A stretch of DNA of 45,069 nt from sequence record PZ334583.1; one strand, written 5' to 3'. Source of the DNA: a phage. The translations under genes and the position numbers were made by a program. This document shows, piece by piece, positions 1 through 45,069 of the stretch; positions within the stretch are counted from its first letter, which is position 1; each line of letters starts with the position of its first letter. The notes beneath the pieces were generated by a model that was given only the letters and a program-made list of their open reading frames with translations, was not told where the DNA came from and searched no databases.

Positions 1-1899
1 ATGGCAAAGGCTAGAGAATCACAGGCAGAGGCATTAAAGCGGTGGGAAAACCTTAAAGAACTACAAGACACTTTTAAATATACAGCGGAAGGTTTGCTTC
101 TCTTTGCAGATACAGTTATCCATAACTTAATTGCAGGCAACCCTCATCTGATTCGTATGCAGGCTGATATCTTGAAGTTCCTATTTTACGGACACAAGTA
201 CCGCCTCATCGAAGCGCCTCGTGGTATCGCTAAGACAACACTATCAGCAATCTATACGGTATTCCGTATTATTCATGAACCGCATAAGCGTATTATGGTT
301 GTGTCCCAAAACGCCAAGCGAGCAGAGGAAATCGCAGGTTGGGTAGTTAAAATCTTCCGTGGCTTAGACTTTCTTGAGTTTATGCTGCCGGATATCTACG
401 CTGGGGACCGTGCATCCGTTAAGGCGTTTGAGATTCATTACACCCTACGTGGTAGTGATAAGTCTCCTTCTGTATCCTGTTACTCAATCGAAGCAGGTAT
501 GCAGGGTGCTCGTGCTGATATTATTCTAGCGGATGACGTAGAGTCGATGCAGAATGCTCGTACGGCAGCGGGCCGTGCCTTGCTTGAGGAGCTGACTAAG
601 GAGTTTGAATCTATCAACCAGTTTGGGGATATCATTTACCTTGGTACACCTCAGAACGTAAACTCTATCTACAACAACCTACCTGCTCGTGGTTACTCTG
701 TTCGTATCTGGACTGCGCGTTACCCTTCAGTAGAGCAAGAGCAATGTTATGGCGACTTCCTTGCACCTATGATTGTTCAAGATATGAAGGACAACCCAGC
801 ACTTCGCTCAGGGTACGGGTTGGATGGTAATAGTGGTGCACCTTGTGCCCCTGAAATGTATGATGATGAAGTCCTGATTGAGAAGGAAATCTCTCAGGGT
901 GCTGCTAAGTTCCAGCTTCAGTTCATGCTTAACACTCGCATGATGGATGCTGACAGATACCCATTACGCCTGAACAATCTAATCTTCACCTCGTTTGGTA
1001 CAGAGGAAGTCCCTGTGATGCCTACGTGGAGTAATGATTCCATAAACATCATTGGTGATGCACCTAAGTATGGTAACAAGCCTACGGATTTCATGTACAG
1101 ACCTGTAGCTCGCCCATATGAATGGGGTGCTGTCTCCCGCAAGATTATGTATATCGACCCTGCGGGTGGTGGTAAGAACGGAGATGAGACGGGTGTAGCC
1201 ATCGTATTCCTGCACGGCACATTCATTTATGTGTATCAGTGCTTTGGTGTACCTGGCGGATACCGAGAGTCGTCCCTGAATCGCATTGTGCAGGCCGCAA
1301 AGCAGGCGGGTGTTAAAGAGGTATTCATTGAGAAGAACTTTGGTCATGGCGCGTTTGAGGCGGTAATTAAGCCGTACTTTGAACGAGAGTGGCCTGTAAC
1401 TCTGGAAGAGGATTACGCCACCGGACAGAAAGAGTTGCGTATCATTGAGACGCTGGAGCCGCTCATGGCAGCACATAGGCTTATCTTCAATGCAGAGATG
1501 GTGAAGTCAGACTTTGAGTCGGTACAGCACTATCCGCTTGAACTACGCATGTCCTACAGTCTTTTCAATCAAATGTCGAACATAACGATTGAGAAGAACA
1601 GCCTCCGGCACGATGACCGCCTAGACGCCCTGTATGGCGCTATACGGCAATTAACTTCTCAGATAGACTATGACGAGGTTACACGGATTAATCGCCTCAG
1701 AGCGCAGGAGATGCGAGATTACATCCATGCTATGAACACACCTCATCTACGCAGGGCAATGCTATATGGGGATTACGGTACTGAGCGAAGAGTGACCAAC
1801 ACTTCCGTAGCGATGCAGCAGCGAGTTTACGGGCAGAACTACCGAAATAAATCGGCAAGCAGAAATACACTTTCTGCAAGGATTTCAAGGACTTATTAA
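1..1899 (+). CDS. terL: Terminase large subunit (T7 gp19-like); its ATG and first 14 nt are also present at 45056..45069
   Basis: 632-aa ORF; N-terminal sequence recognised as T7-group large terminase; position upstream of the tailspike genes as in SP6/K1-5-type genomes; RBS AAGGAG at 45042..45047. Confidence 0.93.
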   Translation: MAKARESQAEALKRWENLKELQDTFKYTAEGLLLFADTVIHNLIAGNPHLIRMQADILKFLFYGHKYRLIEAPRGIAKTTLSAIYTVFRIIHEPHKRIMVVSQNAKRAEEIAGWVVKIFRGLDFLEFMLPDIYAGDRASVKAFEIHYTLRGSDKSPSVSCYSIEAGMQGARADIILADDVESMQNARTAAGRALLEELTKEFESINQFGDIIYLGTPQNVNSIYNNLPARGYSVRIWTARYPSVEQEQCYGDFLAPMIVQDMKDNPALRSGYGLDGNSGAPCAPEMYDDEVLIEKEISQGAAKFQLQFMLNTRMMDADRYPLRLNNLIFTSFGTEEVPVMPTWSNDSINIIGDAPKYGNKPTDFMYRPVARPYEWGAVSRKIMYIDPAGGGKNGDETGVAIVFLHGTFIYVYQCFGVPGGYRESSLNRIVQAAKQAGVKEVFIEKNFGHGAFEAVIKPYFEREWPVTLEEDYATGQKELRIIETLEPLMAAHRLIFNAEMVKSDFESVQHYPLELRMSYSLFNQMSNITIEKNSLRHDDRLDALYGAIRQLTSQIDYDEVTRINRLRAQEMRDYIHAMNTPHLRRAMLYGDYGTERRVTNTSVAMQQRVYGQNYRNKSASRNTLSARISRTY

Positions 1900-1920
1900 T
1901 TACTGGACACTATAGAAGGA
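1898..1920 (+). promoter_or_regulatory. Phage RNAP promoter (SP6-like), putative +1 G at 1915
   Basis: aattactggacactatagaagga; matches the 13-copy consensus ATTTACYGGACACTATAGAAG; overlaps the terL stop. Confidence 0.8.
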
Positions 1921-2055
1921 AGGCCCAGATAATAAGATAAATAATAGGTAATATATAGGTTAACCTAGGTTATATAGGTATGCCTTAATATGGGTGTACT
2001 CCTGTACACCCTCTTCTTTACTACCTTACTATATTTACATAATAGGAGAGAGACA

Positions 2056-2337
2056 ATGGCTAATGATTATAGTAGTCAACCATTAACAGGTAAGTCTAAG
2101 AGAAAGCAGGTACAACCTGTAAGTGAAGAACTAATGCTTCCGGTAATCAAAAAAGAGGAAGCTAGTAAGAAAAGCAATGTCATTAATGATGCCACCAAAT
2201 CAGGTAAACAGAAAGGGGCCATGGTGTGCCTTGAAGTGGAAGGTGGTGTATTGGAGATTGCTATCGCGGTTGATGGCAAAGAAGATTCAGAGTGGAAGTT
2301 AGTAACAGTGGAACCAGCTGTTATTAAACCAGTTTAA
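2056..2337 (+). CDS. Hypothetical late protein, paralog A of a tandem pair
   Basis: ATG 2056 with RBS AGGAG 2044..2048; shares the motif SGKQKGAMVxLE...IAxA...W with the next ORF. Confidence 0.6.
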   Translation: MANDYSSQPLTGKSKRKQVQPVSEELMLPVIKKEEASKKSNVINDATKSGKQKGAMVCLEVEGGVLEIAIAVDGKEDSEWKLVTVEPAVIKPV

Positions 2338-2355
2338 GATAAGGAGGAAGATTAC

Positions 2356-2649
2356 ATGGCTAAATATGGTACTACAGGTTCTGTTACTGGTCAGGCTTTT
2401 CGAGTAAAAGCAGTACAAACTATTGCAACGGCAATTCCTATGCCTGTTGTTAAGGAAGTAGACCTTAAGAAGAAAGACCACCCTATCAACATCAAACACT
2501 TATCAGGTAAACAGAAAGGTGCAATGGTTGCTCTTGAGAAAACTGACACAACCATGCATATTGCTGTTGCACGTGGCAGTGAACCCACAGACCCATGGGA
2601 TGTAACTGGTATGGAAGGTGACGCTGTTACTCCGGCAGGTGGAGAATAA
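2356..2649 (+). CDS. Hypothetical late protein, paralog B of a tandem pair
   Basis: ATG 2356 preceded by AAGGAGGAAG; contains LSGKQKGAMVALE, paralogous to 2056..2337. Confidence 0.65.
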   Translation: MAKYGTTGSVTGQAFRVKAVQTIATAIPMPVVKEVDLKKKDHPINIKHLSGKQKGAMVALEKTDTTMHIAVARGSEPTDPWDVTGMEGDAVTPAGGE

Positions 2650-2993
2650 TGCTTAACAAATACTTCAAGCGTAAAGAGTTCGCTTGCCGTTGTGGGTGCG
2701 GTACATCCACTGTTGATGCTGAATTACTACAGGTAGTCACAGATGTGCGTGAGCACTTTGGTTCTCCTGTAGTTATCACTTCGGGGCACCGCTGTGCTAA
2801 GCACAATGCTAATGTAGGAGGAGCTAAGAACTCCATGCATCTTACTGGTAAGGCTGCTGACATTAAAGTTACTGGTATTGGGCCAATGGAGGTTCGTGCA
2901 TACCTGTGCAATAAATACCCCGATAAATATGGTATTGGTGCTTATCCTACTTTCACTCATATTGATGTGAGGGATAATAAAGCACGATGGTAA
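2649..2993 (+). CDS. Endolysin, peptidase M15 family (putative L-alanyl-D-glutamate or D-Ala-D-Ala peptidase)
   Basis: 114 aa; motifs FKRKEFACRCGCG, SGHRC..HN, MHLTGKAADI typical of zinc M15 cell-wall peptidases; TAATG overlap with the upstream gene. Confidence 0.8.
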   Translation: MLNKYFKRKEFACRCGCGTSTVDAELLQVVTDVREHFGSPVVITSGHRCAKHNANVGGAKNSMHLTGKAADIKVTGIGPMEVRAYLCNKYPDKYGIGAYPTFTHIDVRDNKARW

Positions 2994-3101
2994 GATGCAT
3001 TGAATGGTGTGAGCGCATGGTTGCTAAGGCTTCAGAGGAAGGTAATTATGAAGATTGGCAGAACTACTCAACTTTATTAGCACAATGGAAAGGGAGGTGC
3101 A

Positions 3102-3251
3102 ATGAAAAAGCTGTTCAAATCTAAGAAGGTTGTAGGTGCACTAGTTGCATTGGCAATTGCTCTTGTTTCTGTAGGTCTTGGTGTAGACCTTGGCTCTGGC
3201 ACGGAATCCTCTGTGACAGATGTGGTCTGCCAAGTGATCACCTGTGAATAA
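3102..3251 (+). CDS. Small membrane protein (49 aa) in the lysis cluster
   Basis: ATG 3102 with RBS GGGAGG; N-terminal KK followed by hydrophobic helix VVGALVALAIALVSVGLG; not in the ORF track (<60 aa). Confidence 0.4.
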   Translation: MKKLFKSKKVVGALVALAIALVSVGLGVDLGSGTESSVTDVVCQVITCE

Positions 3252-3465
3252 GTTTCTAGAAGTTCTGGCAGGTCTTATTGGCCTGCTTGTCTCTGCTAAG
3301 AAGAAACAAGAAGAGAAGGAGGCACAAAGTGAAGCGAATCATGTTAGTGACAACCCTTCTGATTGGTTCGCTGACCACTTCCGGGTGTCAGCAGGCGTTA
3401 CCAGAGAAAGCAATGGTGAAACCTCTGAGGCCGACGCTGACGGAAGTTTACGAGGTAGACGATAA
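3244..3465 (+). CDS. Putative i-spanin-like protein (N-terminal TM helix then charged region)
   Basis: GTG start; FLEVLAGLIGLLVSA then KKKQEEKEAQ; overlaps the lipoprotein ORF in another frame (Rz/Rz1-like arrangement); short for an Rz, weak RBS. Confidence 0.3.
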   Translation: MNKFLEVLAGLIGLLVSAKKKQEEKEAQSEANHVSDNPSDWFADHFRVSAGVTRESNGETSEADADGSLRGRR

Positions 3466-3538
3466 GGTCTGCTTTAGTAAGCCTGACGCTACAAAATTAG
3501 GTTTGTATATTCTTTCGCTGGAACGCGGATATAATTAA
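3329..3538 (+). CDS. Putative o-spanin (Rz1-like outer-membrane lipoprotein)
   Basis: RBS AAGGAGG 3314..3320 then GTG 3329 (or ATG 3341); lipobox LTTSGC; Pro-containing mature region with a second Cys; overlaps 3244..3465 in a different frame. Confidence 0.45.
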   Translation: MKRIMLVTTLLIGSLTTSGCQQALPEKAMVKPLRPTLTEVYEVDDKVCFSKPDATKLGLYILSLERGYN

Positions 3539-3567
3539 TACATAGCTTTATGTATCAGTGTCTTACG

Positions 3568-3590
3568 ATTTACTGGACACTATAGAAGAG
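3568..3590 (+). promoter_or_regulatory. Phage RNAP promoter, putative +1 G at 3585
   Basis: gatttactggacactatagaagag, perfect consensus, upstream of tailspike 1. Confidence 0.85.
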
Positions 3591-3669
3591 ATAAGATAGC
3601 GCCGTTCTTTTGAGCGGCCTATTACTAGCCAATCTTCATAGGGAGGGTTGGAAAGTAATAGGAGATAGT

Positions 3670-5568
3670 ATGGCTAAATTAACCAAACCTAATACTGAAG
3701 GAATCTTGCATAAAGGACAATCTTTGTATGAGTACCTTGATGCGAGAGTTTTAACATCAAAGCCGTTTGGTGCTGCAGGTGACGCCACTACTGATGATAC
3801 GGAGGTTATAGCTGCTTCATTAAACTCTCAGAAAGCTGTCACAGTCTCAGATGGTGTATTCTCTAGCTCTGGTATTAATAGTAATTACTGTAACTTAGAC
3901 GGTAGGGGTAGTGGCGTGCTAAGTCACCGTTCCAGTACAGGTAACTACTTAGTATTTAACAATCTACGTGCAGGTCGCTTAAGTAATATTACGGTAGAAA
4001 GTAATAAGGCGACTGATACAACTCAGGGACAGCAGGTATCTCTTGCTGGTGGAAGTGATGTTACTATAAGTGACGTTAACTTCTCAAACGTTAAAGGTAC
4101 TGGTTTCAGTTTAATAGCATGCCCTAATGGTGAGCAACCTAACGGGCTTATGATTAAAGGCATTCGAGGTAGCTACTCCGGCTATGCTACTAATAAGGCC
4201 GCTGGATGCGTACTTGCTGACTCCTCAGTTAACTCTCTCATAGATAACGTCATTGCTAAGAGCTATCCTCAGTTTGGAGCTGTAGAGCTGAAAGGTACAG
4301 CCAGTTATAACATAGTAAGTAATGTTATAGGGGCAGATTGCCAACATGTAACTTACAACGGCACTGAAGAGGTAATAGCTCCTTCTAATAACCTTATCAA
4401 GGGTGTGATGGCTAATAATCCTAAGTATGCAGCGGTTGTTGCAGGCAAAGGAAGTACGAACTTAATCTCAGACGTGCTCGTAGATTACTCAACTTCTGAT
4501 GCTAGGCAGGCTCATGGTGTTACCGTAGAAGGGTCTGATAACGTCATAAATAATGTTCTTATGTCAGGATGTGATGGTACTAACTCTTTAGGACAAAGGC
4601 AGACTGCTACAATTGCACGCTTTATAGGTACAGCTAATAACAACTATGCGTCTGTATTTCCTAGCTACAGTGCTACAGGTGTTATTACTTTCGAATCCGG
4701 CTCTACCCGTAACTTCGTAGAGGTAAAGCACCCTGGCAGGAGAAATGACCTTCTCAGTTCTGCTAGTACTATTGACGGTGAAGCTACTATTGACGGCACT
4801 AATAATAGTAACGTAGTGCACGCACCCGCCTTAGGGCAGTACATAGGTAGTATGTCAGGTAGGTTCGAATGGCGGATTAAGTCCATGTCACTACCTTCAG
4901 GCGTTCTTACTTCGGCTGATAAGTACAGAATGCTTGGGGATGGTGCTGTGTCATTCGCTGTAGGTGGGGGCACTTCTTCTCAAGTTCGCCTATTTACTTC
5001 TGATGGTACTTCTCGGACAGTGTCCCTCACCAACGGTAACGTGCGTCTTTCTACCAGTAGCACAGGATATTTGCAGTTAGGTTCTGATGCAATGACCCCA
5101 GATAGTACTGGTACATACGCATTAGGTTCCGCCAGTAGAGCATGGTCTGGCGGTTTTACTCAATCAGCATTCACTGTTGTCTCAGATGCTAGGGATAAAA
5201 CAGAGCCCCTTATTATCTCAGATGCTTTACTGGATGCTTGGTCTGAAGTTGACTTTGTGCAGTTTCAGTACTTGGACCGAATTGAGGAGAAGGGTGCAGA
5301 CTCAGCTAGATGGCACTTCGGTATCATCGCTCAGCGAGCTAAGGAGGCTTTCGAACGTCACGGTATAGATGCACACCGCTACGGCTTCTTGTGCTTCGAC
5401 AGTTGGGATGATGTATACGAGGAAGATGCCAATGGCTCTCGTAAACTGATTACACCAGCAGGTTCCCGCTACGGTATTCGTTACGAGGAAGTACTGATAT
5501 TAGAGGCTGCATTGATGCGACGGACTATTAAGCGTATGCAGGAAGCACTAGCTGCCATTCCTAAGTAA
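3670..5568 (+). CDS. Tailspike 1: beta-helix capsule depolymerase-like with C-terminal intramolecular chaperone (peptidase S74) domain
   Basis: ATG 3670 (MAKLTKPNTEG...) with RBS GGAG; Ser/Thr/Gly/Asn-rich repetitive body typical of a beta-helix; C-terminus VSDARDKTEP...WHFGIIAQ...GIRYEEV matches the auto-cleaving chaperone domain of endosialidase and K5-lyase tailspikes. Confidence 0.9.
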   Translation: MAKLTKPNTEGILHKGQSLYEYLDARVLTSKPFGAAGDATTDDTEVIAASLNSQKAVTVSDGVFSSSGINSNYCNLDGRGSGVLSHRSSTGNYLVFNNLRAGRLSNITVESNKATDTTQGQQVSLAGGSDVTISDVNFSNVKGTGFSLIACPNGEQPNGLMIKGIRGSYSGYATNKAAGCVLADSSVNSLIDNVIAKSYPQFGAVELKGTASYNIVSNVIGADCQHVTYNGTEEVIAPSNNLIKGVMANNPKYAAVVAGKGSTNLISDVLVDYSTSDARQAHGVTVEGSDNVINNVLMSGCDGTNSLGQRQTATIARFIGTANNNYASVFPSYSATGVITFESGSTRNFVEVKHPGRRNDLLSSASTIDGEATIDGTNNSNVVHAPALGQYIGSMSGRFEWRIKSMSLPSGVLTSADKYRMLGDGAVSFAVGGGTSSQVRLFTSDGTSRTVSLTNGNVRLSTSSTGYLQLGSDAMTPDSTGTYALGSASRAWSGGFTQSAFTVVSDARDKTEPLIISDALLDAWSEVDFVQFQYLDRIEEKGADSARWHFGIIAQRAKEAFERHGIDAHRYGFLCFDSWDDVYEEDANGSRKLITPAGSRYGIRYEEVLILEAALMRRTIKRMQEALAAIPK

Positions 5569-5575
5569 GCAACAG

Positions 5576-5597
5576 GCAGTGCGTAAGCACTGCTTTT
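5576..5597 (+). terminator. Intrinsic terminator-like hairpin between the two tailspike genes
   Basis: gcagtgc-gtaa-gcactgc perfect 7-bp stem followed by tttt. Confidence 0.6.
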
Positions 5598-5653
5598 CAC
5601 GCAACTTTTCTTAAAGGTTATCACGGTGGTAGCCTTTCAGAAAAGGAGGTTAC

Positions 5654-7837
5654 ATGCTACAAAGATTAGGGGCAATGTTTGTTCGGTATAAAAATAAAGT
5701 AGGTAATGCTATCGAGCGTACACTACAAAGTAAATTACAGGATGTAGTCAGTGTAAAGGACTATGGCGCCATTGGTGATGGGGTATATCGTTCACTTGGT
5801 GATAAATTTACCACGTTAAGTATCGCACAAGTAGTATACCCACATGCTGAAAGTTTAACTCAATCGCAAGATTGGGCGGCTATTCAGGCTGCACTTAATT
5901 CTCACTCAAAAGTGTACATTCCAGCAGGTAGATACATGCTATCTGATACCATTGAGATGAGCGGAGGTCAAACTCTGCAAGGTGACGGTATTGACTCTTG
6001 GGTTGCAGGTTATGCTGGGTTTGTACAAGATAGGCAAGGCACTCACCTTATAATGGTGGGAGATGGCAATAAGAAGTATACATTAGATCATGTATCTAAC
6101 TTCGATGTAGAAGGTGGTGTCATAGACAACCCAGCTAAGAGTGATTCTTATACTGCCACTGCACCTTCCCCTAATTACTCATTTACTAACTTCACTAATG
6201 CTAACGCCTCTGGTGCACAACGTGCTACATTGAAACCTTTCAGCGTAGCATTACGTTGCACAGGTCACGGTGGTGTTTACCTTCGTGACTTCCGTATTGT
6301 GCCTAATCACAGAGGGCAAGAAGGTTATAAGGATGAGTTGTCAACTGCATTAGGGGACGCATGGGATGTAGGTATTTGGCTGGAGAATACATCTGACTCA
6401 GTGTTATCTTCTGTGCAAGCAGTAGGTTACTGGCGCATTGCAGGTGTTATGAAGACTTGTATACCACAAGATGGTTCCTTTGTTGGTGGAGAGCGTGATA
6501 GGATATACAATTGCACATTACAAGGTTATCGTGGCTTCTTAGCACGTTCGCATGATACTTACCAAGTAGAAGAAGTATCAGGTAACACTGTATCGATTAA
6601 GTGGTCTGCATCTCACACTTTCGAACCTTCTGGTAAAGTTCGTATCCAAGGGAAAGACCGTAGTTATACTAGCCTGTCTGTATCTGGTGACAAATTAGTT
6701 TTCACTGGTATTGACGATGTATCAGATATTAATACCAAGAGCTATGTGAGAGTTTCAGGGTCTTCATTCGGAATGTCTGCTACTCAACTAAATAACACAT
6801 ACATCGCTGCATTAAACCATCATGCTCGCTTGCCAGCGACCTCTAATCTTTTAGATAATAGGTTTTCTACTTCGGCAGCTTGCTATGAAGTTGCAGGTGA
6901 ACCAATTCGTGCCATAAAATTATCTAACTGTACTGTCATTACTTGGGATGACATCTTAGGTATGACTGGTGGTATTAGGGACTTCCAGACGACAGATACT
7001 TACTTCGAGTCTCAGCCTTTCCGTACTTCTGTGCAAGGCTTGGCAAGCACCACACAACCTGCTGGTTCTCGCATGATTGCACTTCGTGGACGTCAAGGTT
7101 CTAAAACTACAGGCTATCAAGCTATCGGTTGTACTTATGGGCCGGGTGTAGACCTAAGCCCTCGTTATGAAAGCGATGTATCTCGTTACACAACTTCCGG
7201 TGGTATGTTCAATCCAAGAGAAGATTTGAACACAACTAAGCAGTTACCAATGAGGCAAGACGCTACTGAGCTATCTTCTACTTCTGGCTTATTCCTTACA
7301 CATGCTGTAGGTGGGAAGGCCTATGTTGGCGCTACCTCTGGTGATGCAACGCTTCAATCTAGAACTGGATCATTGAATATCCAATCAGGACTTCGTGTAC
7401 GCATTGGTGGCACTGATGGTAGTGGTTGGTATATTGCTGACAGTGCTAAGTTGACACCTACTGCTGACAATGCAAGGGCTTGTGGACAACCTAATGGACG
7501 ATGGACTGTTGTCTATGCTGTTAATGGTACAATCCAGACTTCTGATGGTAGATTCAAGGAAATCCTTGAGATTGAACAGGCAGAACTTGATGCTGGTCTT
7601 GAATTATCAGCAAACCTAATTAAGTATCGGTGGAATGGGGAAGATAAAATTCACTTTGGTTGCATAGCACAAGAAGTGATGTTAATCCTGGAGAAACATG
7701 GCCTAAACCCATTACAATATGATATGGTTCAGTATGATGAGGAGGCAGACATCTTTGGGGTAAACTATGCTGAACTCAACAGCTTCTGTATTGCAGCATT
7801 ATCGAGGAAGTTAAATGCCATTAATCAGATCAGTTAA
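5654..7837 (+). CDS. Tailspike 2: pectate-lyase-like beta-helix with C-terminal intramolecular chaperone (peptidase S74) domain
   Basis: 727 aa; RBS AAAGGAGG; VKDYGAIGDG motif (pectate_lyase_3-type beta-helix N-cap); C-terminus TSDGRFKE...IHFGCIAQ...GVNYAEL is the S74 chaperone. Confidence 0.9.
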   Translation: MLQRLGAMFVRYKNKVGNAIERTLQSKLQDVVSVKDYGAIGDGVYRSLGDKFTTLSIAQVVYPHAESLTQSQDWAAIQAALNSHSKVYIPAGRYMLSDTIEMSGGQTLQGDGIDSWVAGYAGFVQDRQGTHLIMVGDGNKKYTLDHVSNFDVEGGVIDNPAKSDSYTATAPSPNYSFTNFTNANASGAQRATLKPFSVALRCTGHGGVYLRDFRIVPNHRGQEGYKDELSTALGDAWDVGIWLENTSDSVLSSVQAVGYWRIAGVMKTCIPQDGSFVGGERDRIYNCTLQGYRGFLARSHDTYQVEEVSGNTVSIKWSASHTFEPSGKVRIQGKDRSYTSLSVSGDKLVFTGIDDVSDINTKSYVRVSGSSFGMSATQLNNTYIAALNHHARLPATSNLLDNRFSTSAACYEVAGEPIRAIKLSNCTVITWDDILGMTGGIRDFQTTDTYFESQPFRTSVQGLASTTQPAGSRMIALRGRQGSKTTGYQAIGCTYGPGVDLSPRYESDVSRYTTSGGMFNPREDLNTTKQLPMRQDATELSSTSGLFLTHAVGGKAYVGATSGDATLQSRTGSLNIQSGLRVRIGGTDGSGWYIADSAKLTPTADNARACGQPNGRWTVVYAVNGTIQTSDGRFKEILEIEQAELDAGLELSANLIKYRWNGEDKIHFGCIAQEVMLILEKHGLNPLQYDMVQYDEEADIFGVNYAELNSFCIAALSRKLNAINQIS

Positions 7838-7964
7838 GCAAAGTGCTGTACGCCAGAACACAGAAGAACCTATTCAATCAGGACGTAACCCTAAGCAGGC
7901 TTATGCCATTGCCAAGGATGTACAACGTCGTGCCATGAAGAAACCTTCTGCATCTTCTGCGTAA
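7815..7964 (+). CDS. Small basic ORF (49 aa) overlapping the tailspike 2 stop
   Basis: ATG 7815 with RBS GAGGAAG 7803..7809; MPLIRSVKQSAVRQNTEEPIQSGRNPKQAYAIAKDVQRRAMKKPSASSA; last ORF before the terminal non-coding region. Confidence 0.35.
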   Translation: MPLIRSVKQSAVRQNTEEPIQSGRNPKQAYAIAKDVQRRAMKKPSASSA

Positions 7965-7976
7965 GCAGGTTAATAT

Positions 7977-8020
7977 CTTAGTGTACACAAGGGCAGACCT
8001 AGGTTTGCTCTTAGTGTATT
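7977..8020. repeat. Right-flank array of CTTAGTG heptamer repeats (SRR-like)
   Basis: cttagtgtacacaagg...ctcttagtgtatttac; same heptamer family as the 8320..8920 array. Confidence 0.5.
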
Positions 8021-8034
8021 TACAATGGAGGTCT

Positions 8035-8050
8035 TATATATATATATATA
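8035..8050. repeat. (TA)8 dinucleotide repeat
   Basis: tatatatatatatata read directly. Confidence 0.9.
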
Positions 8051-8147
8051 CCTATGGAAGCAATAGTAAGTTGCCTATGCTTGTTGATAGGTTTCGTTAT
8101 AGGCTTAATAGTAAATCCTTAGTCCTGTACAAGGGTTAACCAAAGTC

Positions 8148-8162
8148 AAAAAAAAAAAAAAA
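8148..8162. repeat. A15 homopolymer
   Basis: 15 consecutive A read directly, followed by a GC-rich block ctcgccctcgccctcgcc. Confidence 0.9.
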
Positions 8163-8319
8163 TTTGATGTAGGCGTGTGTCAGCTCTCTCGCCCTCGCCC
8201 TCGCCGGGTTGCCCCCATAGGGTGGCCTGAGGGAATCCGTCTTCGACGGGCAGGGCTGATGTGCTCCTTGGATAGTACAAGGGAGGCGGAGGGAACGCCT
8301 AGGGAGGCCTAGGAATGGC

Positions 8320-8920
8320 TTAGTGGTGGACAAGGTGATTGCCTTAGTGAAGCCTCTTAGTGCATTCCTGAGGCCATTCAGGGCGTTTATGAGGTATTGA
8401 CAAGATGGAGGGGGGCGTGGGCTATCTGTTCGTTTCGTTCACTCCGCTTGCGCTACGTTCACTCGCTCACGTGTACCTTAGGCTATTCCTTTATGGATAG
8501 CTTAGGTTATAGCTTAGTGGCCTACCTTAGTTATAACCTTAGTGCATAGCTTAGTATCAGCTTAGTAGTGTACCTTAGTAAGTCTTAGTGTCTTCTCTTA
8601 GTGATTGCACATGCAAGCATGTAAGATGCCATTAGGTCGCGGTCGGTAGACCGCTAAAGAAGGAGAATAGTAATAAGATGCAGTAGGAGGAACACCAGAA
8701 GCCTAGCCAACCTAAGCTATCCTAGCTCTATATCTATTGCTTTTCCTTAGTCTAACACGTTAGACAACCTATCTTTTTCTTAGTGATGGTAACTTAGTGT
8801 TGACAAGATAATCTTAGTGTAATACTATGCATCACGTAGGCGGTGCTGAGGCACCTAGTAGCCAGCTAGTAAGGCATACGAAGAGACTAGCGCTTACATT
8901 GCTCTTTAACAATTTGCTTA
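8320..8920. repeat. Left-flank array of about 20 dispersed CTTAGTG / AGCTTAGT heptamer repeats (SRL-like), interspersed with host-type promoters
   Basis: ggcttagtgg, gccttagtga, cctcttagtg, tagcttaggttatagcttagtggcctaccttagttataaccttagtgcatagcttagtatcagcttagtagtgtaccttagtaagtcttagtgtcttctcttagtg, and further copies at 8780..8920. Confidence 0.7.
8800..8828 (+). promoter_or_regulatory. Candidate host sigma70 early promoter
   Basis: TTGACA (8800..8805), 17-nt spacer, TACTAT (8823..8828); sits in the early leader as the T7 A promoters do. Confidence 0.4.
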
Positions 8921-8971
8921 GTGTAACCTATGTATGCCGTGGTTAACTACTTATTGAATGAGGTATTAACT

Positions 8972-9151
8972 ATGACATTAAACAACCGTGAACTGTCCGT
9001 TATCTTCACTCTGTTGTGCTACATGATTCGTAACAACGAATTACTTACAGACGATGAGTTAGCCTTGTATCACCGCTTTCTTAACGAAGGTTGGACCGAT
9101 ACAGTTAATCAATACCGTAACATGATAGATGAGTTGAGGGAGGGTAAATAA
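8972..9151 (+). CDS. Early hypothetical protein (59 aa)
   Basis: ATG 8972 with GAGG 8 nt upstream; ORF-track frame 8930..9151. Confidence 0.5.
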   Translation: MTLNNRELSVIFTLLCYMIRNNELLTDDELALYHRFLNEGWTDTVNQYRNMIDELREGK

Positions 9152-9375
9152 TGTATCAACATGAGGTATTCTTTGAATCAGCTAGCGAAGCTATTCGCTT
9201 CCGTGATGATATGATGCAAGCTGGCGTAGGTGTTGATGTGTATCACTATTTGATAGATTACGACACTGAATATCACCGAGTTACCTTAGTGACTGAGTAT
9301 GATAACCAAGTCATCACTGAGTACTTAGGCAGTGAAGATTACGATTACGATGAAGTAATCACGACAAATCTCTAA
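9151..9375 (+). CDS. Early small highly acidic protein (74 aa), possible DNA-mimic-type anti-host factor
   Basis: RBS GGGAGGG; Asp/Glu/Tyr-rich (EYDNQVITEYLGSEDYDYDEV); TAATG overlap with the upstream gene. Confidence 0.6.
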   Translation: MYQHEVFFESASEAIRFRDDMMQAGVGVDVYHYLIDYDTEYHRVTLVTEYDNQVITEYLGSEDYDYDEVITTNL

Positions 9376-9383
9376 ATTAACTG

Positions 9384-9412
9384 TTGACAGCCACGGCATA
9401 CAAGGTTACATT
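9384..9412 (+). promoter_or_regulatory. Candidate host sigma70 early promoter
   Basis: TTGACA (9384..9389), 17-nt spacer, TACATT (9407..9412). Confidence 0.35.
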
Positions 9413-9504
9413 AAGCATCAAGACGGCGACGTCTTTAAACATCCCGCTCTTTAACAATATGGTTTGTGTCTTGATAGGCTAACTAACTAACTAAGGTAAT
9501 TATC

Positions 9505-9615
9505 ATGAAAGGTTTAATTTGTGTAGAACGTATGGTCAATGGTAAAATTGAAATATTACCACTGGAAAACCAATCTAGCTTCAAAGAGTGGTATGGCTGT
9601 TTCTCACTGATTTAA
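9505..9615 (+). CDS. Small early ORF (36 aa)
   Basis: ATG 9505 after a (CTAA)n three-frame stop element and AAGG; MKGLICVERMVNGKIEILPLENQSSFKEWYGCFSLI. Confidence 0.3.
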   Translation: MKGLICVERMVNGKIEILPLENQSSFKEWYGCFSLI

Positions 9616-9766
9616 GGCAAAGGCTGGCACTAGTCAGCCTATCAAGGCGCAAACCAAGCTCTTTAACAATTTGGATGGCAGCTTCTTAGTCTGGATAGGT
9701 TAAACCTAGGGGATTCTCTTGAGTCTCCTATAATGTAACCTAACTAACTAAATGAGGATTAATAAC

Positions 9767-10123
9767 ATGGCTATGTCTAATATGACTTACTCTCAGGTTT
9801 ACAACACCGCTCATGCTGCATTAGTTGAACGTATCTGGAATGATGCTATTGATTGTATTGATAACGCACATGATGCAATCCATGATGCGGCGGATAGTGC
9901 TGTACCAATCTATTATGCTGACATCTTCTCCGTGATGGCGAGTGAAGGAATTGATCATTTCTTCGAAGACTCCGACCTGATGCCAGACACTAAGGATGTA
10001 ACGGTAGTATTGCAAGCCCGTATCTATGAGCAACTCACAATTGATCTATGGGAACGTGTTCAGTATATGATTGTTGAATACATCAACTCCGCCGCATATT
10101 TAGAAGAAAAAGAGGAAGAATAA
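9767..10123 (+). CDS. ocr: Ocr-like DNA-mimic anti-restriction protein (T7 gene 0.3 homolog)
   Basis: MAMSNMTY...[29 protein letters not shown]...[13 protein letters not shown]...[15 protein letters not shown]...EEKEEE closely matches the T7 Ocr sequence as I recall it; acidic; early-region position. Confidence 0.85.
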
Positions 10124-10124
10124 G

Positions 10125-10238
10125 ATGGAAAAGTTATACAACTTTATCTTTTCAGACGGTGTAACCCTGAAGTGTTCCCTACGACTCGCACAAATTCGTG
10201 AGGAAGTACTAGGCACTACATACAAACTATTTAGCTGA
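10125..10238 (+). CDS. Small early ORF (37 aa)
   Basis: ATG 10125 directly after the ocr stop, RBS GAGGAAG; MEKLYNFIFSDGVTLKCSLRLAQIREEVLGTTYKLFS. Confidence 0.35.
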   Translation: MEKLYNFIFSDGVTLKCSLRLAQIREEVLGTTYKLFS

Positions 10239-10251
10239 CACTATAAGAGAA
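10229..10251 (+). promoter_or_regulatory. Variant phage promoter-like sequence (the +1 G is replaced by A)
   Basis: atttagctgacactataagagaa; the -17..-1 region is closer to the SP6 consensus than the main family, but the CTATAG initiation box reads CTATAA. Confidence 0.35.
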
Positions 10252-10314
10252 GGCTTAACAAGGCGTTGCTACGGTAGCGCCTGATTAAACTTTCACTTAC
10301 TAGGAGTTAAGACT

Positions 10315-10542
10315 ATGGATTTAGATAGCATCATTATGGCATTTGCTCTTATTGGCTTAAGCTGGTGCTCCTATCACCTTTACCGTGAGTTCTTATTTGA
10401 TAAAGCTAAACGCAAACTAAGAAAGGAAGGCGGTAATTACCTTTGTGTAAGAGGTGGGCTTGTAGAATACATTGCACCTAACGGCACGGAATGCGCCATT
10501 AGCAAAGATGCATTTATAGAAACGTGGCATTACATCAAGTAA
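10315..10542 (+). CDS. Early small membrane protein (75 aa)
   Basis: RBS AGGAG; N-terminal hydrophobic helix IIMAFALIGLSWCSYHLY. Confidence 0.55.
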   Translation: MDLDSIIMAFALIGLSWCSYHLYREFLFDKAKRKLRKEGGNYLCVRGGLVEYIAPNGTECAISKDAFIETWHYIK

Positions 10543-10605
10543 CTAGCCTATAGCCTACCTGAGTGGGCTATGTGATATTTACTTACACTATATAAGGTGA
10601 CTATT

Positions 10606-11490
10606 ATGACTACTGAAAACATCCTCCTGTCTGTCCGTGAAGCTGCAACCGCTGAGATTAAGCAGCATTTGGATAATATCGGCACTTCTTACATCAAAGT
10701 TGGCGCTTGTCTGAATGAATTACGCGGTGATTTCGAAGGTCAAAAAGACTTTTTAGCTTATGTAGAATCAGAGTTCGGCATCAAGAAAGCACAATGCTAC
10801 AAGCTGATGAGTGTAGCCCGTGTCTTTGAAGGAGACGAACGCTTTAAAGGTGTGGCTATGCGTGTAATGCTGGCGCTTGTTCCTTTCGCTGATGAAAATA
10901 TAATCATGGAGAAGGCAGCAGAACTCGCCGCAGATGGCAAGCTGGACACTAACGCCGTAAACGCCCTGATTGATCCTAAGAAAGAGACAAAGGCCGAGAT
11001 GGTACAATCTAAGGCTGAGGCGGTAAAACCGCAGGAGAACGCGACTGAGTCCGCAGAATTACAGGAAATGCAAGCGCCGCAGGTAGTGCCACCCGCGAGC
11101 GAGCAGGAGGCCGACGAATCAGCACCTTGGGAAGAGGAAAGCAAGCCGGAAGCGCCTAAGGCCGCGCCACTGGATAACACGGCTAACACCGAGAGTGCCG
11201 CTATTGCTGGCCTTCTGGCACAAATTAAAGCACTGACCGAGCAATTACAGGCAGCTAATGACCGCATTGCCTCCTTAAGCAGCGCACGCGAAAGCAAGAA
11301 AGCAGCCGCGCCTATGCTGCCGCAATTCAAATCTTCCTGCTTCTATGCTCGCTTAGGTTTAAGCGCTGAGGAGGCAACGAAGAAAACAGCAGTTAACAAG
11401 GCACGCCGCGAACTGGTTAAGCTAGGCTACGGCGAAGGCCATGAAGCATGGCCCTTAATCTCTGAGGCAGTAGAAGAATTAACTAAGTAA
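10606..11490 (+). CDS. Early protein (294 aa): N-terminal helical domain, acidic Ala/Pro/Glu-rich linker, basic C-terminal region
   Basis: ATG 10606 with AAGG RBS; low-complexity centre (PQVVPPASEQEADESAPWEEESKPEAPKAAP); immediately upstream of the RNAP gene. Confidence 0.7.
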   Translation: MTTENILLSVREAATAEIKQHLDNIGTSYIKVGACLNELRGDFEGQKDFLAYVESEFGIKKAQCYKLMSVARVFEGDERFKGVAMRVMLALVPFADENIIMEKAAELAADGKLDTNAVNALIDPKKETKAEMVQSKAEAVKPQENATESAELQEMQAPQVVPPASEQEADESAPWEEESKPEAPKAAPLDNTANTESAAIAGLLAQIKALTEQLQAANDRIASLSSARESKKAAAPMLPQFKSSCFYARLGLSAEEATKKTAVNKARRELVKLGYGEGHEAWPLISEAVEELTK

Positions 11491-11553
11491 CCTTATCGGT
11501 GGCATCTTCTTAGTTGTCACCTATTAAGGTTTCTTTCACTAGGAGTAAACAAG

Positions 11554-14181
11554 ATGCAAGACCTACACGCTATTCAACTTCAACTTGAAGAAGAAATGTT
11601 TAACGGCGGTATCCGTCGCTTTGAAGCGGACCAACAACGCCAGATTGCATCCGGTAATGAATCAGACACGGCATGGAATCGCCGCTTATTATCCGAGTTA
11701 ATCGCGCCAATGGCTGAAGGTATTCAGGCTTATAAGGAAGAGTACGAAGGCAAGCGCGGTCGTGCACCACGTGCATTGGCTTTCATTAACTGCGTAGAAA
11801 ATGAAGTGGCAGCGTATATCACGATGAAGATCGTAATGGATATGCTTAACACTGATGTAACCTTGCAAGCTATCGCTATGAATGTAGCTGACCGCATCGA
11901 AGACCAAGTGCGCTTCAGTAAACTAGAAGGCCATGCAGCTAAATATTTTGAGAAGGTCAAGAAGTCACTTAAGGCAAGTAAGACTAAATCATATCGCCAT
12001 GCGCACAACGTAGCGGTCGTGGCTGAGAAGTCAGTAGCTGACCGTGACGCTGATTTCTCTCGCTGGGAAGCGTGGCCTAAAGATACCTTGCTACAAATTG
12101 GTATGACCTTGCTAGAAATACTGGAAAATAGTGTATTCTTCAACAGGCAGCCTGTTTTCATCCGCACCTTGCGTACTAATGGCGGCAAACACGGTGTTTA
12201 CTACTTACAGACTAGTGAACACGTTGGCGAGTGGATAACCGCCTTCAAAGAGCACGTAGCGCAACTAAGCCCTGCATATGCACCTTGCGTTATTCCTCCG
12301 CGTCCGTGGGTTTCACCTTTCAACGGTGGGTTTCATACTGAGAAAGTAGCAAGTCGTATCCGCCTTGTTAAAGGCAACCGTGAGCACGTCCGTAAGTTAA
12401 CTAAAAAGCAAATGCCAGCGGTCTATAAGGCTGTTAACGCCTTACAAGCTACTAAGTGGCAGGTTAACAAGGAAGTATTGCAGGTAGTAGAAGATGTTAT
12501 TCGTCTAGACCTCGGTTATGGTGTACCTTCCTTTAAGCCGCTCATTGACCGCGAGAACAAACCAGCTAACCCTGTTCCTCTTGAGTTCCAACACCTGCGA
12601 GGCCGTGAACTGAAAGAAATGCTTACGCCGGAACAATGGCAAGCCTTTATCAACTGGAAAGGTGAATGTACTAAGCTGTACACCGCTGAAACTAAGCGCG
12701 GAAGCAAATCGGCGGCAACCGTTCGCATGGTTGGTCAGGCCCGTAAATATAGCCAGTTCGACGCAATCTACTTCGTGTATGCACTGGACAGCCGCAGCCG
12801 CGTCTACGCGCAATCTAGCACACTCTCACCGCAATCAAATGACTTGGGCAAGGCATTGCTCCGTTTTACCGAAGGGCAGCGTCTTGATAGCGCTGAGGCG
12901 CTTAAGTGGTTTTTGGTGAACGGGGCGAATAACTGGGGTTGGGATAAGAAAACTTTTGACGTGCGCACCGCTAACGTGCTGGATAGCGAATTTCAAGACA
13001 TGTGCCGCGACATTGCAGCCGATCCGCTGACCTTCACTCAATGGGTAAATGCTGATTCCCCTTACGGCTTCCTTGCATGGTGCTTTGAATATGCGCGTTA
13101 TCTGGATGCACTGGATGAAGGCACGCAAGACCAATTCATGACGCACCTACCCGTCCATCAAGACGGTAGTTGCTCTGGTATCCAGCACTATAGCGCGATG
13201 TTACGCGATGAAGTAGGTGCGAAAGCAGTAAACCTTAAGCCTTCTGACTCCCCTCAAGATATTTATGGCGCGGTTGCGCAGGTTGTTATCCAGAAGAATT
13301 ACGCCTACATGAATGCAGACGATGCAGAGACTTTCACATCTGGAAGCGTCACACTTACAGGTGCAGAACTGCGTAGCATGGCTAGTGCGTGGGATATGAT
13401 AGGAATCACTCGCGGCCTGACCAAAAAGCCCGTAATGACACTACCTTATGGCAGCACACGTCTAACCTGCCGTGAGTCAGTGATTGATTATATCGTTGAT
13501 TTAGAAGAAAAAGAGGCCCAACGGGCTATTGCGGAAGGGCGTACCGCCAATCCTGTACACCCTTTTGATAATGACCGTAAGGACAGCCTGACACCTAGCG
13601 CAGCTTATAACTATATGACAGCTTTAATCTGGCCTTCTATTTCGGAAGTGGTTAAAGCTCCTATAGTGGCAATGAAAATGATTCGTCAGCTTGCACGTTT
13701 CGCAGCTAAAAGGAATGAAGGCTTAGAGTACACCTTGCCTACTGGCTTCATCTTGCAACAAAAGATAATGGCGACAGATATGCTCCGCGTATCTACTTGC
13801 TTGATGGGCGAAATCAAGATGAGTCTACAGATTGAAACGGACGTAGTGGATGAAACGGCTATGATGGGCGCTGCTGCCCCTAACTTTGTGCACGGTCATG
13901 ATGCCAGTCACCTTATCTTAACGGTCTGCGACCTTGTTGATAAAGGGATTACATCTATCGCAGTAATTCATGATTCTTTTGGCACTCATGCAGGTCGTAC
14001 CGCAGACCTACGTGATAGTCTAAGGGCAGAAATGGTGAAGATGTATCAAGGCCATAACGCTCTGCAAAGCCTGTTAGATGAGCATGAAGAACGCTGGTTA
14101 GTAGACACCGGAATCCAAGTGCCAGAGCAAGGAGAGTTTGACCTTAACGAAATCTTAGTATCTGACTATTGCTTCGCATAA
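11554..14181 (+). CDS. Single-subunit DNA-dependent RNA polymerase (SP6/T7 family)
   Basis: 875 aa; [26 protein letters not shown]... and the catalytic C-terminus ...HDSFGTHA... recognised as SP6-type RNAP; RBS AGGAG. Confidence 0.97.
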
Positions 14182-14189
14182 TATTAATA

Positions 14190-14221
14190 GGCCATTCCTT
14201 CGGGAGTGGCCTTTTCTTTTT
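14190..14221 (+). terminator. Strong intrinsic terminator after the RNAP gene (early terminator analogue)
   Basis: ggccattcc-ttcg-ggagtggcc (UUCG tetraloop hairpin) followed by ttttcttttt. Confidence 0.8.
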
Positions 14222-14255
14222 ACCTACTACCGGTAACATTTCATTAACATAAAAT

Positions 14256-14271
14256 GTCTCACATGTGAGAC
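14256..14271. repeat. 16-bp perfect palindrome GTCTCACATGTGAGAC, copy 1, abutting promoter 14274
   Basis: exact sequence read; six copies in the genome. Confidence 0.9.
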
Positions 14272-14273
14272 TT

Positions 14274-14296
14274 ATTTACCGGACACTATAGGATAG
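14274..14296 (+). promoter_or_regulatory. Phage RNAP promoter (origin-associated; ATAGGATAG downstream variant)
   Basis: atttaccggacactataggatag. Confidence 0.7.
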
Positions 14297-14299
14297 CCG

Positions 14300-14430
14300 T
14301 CGGAGACGGGAAAGAAAGGGAAGATAAAGGATATAAAGGAAGTAATAGGTATTAAAGGTTATATAGGTTATCTAGGAATACCTATTACCTTCTTCCTTCC
14401 TCTTATTACTACTTAGAGGAAGGGCAGATC
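14300..14430. other. AT-rich, strand-asymmetric imperfect inverted repeat; candidate primary replication origin core
   Basis: purine-rich arm ggaaagaaagggaagataaaggatataaaggaagtaataggta..., pyrimidine-rich arm ...tacctattaccttcttccttcctcttatt; flanked by two palindrome-plus-promoter units; same position as the T7 primary origin. Confidence 0.4.
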
Positions 14431-14436
14431 TATGTT

Positions 14437-14452
14437 GTCTCACATGTGAGAC
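14437..14452. repeat. Palindrome GTCTCACATGTGAGAC, copy 2
   Basis: exact sequence read. Confidence 0.9.
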
Positions 14453-14457
14453 TTCGT

Positions 14458-14480
14458 ATTTACCGGACAGTATAGATAAG
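14458..14480 (+). promoter_or_regulatory. Degenerate phage promoter (ACAGTATAGATAAG)
   Basis: atttaccggacagtatagataag; C to G change in the core, may be weak or inactive. Confidence 0.4.
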
Positions 14481-14505
14481 ACTAATTTACTTTGGAGATT
14501 TAACC

Positions 14506-14634
14506 ATGCGTAACTTTGAGAAGATGACCCGTAAAGCTAACCGTTTTGACATGGAAGAAGGGCAGAAGAAAGGCAAGAAGCTGAATAAACCTGTCCGTGA
14601 CCGTGCATCTAAACGCGCTGCGTGGGAGTTCTAA
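14506..14634 (+). CDS. Small basic ORF (42 aa)
   Basis: ATG 14506 with GGAG 8 nt upstream; MRNFEKMTRKANRFDMEEGQKKGKKLNKPVRDRASKRAAWEF. Confidence 0.4.
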   Translation: MRNFEKMTRKANRFDMEEGQKKGKKLNKPVRDRASKRAAWEF

Positions 14635-14637
14635 GTT

Positions 14638-16626
14638 ATGGCTATTATTCAGAATGTACCGTGTCCTGCCTGTCAAAAGAATGGACATGATATTACTGGC
14701 AACCATCTTATGATATTTGAGGATGGCGCTGGTTACTGTAACCGTGGTCACTTCCATGATAACGGTAAACCTTATTACCACAAGCCGGAAGGTGGCATCG
14801 AGATAACCGAGTTACCTATTACTGGCAATATCAAATATACACCTTCTCAATTCAAAGAAATGGAGAAGGAAGGGAAGATAAGCGACCCTAAATTACGTGC
14901 CATCGCACTAGGTGGTATGCGTATGAAAGACCGTTGGGAGGTCATGAATGAGCAAGAAAGGGCAGACCAAGAAGCAGAGTGGAAGCTTGATGTTGAATGG
15001 TTCCTCACGCTTAAGCGTAAGAACCTTGTTTCCCGACACATTCGCGGCGACATTTGCGCATTGTATGATGTACGTGTCGGACACGATGAAGAGGGTAGAG
15101 TCTCGCGGCATTACTATCCACGCTTCGAGAAAGGTGAGCTAGTAGGAGCTAAGTGTCGCACATTACCTAAAGACTTTAAGTTTGGTCATTTAGGTAAACT
15201 CTTTGGTATGCAAGATCTTTTCGGGATGAATACTTTGTCTCACGTGTTAGACAAGGGAAGACGAAAGGATTGCTTGCTTATTGTGGGTGGGGAACTGGAT
15301 GCGCTAGCAGCGCAGCAGATGCTCCTTGATTCTGCCAAAGGTACTAAGTGGGAAGGACAACCATATCATGTGTGGTCTGTCAACAAGGGCGAGTCTTGCC
15401 TTGAAGAGATAGTGCAGAACCGTGAGCATATCGCCCAATTCAAGAAGATTATATGGGGTTTTGATGGAGATGAGGTAGGGCAGAAGCAGAATCAGCAAGC
15501 GGCTCGCCTGTTTCCTGGCAAATCCTATATCCTTGAATACCCCTCTGGTTGCAAAGATGCTAACAAGGCATTGATGGCTGGCAAGGCTAGAGAGTTTGTA
15601 GATGCATGGTTTAATGCCAAGTCATCTGATGAAGTCTTTGGTAGCCAGATTAAATCTATCGCATCTCAAAGGGATAAGCTCAAGGCTGCACGTCCAGAGC
15701 AAGGACTATCATGGCCTTGGCCTAAGCTGAACAAGGTAACGCTAGGTATTCGTAAGAACCAACTTATCATTGTAGGCGCAGGCTCTGGTGTAGGTAAGAC
15801 TGAGTTCCTTCGTGAAGTAGTTAAGCACCTCATTGAAGAACACGGTGAATCTGTAGGCATCATTTCTACAGAAGACCCGATGGTCAAGGTGTCCCGTGCT
15901 TTTATCGGCAAGTGGATTGATAAGCGTATTGAGTTACCGCCAACCAACGACCCGAAAGAAGATGGATACCGTGAGGTGTTCGACTACACCGAGGAAGAAG
16001 CTAACGCCGCCATTGATTATGTAGCCGATACAGGGAAGCTGTTTGTAGCTGACCTAGAAGGTGACTACTCGATGGAGAAGGTAGAGCAGACCTGCCTTGA
16101 GTTTGAGGCTATGGGTATTTCCAATATCATCATTGATAACTTAACGGGGATTAAATTAGATGAGCGTGCTTTTGGTGGGAAGGTTGGTGCACTTGATGAA
16201 TGCGTCAAGCGGATTGGTACTATCAAAGACCGACACCCGGTTACTATATTCCTTGTATCACACCTTACACGTCCTCCGGCAAACCGGACCCAACACGAAG
16301 AAGGTGGCGAAGTTATCCTTTCTGACTTCCGAGGCTCAGGCGCTATCGGATTCTGGGCATCTTACGCCTTGGGGATTGAGCGTAATACAAGAGCTGAAAC
16401 GCTTGACGAAAGGACTACCACGTACATCTCATGTGTCAAAGACCGCGACCAAGGAATATTTTCCGGTACTCGTATAATGCTTAAAGGTGATATTGCTACT
16501 GGTCGCTTACGTGAACCAGAGCAAAGATCTCGACCGTTTGATACTGGTGCTCCAAAAGAACAAACTGTACCAGAAGAAGTGATTGATAAAGGAGGTTTTA
16601 TTGCTGACGAAGTTGAAGAGTTTTGA
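14638..16626 (+). CDS. DNA primase/helicase (T7 gp4-like) with acidic C-terminal tail ending in Phe
   Basis: N-terminal Cys4 zinc ribbon (CPACQ...CNRGH), Walker A GAGSGVGKTEF, C-terminus ...FIADEVEEF; RBS GGGAG. Confidence 0.95.
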   Translation: MAIIQNVPCPACQKNGHDITGNHLMIFEDGAGYCNRGHFHDNGKPYYHKPEGGIEITELPITGNIKYTPSQFKEMEKEGKISDPKLRAIALGGMRMKDRWEVMNEQERADQEAEWKLDVEWFLTLKRKNLVSRHIRGDICALYDVRVGHDEEGRVSRHYYPRFEKGELVGAKCRTLPKDFKFGHLGKLFGMQDLFGMNTLSHVLDKGRRKDCLLIVGGELDALAAQQMLLDSAKGTKWEGQPYHVWSVNKGESCLEEIVQNREHIAQFKKIIWGFDGDEVGQKQNQQAARLFPGKSYILEYPSGCKDANKALMAGKAREFVDAWFNAKSSDEVFGSQIKSIASQRDKLKAARPEQGLSWPWPKLNKVTLGIRKNQLIIVGAGSGVGKTEFLREVVKHLIEEHGESVGIISTEDPMVKVSRAFIGKWIDKRIELPPTNDPKEDGYREVFDYTEEEANAAIDYVADTGKLFVADLEGDYSMEKVEQTCLEFEAMGISNIIIDNLTGIKLDERAFGGKVGALDECVKRIGTIKDRHPVTIFLVSHLTRPPANRTQHEEGGEVILSDFRGSGAIGFWASYALGIERNTRAETLDERTTTYISCVKDRDQGIFSGTRIMLKGDIATGRLREPEQRSRPFDTGAPKEQTVPEEVIDKGGFIADEVEEF

Positions 16627-17089
16627 GGCAGCAGGCTATACCATCAAGGAAGATGGTACTATCCTTAACCCTAAAGGTGTAATACGCAAGCCCACGCCTT
16701 TAGGAAAGAAAGTAAAGTATTTATATGTAACTTGGAGACATCAAGGTCGAACAGTGACAGAACTTGTACACCGACTGGTTGCTTGTAAGTACATACCCAA
16801 CCCACAGGGTTTACCAGAAGTTCATCATAAAGACTTTAATCCTCTTAATTGTCATAAGGATAATCTTGAATGGACAGATGGGAAAACCAATTGTGAGTAT
16901 AGCTATTCACGAGTAGAGACTGCACTTGCACGAAAGGCTACTTTGCTGTCACCTGATGGAATTAAACATGATGTGTTTAATGTTCGTAAGTTCTGCCGTA
17001 AACATAGCCTCAATCCACCTAGCATATTTGAAGTGCTCAGTGGTAAGCGTAAATCACACAAAGGTTGGGCTATTTACCGGACACTATAG
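16601..17089 (+). CDS. HNH homing-type endonuclease, paralog 1
   Basis: motifs VHHKDFNPLNCHKDNLEW (HNH), paralogous to 44626..45069; strong RBS AAGGAGG 16589..16595; start codon uncertain (TTG 16601 or 16613; ORF-track frame begins at 16583); 3' end contains promoter 17072. Confidence 0.75.
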   Translation: MLTKLKSFEAAGYTIKEDGTILNPKGVIRKPTPLGKKVKYLYVTWRHQGRTVTELVHRLVACKYIPNPQGLPEVHHKDFNPLNCHKDNLEWTDGKTNCEYSYSRVETALARKATLLSPDGIKHDVFNVRKFCRKHSLNPPSIFEVLSGKRKSHKGWAIYRTL

Positions 17090-17094
17090 AAGAG
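17072..17094 (+). promoter_or_regulatory. Phage RNAP promoter embedded in the 3' end of the HNH gene
   Basis: atttaccggacactatagaagag. Confidence 0.8.
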
Positions 17095-17145
17095 ACTAAC
17101 TTCGATGAAGAAAGTGAGTTCTGATTAGTGTATTTATCAGGGCTT

Positions 17146-17161
17146 GTCTCACATGTGAGAC
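17146..17161. repeat. Palindrome GTCTCACATGTGAGAC, copy 3 (extended stem cttgtctcacatgtgagacagg)
   Basis: exact sequence read; 30-bp context nearly identical to the copy at 39815. Confidence 0.9.
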
Positions 17162-17200
17162 AGGCTCTTATTAAGTACATTAAATAACTGGAGATTGATT

Positions 17201-17884
17201 ATGTATAAATTAGTATTGAATGTAGGTGATTATGTTCGTAACATCAATGAAGCCTCACGTCGTTATCGTTGCCGTGGTGTAGTGGATCGTGTAAGTGAGA
17301 ACATGTATCATGTAGAATATGAGGATGGTATTAAGGCTTCTTACCACAAGAAAACAGCACATAAATATCTTGAAAAGGTTGTAGAGATAAACAATCAATG
17401 TAAGTGCATACATGATGAGCTTTGCGATAAGTGTGCTCGCCAGATGCATAAGATGCTATTATACCCTTTTCGCTATTGTGCTGGCCCTCAAACACTAGCA
17501 GAGTACATGGCAGAAAAGAAAACCACACTCAAGAAAGAGCGTCGCAATGTAATCACTGGTAAGACTCAAAGTGAGATGATTAAGCAATGTGGCACTGCAC
17601 TAGGTGTTACGCAGTTTAACACTCGTGCTCTTGGTAAATCCACAGGACAAGCTATGGTAAAGATCGGCGAAGCCATGATGCATCCAAATGTACCTGTACG
17701 AATCAGGGATGTTGACCATGCAATCACAGAACACGGTACGCAACGACGTGTAATTAATAAGCATTTTGCCGACACTATAGAAGGTATTATTCGTAAGCAA
17801 GGGTTGAAAGGTCTTCATATCTTGAATGATGAAGAGTTACTGTACCTCCCTATTGTTACTGAAGAAACCTACGTGAATATCTAA
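17201..17884 (+). CDS. Hypothetical protein (227 aa), Cys-containing N-terminal region
   Basis: ATG 17201 with RBS GGAG; contains internal promoter-like sequence at 17762. Confidence 0.7.
   Translation: MYKLVLNVGDYVRNINEASRRYRCRGVVDRVSENMYHVEYEDGIKASYHKKTAHKYLEKVVEINNQCKCIHDELCDKCARQMHKMLLYPFRYCAGPQTLAEYMAEKKTTLKKERRNVITGKTQSEMIKQCGTALGVTQFNTRALGKSTGQAMVKIGEAMMHPNVPVRIRDVDHAITEHGTQRRVINKHFADTIEGIIRKQGLKGLHILNDEELLYLPIVTEETYVNI
17762..17784 (+). promoter_or_regulatory. Intragenic variant phage promoter-like sequence
   Basis: attttgccgacactatagaaggt; core GACACTATAGAAG intact, upstream specificity region diverged. Confidence 0.4.
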
Positions 17885-17894
17885 GGAGTTAATC

Positions 17895-18113
17895 ATGACT
17901 AAAGTATTAATTTATATGCGTGGACCTCATAAATGCTATGCAGTTGTAGCACCAAATGGTGTTAAGCCCTATAGTACTTCAAAAGGATTGGCATTAATAG
18001 GTGCTAGTAGTAGTGCAAGTTTCCAAATGGAACTTTTTGGTCATTGGAATGAAAGGCAATTCCGTGAGGATTTTAAAGTCATTGGCAGCTTCATGGTGAA
18101 ACATGCAGAATAA
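17895..18113 (+). CDS. Hypothetical protein (72 aa)
   Basis: RBS AAGGAG; ORF track. Confidence 0.55.
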   Translation: MTKVLIYMRGPHKCYAVVAPNGVKPYSTSKGLALIGASSSASFQMELFGHWNERQFREDFKVIGSFMVKHAE

Positions 18114-18126
18114 ACATAGTCTTAAA

Positions 18127-18279
18127 ATGTTCGATGGTCATGAAGACCTGCAAGCCAAGATTACTAACCAAGCCTTCCTGTTCGCACAGTTAACTATGGC
18201 TGAGGCCAAGAAGAATAGTCTCACTCGTGAACAGGTTATCAAGGAAAGTGAAGTGAAACGTAAGATTCGCAGTCGATAA
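18127..18279 (+). CDS. Small ORF (50 aa; or 58 aa from ATG 18103)
   Basis: MFDGHEDLQAKITNQAFLFAQLTMAEAKKNSLTREQVIKESEVKRKIRSR; followed by the terminator hairpin at 18286. Confidence 0.3.
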   Translation: MFDGHEDLQAKITNQAFLFAQLTMAEAKKNSLTREQVIKESEVKRKIRSR

Positions 18280-18285
18280 GTCAAG

Positions 18286-18314
18286 GGTTGTCTCACGTGT
18301 GAGACAGCCTTTTA
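18286..18314 (+). terminator. Terminator built on palindrome copy 4 (variant centre CACGTGTG)
   Basis: ggttgtctcacgtgtgagacagcc followed by ttttat; palindrome core 18290..18305. Confidence 0.6.
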
Positions 18315-18336
18315 TCATGTTGATTGGAGGTGCATT

Positions 18337-18444
18337 ATGCCACGTGATTATGATTCTGATTGGGACTACTATGACTCAATGAATCCAAAACCAGAACGTT
18401 CAGATGATTACTACGAAACAGAGGCAATGTATGAAAACTATTAA
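18337..18444 (+). CDS. Small acidic ORF (35 aa)
   Basis: ATG 18337 with RBS GGAGG; MPRDYDSDWDYYDSMNPKPERSDDYYETEAMYENY. Confidence 0.35.
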   Translation: MPRDYDSDWDYYDSMNPKPERSDDYYETEAMYENY

Positions 18445-18649
18445 AGTCAGTAAGGTTTGCTCTTGCGGTAAAGGTTATCGCAGTCGTATTGATGGTAAGT
18501 GTGGACATTGTAGGTCTAAGAAAGAGGCTGCTTTGTTTGACAAGTACCACAATGAATTAGCCTATAACTACCCACATCTAACACCTAATTCTTTATTAGG
18601 GCTTGGTTATAGGGCTAAATACTTTGGAGCAATCTATGAAATCAATTGA
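18431..18649 (+). CDS. Small Cys-rich (zinc-ribbon-like) protein (72 aa)
   Basis: ATG 18431; CSCGKGYRSRIDGKCGHC; overlaps the DNAP start by 14 nt. Confidence 0.45.
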   Translation: MKTIKVSKVCSCGKGYRSRIDGKCGHCRSKKEAALFDKYHNELAYNYPHLTPNSLLGLGYRAKYFGAIYEIN

Positions 18650-21182
18650 TTGGAAGAAGGAGGCAGAAGGTCGTATCCTCGTGATGGATGCGGAAGCTAA
18701 AGGACTCCTTGACGCTATCCGATATGGACACCGTGAAGATGTGCATATCATTTGCTGCATGGATTTGCTTACTACCGAGGAGTTTCTCTTCTTTGACCCG
18801 TATGAGATGCGTGACCCTGAAGCAAGAGAACGCCTGAAGGAATGGGAAGGTCATCAAGATGGAACCTTGGTTGACGGTGTTAACTTCCTGAAGCATTGTG
18901 AAGCTATTGTGTCACAGAACTTCCTAGGGTATGACGGACTTCTCTTTGAGAAAGCATTCCCTGATATTTGGAAAGGCTTTAACTATACCGAGAAGCGCGG
19001 TAAGGGCAGACTTCGTGCTGACCTGTGTCCGGTGCGAGTCATGGATACGCTGGTGATGAGTCGCCTGTTAAACCCCGATAGACGCCTTCCTCCGCAAGCA
19101 TATGCCAAAGGTATGGGTAACGTCGCCCCTCACTCAATTGAGGCGCACGGCATCCGTATAGGTCGCTATAAACCGGAGAACGAGGACTGGTCTAAACTAA
19201 CTGACCACATGGTTCACCGTGTACGTGAGGACGTGGCGATTGGTCGTGACCTATTCCTCTGGCTATTTAACGGAGAATGGACGGAGCACAAACGCCGTGG
19301 CGTGAATAAACGCACTGGCCTAGGTATTGAGACAGCCTTCCACATGGAGTCCATTGTGGCGCTGGAGATGAGCCGTCAGGCCGAGCGCGGGTTCCGTCTG
19401 GACATCGACAAGGCTTTGGCCCGATGCGAAGAATTGGACGCTAAGATTGATGAGACAGTCGCAGCGTTCCGCCCTCACATGCCTATGCGTATCAAGTCTA
19501 AACCTTTTAAACCGGAAGAAAAGAATGAAGTATGCCAACGCGCAAATGAGTATGGAGCTAGCAACAATATACCTACTGTCCTTGACCCCTCACACTTTCT
19601 TCATGCCGAGAGACGAGGAGATCGCAAGACAGTATGGAGTGTCACTACTAAGTCTGGTGATTGGTCGGCTAGTGTCAAGAAAGATTTTCCTCACCTTAGA
19701 GGAAACCGTAATGACACGCCAAGCATCAAGTGGATTGGCGCTTACTCGCCTGTTACTTTCGAAGAGATCCCCTTGGGTAACAGGGATACAGTTAAGCAAG
19801 TGCTCTATGAGTATGGATGGAAAGGTGTTGAATTTAACGATACCGAGCAAGCTCATCTCGATGAGCACGGAGTGTTACCAAAACCTTGGAGTGGTAAGAT
19901 AAATGAAAAGTCCCTCACTTTATGGCAAGAAAGAGCCGCACGTGAAGGTAAAACAGTCCCTGATTGGTGCTTGGGTATCGCTGCATGGTACATACTCGTA
20001 TCCCGTCGTGGTCAGATACTCAACCGTGGTGACGTTGAAGCCTTCAACGAGAAGGGAACGTGGCCCTCGCAGGCTGGTGTACGAAAGTGTCGCGGCCTTG
20101 TACCTGTAGCATTCAACAAGGAGCTAGGAATCAATGCGCAGCAATACTACGAGAGGTACGGATGTTGGCCTACGTCTGACAAAGATGACGGAGAGTGGCG
20201 TGTTCCAGCTGTTGCTATTAGCATTGGCACTTCTACGTTCCGTATGCGTCATCGTAACGTGGTTAATATTCCTGCCCGTGGCTTGTATCCTTTACGTGAT
20301 TTATTCATAGCAGGGAAAGGCAAGCTAATCCTTGGTTGTGACGGTGCAGGTCTTGAACTGCGTGTCCTGTCTCACTTCATGAATGACCCTGAGTACCAAG
20401 AGATTGTACTGCACGGTGATATTCATACGCATAACCAGATGAAGGCTGGTCTTCCTAAGCGTGATATGGCGAAGACGTTTATATACGCCTTCCTCTATGG
20501 CTCTGGTATAGCCAACCTTGCAGCAGTATGTGGTGTTACTGAGGAAGAAATGAAGGAAGTTGTGGCAAGATTCGAGATTGAACTGCCGTCTCTTGCACGT
20601 CTTCGTGAGAATGTTATCGCACAAGGTAACAAGTTTGGCTACCTGCAAGCACCTGATGGGCATTGGGGTCGCATCCGCATGTCTGGTGGTGAACTTAAAG
20701 AGCACACGATGCTTAACGTATTACTCCAGATGACTGGCTCTTTGTGTATGAAATATGCATTAGTCAAGGCATTTGCAGTAATGCGCAAGGAAGGTGTAGC
20801 CTTGGATGCTATGGGAAATCCTTGTGGTGTGGCTAACGTGCATGATGAAATCCAGATGGAAGTTCCTGAAGAGGAGGTCTTGTATCTTAACTACGACCTA
20901 CCTTTCACCTTAGATGGGTTCGAAACAGAGAAGGCTGCCGTGAAGGCAGTGTTCGATGCAGAGGAGAAACGTGTTCATGTGGATTCTGAAGGACGTATGT
21001 GGTCTGCTGCAAACCTCGTCAGTGTTGATGCTGATGCTGGTGTATTGCATTGCCAGCGCCGTTATCACCGTGCAGGTCATATCATTGCCGACGCCATGAC
21101 TTGGGCAGGGCAGTATCTGAAGATGCGTTGCCCGATGGCAGGCGAGTATAAGATTGGCGCAAGCTGGAAGGAAACACACTGA
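18636..21182 (+). CDS. DNA polymerase, family A (T7 gp5-like) with 3'-5' exonuclease domain
   Basis: 848 aa from ATG 18636 (RBS GGAG); exo motif ILVMDAEAKGL; polymerase motifs incl. RDMAKTFIYAFLYGSG and HDEIQ. Confidence 0.95.
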   Translation: MKSIDWKKEAEGRILVMDAEAKGLLDAIRYGHREDVHIICCMDLLTTEEFLFFDPYEMRDPEARERLKEWEGHQDGTLVDGVNFLKHCEAIVSQNFLGYDGLLFEKAFPDIWKGFNYTEKRGKGRLRADLCPVRVMDTLVMSRLLNPDRRLPPQAYAKGMGNVAPHSIEAHGIRIGRYKPENEDWSKLTDHMVHRVREDVAIGRDLFLWLFNGEWTEHKRRGVNKRTGLGIETAFHMESIVALEMSRQAERGFRLDIDKALARCEELDAKIDETVAAFRPHMPMRIKSKPFKPEEKNEVCQRANEYGASNNIPTVLDPSHFLHAERRGDRKTVWSVTTKSGDWSASVKKDFPHLRGNRNDTPSIKWIGAYSPVTFEEIPLGNRDTVKQVLYEYGWKGVEFNDTEQAHLDEHGVLPKPWSGKINEKSLTLWQERAAREGKTVPDWCLGIAAWYILVSRRGQILNRGDVEAFNEKGTWPSQAGVRKCRGLVPVAFNKELGINAQQYYERYGCWPTSDKDDGEWRVPAVAISIGTSTFRMRHRNVVNIPARGLYPLRDLFIAGKGKLILGCDGAGLELRVLSHFMNDPEYQEIVLHGDIHTHNQMKAGLPKRDMAKTFIYAFLYGSGIANLAAVCGVTEEEMKEVVARFEIELPSLARLRENVIAQGNKFGYLQAPDGHWGRIRMSGGELKEHTMLNVLLQMTGSLCMKYALVKAFAVMRKEGVALDAMGNPCGVANVHDEIQMEVPEEEVLYLNYDLPFTLDGFETEKAAVKAVFDAEEKRVHVDSEGRMWSAANLVSVDADAGVLHCQRRYHRAGHIIADAMTWAGQYLKMRCPMAGEYKIGASWKETH

Positions 21183-21298
21183 TGGATAGGCTTGACATTG
21201 TTTGCCTATTCTTCACTTTCTTTCTTACACTCCTTATGCTTGCTTGTTATGGGAGTATGAGACTAGATATACCTGATGAAGAAGAGGGTTACGACTAA
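21182..21298 (+). CDS. Tiny hydrophobic protein (38 aa)
   Basis: ATG overlapping the DNAP stop (ATGA); MDRLDIVCLFFTFFLTLLMLACYGSMRLDIPDEEEGYD. Confidence 0.35.
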   Translation: MDRLDIVCLFFTFFLTLLMLACYGSMRLDIPDEEEGYD

Positions 21299-21396
21299 TG
21301 CAAACTGCTTTTATTATTCTTGGTATCATATTATTTATGGTAGTACTCTGGGCCTTCTCTGGCATTGACCCGGATTGTGATGGTAACTACGACTGA
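21298..21396 (+). CDS. Tiny hydrophobic protein (32 aa)
   Basis: TAATG overlap; MQTAFIILGIILFMVVLWAFSGIDPDCDGNYD; similar architecture to the preceding ORF (TM helix then acidic ...YD end). Confidence 0.3.
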   Translation: MQTAFIILGIILFMVVLWAFSGIDPDCDGNYD

Positions 21397-21406
21397 GTTA
21401 TACTCA

Positions 21407-21430
21407 AGGTCACTTACGAGTGGCCTTTAT
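21407..21430 (+). terminator. Weak terminator-like hairpin
   Basis: aggtcac-ttacga-gtggcct then ttat. Confidence 0.35.
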
Positions 21431-21464
21431 GGATAACTTATCCCTACTTATTTTGTCTAACATG

Positions 21465-21487
21465 ATTTACTGGACACTATAGAAGGA
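21465..21487 (+). promoter_or_regulatory. Phage RNAP promoter followed by an AT-rich TAGGT-repeat leader
   Basis: atttactggacactatagaagga; downstream ctaggtttataaggtagtataggtaattaag. Confidence 0.85.
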
Positions 21488-21551
21488 AAGCCTAGACAAT
21501 CTAGGTTTATAAGGTAGTATAGGTAATTAAGTAAATATAGGAGATATAAAC

Positions 21552-21929
21552 ATGTCTATGGTAACTACTCTGGTATTTGTAGCTCAATACTTTCGTGGTC
21601 TGGCTAATAAGTTCAAGTCCAAGGCTATCAAAGCTATTGAGTCTCGCATCGAGGCAGTACAGGCAGAGCAGGTTAAAGTTGAAGAACATCGTAGTTCTAA
21701 AATGATTGACTGCCATAACCGCTACTATGCATCTCGTGATGACCTTAATGCACGCCAAGTCAAAGAGGTTGAAGAGATGCTGGCACGTCACCAGCAAGAG
21801 CGCGACAGTCTGAAAGCTGAATTTGAAGAGAACAAGGCATCCATCGCCCTTGTACATCAAGCCGCATCTGACAGCCTGAAGAAAGAGATTGTTATGCTGG
21901 AAATTGAGTTAGACAACCTGACCAAATAA
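21552..21929 (+). CDS. Hypothetical coiled-coil protein (125 aa)
   Basis: RBS AGGAG; heptad-like charged helical sequence. Confidence 0.65.
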   Translation: MSMVTTLVFVAQYFRGLANKFKSKAIKAIESRIEAVQAEQVKVEEHRSSKMIDCHNRYYASRDDLNARQVKEVEEMLARHQQERDSLKAEFEENKASIALVHQAASDSLKKEIVMLEIELDNLTK

Positions 21930-21950
21930 TTACTGGACACTATAGAACAA
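21928..21950 (+). promoter_or_regulatory. Phage RNAP promoter
   Basis: aattactggacactatagaacaa; overlaps the stop of the upstream gene. Confidence 0.8.
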
Positions 21951-22091
21951 TAGGTCGGCTTAGTTCGGCCTATGATTGTAAAGTGTTGAACCTTATTGTG
22001 CATCTTGCACAACCCGATGCTATATCGGGCTTTCTAGTGAGTACATGCTTGTGCTCAGTACAAAGCTAACTGACAATAGGAGACTAAATAA

Positions 22092-22898
22092 ATGGCACGT
22101 GGTGATTTTGATTTTGGTGCTCAGGTTACTAAGGCTGAAGGTAAAGTATTTAAGAACCCTGAAGTTGGTGATCATGAAGCAGTAATCTCTGGCATCATTC
22201 ATGTTGGTTCCTTCCAAGATATTTTTAAGAAAGGTAATACCACTGAGGTTAAGAAGCCAGCAAACTTTGTTCTTGTTAAGATTATCCTGATGGGTGACGA
22301 CGACAAGAATGAAGATGATTCTCGCATGGAACAGTGGATGGCTGTGCCTCTGAAGTCTGGTGACAAGGCAACCTTGACTAAGTTCCTGAATGCAGTTGAC
22401 CCTAAAGAGCTGCTTGGTGGTTTCGATGACTTCATCGGTGAATGCCTGACTGCAACTATGGTTGGCTCTGGCGACAAGAATGATGATGGTACTTTCAAGT
22501 ATGTTAACTGGAAAGGCTTTGGCGGTATGCCTGATAAGTTGAAGAAGCTTGTACTGGCTCAGGTAGAAGAGGAAGGTCTGTCTATGACAGGTCATATCAC
22601 CTTCGACAAGCTGACCAAAGAAATCCTTGATGACATCCCAGCTAACTTGGTGCGTCAATACTTCCTTAATGAAACACCTCGTGGTAAGAACCTGTCTGTT
22701 GCTGGTTCTCACGTAGAAGCAATCATTAAAGCTGCTCGTGAAGAAGACCCAGAGTGGAAGAAAGCCAAGAAGAAAGATGACGAGGATGCTACTCCAGCTA
22801 ATCGTAAATCTATGGATACTGGTGAGTCTGTTCCACAGGAAGTACCTGAAGCAGAAGATACTCCTGCACCGGAGATGGATGAGGACGCGGAATATTAA
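22092..22898 (+). CDS. Putative single-stranded DNA-binding protein (gp2.5-like) with acidic C-terminal tail
   Basis: 268 aa; Lys-rich body, acidic C-terminus PEMDEDAEY; codon usage of a highly expressed gene; function inferred from composition and position only. Confidence 0.4.
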   Translation: MARGDFDFGAQVTKAEGKVFKNPEVGDHEAVISGIIHVGSFQDIFKKGNTTEVKKPANFVLVKIILMGDDDKNEDDSRMEQWMAVPLKSGDKATLTKFLNAVDPKELLGGFDDFIGECLTATMVGSGDKNDDGTFKYVNWKGFGGMPDKLKKLVLAQVEEEGLSMTGHITFDKLTKEILDDIPANLVRQYFLNETPRGKNLSVAGSHVEAIIKAAREEDPEWKKAKKKDDEDATPANRKSMDTGESVPQEVPEAEDTPAPEMDEDAEY

Positions 22899-22907
22899 GG
22901 AGAAAGG

Positions 22908-23126
22908 ATGAAAGTACAAATCGTAACCCTGCACTGCAAGAAAGGTATCACAACGCTCGGAGGTAGCACTTTCCACTCTTTCTCCGAAGGGGAGATTTAT
23001 GCTGACCTGCACTACATCTGGCGCGACGGACAGCACGTGGTGAACTACAGCGACCCAGCTACGGGGAAACGCCACGGCGTATCGCTTCCTGCGCATGACA
23101 TTGCTCAGGTGAACACAGTTTTATAA
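22908..23126 (+). CDS. Hypothetical protein (72 aa)
   Basis: RBS AAGGAGAAAGG; ORF track. Confidence 0.6.
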   Translation: MKVQIVTLHCKKGITTLGGSTFHSFSEGEIYADLHYIWRDGQHVVNYSDPATGKRHGVSLPAHDIAQVNTVL

Positions 23127-23127
23127 A

Positions 23128-23143
23128 GTCTCACATGTGAGAC
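23128..23143. repeat. Palindrome GTCTCACATGTGAGAC, copy 5, 15 nt upstream of promoter 23159
   Basis: exact sequence read. Confidence 0.9.
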
Positions 23144-23158
23144 AAATCGGTGTCCGGT

Positions 23159-23181
23159 ATTTACTGGACACTATAGAAGAG
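23159..23181 (+). promoter_or_regulatory. Phage RNAP promoter
   Basis: atttactggacactatagaagag, perfect consensus. Confidence 0.85.
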
Positions 23182-23230
23182 AAGAATTTTAATCGGCGAT
23201 AATGCCACAACTAACAAAGGAGAATTTAAT

Positions 23231-23608
23231 ATGTTCAAGATTGAAACTATCGTAAACCGTGTTGTTAAAGGTGCTGCTCTGGTATCCGTTGAGTCTTTCA
23301 TTATCGTCGATGAAGCTGATCAACTGGTAGCTGGTACTAAGGCTTACGATACCCGTGAAGAAGCTCAGGCTAAGATTGACAGCATGGGTAACTTCGCTGC
23401 TGGTCTGGAGTTCGCTCGCGCTTGCTTCCCTGAGCAGGCTGACAAAGCTCAGATTGGTAAGGCCAATATCGTAGCTGAGTATCTGGATTGGATTGCTGCT
23501 GGTAAGCCGGTGAAAGAAGTTAAGGCTGCTGAAGAAGCTGAAGCTCCGGCAGTAGAAGAAGTAGCTGCACCGGTAGATGCTCCGGTAAGCGAAGAAGAAG
23601 AGTTTTAA
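23231..23608 (+). CDS. Highly expressed small protein (125 aa) with acidic C-terminal tail ending ...SEEEEF
   Basis: RBS AAGGAG; Ala-rich; the C-terminal acidic tail with terminal Phe mirrors that of the primase-helicase. Confidence 0.75.
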   Translation: MFKIETIVNRVVKGAALVSVESFIIVDEADQLVAGTKAYDTREEAQAKIDSMGNFAAGLEFARACFPEQADKAQIGKANIVAEYLDWIAAGKPVKEVKAAEEAEAPAVEEVAAPVDAPVSEEEEF

Positions 23609-23620
23609 TTGATGCCCTGT

Positions 23621-23646
23621 CTGCCTTAGTGTAGGCAGGGTCTTTT
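23621..23646 (+). terminator. Terminator-like hairpin
   Basis: ctgcct-tagtgt-aggcag followed by ggtctttt. Confidence 0.45.
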
Positions 23647-23672
23647 GCGTAATAGTTATTGGAGAATGAATT

Positions 23673-23969
23673 ATGCCGACTATTGAATCTCGTTTACGCG
23701 CTGACTATAATAGATACTTTAGCCGCTTACATAGGGATTATATGACACACGTTACAGTATGGTTAGATGATGGGATATTCTTAGTGTATGAGTATTTACA
23801 TGATACGGGTGACCGCTATGACCCTAGTTCCCTCCAAGTAGCAAAGTCTATTGTAGAGCGCATCTTGAAGGAGTGGCCTACATGCGACCAAACTTCGACT
23901 TCGGAGCTACAGTATCGGAAGACAATAATCTCATCCTGTGGCCAACTGAAGGTAATAGAATCGCTTTAA
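23673..23969 (+). CDS. Hypothetical protein (98 aa)
   Basis: RBS GGAG; 3' end overlaps the exonuclease gene by about 88 nt in another frame, so the true extent is uncertain. Confidence 0.5.
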   Translation: MPTIESRLRADYNRYFSRLHRDYMTHVTVWLDDGIFLVYEYLHDTGDRYDPSSLQVAKSIVERILKEWPTCDQTSTSELQYRKTIISSCGQLKVIESL

Positions 23970-24910
23970 TAGACGCTGACATGTTACCTTACATCGTCGG
24001 GTACACTATCAGTGACATGACTTATGTGCGAGCCACAACTCGTGTTAAGTCAGGGCAAGTCCCCTCAATTAAAGACACACCTGAGTGTAAGCAAGCGTGT
24101 GACCGTGTGAACTCCTTGCTTAACTCTTGGGTGTATGCAGCAGAGTGTGATGCAGCTAAGCTATTCATGACGAAATCAGAAGCTAACTTCCGTGTCCGCC
24201 TCGCATTCACAAAGCCTTATAAGGGTCAACGTAAGACCGAGAAGCCTCCGTTCTTCTATGAATTGCGAGAGCATCTCTTAGAGGTTCATGGTGCAATATT
24301 GGCAGATGGAGAAGAGGCTGATGACCTCATGAGCATTGCACAATGGGACAGCCACCGCCGCTTCCAGCAAGATACAGGTAACGAGTTCCCTATCGGTAGT
24401 CCAGAGCATAAAGCATTCTCTGATACTTGCATCGTTTCCTTAGATAAGGATTTGATGATTGTTCCCGGTTGGCATCTTCAGCCGGGTCAAGAGAAGAAAT
24501 GGGTAGAGCCTATGGGTTGGCTTGAGTTACGCCGTAAGGCTAATGGTCAGGTTAAAGACCTTAAAGGTGCTGGCCTCATGTTTCATTATGCACAGATGAT
24601 TATTGGTGATGATATTGATAACTATGCTGGCATACCTGGACGTGGTGCTAAATACGCCTATGATCTTCTCAAAGATTGTAAGACAGAGAAAGAGTTGTAC
24701 ATGGCAGTGCTTGGTGCTTACAAGGCTAAGTTCGGACATGGACAAGTTAAGATTAAGAATTACCGAGGTGGTTATCGTATCGGCAAGGCTTTTGACCTGA
24801 TGCTCGAATGTGGTCGCCTAGCTCACATGGCAAGATTCAAAGGTGATATATGGCGAGCCGATAAGAACCCAATCTTGTGGGGAGATGATGCGGAATGGTT
24901 AGCAAATTAA
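23882..24910 (+). CDS. 5'-3' exonuclease (T7 gp6-like)
   Basis: ATG 23882 with RBS AAGGAG; IALIDADML and SLDKDLMIVPGW correspond to the T7 gene 6 motifs ILVMDGDWL and SCDKDFKTIP. Confidence 0.88.
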   Translation: MRPNFDFGATVSEDNNLILWPTEGNRIALIDADMLPYIVGYTISDMTYVRATTRVKSGQVPSIKDTPECKQACDRVNSLLNSWVYAAECDAAKLFMTKSEANFRVRLAFTKPYKGQRKTEKPPFFYELREHLLEVHGAILADGEEADDLMSIAQWDSHRRFQQDTGNEFPIGSPEHKAFSDTCIVSLDKDLMIVPGWHLQPGQEKKWVEPMGWLELRRKANGQVKDLKGAGLMFHYAQMIIGDDIDNYAGIPGRGAKYAYDLLKDCKTEKELYMAVLGAYKAKFGHGQVKIKNYRGGYRIGKAFDLMLECGRLAHMARFKGDIWRADKNPILWGDDAEWLAN

Positions 24911-25305
24911 AATCATCGGAGGTAGCAGCTTATAAGAGGGAATTGCTAGAGAAGCAAGGATGGAAGTGCCCCCTATGTGGCGGCAGTCTCAAGGCTGTTA
25001 CTCCTATAAACCGTGTACTTGACCATGACCATGAGACAGGATTCTGCCGTGCTGTTGTATGCCGAGGTTGCAATGGTGCAGAAGGAAAGATTAAGGGTGT
25101 TATCTCTGGTTATGGTAAGGCTGGTAACAACCGTTACTTCCAGCTTCAATGGTTAGAGCGACTATATGAATACTGGAAGCTACATAGTACGCCTCAGACA
25201 GATAAGTTATATCACAAACATCAAACGGAGGCAGAGAAGCGCGAGGCTAAGAACCGTAAGGCACGCCTTGCTTATGCAAGAAAGAAGGAGGTTAAAGTTG
25301 GGTAA
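24895..25305 (+). CDS. Endonuclease VII-type Holliday junction resolvase
   Basis: CPLCGGSL...DHDHETGFCRAVVCRGCN zinc-binding signature of the T4 endo VII family. Confidence 0.8.
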   Translation: MVSKLKSSEVAAYKRELLEKQGWKCPLCGGSLKAVTPINRVLDHDHETGFCRAVVCRGCNGAEGKIKGVISGYGKAGNNRYFQLQWLERLYEYWKLHSTPQTDKLYHKHQTEAEKREAKNRKARLAYARKKEVKVG

Positions 25306-26305
25306 GCTTCGCAGCTTGTACAAAGACTCCGAGGTACTTGATGCAATCGAGCAAGCTACCGACGAGAAAGGTAATGTTAATTACAATGAGATGGCACGTG
25401 TATTATCGTGTCACCCTGTGGGTAAGAAGATTACCCGCCAGTTGGCTCGATACTGGCACGGTCAATTCAAGAAGACCAAGAAGAATGGTGATTATTACCA
25501 GACCCTTCTGCAAGAAGATAAGCGTATCAAAGAAGAGCGTAAGCTCAGGACTCCTGACCGCTACGAGGATTTGGCTATTGTACCATTGCCTGACTCGCCT
25601 CATCGAAGTGTACTGGTAATCCCTGATACTCATGCACCTTATGAGCATCCAGATACCTTAGAGTTCCTTGCAGCAGTCGCGGCACGTTACCGTCCAGATA
25701 CAGTGGTTCACTTAGGAGATGAGGCAGATAAACACGCCCTCTCCTTCCATGACTCTGACCCGAATCTGGATAGCGCTGGCATGGAGCTAGAGAAGGCTCG
25801 TGTCTTCATGCACAAGTTGCACAAGATGTTCCCTGTGATGCGCCTGTGTCATTCTAATCACGGCTCTATGCACTTCCGTAAGGCAAGCGCCAAGGGTATT
25901 CCAGTGCAATATCTTCGCACCTACCGTGAAGTTTTCTTCCCAAATGGAGGTGGCGACCAGTGGGATTGGCAGCATACACATGTTCTTGAGTTGCCGAATG
26001 GCGAACAAGTGGCATTCAAGCATCAACCTGCTGGCTCTGTCCTAGCAGATGCAGCGCATGAGCGTATGAACCTTGTGTGTGGTCACTTGCACGGTAAGAT
26101 GTCTGTGGAGTACGCACGTAATACACATGAACAGTATTGGGCTGTGCAAGGTGGCTGCTTAATTGATGAGTCATCCCGTGCATTTGCCTATGGGCGTGAG
26201 TCTAAATACAAGCCAGCATTAGGTTGTGTGGTTATTCTGGAGGGTGTACCTCATATTGTCCCGATGCAAACCAATAGCGACAACCGTTGGATTGGCAAGA
26301 TTTAG
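25298..26305 (+). CDS. Calcineurin-like metallophosphoesterase
   Basis: motifs VIPDTHAPY, HLGDEADKH, CHSNHG, GHLHG; start taken as TTG 25298 after RBS AAGGAGG (alternative ATG 25391). Confidence 0.75.
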   Translation: MGKLRSLYKDSEVLDAIEQATDEKGNVNYNEMARVLSCHPVGKKITRQLARYWHGQFKKTKKNGDYYQTLLQEDKRIKEERKLRTPDRYEDLAIVPLPDSPHRSVLVIPDTHAPYEHPDTLEFLAAVAARYRPDTVVHLGDEADKHALSFHDSDPNLDSAGMELEKARVFMHKLHKMFPVMRLCHSNHGSMHFRKASAKGIPVQYLRTYREVFFPNGGGDQWDWQHTHVLELPNGEQVAFKHQPAGSVLADAAHERMNLVCGHLHGKMSVEYARNTHEQYWAVQGGCLIDESSRAFAYGRESKYKPALGCVVILEGVPHIVPMQTNSDNRWIGKI

Positions 26306-26322
26306 TTGACACTATAGAACAA
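26300..26322 (+). promoter_or_regulatory. Phage RNAP promoter (AGTTG variant, closest to the SP6 consensus)
   Basis: atttagttgacactatagaacaa; overlaps the phosphoesterase stop. Confidence 0.75.
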
Positions 26323-26405
26323 AGGGCTAGGTAAGACTTTATCGGCTGGCGTATCCAAATGATATTGCACTAGCCCTTGATTGTATAGTGAATGGAGGAT
26401 TCAAT

Positions 26406-26909
26406 ATGTCACACTATGAATGTAAGAAGTGTCATAAGCGTTATGATTACTGTACTTGTGGTCAAGAGAAAACATCTTTTAAAGTTGGAGACAAGGTATT
26501 TCGTAATGAAAAAGATTCTATTCCTTGGAATCAATTCTGCAAAGAAGCTGGTATTGACCCTGATAGCCCTGTAACCATAGATGATATTGATGGCATTAAC
26601 TTGTGCTTTCGTGAGGTGAGGGGTACAGGTTGGGATTCCAAAAAATTCAAACTTGCATCTGATAAGTTAGACAACAATATGGTAACTCAGCCTAAGCACT
26701 ACGAGTTCTTTGATGGTGTAGAGGCAATCACTATCATTGCCCGCAGTATGACTGAAAAGCAATTCGCTGGGTACTGCATGGGTAATGCCCTTAAGTATCG
26801 CCTGCGTGCAGGTAAGAAGTTCAATACTGAAGAAGACTTGAAGAAGGCAGACTATTATAAAGAGTTATTCCAGAAGCATCGTCACGAATGTATTGATGAG
26901 GATATTTAA
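26406..26909 (+). CDS. Hypothetical protein with N-terminal Cys cluster and DUF3310-like C-terminal region
   Basis: ATG 26406 with RBS GGAGG; CKKCHKRYDYCTCG; PKHYEFFDGVEAITIIARSMTEKQFAGYCMGNALKYRLRAGKK. Confidence 0.7.
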   Translation: MSHYECKKCHKRYDYCTCGQEKTSFKVGDKVFRNEKDSIPWNQFCKEAGIDPDSPVTIDDIDGINLCFREVRGTGWDSKKFKLASDKLDNNMVTQPKHYEFFDGVEAITIIARSMTEKQFAGYCMGNALKYRLRAGKKFNTEEDLKKADYYKELFQKHRHECIDEDI

Positions 26910-26910
26910 T

Positions 26911-27084
26911 ATGGAAGGTAAACTGTATAGAGGGTACTTCGGTAACTTATATAAAGTAAGCTCTCGCGGTTTTGTATTGACCTCTGATGATGAAGGTGCA
27001 ATGTGGCACCTAAGTGCATATGGTTCTAACTTAGCACACTTTAAAGAGGCAATAGTCAAAGGTGTGATGAAGGAGGTGAAATGA
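26911..27084 (+). CDS. Small hypothetical protein (57 aa)
   Basis: ATG 26911 with GAGGA upstream; in-frame part of track ORF 26893..27084. Confidence 0.4.
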   Translation: MEGKLYRGYFGNLYKVSSRGFVLTSDDEGAMWHLSAYGSNLAHFKEAIVKGVMKEVK

Positions 27085-28028
27085 ACATCTTCCAATTCCT
27101 AGGTCTTCCAGAAGACCACCGCAATCATCCATTCATGCTGGTGAAGCATCGCGGTGAAGTTCCTGAGAAGAAACTTACTTTTCCATGTTATGCACAGGTG
27201 AAACGAGATGGAATATTCAGTGCTGTTGTGGTGCGCAAGGATGGTGCTGTTGCCATCTTTGGTCGTACTGGTAAGAAGCTCGCAAATGTTGAATCCTTGG
27301 AAAAGACATTTAGTGTATTTCCTGTCGGGTTGTATCTTGGTGAGTTGCAATCTATGGCTGTTGATGTTTATCTTGAAGCTCTGTCAGGAGTGGTAAACCC
27401 TAATCGTACAGAGCCACTTGACTTCATAGGCCAGCAGATTAAAGACAACCTGTATATCGACTTCTTCGATATGTTAACTATTAAGGCATTCCATGATGGA
27501 TTCACTGATGTTTCTTATCTCAAACGTTACGATGCTTTACATCGCCGCATCGGCGCTCATCTTAGCGGGTACAACGCTATCCTTCCTATTACTCCTTGCC
27601 ATAATGAGCGAGAAGTTGAAGCGTTTGCGCAAGAGCAGATAGACGCAGGCCGAGAAGGTGCGGTATTTAAACTTGACGTGGAGTACGAAAGTGGGCACAA
27701 GGGCTATCGTCAAACGAAGATCGTTCGTATGGTATCTTACGACCTAACCTGTATTGGGTGGGAGGAAGGAAAAGGTAAGTATAAAGGTAAAGTAGCTAAC
27801 CTCATTTTCAAATGGAAAGGAGGCAAGTCTGTTAAGGCTATGCTGGGTCGTGGCTGGTCACATGAGGATGCAGCCCAAATGTATCACGATATTAAGCACG
27901 GTGGCGAACTGAACGTCATTGGGAAGATCTTCGCTGTCAAGGCGTTGCAGGAATCTAGCAAGGGAGTCCTGAGACTTCCCAAGGTTTCTGAATTACGCCA
28001 CGATAAGGAGGTTCCTGATGTTTATTGA
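27081..28028 (+). CDS. ATP-dependent DNA ligase
   Basis: 315 aa; adenylation motif AQVKRDGIF (KxDG); RBS GGAGG. Confidence 0.85.
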   Translation: MNIFQFLGLPEDHRNHPFMLVKHRGEVPEKKLTFPCYAQVKRDGIFSAVVVRKDGAVAIFGRTGKKLANVESLEKTFSVFPVGLYLGELQSMAVDVYLEALSGVVNPNRTEPLDFIGQQIKDNLYIDFFDMLTIKAFHDGFTDVSYLKRYDALHRRIGAHLSGYNAILPITPCHNEREVEAFAQEQIDAGREGAVFKLDVEYESGHKGYRQTKIVRMVSYDLTCIGWEEGKGKYKGKVANLIFKWKGGKSVKAMLGRGWSHEDAAQMYHDIKHGGELNVIGKIFAVKALQESSKGVLRLPKVSELRHDKEVPDVY

Positions 28029-28143
28029 TTTGAACGAAAAACAGCTTGAATTGTTAATAGAAGCCATTGAGCAATACTATTACATGTGGGGCTATCAGTC
28101 AGAAGAATTAGACTCCTTATATTCACAACTAAAAGGAGGTTAA
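28018..28143 (+). CDS. Small ORF (41 aa)
   Basis: ATG 28018 with RBS AAGGAGG; MFIDLNEKQLELLIEAIEQYYYMWGYQSEELDSLYSQLKGG. Confidence 0.4.
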   Translation: MFIDLNEKQLELLIEAIEQYYYMWGYQSEELDSLYSQLKGG

Positions 28144-28145
28144 TT

Positions 28146-28343
28146 ATGTCTTTTGATTCTATGAAGGCAACTCGTGCAGTTGAGGTAGCAGAAGCTATCT
28201 TTGAAACTTTATCCTGTGGCATGGAAGTGCCATATACTTTACTTGCTGATGCAGAAGAACTTGGTCTTTCTGTAGAAGCTATCCAAGAGAAGGTTGACGA
28301 ATTATATGGTACAGACGAAGAAGAAACCGACGATTTCATTTGA
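28146..28343 (+). CDS. Small acidic protein (65 aa)
   Basis: ATG 28146 with RBS AAAGGAGG; ends ...EEETDDFI. Confidence 0.5.
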   Translation: MSFDSMKATRAVEVAEAIFETLSCGMEVPYTLLADAEELGLSVEAIQEKVDELYGTDEEETDDFI

Positions 28344-28347
28344 AGGA

Positions 28348-28476
28348 ATGGAGATGCTTGAGATGATTCTCAAGCCTTCTTCTCCGAAGGTGACTAAGAC
28401 TCATGAAGAGCTAGTCGTTGATGAAGTGAAGCGTTACATCATGGATTGTGTCAGAGCACAACTGGTGGTTCAATGA
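28348..28476 (+). CDS. Small ORF (42 aa), start uncertain
   Basis: MEMLEMILKPSSPKVTKTHEELVVDEVKRYIMDCVRAQLVVQ; weak RBS spacing. Confidence 0.25.
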   Translation: MEMLEMILKPSSPKVTKTHEELVVDEVKRYIMDCVRAQLVVQ

Positions 28477-28934
28477 TACGTCCAGCTTCCTTCCTAGATA
28501 TTCCTGAGATTATAAACCTTGGGAATAAATATGTGGAAGAGGAAGTCAAGGTTGTAGCCCACCACTCAGCCTCATGGAATGCAGAACAAAGTGCACATAA
28601 CCTTTGTGCATCTCTTAGTAGAGAAGATTTATTCCTATGGGTTGCTGTAGATGAAGGGCAGATTGTAGGGTTCCTGTGGGCTGGCTATCACGAGTTGGCC
28701 CCTTGGACACCTGTAAGAGTTGCCTCTGACATTCTCTTTTATATTATACCAGAGAAGCGAGGAACACTACTTGGTATGCGTCTCATCAAAGCCTTAAAGC
28801 AATGGGCTAGTGATAATGAATGCTCTGAGGTTCGCCTGTCTATCGCCTCTGGTATTAATGAAGAACGTGTCGGACGTATGTATAAGCGACTTGGCTTTGA
28901 ACCGTTTGGCACTGTGTACAACCTGAAGTTCTAA
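28473..28934 (+). CDS. GNAT-family N-acetyltransferase
   Basis: 153 aa from ATG 28473; acetyl-CoA binding signature QIVGFLWAGY...RGTLLGMRLIKALKQWA...RMYKRLGFEP. Confidence 0.8.
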   Translation: MIRPASFLDIPEIINLGNKYVEEEVKVVAHHSASWNAEQSAHNLCASLSREDLFLWVAVDEGQIVGFLWAGYHELAPWTPVRVASDILFYIIPEKRGTLLGMRLIKALKQWASDNECSEVRLSIASGINEERVGRMYKRLGFEPFGTVYNLKF

Positions 28935-28943
28935 GGAGATAAC

Positions 28944-29153
28944 ATGGGTGTTGTAAAGAAAGCATTTAAGGCTATCGGTCTTGCTCAAGATGCACCACGT
29001 ATTGAAGCCAAAGTACCAGCACAGCAGCTTGAGCGTAAGCCTGAGACTGAAGCTGAAGATATTCAAATTGGTGCAGATGGTGATGATGCGACTGCATCTG
29101 CAAAAGGTAAGCGCGGCCTTGTCCGTCCGGTAGCTTCTAGCTTGAAGGTGTGA
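28944..29153 (+). CDS. Small protein (69 aa) upstream of the portal gene
   Basis: RBS AAGGAG; ORF track. Confidence 0.55.
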   Translation: MGVVKKAFKAIGLAQDAPRIEAKVPAQQLERKPETEAEDIQIGADGDDATASAKGKRGLVRPVASSLKV

Positions 29154-29154
29154 T

Positions 29155-30705
29155 ATGAAACAGAGCACAGATTTGGAGTATGGAGGTAAGCGGTCTAAGA
29201 TACCTAAGCTATGGGAGAAATTCTCCACTAAACGTAGCTCTTTCCTTGATAGGGCGAAGCATTACTCCAAATTAACCTTGCCCTATCTGATGAATGACAA
29301 AGGTGATAACGAGACTTCGCAGAATGGATGGCAAGGTGTAGGTGCTCAGGCAACTAATCATCTAGCCAACAAGCTAGCGCAAGTACTATTCCCTGCACAG
29401 CGTTCCTTCTTCCGTGTAGACTTAACTGCACAAGGTGAGAAGGTTCTTAATCAGCGTGGCCTGAAGAAGACAGAGCTAGCTACCATCTTCGCTCAAGTGG
29501 AAACACGGGCAATGAAAGAGTTAGAGCAACGTCAATTCCGGCCTGCTGTAGTAGAAGCATTTAAGCATCTTATTGTTGCTGGCAGCTGTATGCTATACAA
29601 GCCGAGCAAAGGTGCAATCAGTGCTATCCCAATGCATCACTATGTAGTTAACCGTGATACCAATGGCGACCTGTTAGACATTATCTTACTGCAAGAGAAG
29701 GCCTTACGCACCTTTGACCCAGCTACACGTGCTGTAGTTGAGGTCGGCTTGAAAGGTAAGAAATGCAAGGAAGATGACAGCGTTAAGCTGTACACACATG
29801 CTAAGTATCTTGGTGATGGGTTTTGGGAACTCAAGCAATCTGCTGATGATATCCCTGTGGGTAAGGTGAGTAAAATCAAATCAGAAAAGCTACCTTTCAT
29901 CCCATTAACTTGGAAGCGAAGCTATGGTGAGGATTGGGGTCGCCCTCTTGCAGAGGATTACTCCGGTGATTTATTCGTTATCCAATTCTTATCTGAAGCG
30001 GTTGCCCGTGGTGCTGCGCTGATGGCAGATATCAAGTACCTGATTCGTCCTGGTGCTCAAACTGATGTTGACCACTTTGTTAACTCTGGCACTGGTGAGG
30101 TTGTCACTGGTGTAGAAGAAGACATCCATATTGTACAGTTAGGTAAGTACGCAGACCTCACACCTATTAGCGCGGTTCTAGAGGTATACACTCGCCGTAT
30201 CGGTGTTGTCTTCATGATGGAGACAATGACACGCCGTGACGCCGAACGTGTTACTGCTGTAGAAATCCAGCGAGATGCGTTAGAGATTGAGCAGAACATG
30301 GGTGGTGTATACTCCCTCTTTGCTACTACTATGCAATCGCCAGTAGCGATGTGGGGTCTGCTGGAGGCAGGGGAGTCCTTCACTAGTGACTTAGTGGACC
30401 CTGTGATTATCACAGGTATTGAAGCTTTAGGACGCATGGCTGAGTTGGATAAACTGGCTAACTTTGCTCAGTATATGTCACTGCCATTACAATGGCCTGA
30501 GCCTGTCCTAGCTGCTGTGAAATGGCCTGACTATATGGATTGGGTGCGTGGTCAAATCTCTGCTGAACTGCCGTTCCTTAAATCGGCTGAAGAGATGGCA
30601 CAAGAACAGGAAGCACAGATGCAAGCACAGCAAGCACAGATGCTTGAAGAAGGTGTGGCTAAGGCCGTGCCGGGTGTAATTCAACAAGAACTTAAGGAGG
30701 CGTAA
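29155..30705 (+). CDS. Portal (head-to-tail connector) protein, T7 gp8-like
   Basis: 516 aa; first gene of the canonical portal-scaffold-capsid order. Confidence 0.93.
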   Translation: MKQSTDLEYGGKRSKIPKLWEKFSTKRSSFLDRAKHYSKLTLPYLMNDKGDNETSQNGWQGVGAQATNHLANKLAQVLFPAQRSFFRVDLTAQGEKVLNQRGLKKTELATIFAQVETRAMKELEQRQFRPAVVEAFKHLIVAGSCMLYKPSKGAISAIPMHHYVVNRDTNGDLLDIILLQEKALRTFDPATRAVVEVGLKGKKCKEDDSVKLYTHAKYLGDGFWELKQSADDIPVGKVSKIKSEKLPFIPLTWKRSYGEDWGRPLAEDYSGDLFVIQFLSEAVARGAALMADIKYLIRPGAQTDVDHFVNSGTGEVVTGVEEDIHIVQLGKYADLTPISAVLEVYTRRIGVVFMMETMTRRDAERVTAVEIQRDALEIEQNMGGVYSLFATTMQSPVAMWGLLEAGESFTSDLVDPVIITGIEALGRMAELDKLANFAQYMSLPLQWPEPVLAAVKWPDYMDWVRGQISAELPFLKSAEEMAQEQEAQMQAQQAQMLEEGVAKAVPGVIQQELKEA

Positions 30706-31625
30706 TGTCTTTCTCATTTACTGAACCGTCAACCACTTACCCTACTGCTGAAGAGGGTCCGGTAGAAACCAAGGAGGTAACAACTGATGCTGCTACTACT
30801 GATGCTCCTGCTGACGCTGGCACTGCTGTACAAGATGACAATGCTGGTGCACAACCTACTGAAGACACCGGAGGAGAAGCTTCTGGACAGCCTTCAGAAA
30901 AAGGAGACAATGGCGGAGAGAATGGTGAACCTAAGCCAGATGATACCGCGACCGACACTGAGGAAGTGCAATACTTCTTCGGAGAACATGAAGTAACAGT
31001 AGACATCCCACAGGATGTAACTGACAGCCTTAAAGAGAAAGGCATTGATGCCAAGCAGGTTGCCAAGGAACTCTATTCCAAAGGTGGCAAGTTTGAACTG
31101 TCAGATGCAACCAAGCAGAAATTGTATGACGCTTTTGGCAAGTTTGCGGTAGATGCTTACCTGTCAGGTCTTAAGGCTCAAAATGAAGCCTTCTTCCTGA
31201 AAGAAGCCAACGCAGCTAAAGAGCTGGAAGCAGCTAACACCCAACGCTTCTCTGATGTTTCTAAGGAAATTGGTGGCGAAGAAGGTTGGTCCCGTCTTGA
31301 GGAGTGGGCGCTTGAAACGCTATCCGATGACGAACTAATGGCATTCAATGCGGTGATGGAATCTGGCAACCAGTACCTCCAGCAGTACGCTGTGCGTGAA
31401 CTGGAGAGCCGCCGTAAGGCTGCACAGGGTGATGATAAGCCATCCCTGATTGAGCCATCAGCACCTGCTAAGGCTAATGAAGAGAATGGCCCACTGACGC
31501 GAGATCAGTACGTTCAAGCAATCGCAACTCTTAGCCAGAAGTACGGCAATGACCGTAAAGCTATGGCAGAAGCTCAGGCTAAACTGGACGCCCGTCGCCG
31601 TGCTGGCATGGCTCGCGGTATCTAA
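30705..31625 (+). CDS. Scaffolding protein (gp9-like)
   Basis: 306 aa, very acidic, Ala/Glu/Asp-rich; RBS AAGGAGG; sits between portal and capsid. Confidence 0.85.
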   Translation: MSFSFTEPSTTYPTAEEGPVETKEVTTDAATTDAPADAGTAVQDDNAGAQPTEDTGGEASGQPSEKGDNGGENGEPKPDDTATDTEEVQYFFGEHEVTVDIPQDVTDSLKEKGIDAKQVAKELYSKGGKFELSDATKQKLYDAFGKFAVDAYLSGLKAQNEAFFLKEANAAKELEAANTQRFSDVSKEIGGEEGWSRLEEWALETLSDDELMAFNAVMESGNQYLQQYAVRELESRRKAAQGDDKPSLIEPSAPAKANEENGPLTRDQYVQAIATLSQKYGNDRKAMAEAQAKLDARRRAGMARGI

Positions 31626-31631
31626 TTCAGT

Positions 31632-31654
31632 ATTTACTGGACACTATAGAAGGG
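31632..31654 (+). promoter_or_regulatory. Phage RNAP promoter for the capsid gene, with 5' leader hairpin
   Basis: atttactggacactatagaaggg followed by gggagaa-aag-ttctccc. Confidence 0.88.
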
Positions 31655-31704
31655 AGAAAAGTTCTCCCTAGTTATCAATTTGATTTATAAGGAGATTATA
31701 ATAC

Positions 31705-32913
31705 ATGTCTACACCGAATACTCTGACTAACGTTGCTGTATCTGCATCCGGTGAGGTTGACAGCCTTCTCATTGAGAAGTTTAATGGTAAGGTCAATGAG
31801 CAGTACCTGAAAGGTGAGAACATTCTGTCCTACTTTGATGTACAGACTGTTACTGGCACTAACACAGTGAGCAACAAATATTTGGGCGAAACTGAGTTGC
31901 AGGTGCTAGCACCGGGTCAGTCTCCTAATGCCACCCCTACTCAGGCGGATAAAAACCAGTTGGTAATTGATACCACTGTCATTGCTCGTAACACTGTGGC
32001 TCACATCCACGATGTACAAGGTGACATCGATAGCCTGAAACCAAAACTGGCTATGAACCAAGCCAAGCAACTGAAACGTCTGGAAGACCAGATGGCAATT
32101 CAGCAGATGCTGTTAGGCGGTATTGCTAACACCAAGGCCAAACGTAACAAGCCGCGTGTTAAAGGGCATGGCTTCTCTATCAACGTTAACGTAACTGAGA
32201 GTGAAGCACTGGCTAACCCTCAGTATGTTATGGCTGCGGTAGAGTATGCTCTGGAGCAACAGCTTGAGCAGGAAGTGGACATCTCTGATGTAGCTATCAT
32301 GATGCCGTGGAAGTTCTTCAATGCTCTGCGTGATGCAGACCGAATTGTAGATAAGACTTACACTATCAGCCAGTCTGGTGCAACCATTAATGGCTTCGTT
32401 CTCTCTTCTTATAACTGCCCTGTGATCCCGTCTAACCGATTCCCTACCTTCGCTCAGACTCAGGCTCACCACCTGTTGTCTAATGAAGATAACGGCTATC
32501 GTTATGACCCTATCGCAGAGATGAATGGTGCAGTTGCTGTTCTGTTCACTGCCGACGCACTGCTGGTGGGTCGTACCATTGAAGTGACTGGTGACATCTT
32601 CTATGAGAAGAAAGAGAAGACTTATTACATTGACACCTTCATGGCTGAGGGTGCAATCCCTGACCGTTGGGAGGCAGTGTCTGTAGTTACCACTAAACGT
32701 AATGCATCTACTGGTGCTGCTGAAGGTTCTGGTGATGATCACGCAACCGTACTGGCTCGTGCACAGCGTAAGGCTGTATATGTCAAAACCGAAGGTGCTG
32801 CGGCTGCATTCTCTGCTGCCCCAGCAGGTATCCAAGCGGAAGACCTTGTAGCGGCGGTACGTGCTGTAATGGCAAATGACATCAAGCCGACTGCAATGAA
32901 ACCTGCTGAGTAA
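31705..32913 (+). CDS. Major capsid protein (gp10-like)
   Basis: 402 aa; RBS AAGGAG; strong codon bias; own promoter upstream and terminator downstream. Confidence 0.95.
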   Translation: MSTPNTLTNVAVSASGEVDSLLIEKFNGKVNEQYLKGENILSYFDVQTVTGTNTVSNKYLGETELQVLAPGQSPNATPTQADKNQLVIDTTVIARNTVAHIHDVQGDIDSLKPKLAMNQAKQLKRLEDQMAIQQMLLGGIANTKAKRNKPRVKGHGFSINVNVTESEALANPQYVMAAVEYALEQQLEQEVDISDVAIMMPWKFFNALRDADRIVDKTYTISQSGATINGFVLSSYNCPVIPSNRFPTFAQTQAHHLLSNEDNGYRYDPIAEMNGAVAVLFTADALLVGRTIEVTGDIFYEKKEKTYYIDTFMAEGAIPDRWEAVSVVTTKRNASTGAAEGSGDDHATVLARAQRKAVYVKTEGAAAAFSAAPAGIQAEDLVAAVRAVMANDIKPTAMKPAE

Positions 32914-32920
32914 TACCTAT

Positions 32921-32957
32921 GCCCTATCTACCTTGCGTAGGTAGGGTTATTTTTTGT
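32921..32957 (+). terminator. Terminator after the capsid gene (T-phi analogue)
   Basis: gccctatctacc-ttgcg-taggtagggtt imperfect hairpin followed by attttttg. Confidence 0.65.
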
Positions 32958-32968
32958 TAGGAGGATTC

Positions 32969-33706
32969 ATGCCTGTAATTAGACAAACCAGTAAAGTAGG
33001 ACACATGATGGAAGATGTGGCCTTCCAGATTATTGATAGTAAACTTGAAGCGGTCAACCTGTGTATGCGAGCTATTGGTCGTGAGGGTGTGGATTCTCTC
33101 GACTCAGGGGACTTGGACGCAGAAGATGCAAGCAAGATGATCGACATCGTATCCCAGCGGTTCCAGTACAACAAAGGAGGTGGCTGGTGGTTCAATCGTG
33201 AACCAAACTGGCAGATTGCACCTGATACCAATGGTGAAGTCAATCTGCCTAACAACTGCCTAGCAGTATTGCAGTGTTATGCTTTGGGTGAGAAGAAAGT
33301 ACCCATGACTATGCGTGCAGGTAAGCTTTACTCCACATGGAGTCACACCTTTGATATGCGCAAGCATGTTAATGCTAATGGCATGATTCGTCTTACCTTA
33401 CTCACCTTACTACCTTACGAGCATCTACCTACAAGTGTAATGCAGGCTATTGCCTATCAAGCTGCTGTAGAGTTTATTGTGTCTAAGGATGCAGATCAGA
33501 CTAAGCTAGCCACTGCGCAGCAGATAGCCACTCAGCTTCTTATGGATGTACAATCTGAGCAAATGTCACAGAAGCGATTAAACATGCTGGTACATAACCC
33601 CACTCAGCGTCAGTTTGGTATCATGGCTGGTGGCTCTCAGAATGTACCTGCTTACTCTCATTCACCTTATGAAAGTTGGGCGCTCCGTCCGTGGGAGGAT
33701 CGTTAA
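32969..33706 (+). CDS. Tail tubular protein A (gp11-like)
   Basis: ATG 32969 with RBS AGGAGG; position and size. Confidence 0.85.
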   Translation: MPVIRQTSKVGHMMEDVAFQIIDSKLEAVNLCMRAIGREGVDSLDSGDLDAEDASKMIDIVSQRFQYNKGGGWWFNREPNWQIAPDTNGEVNLPNNCLAVLQCYALGEKKVPMTMRAGKLYSTWSHTFDMRKHVNANGMIRLTLLTLLPYEHLPTSVMQAIAYQAAVEFIVSKDADQTKLATAQQIATQLLMDVQSEQMSQKRLNMLVHNPTQRQFGIMAGGSQNVPAYSHSPYESWALRPWEDR

Positions 33707-36108
33707 TGGAAGTACAAGGTTCATTAGGTAGACAAATCCAAGGGATTAGCCAGCAGCCGCCAGCGGTACGCTTGGATGGTCAGTGCACAGCTATGGTTAA
33801 TATGATACCTGATGTAGTGAATGGTACCCAATCACGCATGGGTACAACTCATATTGCGAAGATACTTGATGCGGGGACTGATGACATGGCTACTCATCAT
33901 TATCGCAGAGGTGATGGTGATGAAGAGTATTTCTTCACGTTGAAGAAAGGACAAGTTCCTGAGATATTTGATAAGTATGGGCGCAAATGTAATGTGACTT
34001 CACAAGATGCACCTATGACCTACCTCTCTGAGGTTGTTAATCCAAGGGAAGATGTGCAATTCATGACGATAGCTGATGTTACTTTCATGCTTAATCGTAG
34101 GAAAGTAGTTAAAGCTAGTAGCAGGAAGTCACCTAAAGTTGGAAACAAAGCCATTGTGTTTTGTGCGTATGGTCAATATGGTACATCTTATTCCATTGTA
34201 ATTAATGGGGTCAACGCTGCTAGTTTTAAAACACCGGATGGTGGAAGTGCAGACCATGTTGAACAAATTCGAACTGAACGTATCACTTCTGAATTGTACT
34301 CTAAGTTGCAGCAATGGAGCGGTGTGAGTGACTATGAAATACAAAGAGACGGTACTAGTATATTTATCGAGAGACGGGATGGTGCTAGCTTTACAATAAC
34401 AACCACCGATGGTGCAAAAGGTAAGGACTTAGTGGCTATCAAGAATAAAGTTAGCTCTACTGACCTACTCCCTTCTCGTGCACCTGCTGGTTATAAAGTA
34501 CAAGTGTGGCCTACTGGCAGCAAACCTGAGTCTCGTTACTGGCTGCAAGCTGAGCCTAAAGAGGGAAACCTTGTGTCTTGGAAAGAAACAATAGCTGCTG
34601 ATGTATTACTTGGGTTTGATAAAGGCACAATGCCTTACATTATTGAACGTACAGATATCATCAACGGCATAGCTCAATTCAAGATAAGACAAGGTGATTG
34701 GGAAGATCGTAAAGTAGGGGATGACTTGACTAACCCTATGCCCTCTTTTATTGATGAGGAAGTACCCCAGACAATAGGTGGAATGTTCATGGTGCAGAAC
34801 CGCCTATGTTTTACAGCAGGTGAAGCGGTTATTGCTTCTCGTACATCATACTTCTTCGATTTCTTTCGTTATACGGTTATCTCTGCATTGGCAACTGACC
34901 CATTTGATATTTTCTCAGATGCTAGTGAAGTCTACCAGCTAAAACATGCAGTGACCTTAGATGGCGCTACCGTGTTGTTCTCTGATAAGTCACAATTCAT
35001 ACTGCCAGGAGATAAGCCTTTAGAGAAGTCAAATGCATTGCTTAAGCCTGTTACAACATTTGAAGTGAACAATAAAGTGAAGCCAGTAGTAACTGGTGAA
35101 TCGGTAATGTTTGCCACTAATGATGGTTCTTACTCTGGTGTACGAGAGTTCTATACAGACTCTTATAGTGACACTAAGAAGGCACAAGCAATCACAAGTC
35201 ATGTGAATAAACTCATCGAAGGTAACATTACCAACATGGCAGCAAGCACCAATGTCAACAGGTTACTTGTCACTACCGATAAGTATCGTAACATAATCTA
35301 CTGCTACGATTGGTTATGGCAAGGAACAGACCGTGTACAATCAGCATGGCATGTATGGAAGTGGCCTATAGGTACAAAGGTGCGAGGTATGTTTTATTCT
35401 GGTGAATTACTTTACCTGCTCCTTGAGCGAGGGGATGGCGTATATCTGGAGAGGATGGACATGGGTGATGCACTAACCTACGGTTTGAATGACCGCATCA
35501 GAATGGATAGGCAAGCAGAGTTAGTCTTCAAGTATTTTAAAGCAGAAGATGAATGGGCGTCTGAACCTCTTCCTTGGACTCCTACTAACCCAGAACTTTT
35601 AGATTGCATCTTAATCGAGGGTTGGGATTCATATATTGGTGGCTCTTTCTTATTCAAGTACAACCCTAGTGACAATACTTTGTCTACAACCTTTGATATG
35701 TATGATGACAGTCATGTAAAAGCGAAGGTTATTGTTGGTCAGATTTACCCTCAAGAGTTTGAACCTACACCTGTGGTTATCAGAGACAATCAAGACCGTG
35801 TATCCTATATTGATGTACCAGTTGTAGGATTGGTTCACCTTAATCTTGACATGTACCCCGATTTCTCCGTAGAAGTTAAGAATGTGAAGAGTGGTAAAGT
35901 ACGTAGAGTATTAGCGTCAAACCGTATAGGTGGTGCTCTCAATAATACAGTAGGCTATGTTGAACCGAGAGAAGGTGTCTTCAGATTTCCACTGAGAGCT
36001 AAGAGCACGGATGTTGTTTATCGTATTATTGTAGAGTCACCCCACACATTCCAGCTTCGTGATATTGAGTGGGAAGGGAGCTACAATCCAACCAAAAGGA
36101 GGGTCTAA
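33706..36108 (+). CDS. Tail tubular protein B (gp12-like)
   Basis: 800 aa from ATG 33706 (TAATG overlap, RBS GGGAGGA); N-terminus ...IQGISQQPPAVRLDGQ matches the conserved gp12 GISQQP motif. Confidence 0.9.
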   Translation: MEVQGSLGRQIQGISQQPPAVRLDGQCTAMVNMIPDVVNGTQSRMGTTHIAKILDAGTDDMATHHYRRGDGDEEYFFTLKKGQVPEIFDKYGRKCNVTSQDAPMTYLSEVVNPREDVQFMTIADVTFMLNRRKVVKASSRKSPKVGNKAIVFCAYGQYGTSYSIVINGVNAASFKTPDGGSADHVEQIRTERITSELYSKLQQWSGVSDYEIQRDGTSIFIERRDGASFTITTTDGAKGKDLVAIKNKVSSTDLLPSRAPAGYKVQVWPTGSKPESRYWLQAEPKEGNLVSWKETIAADVLLGFDKGTMPYIIERTDIINGIAQFKIRQGDWEDRKVGDDLTNPMPSFIDEEVPQTIGGMFMVQNRLCFTAGEAVIASRTSYFFDFFRYTVISALATDPFDIFSDASEVYQLKHAVTLDGATVLFSDKSQFILPGDKPLEKSNALLKPVTTFEVNNKVKPVVTGESVMFATNDGSYSGVREFYTDSYSDTKKAQAITSHVNKLIEGNITNMAASTNVNRLLVTTDKYRNIIYCYDWLWQGTDRVQSAWHVWKWPIGTKVRGMFYSGELLYLLLERGDGVYLERMDMGDALTYGLNDRIRMDRQAELVFKYFKAEDEWASEPLPWTPTNPELLDCILIEGWDSYIGGSFLFKYNPSDNTLSTTFDMYDDSHVKAKVIVGQIYPQEFEPTPVVIRDNQDRVSYIDVPVVGLVHLNLDMYPDFSVEVKNVKSGKVRRVLASNRIGGALNNTVGYVEPREGVFRFPLRAKSTDVVYRIIVESPHTFQLRDIEWEGSYNPTKRRV

Positions 36109-36854
36109 TGGCTATAGGTTCAGCCGTTATGGCTGGTATGTCTTCTATTGGTAGTATGTTTGCAGGTAGCGGTGCAGCAGCCGCTGCTGGTGGTACTGCC
36201 GCAGCAGCAGGAGGGACAGCCGCCGCAGGTGGCGGAGGTTTGCTTGGCTCCCTTGGTAGTTTCTTAGGAGGTTCTTCTGCTGGCTTCTCTAATGCAGGAC
36301 TGCTTAGTGCAGGTATGCAAGGTCTTGGTCTTCTAGGCAATCTTTTTGGTGGAAGCGATGAAGCCAAAGCTATGAAGAAAGCTCAGGAGGAGCAATGGCG
36401 GCAGCAGTTAATTGCTACACAAGAAGCATATAAGACAGTGGCAGATGCAGAACGCTCTGCTGCTAAACAGTATCATGCGGATGCAATAAGCAATCAGGCT
36501 TCACTACTGCAGCAGAGAGCACAGGTTGCATTGCTTGCTGGTGCTACTGGTACTGGTGGTAACTCTGTGTCTTCTATGCTGAATGACTTAGCAGCAGAAG
36601 GCGGAAGGAACCAGAGTACAATTATCGATAACTATGAGAATCAGAAGATTAACTTCACCAACCAGCTTAAGTCCATCCAACGTGGTGGTCAGATGCAGAT
36701 GCGTGAGTTTAAGAAACCTTCTGCCGTGAGCACCTTGGTGCAAGGTATACCGAGTCTGGCATCTGCCTATGTAACAGGTAGTAAGTCCGGCATGGCTTTA
36801 GGTAAAGCTTTAACTGATTCTCGTACATATTCATCTGGAACAAGAGGTATTTAA
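36108..36854 (+). CDS. Internal virion protein A (gp14-like), Gly/Ala-rich N-terminus
   Basis: ATG 36108 (TAATG overlap, RBS AAAGGAGGG). Confidence 0.75.
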   Translation: MAIGSAVMAGMSSIGSMFAGSGAAAAAGGTAAAAGGTAAAGGGGLLGSLGSFLGGSSAGFSNAGLLSAGMQGLGLLGNLFGGSDEAKAMKKAQEEQWRQQLIATQEAYKTVADAERSAAKQYHADAISNQASLLQQRAQVALLAGATGTGGNSVSSMLNDLAAEGGRNQSTIIDNYENQKINFTNQLKSIQRGGQMQMREFKKPSAVSTLVQGIPSLASAYVTGSKSGMALGKALTDSRTYSSGTRGI

Positions 36855-39802
36855 TGGCAATTGAGCGACAAGCAGTACAAGGTCTGCCACAAGTGCAGGC
36901 CACTTCTCCTAATGTCATGACCTTTGCACCTCAGCGAGTTGGAGGTGTGGAGGCTGGCGTAGCTTCTACCTCCGGTAGTCGATTTATCGAAGACCTTATT
37001 CGAGCAGCCAGTAGTGTAGCTGATGTAACCACTGGTATCCTTAATCAAAAGATTGAGGAAGATAAGGTTGTTCAAATGGAACGGGCATATAACGGATTAA
37101 TGCCTTCTGAGGATGCAACTCGTGGTGGCGCTCGTGCTAACATGCTTGTCAAAGCTCAACTGCTAGCTAATGATGAAGCAGCACGAATGAAAGACATGGC
37201 TACTCGTTTCCAAGGAACGGATGACGAGTGGACACAACTTATGGTTGACTCTCGTAATGAGATGCAGAATAAGCTGTTCCAGCAATACCCTGAGTTGCAA
37301 GGTGACAAAGATACTATGCGTATGGTCACTAATGTCTTCCAAGAACAGCAGCCTCAGATTTGGGCGACACGAACCCAGCATAAACTTGACCGTGAACAAG
37401 CAGACCGTGAGGATACCTTTGACGGGCGAGTGGCTTCTACTTGGGATTCTAATATTGACCCTGAAGCATCTGGCTATGCTTTACAGGAACGAATCCGCGA
37501 AGGTCTTACTCAAGGATTACTACCTGAACAGATGCACAAGAAGTTAGTCCAGCGAGCAATTTCACTTGCACAAGGCGGTGATGTTAGCATGGCTGAAGCC
37601 CTGAAGTATGTGAAGGACGATAAGGGTGTTTCTGTTTATGCTAAGAATCCACAGCTTATCACAGCCATCACTAGTGGTAATGCAGTTTGGGCTAGGAATA
37701 ATGTAGCTGATGTAACTCGTATGTCTTTCGAAGTTAAAGAATCCTACCTTGCAGGTGATTTAACTGATGAAGAATTGTTGGAACGAGCACAGCACATTAA
37801 TAATCTGACAGGTAACTCTGTCTTCTCTAATCCAGAGCTAGAGGCACTGATGCGCCAACGGGCTAAGCAGAATGCAGAGCTAGGTGCAATGCAGGATATG
37901 CGACGTGAGCTTTACTCCGACCGCCTGACTGGCTTCCAAGGTAAGACTGATAAAGAGAAGAAGGCTTACATTGATGTTATCAAACAGGATAGCCAACTTT
38001 ATGCAGACCAGCAAATCAAACAACGTGGCTTGGACCCTTACAGTCAAGAGGCTGAAGCTATTCGTGGTGCAGTGGAAGTGCAGCGCCTGCAATTCATGAA
38101 CTCCAAAGGCTTAGTGGATGATACCTTTGAGTCTCGTATCAAAGCCATGGAATCTATGCTATCGCCTGAGCACTTTGCCAAGGGCGAACCACAGGAGTTG
38201 ATGACTATTCGCCAGTTGTGGGAACAGTTGCCAGAAGAGAGCCGAGGTGTCTTTGGTGACACGGTGAATGGCTACATGGATAACTACAACACTGCACTAC
38301 AAATGGGAGAGACACCTTTGCAGGCTGCAAGGTTTGCGCGTGAAGCACAGCAGAAATTCTCTCGTACTGAGAAGGAAACCAAGAAGTTCAACTCAGCTAT
38401 TGGAGATGCACTGGATGAGGTATCTGGTGCTGGCTGGTTTGATGGTAAAACCGAAGTGTCAGACTTAGGTAAAGCTATTGCGGAAGAAGAGTTACGAGCT
38501 AAGGCCAATATGTTGTGGTCTAGTGGTATGCGTAACATGGATTCTATCAAGAAGGCTTTAATTACTTGGGGCAATAAACGCTACACTCAAACAGAGGATG
38601 CAAAGACTTCCGGTGGCTATTTCATTAAAGGTGATTACACTTCTGCATCTGATATGCTTATGTCAGTTGGGAAAGGCGTAAACCCTACCGATGTACCTCT
38701 GGCGCTTGGTAGGTATGTAGAAACACAGATGCCAGAATTGAAGAAGGAGCTTCAAGAGTGGGAAACTAAAGATGATATATACATTGATTACAATGAACAG
38801 AAAGGTACTTTCGTGATTCGTGCTGGTGCAGCAGGTCGCCCTCTTTCTGGAGTAATCCCTGTAACCTCTTTAGATACCACTTCACTACTAGATTCTGCCT
38901 ATCAGAAGAAAGTAGAGGAACGAGATAAAGGCGAGTATGTTCACCCTTATCGTACAGATATTGGTGCACAAGAGCCTATGCCAGCTAAACCCACTGCCAA
39001 AGATATTGGTAAATTTGGACTAGCTAACTTCCTCATGTCTTCTGCTTTTGCTTCTGGTGAGAATCTGCCTTCTAACTTCGAGATTAACTATCGAGGTAAT
39101 ATGCAACAATTCTATGACAAGCTAGCTATGGATGAGAATAAAGATAAAGTTGGCTTTAATAAGGCAACTGGAACCTTTACTCCATATAAAGATGCTCACG
39201 GTGAGTCTATCGGTTACGGTCATTTCTTAACGGAAGAAGAGAAGAGAAACGGGTATATTAAGATTGGTGATGAACTAGTTCCCTATCGAGGGTCTATGTC
39301 TCAGCTTACAGAGAGCAAGGCTCGCGCTCTTATGGAGCAAGATGCCAAGAAGCATGTGCCTCCTACTCGTGACTGGAAGATTCCGTTTGACCAGATGCAT
39401 CCTGCACAGCAACGTGGTTTGATGGATTTAACCTACAATTTAGGTAAAGGTGGAATCCAGAACTCACCGCGTGCTCTTGCTGCATTCAAAGCTGGTAAGC
39501 TTACGGAAGGCTTTATCGAAATGCTGGGCACTGCATCAAGTGAAGGTAAACGTATTCCGGGCCTACTGAAGCGACGCGCTGAGGCATACAATATGGCAGC
39601 TGCTGGTGGTGTACCTAAGATCACAGAAGTGGAGACGAGGGAAGATGGCTCTATGTGGGTTAAGTTTGGTGGACCTATGCCAGCAGGCTCTGTTTCTGCG
39701 TGGACGCATAAACGTATTGGAGCCGATGGCTGGTATCAGGTTTATGAGGCTGCACCTACCAAGTTAGCTAAAGACTCTAAGGTAGGTAAAGTTAAATTGT
39801 AG
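36854..39802 (+). CDS. Internal virion protein B (gp15-like) with C-terminal lysozyme-like peptidoglycan hydrolase domain
   Basis: 982 aa; C-terminal region ...GESIGYGHFLTEEE...QQRGLMDLTYNLGKGG...GKRIPGLLKRRAEAYNMA resembles phage lysozyme-type muramidases. Confidence 0.8.
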   Translation: MAIERQAVQGLPQVQATSPNVMTFAPQRVGGVEAGVASTSGSRFIEDLIRAASSVADVTTGILNQKIEEDKVVQMERAYNGLMPSEDATRGGARANMLVKAQLLANDEAARMKDMATRFQGTDDEWTQLMVDSRNEMQNKLFQQYPELQGDKDTMRMVTNVFQEQQPQIWATRTQHKLDREQADREDTFDGRVASTWDSNIDPEASGYALQERIREGLTQGLLPEQMHKKLVQRAISLAQGGDVSMAEALKYVKDDKGVSVYAKNPQLITAITSGNAVWARNNVADVTRMSFEVKESYLAGDLTDEELLERAQHINNLTGNSVFSNPELEALMRQRAKQNAELGAMQDMRRELYSDRLTGFQGKTDKEKKAYIDVIKQDSQLYADQQIKQRGLDPYSQEAEAIRGAVEVQRLQFMNSKGLVDDTFESRIKAMESMLSPEHFAKGEPQELMTIRQLWEQLPEESRGVFGDTVNGYMDNYNTALQMGETPLQAARFAREAQQKFSRTEKETKKFNSAIGDALDEVSGAGWFDGKTEVSDLGKAIAEEELRAKANMLWSSGMRNMDSIKKALITWGNKRYTQTEDAKTSGGYFIKGDYTSASDMLMSVGKGVNPTDVPLALGRYVETQMPELKKELQEWETKDDIYIDYNEQKGTFVIRAGAAGRPLSGVIPVTSLDTTSLLDSAYQKKVEERDKGEYVHPYRTDIGAQEPMPAKPTAKDIGKFGLANFLMSSAFASGENLPSNFEINYRGNMQQFYDKLAMDENKDKVGFNKATGTFTPYKDAHGESIGYGHFLTEEEKRNGYIKIGDELVPYRGSMSQLTESKARALMEQDAKKHVPPTRDWKIPFDQMHPAQQRGLMDLTYNLGKGGIQNSPRALAAFKAGKLTEGFIEMLGTASSEGKRIPGLLKRRAEAYNMAAAGGVPKITEVETREDGSMWVKFGGPMPAGSVSAWTHKRIGADGWYQVYEAAPTKLAKDSKVGKVKL

Positions 39803-39819
39803 TACCTAACTCAAGGCTT

Positions 39820-39835
39820 GTCTCACATGTGAGAC
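39820..39835. repeat. Palindrome GTCTCACATGTGAGAC, copy 6, between internal virion protein genes
   Basis: exact sequence read; extended context ggcttgtctcacatgtgagacaggtctttat. Confidence 0.9.
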
Positions 39836-39866
39836 AGGTCTTTATGATAGGCACTATGGAGGAACT

Positions 39867-42800
39867 ATGGAACAAGATATTAAGACTAATTGGGCTGGAT
39901 ATGTCCAGTCTACTCCTGAGCCGTTTTCTATTGAGGCGGCTCCGGTATCGGCTCCTACGATACGCCAGCGTAATGAGTTACAAGAGCAAGTTCTTGAAGC
40001 TAAAGCTGGTGCTGATATCTTAGGTGCTGTAGGTGCTGCCTTCCAGAATGAGTGGTTGGCATTCGGAGGCAAGCGGTGGTATGACCGTGCCACTGCTGAT
40101 TTCACACCTCAACCAGACTTCGAGATACAACCTGAGCAACGTGAAGCACTACGTTTCAAATATGGTACAGATATGATGCAGACAATCACTGAGGGTGTTC
40201 GTTCTGAGGATGAATTGAACTTCCGTATTCAGAATGCTGATGAAGACCTTGAGCGCAATAAGCGCATTGCTCAGGCTGGCTGGGTTGGCTCTGTGGCGAC
40301 GATTGGCGCTGCTGTGCTTGACCCTGTGGGATGGGTTGCCTCTATTCCAACCGGTGGTGCCGCTAAAGTTGGACTCGTAGGCCGTGCTGTGCGTGGCGCT
40401 ATCGCCGCTGGCGTAAGTAATGCCGCTATTGAATCCGTATTGGTCCAAGGTGACATGACTCGTGATTTAGATGACATTATGGTAGCACTAGGTTCCGGTA
40501 TGGCTATGGGTGGCGTTATTGGAGCTGTAGCGCGTGGTAGGGCCACTAAGCTCAGTGAGCAAGGAGATGACAGGGCTGCGAGCATTGTGCGCAGTGCAGA
40601 CGCAGGGGACCGCTATGTGCGTGCTGTTGCTGATGATAGTATCGGTGCGATGCGTGTTAAGGGTGAAGAGGTACTCACTGAGGGTGCATTTGATATCTCT
40701 AGCAAAGGTGAAGATTTGCTGAAAACCCTACAGCGGGAAGGTAATGCAATTGATATGACCCCTCGCCGCTGGGCCGGAACTCTGTCTGCCCTTGGTACTG
40801 TCGTACATTCCTCTCAGGATGCAAGTGTACGCGGCCTTGGTGCTCGCCTGTTTGAGTCCCCCCAAGGCTTAGGTATGCAGAAGGCATCTGCTAGTCTCAT
40901 GCAGAATACTAACTTGAACCGTCTGAAATCTGCTGATATGAATCGTTTCAACGATGGGTTCGATTTATGGCTCAAAGAGAATAATATCAATCCGGTTGCA
41001 GGTCATACTAACTCTCACTATGTGCAGCAATATAATGAGAAGGTATGGGAAGCTGTACGCATCGGTATGGATGAGTCTACGCCTAAGTCTATCCGTATGG
41101 CAGCAGAGGGGCAGCAAGCTATGTATCGTGAAGCATTAGCATTACGTCAACGCTCTGGTGAATCTGGGTTTGAAAAGGTTAAAGCAGATGATAAGTACAT
41201 GCCTGATATTTTTGACAGTATGAAGGCTCGTCGTCAATTCAGTATGCACGATAAAGAGGACATCATTGAGTTATTCTCTCGTGCATACCAGAATGGTTCT
41301 CGTAAGGTTCCAAAGGAAGTGGCTGATGATATTGCACGAGCACAAGTAAACCGCGTTGCTGATGCCACCTTGACCGGACAGCTTAGCTTTGAAAAGGCTA
41401 TGTCTGGTCAAACCAAAGCAGAATATGAAGCACTAATGCGCAAAGCAGGCTTTAGTGATGAAGAGATTGAAAAGATGGTAGAAGCTCTGGATAATAAAGA
41501 AACCAGAGATAATATCTCTAACCGAGCTAAGATGAGTTTAGGCTTAGATGTTACTCAAGAGTACAATGGCATTCGTATGCGTGACTTTATGAACACTAAC
41601 GTGGAAGAGTTAACAGATAACTATATGAAGGAAGCGGCAGGTGGTGCTGCCTTGGCTCGTCAAGGTTTCTCTACCTATCAGGCTGCACTTAATGCAATTG
41701 ATCTTGTAGAGCGAAATGCACGAAATGCAGCTAAAGATACAAAAGCACACGCACAATTTGAAGCGGAGTCGGCTAAGATCCGTCAATCAGAGCCTGATTA
41801 CAAGAAGGCACAAGAGAAGATTGAAGAGTTAAAGAAGCGACTTAAATTGAAAGAGAAAGATGAAGCAGCTGGTCTGGCTATTGATGAAGAAATCCGTCAG
41901 ATGCGAGAAGGGCTTCGCTTGATTATGGGTAAATCTATCGATTCAAACCCACAAGATTTGTCTACTAAAATGCTGCGTCGTGGGCGTGACATTACAGGTG
42001 TACTTCGCTTAGGTCAGATGGGCTTCGCACAGCTAGGTGAACTTGCTAACTTCATGGGTGAGTTTGGTATTGCTGCCACCACTATGGCTTTAGGTAAGCA
42101 ATTCCGCTTCACCTCTAAGGCGTTGCGTAATGGCGATGGCTTCTTCCGAGATAAGAACCTTGCCGAAGTCGAGCGTATGGTTGGTTATATTGGGGAAGAT
42201 AACTGGCTAACAACCAAGGGTGCACGTCCAGATGAGTTCGGAGATGTAACCACAGTAAGAGGGATGATGGCTCACTTTGACCAATCCATGAACTCAATAC
42301 GTCGTGCTCAAACCAACCTATCACTCTTCCGCATGGCACAGGGTTCTCTGGAGCGAATGACCAATAGGCAAATAGCTTTGTCTTTCATTGACCACCTTGA
42401 AGGCAAGAAGATTATTCCTCAGAAGAAACTGGAGGAACTTGGTCTTACTCAGGAGTTCATGACTAACCTACAGAAGCACTATGATGCTAACTCTAAAGGT
42501 TCTGGCTTGCTTGGCTTTGATACAATGCCTTATGCCATGGGTGAAACTTTAGCTAATGCTATTCGTCGTAAGTCAGGTCTAATTATCCAACGTAACTTCA
42601 TTGGTGATGAAGGTATCTGGATGAACAAAGCACTAGGTAAGACATTTGCACAGCTTAAGTCATTCTCTCTTGTATCTGGTGAGAAGCAATTTGGTCGAGG
42701 GATTCGCCACGATAAAATTGGTCTTGCTAAGAAGACAGCTTATGGTTTTGCTTTGGGTTCAATAGTGTATGCGGCAAAAGCCTATGTGAACTCTATTGGT

Positions 42801-43175
42801 CGAGAAGACCAAGATGAATATTTGGAAGAGAAGTTATCGCCTAAAGGGTTGGCCTTTGGTGCAATGGGTATGATGAGTACAACTGCTGTATTTAGTCTAG
42901 GTGGAGATTTCTTAGGTGGCCTAGGTGTTCTACCTTCTGAGTTAGTACAATCCCGTTATGAGGCTGGCTTTCAGACTAAGGGTTTGATAGACCAAATACC
43001 ACTAGTAGGTGTTGGTCAAGATGCATATCGTTTAGCAGATTCTATAACTAAATACGCAGAGGGTGATACAGAAGGTGTAGATGTGGCACGTAGGGCTTTA
43101 CGCTTAGTGCCTCTAGCTAATGTAATAGGAATCCAGAACGCATTGCGTTATGGCTTAGATGAACTGGAGGATTAA
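39867..43175 (+). CDS. Internal core / ejection protein C (gp16-like)
   Basis: 1102 aa; largest virion protein; position after gp15-like. Confidence 0.85.
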   Translation: MEQDIKTNWAGYVQSTPEPFSIEAAPVSAPTIRQRNELQEQVLEAKAGADILGAVGAAFQNEWLAFGGKRWYDRATADFTPQPDFEIQPEQREALRFKYGTDMMQTITEGVRSEDELNFRIQNADEDLERNKRIAQAGWVGSVATIGAAVLDPVGWVASIPTGGAAKVGLVGRAVRGAIAAGVSNAAIESVLVQGDMTRDLDDIMVALGSGMAMGGVIGAVARGRATKLSEQGDDRAASIVRSADAGDRYVRAVADDSIGAMRVKGEEVLTEGAFDISSKGEDLLKTLQREGNAIDMTPRRWAGTLSALGTVVHSSQDASVRGLGARLFESPQGLGMQKASASLMQNTNLNRLKSADMNRFNDGFDLWLKENNINPVAGHTNSHYVQQYNEKVWEAVRIGMDESTPKSIRMAAEGQQAMYREALALRQRSGESGFEKVKADDKYMPDIFDSMKARRQFSMHDKEDIIELFSRAYQNGSRKVPKEVADDIARAQVNRVADATLTGQLSFEKAMSGQTKAEYEALMRKAGFSDEEIEKMVEALDNKETRDNISNRAKMSLGLDVTQEYNGIRMRDFMNTNVEELTDNYMKEAAGGAALARQGFSTYQAALNAIDLVERNARNAAKDTKAHAQFEAESAKIRQSEPDYKKAQEKIEELKKRLKLKEKDEAAGLAIDEEIRQMREGLRLIMGKSIDSNPQDLSTKMLRRGRDITGVLRLGQMGFAQLGELANFMGEFGIAATTMALGKQFRFTSKALRNGDGFFRDKNLAEVERMVGYIGEDNWLTTKGARPDEFGDVTTVRGMMAHFDQSMNSIRRAQTNLSLFRMAQGSLERMTNRQIALSFIDHLEGKKIIPQKKLEELGLTQEFMTNLQKHYDANSKGSGLLGFDTMPYAMGETLANAIRRKSGLIIQRNFIGDEGIWMNKALGKTFAQLKSFSLVSGEKQFGRGIRHDKIGLAKKTAYGFALGSIVYAAKAYVNSIGREDQDEYLEEKLSPKGLAFGAMGMMSTTAVFSLGGDFLGGLGVLPSELVQSRYEAGFQTKGLIDQIPLVGVGQDAYRLADSITKYAEGDTEGVDVARRALRLVPLANVIGIQNALRYGLDELED

Positions 43176-44137
43176 TGAGTTATACTTTCACAGAACATAT
43201 AGCCAACGGCACGCAAGTAACCTATCCCTTTAGCTTTGCTGGTAGGGATAAAGGTTATCTTCGTGCCTCAGATGTGATAGTGGAGTCTCTTCAAGGTAAC
43301 ACTTGGATTGAGGTTACATCTGGCTGGCAACTAACTGGCACGCACCAGATTACTTTTGATGTAGCACCAGTTGCAGGTTTGAAGTTCCGTATTAGAAGGG
43401 AAGTACAAAAGGAGTATCCATACGCTGAGTTTGACCGTGGTGTTACCTTGGATATGAAGTCTTTAAATGGTTCTTTCATTCATATACTGGAGATTACACA
43501 GGAGTTACTTGACGGGTTTTATCCAGAAGGATACTTCATTAAACAGGATGTAAGCTGGGGCGGCAATAAGATTACTGATTTGGCTGATGGCACAAATCCG
43601 GGAGATGCAGTAAATAAAGGGCAGCTTGATGCCATCGACAAGAAGCATACAGATTGGAACGCCAAACAGGACATTGAGATTGCTGGCCTTAAGGCTGGTA
43701 TGACTTCTGGTATTGCGCACAGAACTGTTCCTTGGTACACGATAGCCCAAGGTGGTGAGATTTCCGTAAAACCACCTTATGAATTTCAAGATGCACTAGT
43801 TTTCCTTAATGGGGTGTTGCAGCACCAAATTGTAGGCGCATACTCTATAAGCAACAACACTATCACTTTCGCAGAGCCGCTTGTGGCGGGTACAGAGGTG
43901 TATGTGCTGATTGGTAGTCGTGTGGCTACATCTGAACCTAATATTCAGTTAGAGTTGAACTTTGACTTAGTAGAAGGCCAACAAGTAGTACAGATTGGCT
44001 CTGCATTTAAGTACATTGAGGTCTACCTTGATGGATTATTACAACCTAAACTTGCTTATCAGGTAGACGGTGACATTGTTACTTTCTCAGAGGGAGTGCC
44101 AGAATGCCGGATGACTGCTAAGATTATCACAGCATAA
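43175..44137 (+). CDS. Tail-fibre N-terminal-domain adaptor protein (gp17 N-domain-like) that docks the tailspikes
   Basis: 320 aa; N-terminal region resembles the T7 gp17 N-terminal domain (GDAVNKGQLD motif); no receptor-binding domain of its own. Confidence 0.8.
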   Translation: MSYTFTEHIANGTQVTYPFSFAGRDKGYLRASDVIVESLQGNTWIEVTSGWQLTGTHQITFDVAPVAGLKFRIRREVQKEYPYAEFDRGVTLDMKSLNGSFIHILEITQELLDGFYPEGYFIKQDVSWGGNKITDLADGTNPGDAVNKGQLDAIDKKHTDWNAKQDIEIAGLKAGMTSGIAHRTVPWYTIAQGGEISVKPPYEFQDALVFLNGVLQHQIVGAYSISNNTITFAEPLVAGTEVYVLIGSRVATSEPNIQLELNFDLVEGQQVVQIGSAFKYIEVYLDGLLQPKLAYQVDGDIVTFSEGVPECRMTAKIITA

Positions 44138-44146
44138 GGAGGTAGG

Positions 44147-44341
44147 ATGATTAACTCCGAACTGGTAGATAGTGGTGTGAAGCTTGCGCCACCTGCACTC
44201 GTATCAGGTGGGTACTTCCTCGGTATCAGTTGGGATAATTGGGTGTTAATAGCAACATTCATTTATACCGTGTTGCAAATTGGGGACTGGTTTTATAATA
44301 AGTTCAAGATTTGGAGGGAGAAGCGTGAGCGTACACAATAA
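44147..44341 (+). CDS. Holin, class II (T7 gp17.5-like)
   Basis: 64 aa; RBS AAGGAGG; FIYTVLQIGDWFYNKF corresponds to IAYTVVQIGAKVVDKM of T7 gp17.5; basic C-terminus. Confidence 0.8.
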   Translation: MINSELVDSGVKLAPPALVSGGYFLGISWDNWVLIATFIYTVLQIGDWFYNKFKIWREKRERTQ

Positions 44342-44624
44342 ACATGCAGCTACAGAGGATGAGGTTGGCATTCTGCATGGTGCTATTACCAAAATCTTCA
44401 ATAAGAAAGCACAGGCAATACTGGACACTATAGAAGAAGACCCTGATGCAGCATTACATTTAGTGCCTGGTAAGGACATTGGTGCAATGTGTAAGTGGGT
44501 TCTTGATAACGGCATTACCGCCACACCTGCTGCACAGCAGGAAGAGTCCAAGTTATCTAAGCGCCTCAAGGCTATCCGAGAGGCATCCAGTGGCAAGATT
44601 ATTCAGTTTACAAAAGAGGAGTGA
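44325..44624 (+). CDS. Putative terminase small subunit (gp18-like)
   Basis: about 99 aa from GTG 44325 (RBS GGAGGG 44313..44318); immediately upstream of terL as in T7; contains a promoter-like sequence. Confidence 0.5.
   Translation: MSVHNKHAATEDEVGILHGAITKIFNKKAQAILDTIEEDPDAALHLVPGKDIGAMCKWVLDNGITATPAAQQEESKLSKRLKAIREASSGKIIQFTKEE
44416..44438 (+). promoter_or_regulatory. Near-consensus phage promoter embedded in the small-terminase coding sequence
   Basis: caatactggacactatagaagaa; would drive the HNH gene and terL. Confidence 0.6.
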
Positions 44625-44625
44625 T

Positions 44626-45069
44626 ATGCATAGATGGTGTGAATCTCAAGGTTATACCATCTTACCTTCTGGTGTCATCCTTTCAAAGGGTGGCACCCCT
44701 CTCAAACCATTCAAGGCGGGTAGGGGTTATTTAGCAGTTAAAATTAAAAATAAAGAAGGTAAATGGCGTAATGTCTATGTTCATCAATTAGTGGCTTATA
44801 AGTATTTACCTAAAACTAATAATGAAGTAAACCACAAAGACGGCGATAAGCACAACAATGATGTTAGCAACTTGGAGTGGGTAACAAGAAGCGAGAATAA
44901 CTATTTAAAATGCAATGGAAATGATAGGAGTGCCTTAAATAGCTATTTAGCAAGATTAAAAGATTGCTTCTTGCAAGGTAAGGGTGTAGCAGAAACCGCT
45001 AGACTTACTGGTAAAAGTGAACCAAGAGTTTCTTCTCTCTTTAAGGAGTGGCGAAATGGCAAAGGCTAG
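44626..45069 (+). CDS. HNH homing-type endonuclease, paralog 2, inserted between the terminase subunit genes
   Basis: 147 aa from ATG 44626 (RBS AGAGGAG); HNH motif EVNHKDGDKHNNDVSNLEW; paralogous to 16601..17089; stop TAG at 45067..45069 overlaps the terL start. Confidence 0.8.
   Translation: MHRWCESQGYTILPSGVILSKGGTPLKPFKAGRGYLAVKIKNKEGKWRNVYVHQLVAYKYLPKTNNEVNHKDGDKHNNDVSNLEWVTRSENNYLKCNGNDRSALNSYLARLKDCFLQGKGVAETARLTGKSEPRVSSLFKEWRNGKG

Follow-up and report, generated by a model that had tools for sequence, protein, structure and literature searches.

The window, by which we mean the whole stretch of 45,069 nucleotides analysed here (sequence record PZ334583.1), belongs to a Vectrevirus of the K1E/K1-5 type and is ~98% identical to phage VEc3. 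Between a ligase gene and the portal gene, which bound the block of interest upstream and downstream, respectively, we found four open reading frames on the plus strand: three small ones, called orfA, orfB, and orfC below, and one encoding a 153-aa protein of the GNAT fold (Table 1). The original prediction, made from the sequence alone, had placed this GNAT behind tiny ORFs of 41, 65, and 42 aa between ligase and portal, and ORF and Pfam evidence bore it out at the coordinates given. Three points needed amendment: orfC is probably 56 aa long, the GNAT gene does not adjoin the portal gene, as a 69-aa gene lies in between, and orfA is only an accessory cassette.

Table 1. Features of the GNAT locus and of the downstream tail and internal virion protein genes in the window
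Feature	Position	Strand	Basis
Phage RNA polymerase promoter core, ACACTATAG	26309..26317	+	Nearest promoter upstream of the GNAT gene
ATP-dependent DNA ligase, K1E gp24 orthologue	27081..28028	+	Pfam DNA_ligase_OB_2 3.6e-12, DNA_ligase_A_M 4e-7; K1E annotation
orfA, 41 aa, acidic	28018-28143	+	Strong Shine-Dalgarno sequence AAGGAGG 6 nt upstream; start overlaps ligase stop
orfB, 65 aa, pI 4.05, K1E gp25 / SP6 gp26	28146-28343	+	AAGGAGG 6 nt upstream; phrog_5860 6.6e-39
orfC, 42 aa from 28348 or 56 aa from 28306, K1E gp26 / SP6 gp27	28306..28476	+	phrog_6507 3.4e-27
GNAT-fold N-acetyltransferase, 153 aa, K1E/K1-5 gp27, SP6 gp28	28473..28934	+	Pfam, PHROG, structure
gp28, 69 aa, basic, pI 9.2, T7 gp7.3-like small virion/ejected protein	28944..29153	+	phrog_1320 7.2e-12
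Portal (head-tail connector), K1E gp29	29155..30705	+	K1E annotation, ORF list
Tail tube B	33676-36108		phrog_457 tail protein 3.8e-262
Internal virion protein, IVP-B-like	36069..36854	+	phrog_805 internal virion protein 9.2e-52; directly after tail tube B

The intervening 69-aa protein, gp28 of this phage, shares its PHROG with T7 gp7.3, which matches phrog_1320 at 9.7e-30. Its C-terminal GKRGLVRPVASSL motif is common to the homologues that follow the GNAT in all subfamilies examined. BLASTP gave no alignment between gp28 and LUZ19 gp29, and the two proteins are presumed to be kin from PHROG links and from the C-terminal motif that they have in common.

The promoter core occurs in 11 exact plus-strand copies in the window, and the next copy downstream of the one in Table 1 lies at 31641. 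A terminator scan of the window revealed no convincing terminator between the promoter at 26309 and position 32921. From this arrangement, we infer that the GNAT gene is co-transcribed with gp23, ligase, portal, and scaffold, its timing being deduced from promoter motifs. Around the locus, terminator-like sites numbered 12 against a mean of 6.7 in shuffles; hairpins inside orfB and orfC were rejected as terminators on account of their weak T-tails. Sites resembling sigma-70 promoters were present at chance level only in a scan of the same region.

Of 32 related loci compared with the window, 3 also had orfA (K1E and the loci L026 and L030); it is an accessory small gene or cassette that stands outside the conserved module. 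It had no family match in Pfam, PHROG, or NCBIfam. Its dN/dS was 0.12-0.15 and its dS 0.3-0.5, versus ~2 for the GNAT gene in the same loci, which suggests a recent exchange of orfA. orfB encodes a conserved acidic protein with the tail EEETDDFI; orthologues exist in SP6 and Era103, and a weak match was seen in Vibrio phage phi-A318. As for orfC, its true start is probably 28306, overlapping the end of orfB as in the K1E gp26 annotation, since the N-terminal helix common to its relatives already starts before position 28348. At the other end, the stop codon of orfC overlaps the start of the GNAT gene (ATGA). Against diverged relatives, dN/dS was 0.04-0.24 for orfB, 0.10-0.28 for orfC, and 0.05-0.24 for the GNAT gene, which by this measure is under purifying selection. 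None of the four is thus merely a chance ORF.

The GNAT gene likewise follows a small ORF whose stop overlaps it in SP6, Era103, phi-A318, uligo, MJG, and CPG1g, and in RHEph15, LUZ19, Axy23, phiB1_1, and MR8. By hhalign, the orfC family matched the Colwellvirinae set with an E value of 7.6e-4 and the Krylovirinae gp27 set with one of 3.6e-4. These values are suggestive, not conclusive, of a kinship among the small pre-GNAT ORFs of these groups.

The identity of the GNAT itself was established at several levels. The Pfam family Acetyltransf_1 (PF00583) matched at 38.9 bits (cut-off 20.7, E 1.2e-9), Acetyltransf_7 and Acetyltransf_10 likewise scored above cut-off, and residues 1-151 matched phrog_1249 over its full length (E 6.6e-54). 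The AlphaFold2 model had a mean pLDDT of 90.1 and the classical topology b1-a1-a2-b2-b3-b4-a3-b5-a4-b6-b7. Compared with the PDB by Foldseek, it gave 819 matches at E<=0.001, and the best 50 of the 819 were all GNATs; Naa60, DpA, PAT/Bar, and RimI figured among the top ones.

We then scored motif conservation in 67 family members having 23-76% identity to the window protein. Motif A, whose consensus is R/Q-x-x-G-x-G/A, is present as the variant R96-G97-x-x-x-G/A101, with R96 kept in 67/67 members and G97, G/A101, and P93 of the same motif in 59/67 each. Motif B (consensus N..A..LY...GF) reads S126-G-I-N-E-E-R-V-G-R-M-Y137-K-R-L-G141-F142, with S/T126 and G141 kept in 66/67, F/Y142 in 63/67, Y/F137 in 60/67, and G127 in 56/67. 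Outside these motifs, R3, D9, E23, and D/E86 were each retained in at least 59 of the 67. Given how little motifs A and B vary among such diverged members, the GNAT is probably an active acetyl-CoA-dependent enzyme.

The gene is already known, in that it is annotated "acetyltransferase" in K1E/K1-5-type coliphages, and phage P433.1 encodes a 100% identical protein under the name 'N-acetyltransferase'. K1E gp27, K1-5 gp27, and SP6 gp28 are orthologues of the same length and with the same neighbours (K1E 97% and SP6 76% identical to the window protein), and show no difference of substance from it. The family extends much further. It is represented in 249 phage records, and 1247 representative protein clusters matched the GNAT at E<=1e-10. 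Scans for related loci with a single protein retrieved close relatives only. Proteins of SP6, Era103, phi-A318, uligo, SIO1, ICBM2, YeP6, and RHEph15 also match phrog_1249. The order small ORF, GNAT, gp7.3-like protein, portal recurs in Molineuxvirinae, Colwellvirinae, Krylovirinae, and Ghunavirus, as well as in a Rhizobium phage and in metagenomic contigs. The GNAT gene is thus syntenic over at least four Autographiviridae subfamilies and belongs to a large podovirus family, phrog_1249. Accordingly, the conservation that the original prediction had named together with a characterised, benign substrate holds in this phage group and beyond; of the characterisation, we found nothing in the literature. 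Indeed, our search turned up no functional work on gp27/gp28 of K1-5, K1E, and SP6 or on Vectrevirus acetyltransferases, and no substrate reported for any phrog_1249 member.

Two better studied phage proteins offered points of comparison. The first is Rac, gp28 of Pseudomonas phage LUZ19, a GNAT of ~150 aa and hence similar in size to the window protein. A direct BLASTP of the two gave nothing (E 4.9), and the window protein had no match to the Rac family, phrog_3986, at E<=0.01; their relationship was visible at the profile level only. There, hhalign aligned the GNAT and Rac families over 137 columns (Prob 96.7%, E 4.2e-10), phrog_1249 was the second-best PHROG of Rac, and the Rac-family HMM picked out the GNAT as its sole match among the ORFs of the window (E 1.3e-6). 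These profiles indicate that the GNAT is homologous to Rac over its full length, and the subfamily classification that the original prediction had called for came out as phrog_1249 with a Rac-family link. Both proteins share a 'YV-PE-R-G' motif A region and the gene order small ORF, GNAT, small virion protein, portal, and both genes follow the replication/transcription module. They differ in that identity is only ~17%, that they fall in different PHROG families, and that Rac lacks most of motif B. A further candidate for a degenerate relative of Rac, in the corresponding slot, was T7 gene 7, for which we make no such claim (hmmscan E 0.025 to phrog_3986; hhalign Prob 0.6%, not significant).

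The second is T7 gp13. In the literature, the slot of its gene is described as that of an acetyltransferase-family non-structural assembly gene, the equivalent of T7 IVP-A, which is needed for morphogenesis and not kept in virions (PMC4819975, PMC6775973). Citing Kemp et al. 2005, PMC4819975 describes IVP-A as indispensable for particle infectivity although virions do not contain it, and the same paper classes T7 IVP-A, together with the phiRIO-1 group's genes in this slot, as non-structural. In SIO1 (gp26.2), Lentibacter phage ICBM2, and Yersinia phage YeP6, the GNAT genes all sit in this slot, between the tail gene and IVP-B. Their products belong to the same PHROG family as the window protein (phrog_1249 matches at 2e-36, 6e-27, and 1.5e-44, respectively), and tblastn with the latter detected them at E 2e-8, 3e-7, and 5e-13. 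The phrog_1249 members of Zobellviridae and of YeP6 have no small upstream ORF.

T7 gp13 itself is predicted to have a GNAT fold. The predicted structure of a 97%-identical homologue (pLDDT 93.9) had GNATs only among its top 50 PDB matches, and its strand-helix order is that of the window protein. T7 gp13, the slot genes, and the window GNAT are all small and encoded beside genes for ejected proteins. Sequence similarity to gp13 was absent, in agreement with the claim of the original prediction that the GNAT is not a T7 core gene: T7 has no orthologue detectable by sequence, the window GNAT had no match to PF11090, the gp13 HMM found nothing in any window ORF, and hhalign of the GNAT family against the gp13 family was not significant (Prob 10.9%), nor was that of the Rac family. 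A BFVD fold search returned none named as gp13-type among the best 50 matches. Hits to 'gp13' in the PhageMaP preprint proved to concern 'gp130' and have no bearing on this link. The link to gp13 was therefore retained on fold and gene position only. Gene position differs too, the GNAT gene lying before the portal gene and not between tail tube B and IVP-B. That slot is empty in the window, where an IVP-B-like gene directly follows tail tube B, and LUZ19 likewise has no gene in it. Ghunaviruses hold both a pre-portal Rac-type GNAT and gp13 (PMC4517105), and so in these phages the pre-portal gene is not simply a relocated gp13. Last, T7 gp13 lacks the R-G-x-x-x-G/A loop that the GNAT family conserves, and the two may work differently given this missing cofactor loop.

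We propose that the GNAT is a competent catalyst, an N-acetyltransferase that depends on acetyl-CoA and comes from a lineage specific to podoviruses, that of IVP-A and Rac. Starting at the ~26309 promoter, the phage RNA polymerase would transcribe its gene in one message with ligase, the gp7.3-like protein, portal, and scaffold, and its translation would be coupled to that of orfC. As a non-virion enzyme acting in trans when replication gives way to assembly, it would acetylate a protein amine, either a lysine or an N terminus. As an overall explanation, an active enzyme of the IVP-A/Rac lineage that acetylates proteins, stays out of the virion, and is produced together with the assembly genes is the best we can offer, and we give it nearly even credence. 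Its most likely role, which we advance tentatively, would resemble that of IVP-A: the enzyme would condition or load the ejected proteins that are small and basic, as well as the inner core (gp28 and gp34-36), and so render particles infectious. The original prediction that the enzyme may modify a host or phage target agrees with this, protein modification during infection being the most plausible class of function. The role of IVP-A/T7 gp13, and of the equivalents in other podoviruses, is poorly understood. If the SP6/K1E-type GNAT were the enzymatically intact counterpart of gp13, it would give a tractable handle on whether acetylation serves the loading of ejection proteins or acts on the host.

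The next most likely role, possible though we rather doubt it, is a Rac-like host take-over, in which the GNAT would acetylate host proteins (proteases, transcription machinery, or others) within minutes of infection and help to shut down host gene expression, with no part in assembly. Rac causes cleavage of the C-terminal domain of the host RNA polymerase alpha subunit and is toxic when expressed alone, and its effects require the acetyl-CoA pocket (PMC7552054). The full-length profile homology, the shared slot directly before the small virion protein and portal, and the weak relatedness of the small upstream ORFs to each other all speak for a similar role here. However, the phenotype of Rac is narrow. 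Its homologue in LKA1, with 32-37% identity, does not lead to cleavage of the alpha subunit, the effect being genus-specific (PMC7552054), and growth of P. putida is unaffected by Rac (PMC11794488). The window protein is, moreover, far from Rac in sequence, and the location of the Zobellviridae and YeP6 members inside the tail/internal-virion-protein module would be odd for a host take-over gene. The core-like conservation of the GNAT is also unusual for accessory host-shutoff genes.

The IVP-A-like and Rac-like roles are not mutually exclusive. A bolder reading can be formulated, which we consider improbable: the pre-portal GNAT would be a still-catalytic IVP-A factor that acetylates, or acylates in some other way, the small lysine-rich ejected proteins (gp7.3- and gp6.7-like) or inner-core proteins and is required for the infectious particle, with the translationally coupled orfC-family protein as a dedicated partner, T7 gp13 as a degenerate pseudo-enzyme, and the RNA polymerase effect of Rac as a genus-specific side activity.

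A metabolic accessory function, whereby the GNAT would acetylate small molecules such as polyamines, aminoglycosides, or phosphinothricin-like compounds, had been suggested in part by the original prediction (antibiotic or polyamine acetylases) and now appears quite unlikely. Among PDB sequences, the best matches, although weak, were to enzymes that acetylate polyamines, namely DpA (6.2e-5) and diamine acetyltransferases; the structures of DpA, PAT/Bar, and AAC were among the top Foldseek matches, and a cationic substrate would be in keeping with the conserved acidic D9, E23, and D86. Yet the NCBIfam resistance and metabolic models were all far below their cut-offs: AAC(6'), ArsN, RimI, and MshD gave 14-28 bits against cut-offs of 86-325; the best score in the group, ArsN1 and PAT included, was 27.9 bits, and RimI reached 23.5 bits against 86.4. 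The structural matches in fact mix N-terminal, polyamine, and antibiotic acetylases, as those of any minimal GNAT do. RimI, Ard1, and Naa60, which are minimal GNATs of one domain with protein amines as substrates, were among the best of them (TM-scores 0.69-0.78 for those listed), but polyamine and phosphinothricin acetylases matched as well as these N-terminal acetyltransferases, so that structural similarity does not identify the substrate of the GNAT. Nor would an accessory metabolic gene be expected to stay so strictly linked to virion genes across several families of podoviruses.

We hold it to be very unlikely that the GNAT is a pseudo-enzyme, that is, a GNAT-fold scaffold or chaperone resembling T7 gp13 that binds partners without any transfer. 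The precedent would be gp13, which has the fold without the cofactor loop motif, along with the description of IVP-A as a non-structural assembly protein (PMC4819975), but the near invariance of motifs A and B in the 67 diverged members would hardly be expected of a protein that binds no cofactor.

Finally, the original prediction had drawn attention to GNAT toxins paired with small antitoxins, in which case the enzyme would arrest growth, for example by acetylating aminoacyl-tRNA, and orfC would neutralise or regulate it. Fold, size, and a small gene upstream are indeed shared with the type II toxins TacT, AtaT, KacT, and ItaT and their DUF1778 partners, nearly every member of the Autographiviridae examined has a small ORF with such an overlap ahead of the GNAT, and Rac alone is toxic (PMC7552054), but we consider this idea very unlikely: orfA, orfB, and orfC had no DUF1778/RHH match and no Pfam (E<=0.1), NCBIfam, or PADLOC family match (the PADLOC search gave nothing meaningful, with a single match at E 0.015), none of the four toxins was among the 43 PDB sequences matched by the family profile at E<=1, the Zobellviridae and YeP6 members dispense with the upstream ORF, four-base overlaps between neighbouring genes abound in genomes of this kind, and the gene keeps a fixed synteny in strictly lytic phages and is not a mobile two-gene module. 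With regard to K1E/K1-5-type candidates for phage therapy, nothing in this analysis points to the GNAT being a toxin or conferring antibiotic resistance, and it stands as a conserved phage gene.

The window is the K1E/K1-5-like genome of a Vectrevirus (subfamily Molineuxvirinae of the Autographiviridae). Over the 1.3 kb surrounding the GNAT locus, it shares 98.5% identity with Vectrevirus LI10P3, 98.4% with phage VEc3, and 94% with K1E. The GNAT gene is already in databases under the same annotation, and phage P433.1 carries a 100% identical copy labelled "N-acetyltransferase". All four ORFs of the original prediction, of 41, 65, 42, and 153 aa, were recovered in place, and the small ORFs and the GNAT are real genes. 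Against relatives at which synonymous divergence was saturated or nearly so, dN/dS was 0.05–0.24 for the GNAT, 0.04–0.24 for orfB, 0.10–0.28 for orfC, and 0.05–0.25 for gp28. A strong Shine-Dalgarno lies 5–6 nt ahead of each of orfA, orfB, and gp28, and the orfC stop and GNAT start overlap as ATGA.

Features of the GNAT region and of the related loci compared
Feature	Sequence	Position	Strand	Description
Promoter copy	window	26309	+	5' of gp23
63-aa ORF	window	26893-27084		between gp23 (DUF3310) and ligase; phrog_15259 match, 3.2e-37
orfA	window	28018-28143	+	41 aa, acidic
orfB	window	28146-28343	+	65 aa, pI 4.05; K1E gp25; phrog_5860
orfC	window	28348-28476	+	42 aa as first called; K1E gp26; phrog_6507
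GNAT	window	28473-28934	+	153 aa; K1E gp27, annotated "acetyltransferase"
gp28	window	28944-29153	+	K1E annotation; 3' of GNAT
Portal	window			gp29 in K1E annotation; 3' of gp28
Next promoter copy	window	31641	+	
First convincing terminator	window	32921		past capsid gene
Tail tube B	window	33676-36108		
IVP-B-like ORF	window	36069-36854		261 aa from first GTG
orfA copy	L001	6119-6241		
orfA copies	L026, L030	from 2546		
T7 gp7	L009 (T7)	1631-2032		"host range"; between gp6.7 and gp7.3
Pre-GNAT ORF	L060 (Aeromonas phage MJG)	about 1640-1800		unannotated
P0064	L084-L086	4001-5116		371 aa

The 153-aa protein is a GNAT, as had been proposed: it scored above cut-off for Pfam Acetyltransf_1, Acetyltransf_7, and Acetyltransf_10, and its AlphaFold2 model (pLDDT 90.1) showed the canonical strand and helix order. 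When 1.84 billion representative proteins were searched with the family profile, 1247 clusters matched at E<=1e-10, nearly all of about 150 aa. Among 67 members, 23–76% identical to the window GNAT, the cofactor motifs were nearly invariant (R96 in 67/67, G97 and G/A101 each in 59/67), and S/T126-G127, Y/F137, G141-F/Y142, R3, D9, E23, and D/E86 were also conserved. Such near-invariance of the cofactor motifs argues for a working enzyme and not a decayed fold.

The phage promoter core ACACTATAG occurs in 11 exact + strand copies in the window. Downstream of the copy ahead of gp23 come gp23, the 63-aa ORF, ligase, the small ORFs, GNAT, gp28, portal, and scaffold, with no convincing terminator until the one past the capsid gene, so that the motifs predict a single message carrying the GNAT with late replication and early assembly genes. 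As a general statement, it is well supported that the GNAT would be a working protein acetyltransferase, produced as replication gives way to assembly. Incidentally, the stretch of the K1E RefSeq record that matches the 63-aa ORF carries no annotation, and SP6 has no space for an equivalent because its gp24 and gp25 abut.

As for function, we tentatively favour a role like that of T7 gp13 (IVP-A), whereby the GNAT would help make infectious particles, centred on small basic ejected proteins and the inner core. By tblastn from the window GNAT, we found GNATs of the same PHROG family in roseophage SIO1 (gp26.2), Lentibacter phage ICBM2, and Yersinia phage YeP6, each gene having a tail gene on one side and internal virion protein B on the other, that is, in the T7 gene 13 slot. 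According to Hardies et al. (PMC4819975), occupants of this slot are non-structural, acetyltransferase-family genes, and T7 IVP-A itself matches acetyltransferases, is needed for morphogenesis, and is absent from finished virions; Bischoff et al. proposed likewise for cobaviruses (PMC6775973). A 97%-identical homologue of T7 gp13 was predicted to have the GNAT element order (pLDDT 93.9), and its best 50 PDB matches were all GNATs, with RimI on top. In the window, as in LUZ19, tail tube B is directly followed by the IVP-B-like protein; the slot is empty, and thus the pre-portal GNAT is the only GNAT-fold gene detected in these phages. This direct homology to slot occupants in other podovirus families, combined with the empty slot, favours the IVP-A-like role, as do core-like conservation and a constant linkage to gp7.3-like and portal genes. 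The downstream gp28 shares its PHROG family with T7 gp7.3, and the series of a small ORF (its stop overlapping), GNAT, basic protein of about 60–120 aa, and portal recurs widely, in SP6 and Era103, Colwellvirinae (Vibrio phi-A318, Pseudomonas uligo, Aeromonas MJG, Marinomonas CPG1g), Krylovirinae (LUZ19, Axy23, phiB1_1, MR8) and, beside them, LIMEzero, Rhizobium RHEph15, and, with a gp6.7 homologue as the upstream gene instead, Ghunavirus KNP and the related phage Lepni01. Metagenomic members of the GNAT family show the same arrangement. The basic protein ends in a K/R-rich G-x-x-L-G-I-like motif.

The main rival is an action on host proteins like that of Rac (LUZ19 gp28), which we consider rather unlikely, and which could co-exist with the IVP-A-like role. 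Rac is a GNAT occupying the pre-portal slot, as the window GNAT does. Pairwise BLAST between the two found no similarity; at the family level, hhalign gave Prob 96.7% and E 4.2e-10 over 137 columns, including a common "YV-PE-R-G" segment. The second-best PHROG of Rac is phrog_1249, the window GNAT family, and the Rac-family HMM matched only the GNAT among 276 window ORFs (E 1.3e-6). The effects of Rac need its acetyl-CoA pocket residues, and its LKA1 homologue shows no such effect (PMC7552054). In P. putida, Rac is inert (PMC11794488). T7 gp7 occupies the slot of the Ghunavirus Rac-type GNAT and matched the Rac family (phrog_3986) weakly by hmmscan (E 0.025, residues 48–133) and not significantly by hhalign.

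Two observations speak against the pre-portal GNAT being simply a relocated gp13. Ghunaviruses hold both a Rac-type GNAT and gp13 (PMC4517105 and our locus comparison), and gp13 no longer has the cofactor motif, the R-G-x-x-x-G/A loop conserved in the window GNAT family being absent from the gp13 family consensus. Profile comparison of these two families detected no relationship (Prob 10.9%). The suggestion of an antibiotic or polyamine acetylase did not hold up, all curated NCBIfam models scoring far under their cut-offs; structural support for a small-molecule acetylase is only generic, and since the PDB neighbours mix N-terminal, polyamine, phosphinothricin, and aminoglycoside acetyltransferases, the fold assigns no substrate. 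Finally, a toxin paired with small antitoxins is very unlikely, as the defining features that could be tested all failed.

Both analogies are already in print, Rac in phiKMV-like phages and IVP-A in SIO1-like ones; what we add is that the SP6/K1E-type GNAT gene links them. It is an ordinary sequence feature, of modest interest as a lead to how podovirus IVP-A-type proteins work.

Regarding the small ORFs, what is left of the toxin-antitoxin reading is that the GNAT of several subfamilies is coupled to a small ORF that is possibly homologous between them; the hhalign values for this (E 3.6e-4 and 7.6e-4) are no more than suggestive. The N-terminal helix common to orfC and its counterparts from other subfamilies starts upstream of 28348, and orfC most likely starts at 28306 (56 aa), matching the K1E annotation; the acidic tail of orfB overlaps the 5' part of orfC, so that conservation alone does not decide this start. 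orfA, between ligase and orfB, had no family match and is accessory, not general to related loci, being carried besides the window by 3 of the 32 compared (K1E, L026, L030). Its copies are 87–93% identical (dS 0.2–0.5) wherever found, Klebsiella-type relatives included. In L026 and L030, orfA dS from the window is only 0.3–0.5, against about 2 for the GNAT beside it, which points to a small, recently exchanged cassette. The very acidic, conserved orfB, just 3' of ligase, ends in EEETDDFI; its homologues in phi-A318, MJG, and CPG1g have similar acidic C-terminal tails, with aromatics in the first two (EEDDFDDE, EDDFDEKFD). The tail may resemble the acidic C-terminal ones of T7 gp2.5 and gp4, which bind DNA polymerase.

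The pre-GNAT ORF of MJG (C-terminus RIGREAYDTLMGLLSEDTETPTTPYGVLVANSTKRQLRKKVETLFQP), whose end coincides with the GNAT start, is a clear homologue of phi-A318 gp26 and uligo gp26 and appears to be a gene call missed in the deposited record. In the window IVP-B-like ORF, the family profile spans residues 74–258 only; either the true start lies later or an N-terminal extension of ~70 aa overlaps the end of tail tube B. Lastly, P0064 contains two tandem copies of the window GNAT type (profile E 1.2e-26) in an apparent bacterial type I secretion operon, beside a giant cadherin/Big_9 repeat protein (up to at least 2213 aa), a C39-peptidase ABC exporter, an HlyD-like protein, and an HlyC acyltransferase, a setting that may hint at relatives that modify exported proteins.

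Follow-up and report, generated by a model that had tools for sequence, protein, structure and literature searches.

Background

The closest described relatives of the protein considered here are K1E gp35, K1-5 gp38 and SP6 gp36, of which it is an orthologue. Table 2 of one review (PMC5380687), following Moak & Molineux 2004, lists K1-5 gp38 (YP_654136, 109 kDa) and SP6 gp36 as lysozyme-type virion-associated lysins, and a second (PMC8954989) places lysozyme activity on gp35 in K1E and K1-5 and on gp16 in T7. Presence in the virion and ejection at infection are reported in these reviews for the SP6 and K1-5 orthologues (PMC8954989, PMC5380687). Ejection proteins in the gp15 position of the type represented by phiKMV gp36 and Ar-KM gp42 have been characterised biochemically and by cryo-EM, and a cryo-EM study of a phiKMV-like phage, available as a preprint, describes a gp15-like protein with a T4-lysozyme-like domain (bioRxiv 10.64898/2026.05.18.726046). 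According to the same preprint, C-terminal placement on the gp15-like protein occurs in 31 of the 127 Autographivirales that have an identifiable ejectosome lysozyme or transglycosylase domain.

The podophage genome-delivery machine is modular, in that its peptidoglycan cutter can be carried by the gp16-like or the gp15-position protein and can have either an SLT or a GH24 fold. As this modularity has already been shown (K1E, K1-5, SP6, phiKMV) and surveyed across Autographivirales, the locus described below adds no new biology. What it offers is of a practical kind, namely a correct annotation, together with a predicted catalytic triad (E761/D780/S785) and domain boundaries that could be used for engineering or expressing a virion lysin.

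Results

The stretch of DNA analysed (the window; 45,069 nucleotides, record PZ334583.1) is a complete Vectrevirus genome, that of a K1E/K1-5-type (SP6-like) coliphage, a podophage. On its + strand the nozzle gene is followed by a gp14-like gene, a gene for a 982-aa protein and a gp16-like gene, in other words the cluster of internal-protein genes (gp14-gp15-gp16) that follows the tail tube/nozzle genes (Table 1). The 982-aa reading frame opens with ATG and closes with TAG, and its translation is matched over the full length by PHROG 4290, 'lysozyme domain-containing protein'. For the gp14-like gene, the start annotated in relatives (VEc3, K1E) gives a product of 240 aa. The intergenic stretch between the 982-aa and gp16-like genes (39803-39866) bears a weak likeness to the SP6 promoter core, and a phage promoter considered there was rejected, the window's eight SP6-type promoters all lying elsewhere; no intrinsic terminator was called in this stretch.

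Table 1. Coordinates of the virion lysozyme gene, its predicted parts and related genes in the window
Feature	Position	Strand	Evidence
Predicted separate endolysin, 114 aa, M15 peptidase	2649..2993	+	Pfam Peptidase_M15_3, E=4.2e-33
Nozzle	33676-36108	+	PF25675
Upstream gp14-like internal virion protein (outer-membrane component of ejectosome)	36069..36854	+	Pfam PF24072 T7_gp14, E=1.1e-32; PHROG 805
Internal virion / ejection protein gene, 982 aa, 109.4 kDa	36854..39802	+	ORF list, translation; PHROG 4290
N-terminal body, ~735 aa, presumed periplasmic tunnel or core	36854..39058	+	Gene position, size, published analogy
GH24 (T4-lysozyme-like) muramidase domain, aa ~740-915 (~176 aa)	39071..39598	+	Pfam, model, Foldseek, hhalign
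E761 codon, predicted catalytic general acid (= T4L Glu11)	39134..39136	+	hhalign mapping
D780 codon (= T4L Asp20)	39191..39193	+	hhalign mapping
S785 codon (= T4L Thr26), within SIGYGH block	39206..39208	+	hhalign mapping
Beta-rich module, ~60 aa (aa 922-982), specific to SP6/K1E-like clade	39617..39799	+	Predicted strands
Downstream gp16-like internal virion protein, 1102 aa, without N-terminal SLT	39867..43175	+	PHROG 342

The 982-aa protein is identical to K1E gp35 at 975 of 982 positions and to K1-5 gp38 at 974 of 982, and in both phages length and gene order are the same as here (YP_654136 for K1-5). The seven or eight substitutions include none at a predicted catalytic residue, the nearest being T860S and A916S in K1-5. 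SP6 gp36 is more distant, with 63% identity over the C-terminal 282 aa; the SP6-like phages make up the Molineuxvirinae. The lysozyme fusion also occurs in relatives from SP6, Klebsiella, Proteus, Erwinia and Vibrio phages and in many metagenomic representatives of 850-1000 aa. Database names for the same gene vary, among them 'hypothetical protein', 'baseplate hub', 'putative endolysin' and 'tail lysin'.

Evidence for a lysozyme domain comes from profile, sequence and structure comparisons. Pfam PF00959 (Phage_lysozyme) matches residues 776-910 with E=2.2e-10 and 41.4 bits, where the cut-off is 22.3, a match far beyond chance. Among the PDB matches of a phmmer search with the 982-aa protein were chains of T4 lysozyme (E=6e-4), and a family profile of 113 sequences aligned to T4 lysozyme (T4L) by hhalign with a probability of 98.6% and E=1e-15. 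Collecting homologues needed a profile search and a representative library, a single-sequence homologue search of a 5.8-billion-protein set having returned only 3 matches. The first model of the domain, built on a 4-sequence alignment, was poor (pLDDT 63, with the N-lobe below 50), and its fold matches were weak, none reaching E<=0.001, though mostly to T4L. That alignment was superseded by the 113-sequence one, with which the structure prediction proposed in the earlier note gave a GH24 fold at pLDDT 91.6 and pTM 0.86 (AlphaFold). GH24 lysozymes and T4L fusions account for all of the best 50 Foldseek matches of this model in the PDB, each with probability 1.00, and among these 50 the free lysozymes have target-normalised TM scores of 0.55-0.66; the structural matches include R21, DLP12, AbLys1, T4L and EC340. 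The domain is thus modelled with the two-lobed alpha+beta T4-lysozyme fold.

Mapping by hhalign onto T4L places the predicted catalytic residues at E761, D780 and S785. In the alignment the first of these positions is E in 103 of 105 non-gap rows (26 of 28 among long homologues), the second is D in 103 of 108, and the third is S or T in all 108, while GYGH, D830, N862-x-G864 and R907-R908 are almost invariant across the 113 relatives. Judged by these alignments, the predicted GH24 triad E761/D780/S785 is intact and conserved. Relative to T4L, the spacing from catalytic Glu to Asp includes a 10-residue insertion. The muramidase-like blocks singled out in the earlier note were all located (GYGHF at 787-791, LTYNLG at 859-864 and PGLLKRRAEAYNMA at 902-915), and its assignment of the protein to the lysozyme type agrees with the predicted fold and the putative Glu/Asp/Ser(Thr) triad. 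The same note had placed a lysozyme-like region of about 180 aa at the very end of the protein; a GH24 domain of that order is indeed present at ~740-915, but it does not form the extreme C-terminus, as residues ~922-982 make up a separate beta module.

The strands of this terminal module are predicted with pLDDT above 90, and no Pfam family matched aa 922-982. It is kept in close relatives and missing from many other relatives of ~900 aa that carry a C-terminal lysozyme; a 953-aa protein of Erwinia phage S2 matches lysozyme domain and beta module together (TMq 0.91). It is also the only part of the protein without an account in the literature that we reached. One tentative suggestion, which we think rather less than probable, is that it binds peptidoglycan, as a module not described before, or docks to the core and so holds the enzyme in place or in check in capsid and periplasm.

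The ~735 residues that precede the lysozyme domain gave no Pfam family at E<=1. The protein had been called 'gp15-like', a label that holds for gene position and size but not for sequence homology: BLASTP of the 982-aa protein against T7 gp15 gave E=1.1, and T7 gp15 against a 17-sequence profile of the N-terminal body gave an hhalign probability of 0.1%. Chains of T7 gp15, P22 gp20 and Sf6 gp12 were likewise absent from the PDB sequence matches at E<=1. A relationship of this N-terminal body with T7 gp15, or with the N-terminal part of phiKMV gp36, was rejected on negative BLASTP, phmmer and hhalign comparisons, which used single-sequence templates and so bear on detectable rather than remote homology. 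Among long representatives (850-1000 aa), 17 combine a homologous N-terminal region with the C-terminal lysozyme. Since no T7 gp15 homology was detected, we use 'gp15-like' as a positional label only, and the presumed tunnel role draws on gene position, size and published analogy.

T7 gp16 was named in the earlier note as the carrier of a lytic transglycosylase, and as a positive control it did return an SLT domain in Pfam (aa 15-127, E=1.7e-31). The 1102-aa gp16-like protein of the window has no Pfam match to SLT (PF01464) at E<=1; its match to PHROG 342 does not begin until profile position 162, and its BLASTP alignment with T7 gp16 starts only at about T7 residue 275. The earlier note had put the wall-degrading activity on the preceding internal protein, and it is there that the GH24 domain is found. 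The GH24 domain on the gp15-position protein, the gp16-like protein without SLT and a separate M15 endolysin together support the earlier interpretation of this locus.

Discussion

We consider the 982-aa protein to be, with high confidence, the virion-associated lysin of a K1E/K1-5-type podophage, cutting peptidoglycan during ejection. It would be packaged in the internal core of the capsid with the gp14-like and gp16-like proteins, and at infection the three would leave via the tail and form a channel across the cell envelope, in which the gp15-position protein would span the periplasm, a role taken from the literature. The GH24 domain would locally cleave MurNAc-beta-1,4-GlcNAc bonds of the peptidoglycan, so that the channel could reach the inner membrane, and would thereby do the job of the N-terminal SLT of T7 gp16, a domain missing from the gp16-like protein here. 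That the enzyme is a hydrolase and not a transglycosylase, and when and where it acts, is what we infer. The finding of a virion lysozyme is correct but already known, having been published for the 99%-identical K1E and K1-5 proteins (PMC8954989, PMC5380687); with the same protein already listed as a virion-borne lysozyme in K1-5, K1E and SP6, it is an ordinary one.

GH24 folds include transglycosylase enzymes, for example lambda R, so the fold alone is no proof of which bond chemistry applies, and 'lysozyme type' could describe the fold only, with the domain working by lytic transglycosylation and yielding 1,6-anhydro-MurNAc, as lambda R does. In favour of this reading, neither fold nor sequence by itself determines the reaction, phage muramidases of mixed kind make up the top structural matches (R21, DLP12, T4L), and an insertion sets the catalytic Glu and Asp 10 residues further apart than in T4L. 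From the enzymology of T4L and lambda R, however, transglycosylase-type GH24 relatives are distinguished by loss of the Asp/Thr pair. Here that pair is retained, the hydrolase residues Glu11, Asp20 and Thr26 of T4L all have conserved equivalents, and the K1-5 and SP6 proteins are classed as lysozyme type in reviews (PMC5380687), which makes transglycosylase chemistry improbable. That the domain has lost its catalysis and persists only as a structural or peptidoglycan-binding relic is scarcely credible: nothing specific speaks for it, the nearest thing being Pfam coverage that begins past the catalytic Glu (profile position 9), and against it stand both the near-invariance in 113 relatives of the triad and the other conserved positions and the place of the K1-5 protein, 99% identical to this one, among the virion-associated lysins listed in reviews (PMC5380687).

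A further question is whether the virion lysozyme might also serve, alone or with others, as endolysin late in infection. Such dual use was formerly proposed for SP6, whose virion lysozyme was then thought to be the sole muralytic gene, and the muralytic domain of T7 gp16 can evolve to offset loss of the lysis enzyme. However, the window has a gene of its own for a dedicated M15 peptidase, identified by its Pfam match (Table 1), and the VEc3 orthologue of this gene is annotated as endolysin and adjoins holin and spanin genes; SP6 gp46 was later identified as an M15 peptidase, with an endolysin role suggested (PMC4837284); and no export signal is evident in the 109-kDa protein, which is meant for packaging. 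We regard dual use as quite unlikely. By its sequence and neighbours the M15 peptidase appears to be the phage's dedicated lysis enzyme, distinct from the 982-aa virion lysozyme.

With the virion-lysin reading retained, the locus can be set beside better-studied delivery machines. In the Krylovirinae, phiKMV gp36 and Ar-KM gp42 have the same architecture and presumed role, being large proteins encoded between gp14-like and gp16-like genes, with a T4-lysozyme-like domain near the C-terminus. The N-terminal bodies are nevertheless unrelated at sequence level, and similarity between phiKMV gp36 and the window protein is limited to a short local match at the YKDAxGxSxGxGH block; phiKMV gp36 (898 aa) is without a counterpart of the terminal beta module and, unlike the window protein, has no PF00959 match at E<=1. 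The SLT of T7 gp16 does the same job, in that an internal core protein, once ejected, cuts the peptidoglycan locally while the genome is delivered (PMC8954989), but differs in fold (SLT/PF01464 versus GH24/PF00959), in carrier (gp16 versus the gp15-position protein), in placement (N- versus C-terminal) and probably in chemistry (transglycosylase versus hydrolase). T4 lysozyme (gpe) and the lysozyme domain of T4 gp5 share the GH24 fold and the Glu/Asp/Thr(Ser) triad with the window domain at ~18-22% identity, and T4 gp5 is a virion-borne entry lysozyme too; in T4 gp5, however, the domain is fused to a baseplate spike, whereas in the K1E/K1-5-type phage it is fused to a 735-aa podophage internal core protein.

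An internal virion protein with a GH24 domain

The window (45,069 bp) is a complete, circularly permuted Vectrevirus genome (K1E/K1-5-like; Autographiviridae, Molineuxvirinae) with the gene order of Escherichia phage VEc3, K1E and K1-5. Eight sites on the + strand (3568, 10229, 17072, 17763, 21465, 23159, 26300 and 31632) match the SP6 RNA polymerase promoter with ≤3 mismatches (local consensus ATTTACTGGACACTATAGAAG); chance would yield none, and the set is consistent with a phage-encoded single-subunit RNA polymerase. The whole 2,949-bp stretch of the 982-aa gene is matched by 65 phage records, mostly at 95-99% identity.

The three lysozyme-like motif blocks that the earlier note had claimed in this protein are all present (GYGHF, aa 787-791; LTYNLG, aa 859-864; PGLLKRRAEAYNMA, aa 902-915) and are part of a real domain: aa 776-910 match Pfam PF00959 (Phage_lysozyme) at 41.4 bits (E=2.2e-10; cut-off 22.3 bits), PHROG 4290 ('lysozyme domain-containing protein') matches over the whole length, and T4 lysozyme chains are the only PDB sequences matched (phmmer, best E=6e-4). 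Four sequences yielded a structure model of low quality (pLDDT 63); its replacement, built from A3, an alignment of 113 GH24 relatives gathered by profile search, is a confident model of aa 736-982 (pLDDT 91.6, pTM 0.86). Among this model's best 50 Foldseek matches in the PDB there are only GH24 lysozymes and T4 lysozyme fusion constructs (probability 1.00), the matches including phage 21 R21, DLP12 endolysin, AbLys1, EC340, a fungal GH24 muramidase and T4 lysozyme itself; among predicted viral structures the top match is a 953-aa 'lysozyme' of Erwinia phage vB_EamP-S2 (TMq 0.91, E=1e-23), spanning both the lysozyme domain and the terminal module behind it. A muramidase fold, specifically that of GH24, is therefore predicted, and the lack of one, which would have spoken against the earlier note's claim, did not arise.

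In the model the lysozyme domain extends from a long helix beginning at about aa 740 to a helix finishing at about aa 915, and is followed by a separate small module (aa ~922-982), built from four beta strands plus one short helix. The domain had been described as C-terminal; it does lie close to the C-terminus but, with a module on the scale of 60 aa behind it, is therefore near the end rather than at it. No Pfam family matched the module; the terminal region (aa 916-982) is basic (pI 9.4). The module is kept across the SP6/K1E-like clade, and many other 850-1000-aa relatives with a C-terminal lysozyme stop directly after the enzyme domain. Cell-wall binding and core docking are both possibilities for this uncharacterised module, the only loose end of the analysis.

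Features of the window discussed in the text
Feature	Position	Strand	Remarks
Endolysin, 114-aa M15 peptidase	2649-2993	+	Pfam E=4e-33
Nozzle gene	upstream of 982-aa gene		PF25675, E=7e-177
gp14-family gene	upstream of 982-aa gene	+	PF24072, E=1e-32
982-aa internal virion protein gene	36854-39802	+	ORF, ATG start, 109.4 kDa
Catalytic Glu-to-Asp segment	39134-39193 (aa 761-780)	+	19-residue spacing
C-terminal beta-rich module	39617-39799 (aa ~922-982)	+	predicted model, pLDDT >90
Perfect 18-bp palindrome TGTCTCACATGTGAGACA	39819-39836		in 64-bp gap 39803-39866 between gp15-position and gp16-like genes
gp16-like gene, 1,102 aa	39867-43175, downstream of 982-aa gene	+	PHROG 342, E=9e-245

Catalytic residues and chemistry

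Alignment of the A3 profile with T4 lysozyme (hhalign, probability 98.6%, E=1e-15) places Glu11, Asp20 and Thr26 of the latter opposite E761, D780 and S785. Among the non-gap rows of A3, 103/105 have E at the first of these positions, 103/108 have D at the second and 108/108 have S or T at the third; G787-Y-G-H790, D830, N862, G864 and R907-R908 are nearly invariant as well. Glu and Asp are 9 residues apart in T4 lysozyme but 19 here, a 10-residue insertion. Within the insertion is a conserved E-N-x4-G-[FY]-[ND] motif that typifies members borne on virion proteins; it is missing from those that have the canonical 'EG' motif. Because the triad is intact, the sequence argues for a true hydrolytic muramidase, a chemistry beyond proof in silico. 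A GH24 fold with transglycosylase chemistry is unlikely, since the Asp and Ser/Thr are conserved, and it is very unlikely that the domain is an inactive relic.

Neighbouring genes and mechanism

The PHROG 342 match of the gp16-like protein begins only at profile position 162, BLASTP aligns T7 gp16 only from about residue 275 on, and Pfam finds no SLT (transglycosylase) domain in its 1,102 aa even at E≤1; the same search recovered the SLT of T7 gp16, our positive control (aa 15-127, E=1.7e-31). The muralytic module is thus on the gp15-position protein and not on the gp16-like one, which bears out the claim that the wall-degrading activity appears to sit on the preceding internal protein. 'gp15-like' holds for gene position and fails for sequence homology to T7 gp15 (BLASTP E=1.1; 17-sequence profile, probability 0.1%; no gp15, gp20 or gp12 chain among the PDB sequence matches), and on these comparisons appears to be a positional label only.

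The 64-bp gap behind the 982-aa gene contrasts with the other genes of the cluster, which abut or overlap. It contains no SP6-type promoter, and a simple scan called no terminator at its palindrome, which may form an RNA hairpin and serve as a processing site or an attenuator.

Very probably, an ejected core protein opens the murein for the channel by means of its GH24 domain. The 982-aa protein would belong to the internal core of the packaged particle and, at infection, be ejected to become part of a trans-envelope channel; the GH24 domain would then cut glycan strands locally, letting the channel cross the murein layer, and so fill the role of the SLT domain in T7 gp16. Fold, catalytic residues, synteny and orthology are what the present analysis demonstrates; we infer both hydrolase chemistry and a conditional importance of the domain. 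That the protein doubles as an endolysin, as was once proposed for SP6 (PMC2680503), is unlikely because the window encodes a dedicated M15 endolysin, whose VEc3 orthologue adjoins holin and spanin genes. The lysozyme domain itself is confirmed, and its interpretation as a lysozyme-type activity on the gp15-position protein is supported by fold, triad and SLT-less neighbour.

Comparison with known phages

The protein is identical to K1E gp35 at 975/982 positions and to K1-5 gp38 (YP_654136) at 974/982; SP6 gp36 shares 63% identity with its last 282 aa. Virion location and classification as a lysin come from literature on 99%-identical orthologues. SP6 gp36 (107 kDa) and K1-5 gp38 (109 kDa) are listed as lysozyme-type virion-associated lysins (Latka et al., PMC5380687 Table 2, after Moak & Molineux 2004), the likeness of the SP6 gp36 C-terminus to lysozyme was already pointed out in 2004 genome papers (PMC4837284), and Swanson et al. 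(PMC8954989) place on the gp15-like protein, in K1E and K1-5, the lysozyme activity that T7 has on gp16. Their lengths for K1E gp34/gp35/gp36 (240/982/1102 aa) agree with those of two genes here (982 and 1102 aa) and with the 240 aa annotated for the gp14-like gene in K1E. The length of the gp16-like ejection protein differs even between close relatives: 1102 aa in the window and K1E, 1061 aa as annotated in K1-5 (L005, the comparison stretch bearing it, 7063-10248) and 1270 aa for SP6 gp37 (PMC8954989).

The virion lysozyme of this phage is a known feature that has been annotated before; in several database records the gene bears the label 'lysozyme domain-containing protein'. GenBank labels are inconsistent, that one standing beside 'hypothetical protein', 'baseplate hub (subunit)', 'putative endolysin', 'tail lysin' and 'putative internal head protein'; the label 'baseplate hub' was wrongly carried over from T4 gp5.

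The biochemically characterised analogue is phiKMV gp36, with a C-terminal lysozyme domain (Latka et al., PMC5380687); it has only a YKDAxGxSxGxGH block in common with the window protein and gives no PF00959 match even at E≤1 (L004, the stretch bearing it, 4867-7560), although its domain is active, and profile libraries therefore under-detect such virion lysins. Cryo-EM of a phiKMV-like phage shows a T4-lysozyme-like domain on the gp15-like protein (2026 preprint, 10.64898/2026.05.18.726046). In the same work, 127 of 205 surveyed Autographivirales had an identifiable domain, placed at the gp16-like N-terminus in 86/127, at the gp15-like C-terminus in 31/127 and in the gp15-like middle in 10/127, with total ejectosome length constrained to 2378 ± 162 aa; the ejectosome here (240+982+1102 = 2324 aa) is inside that range. 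Our own searches likewise show the lysozyme fusion to be widespread, with examples among SP6-like phages of Salmonella, Klebsiella, Proteus, Erwinia, Pectobacterium and Vibrio and in many metagenomic representatives of 850-1000 aa.
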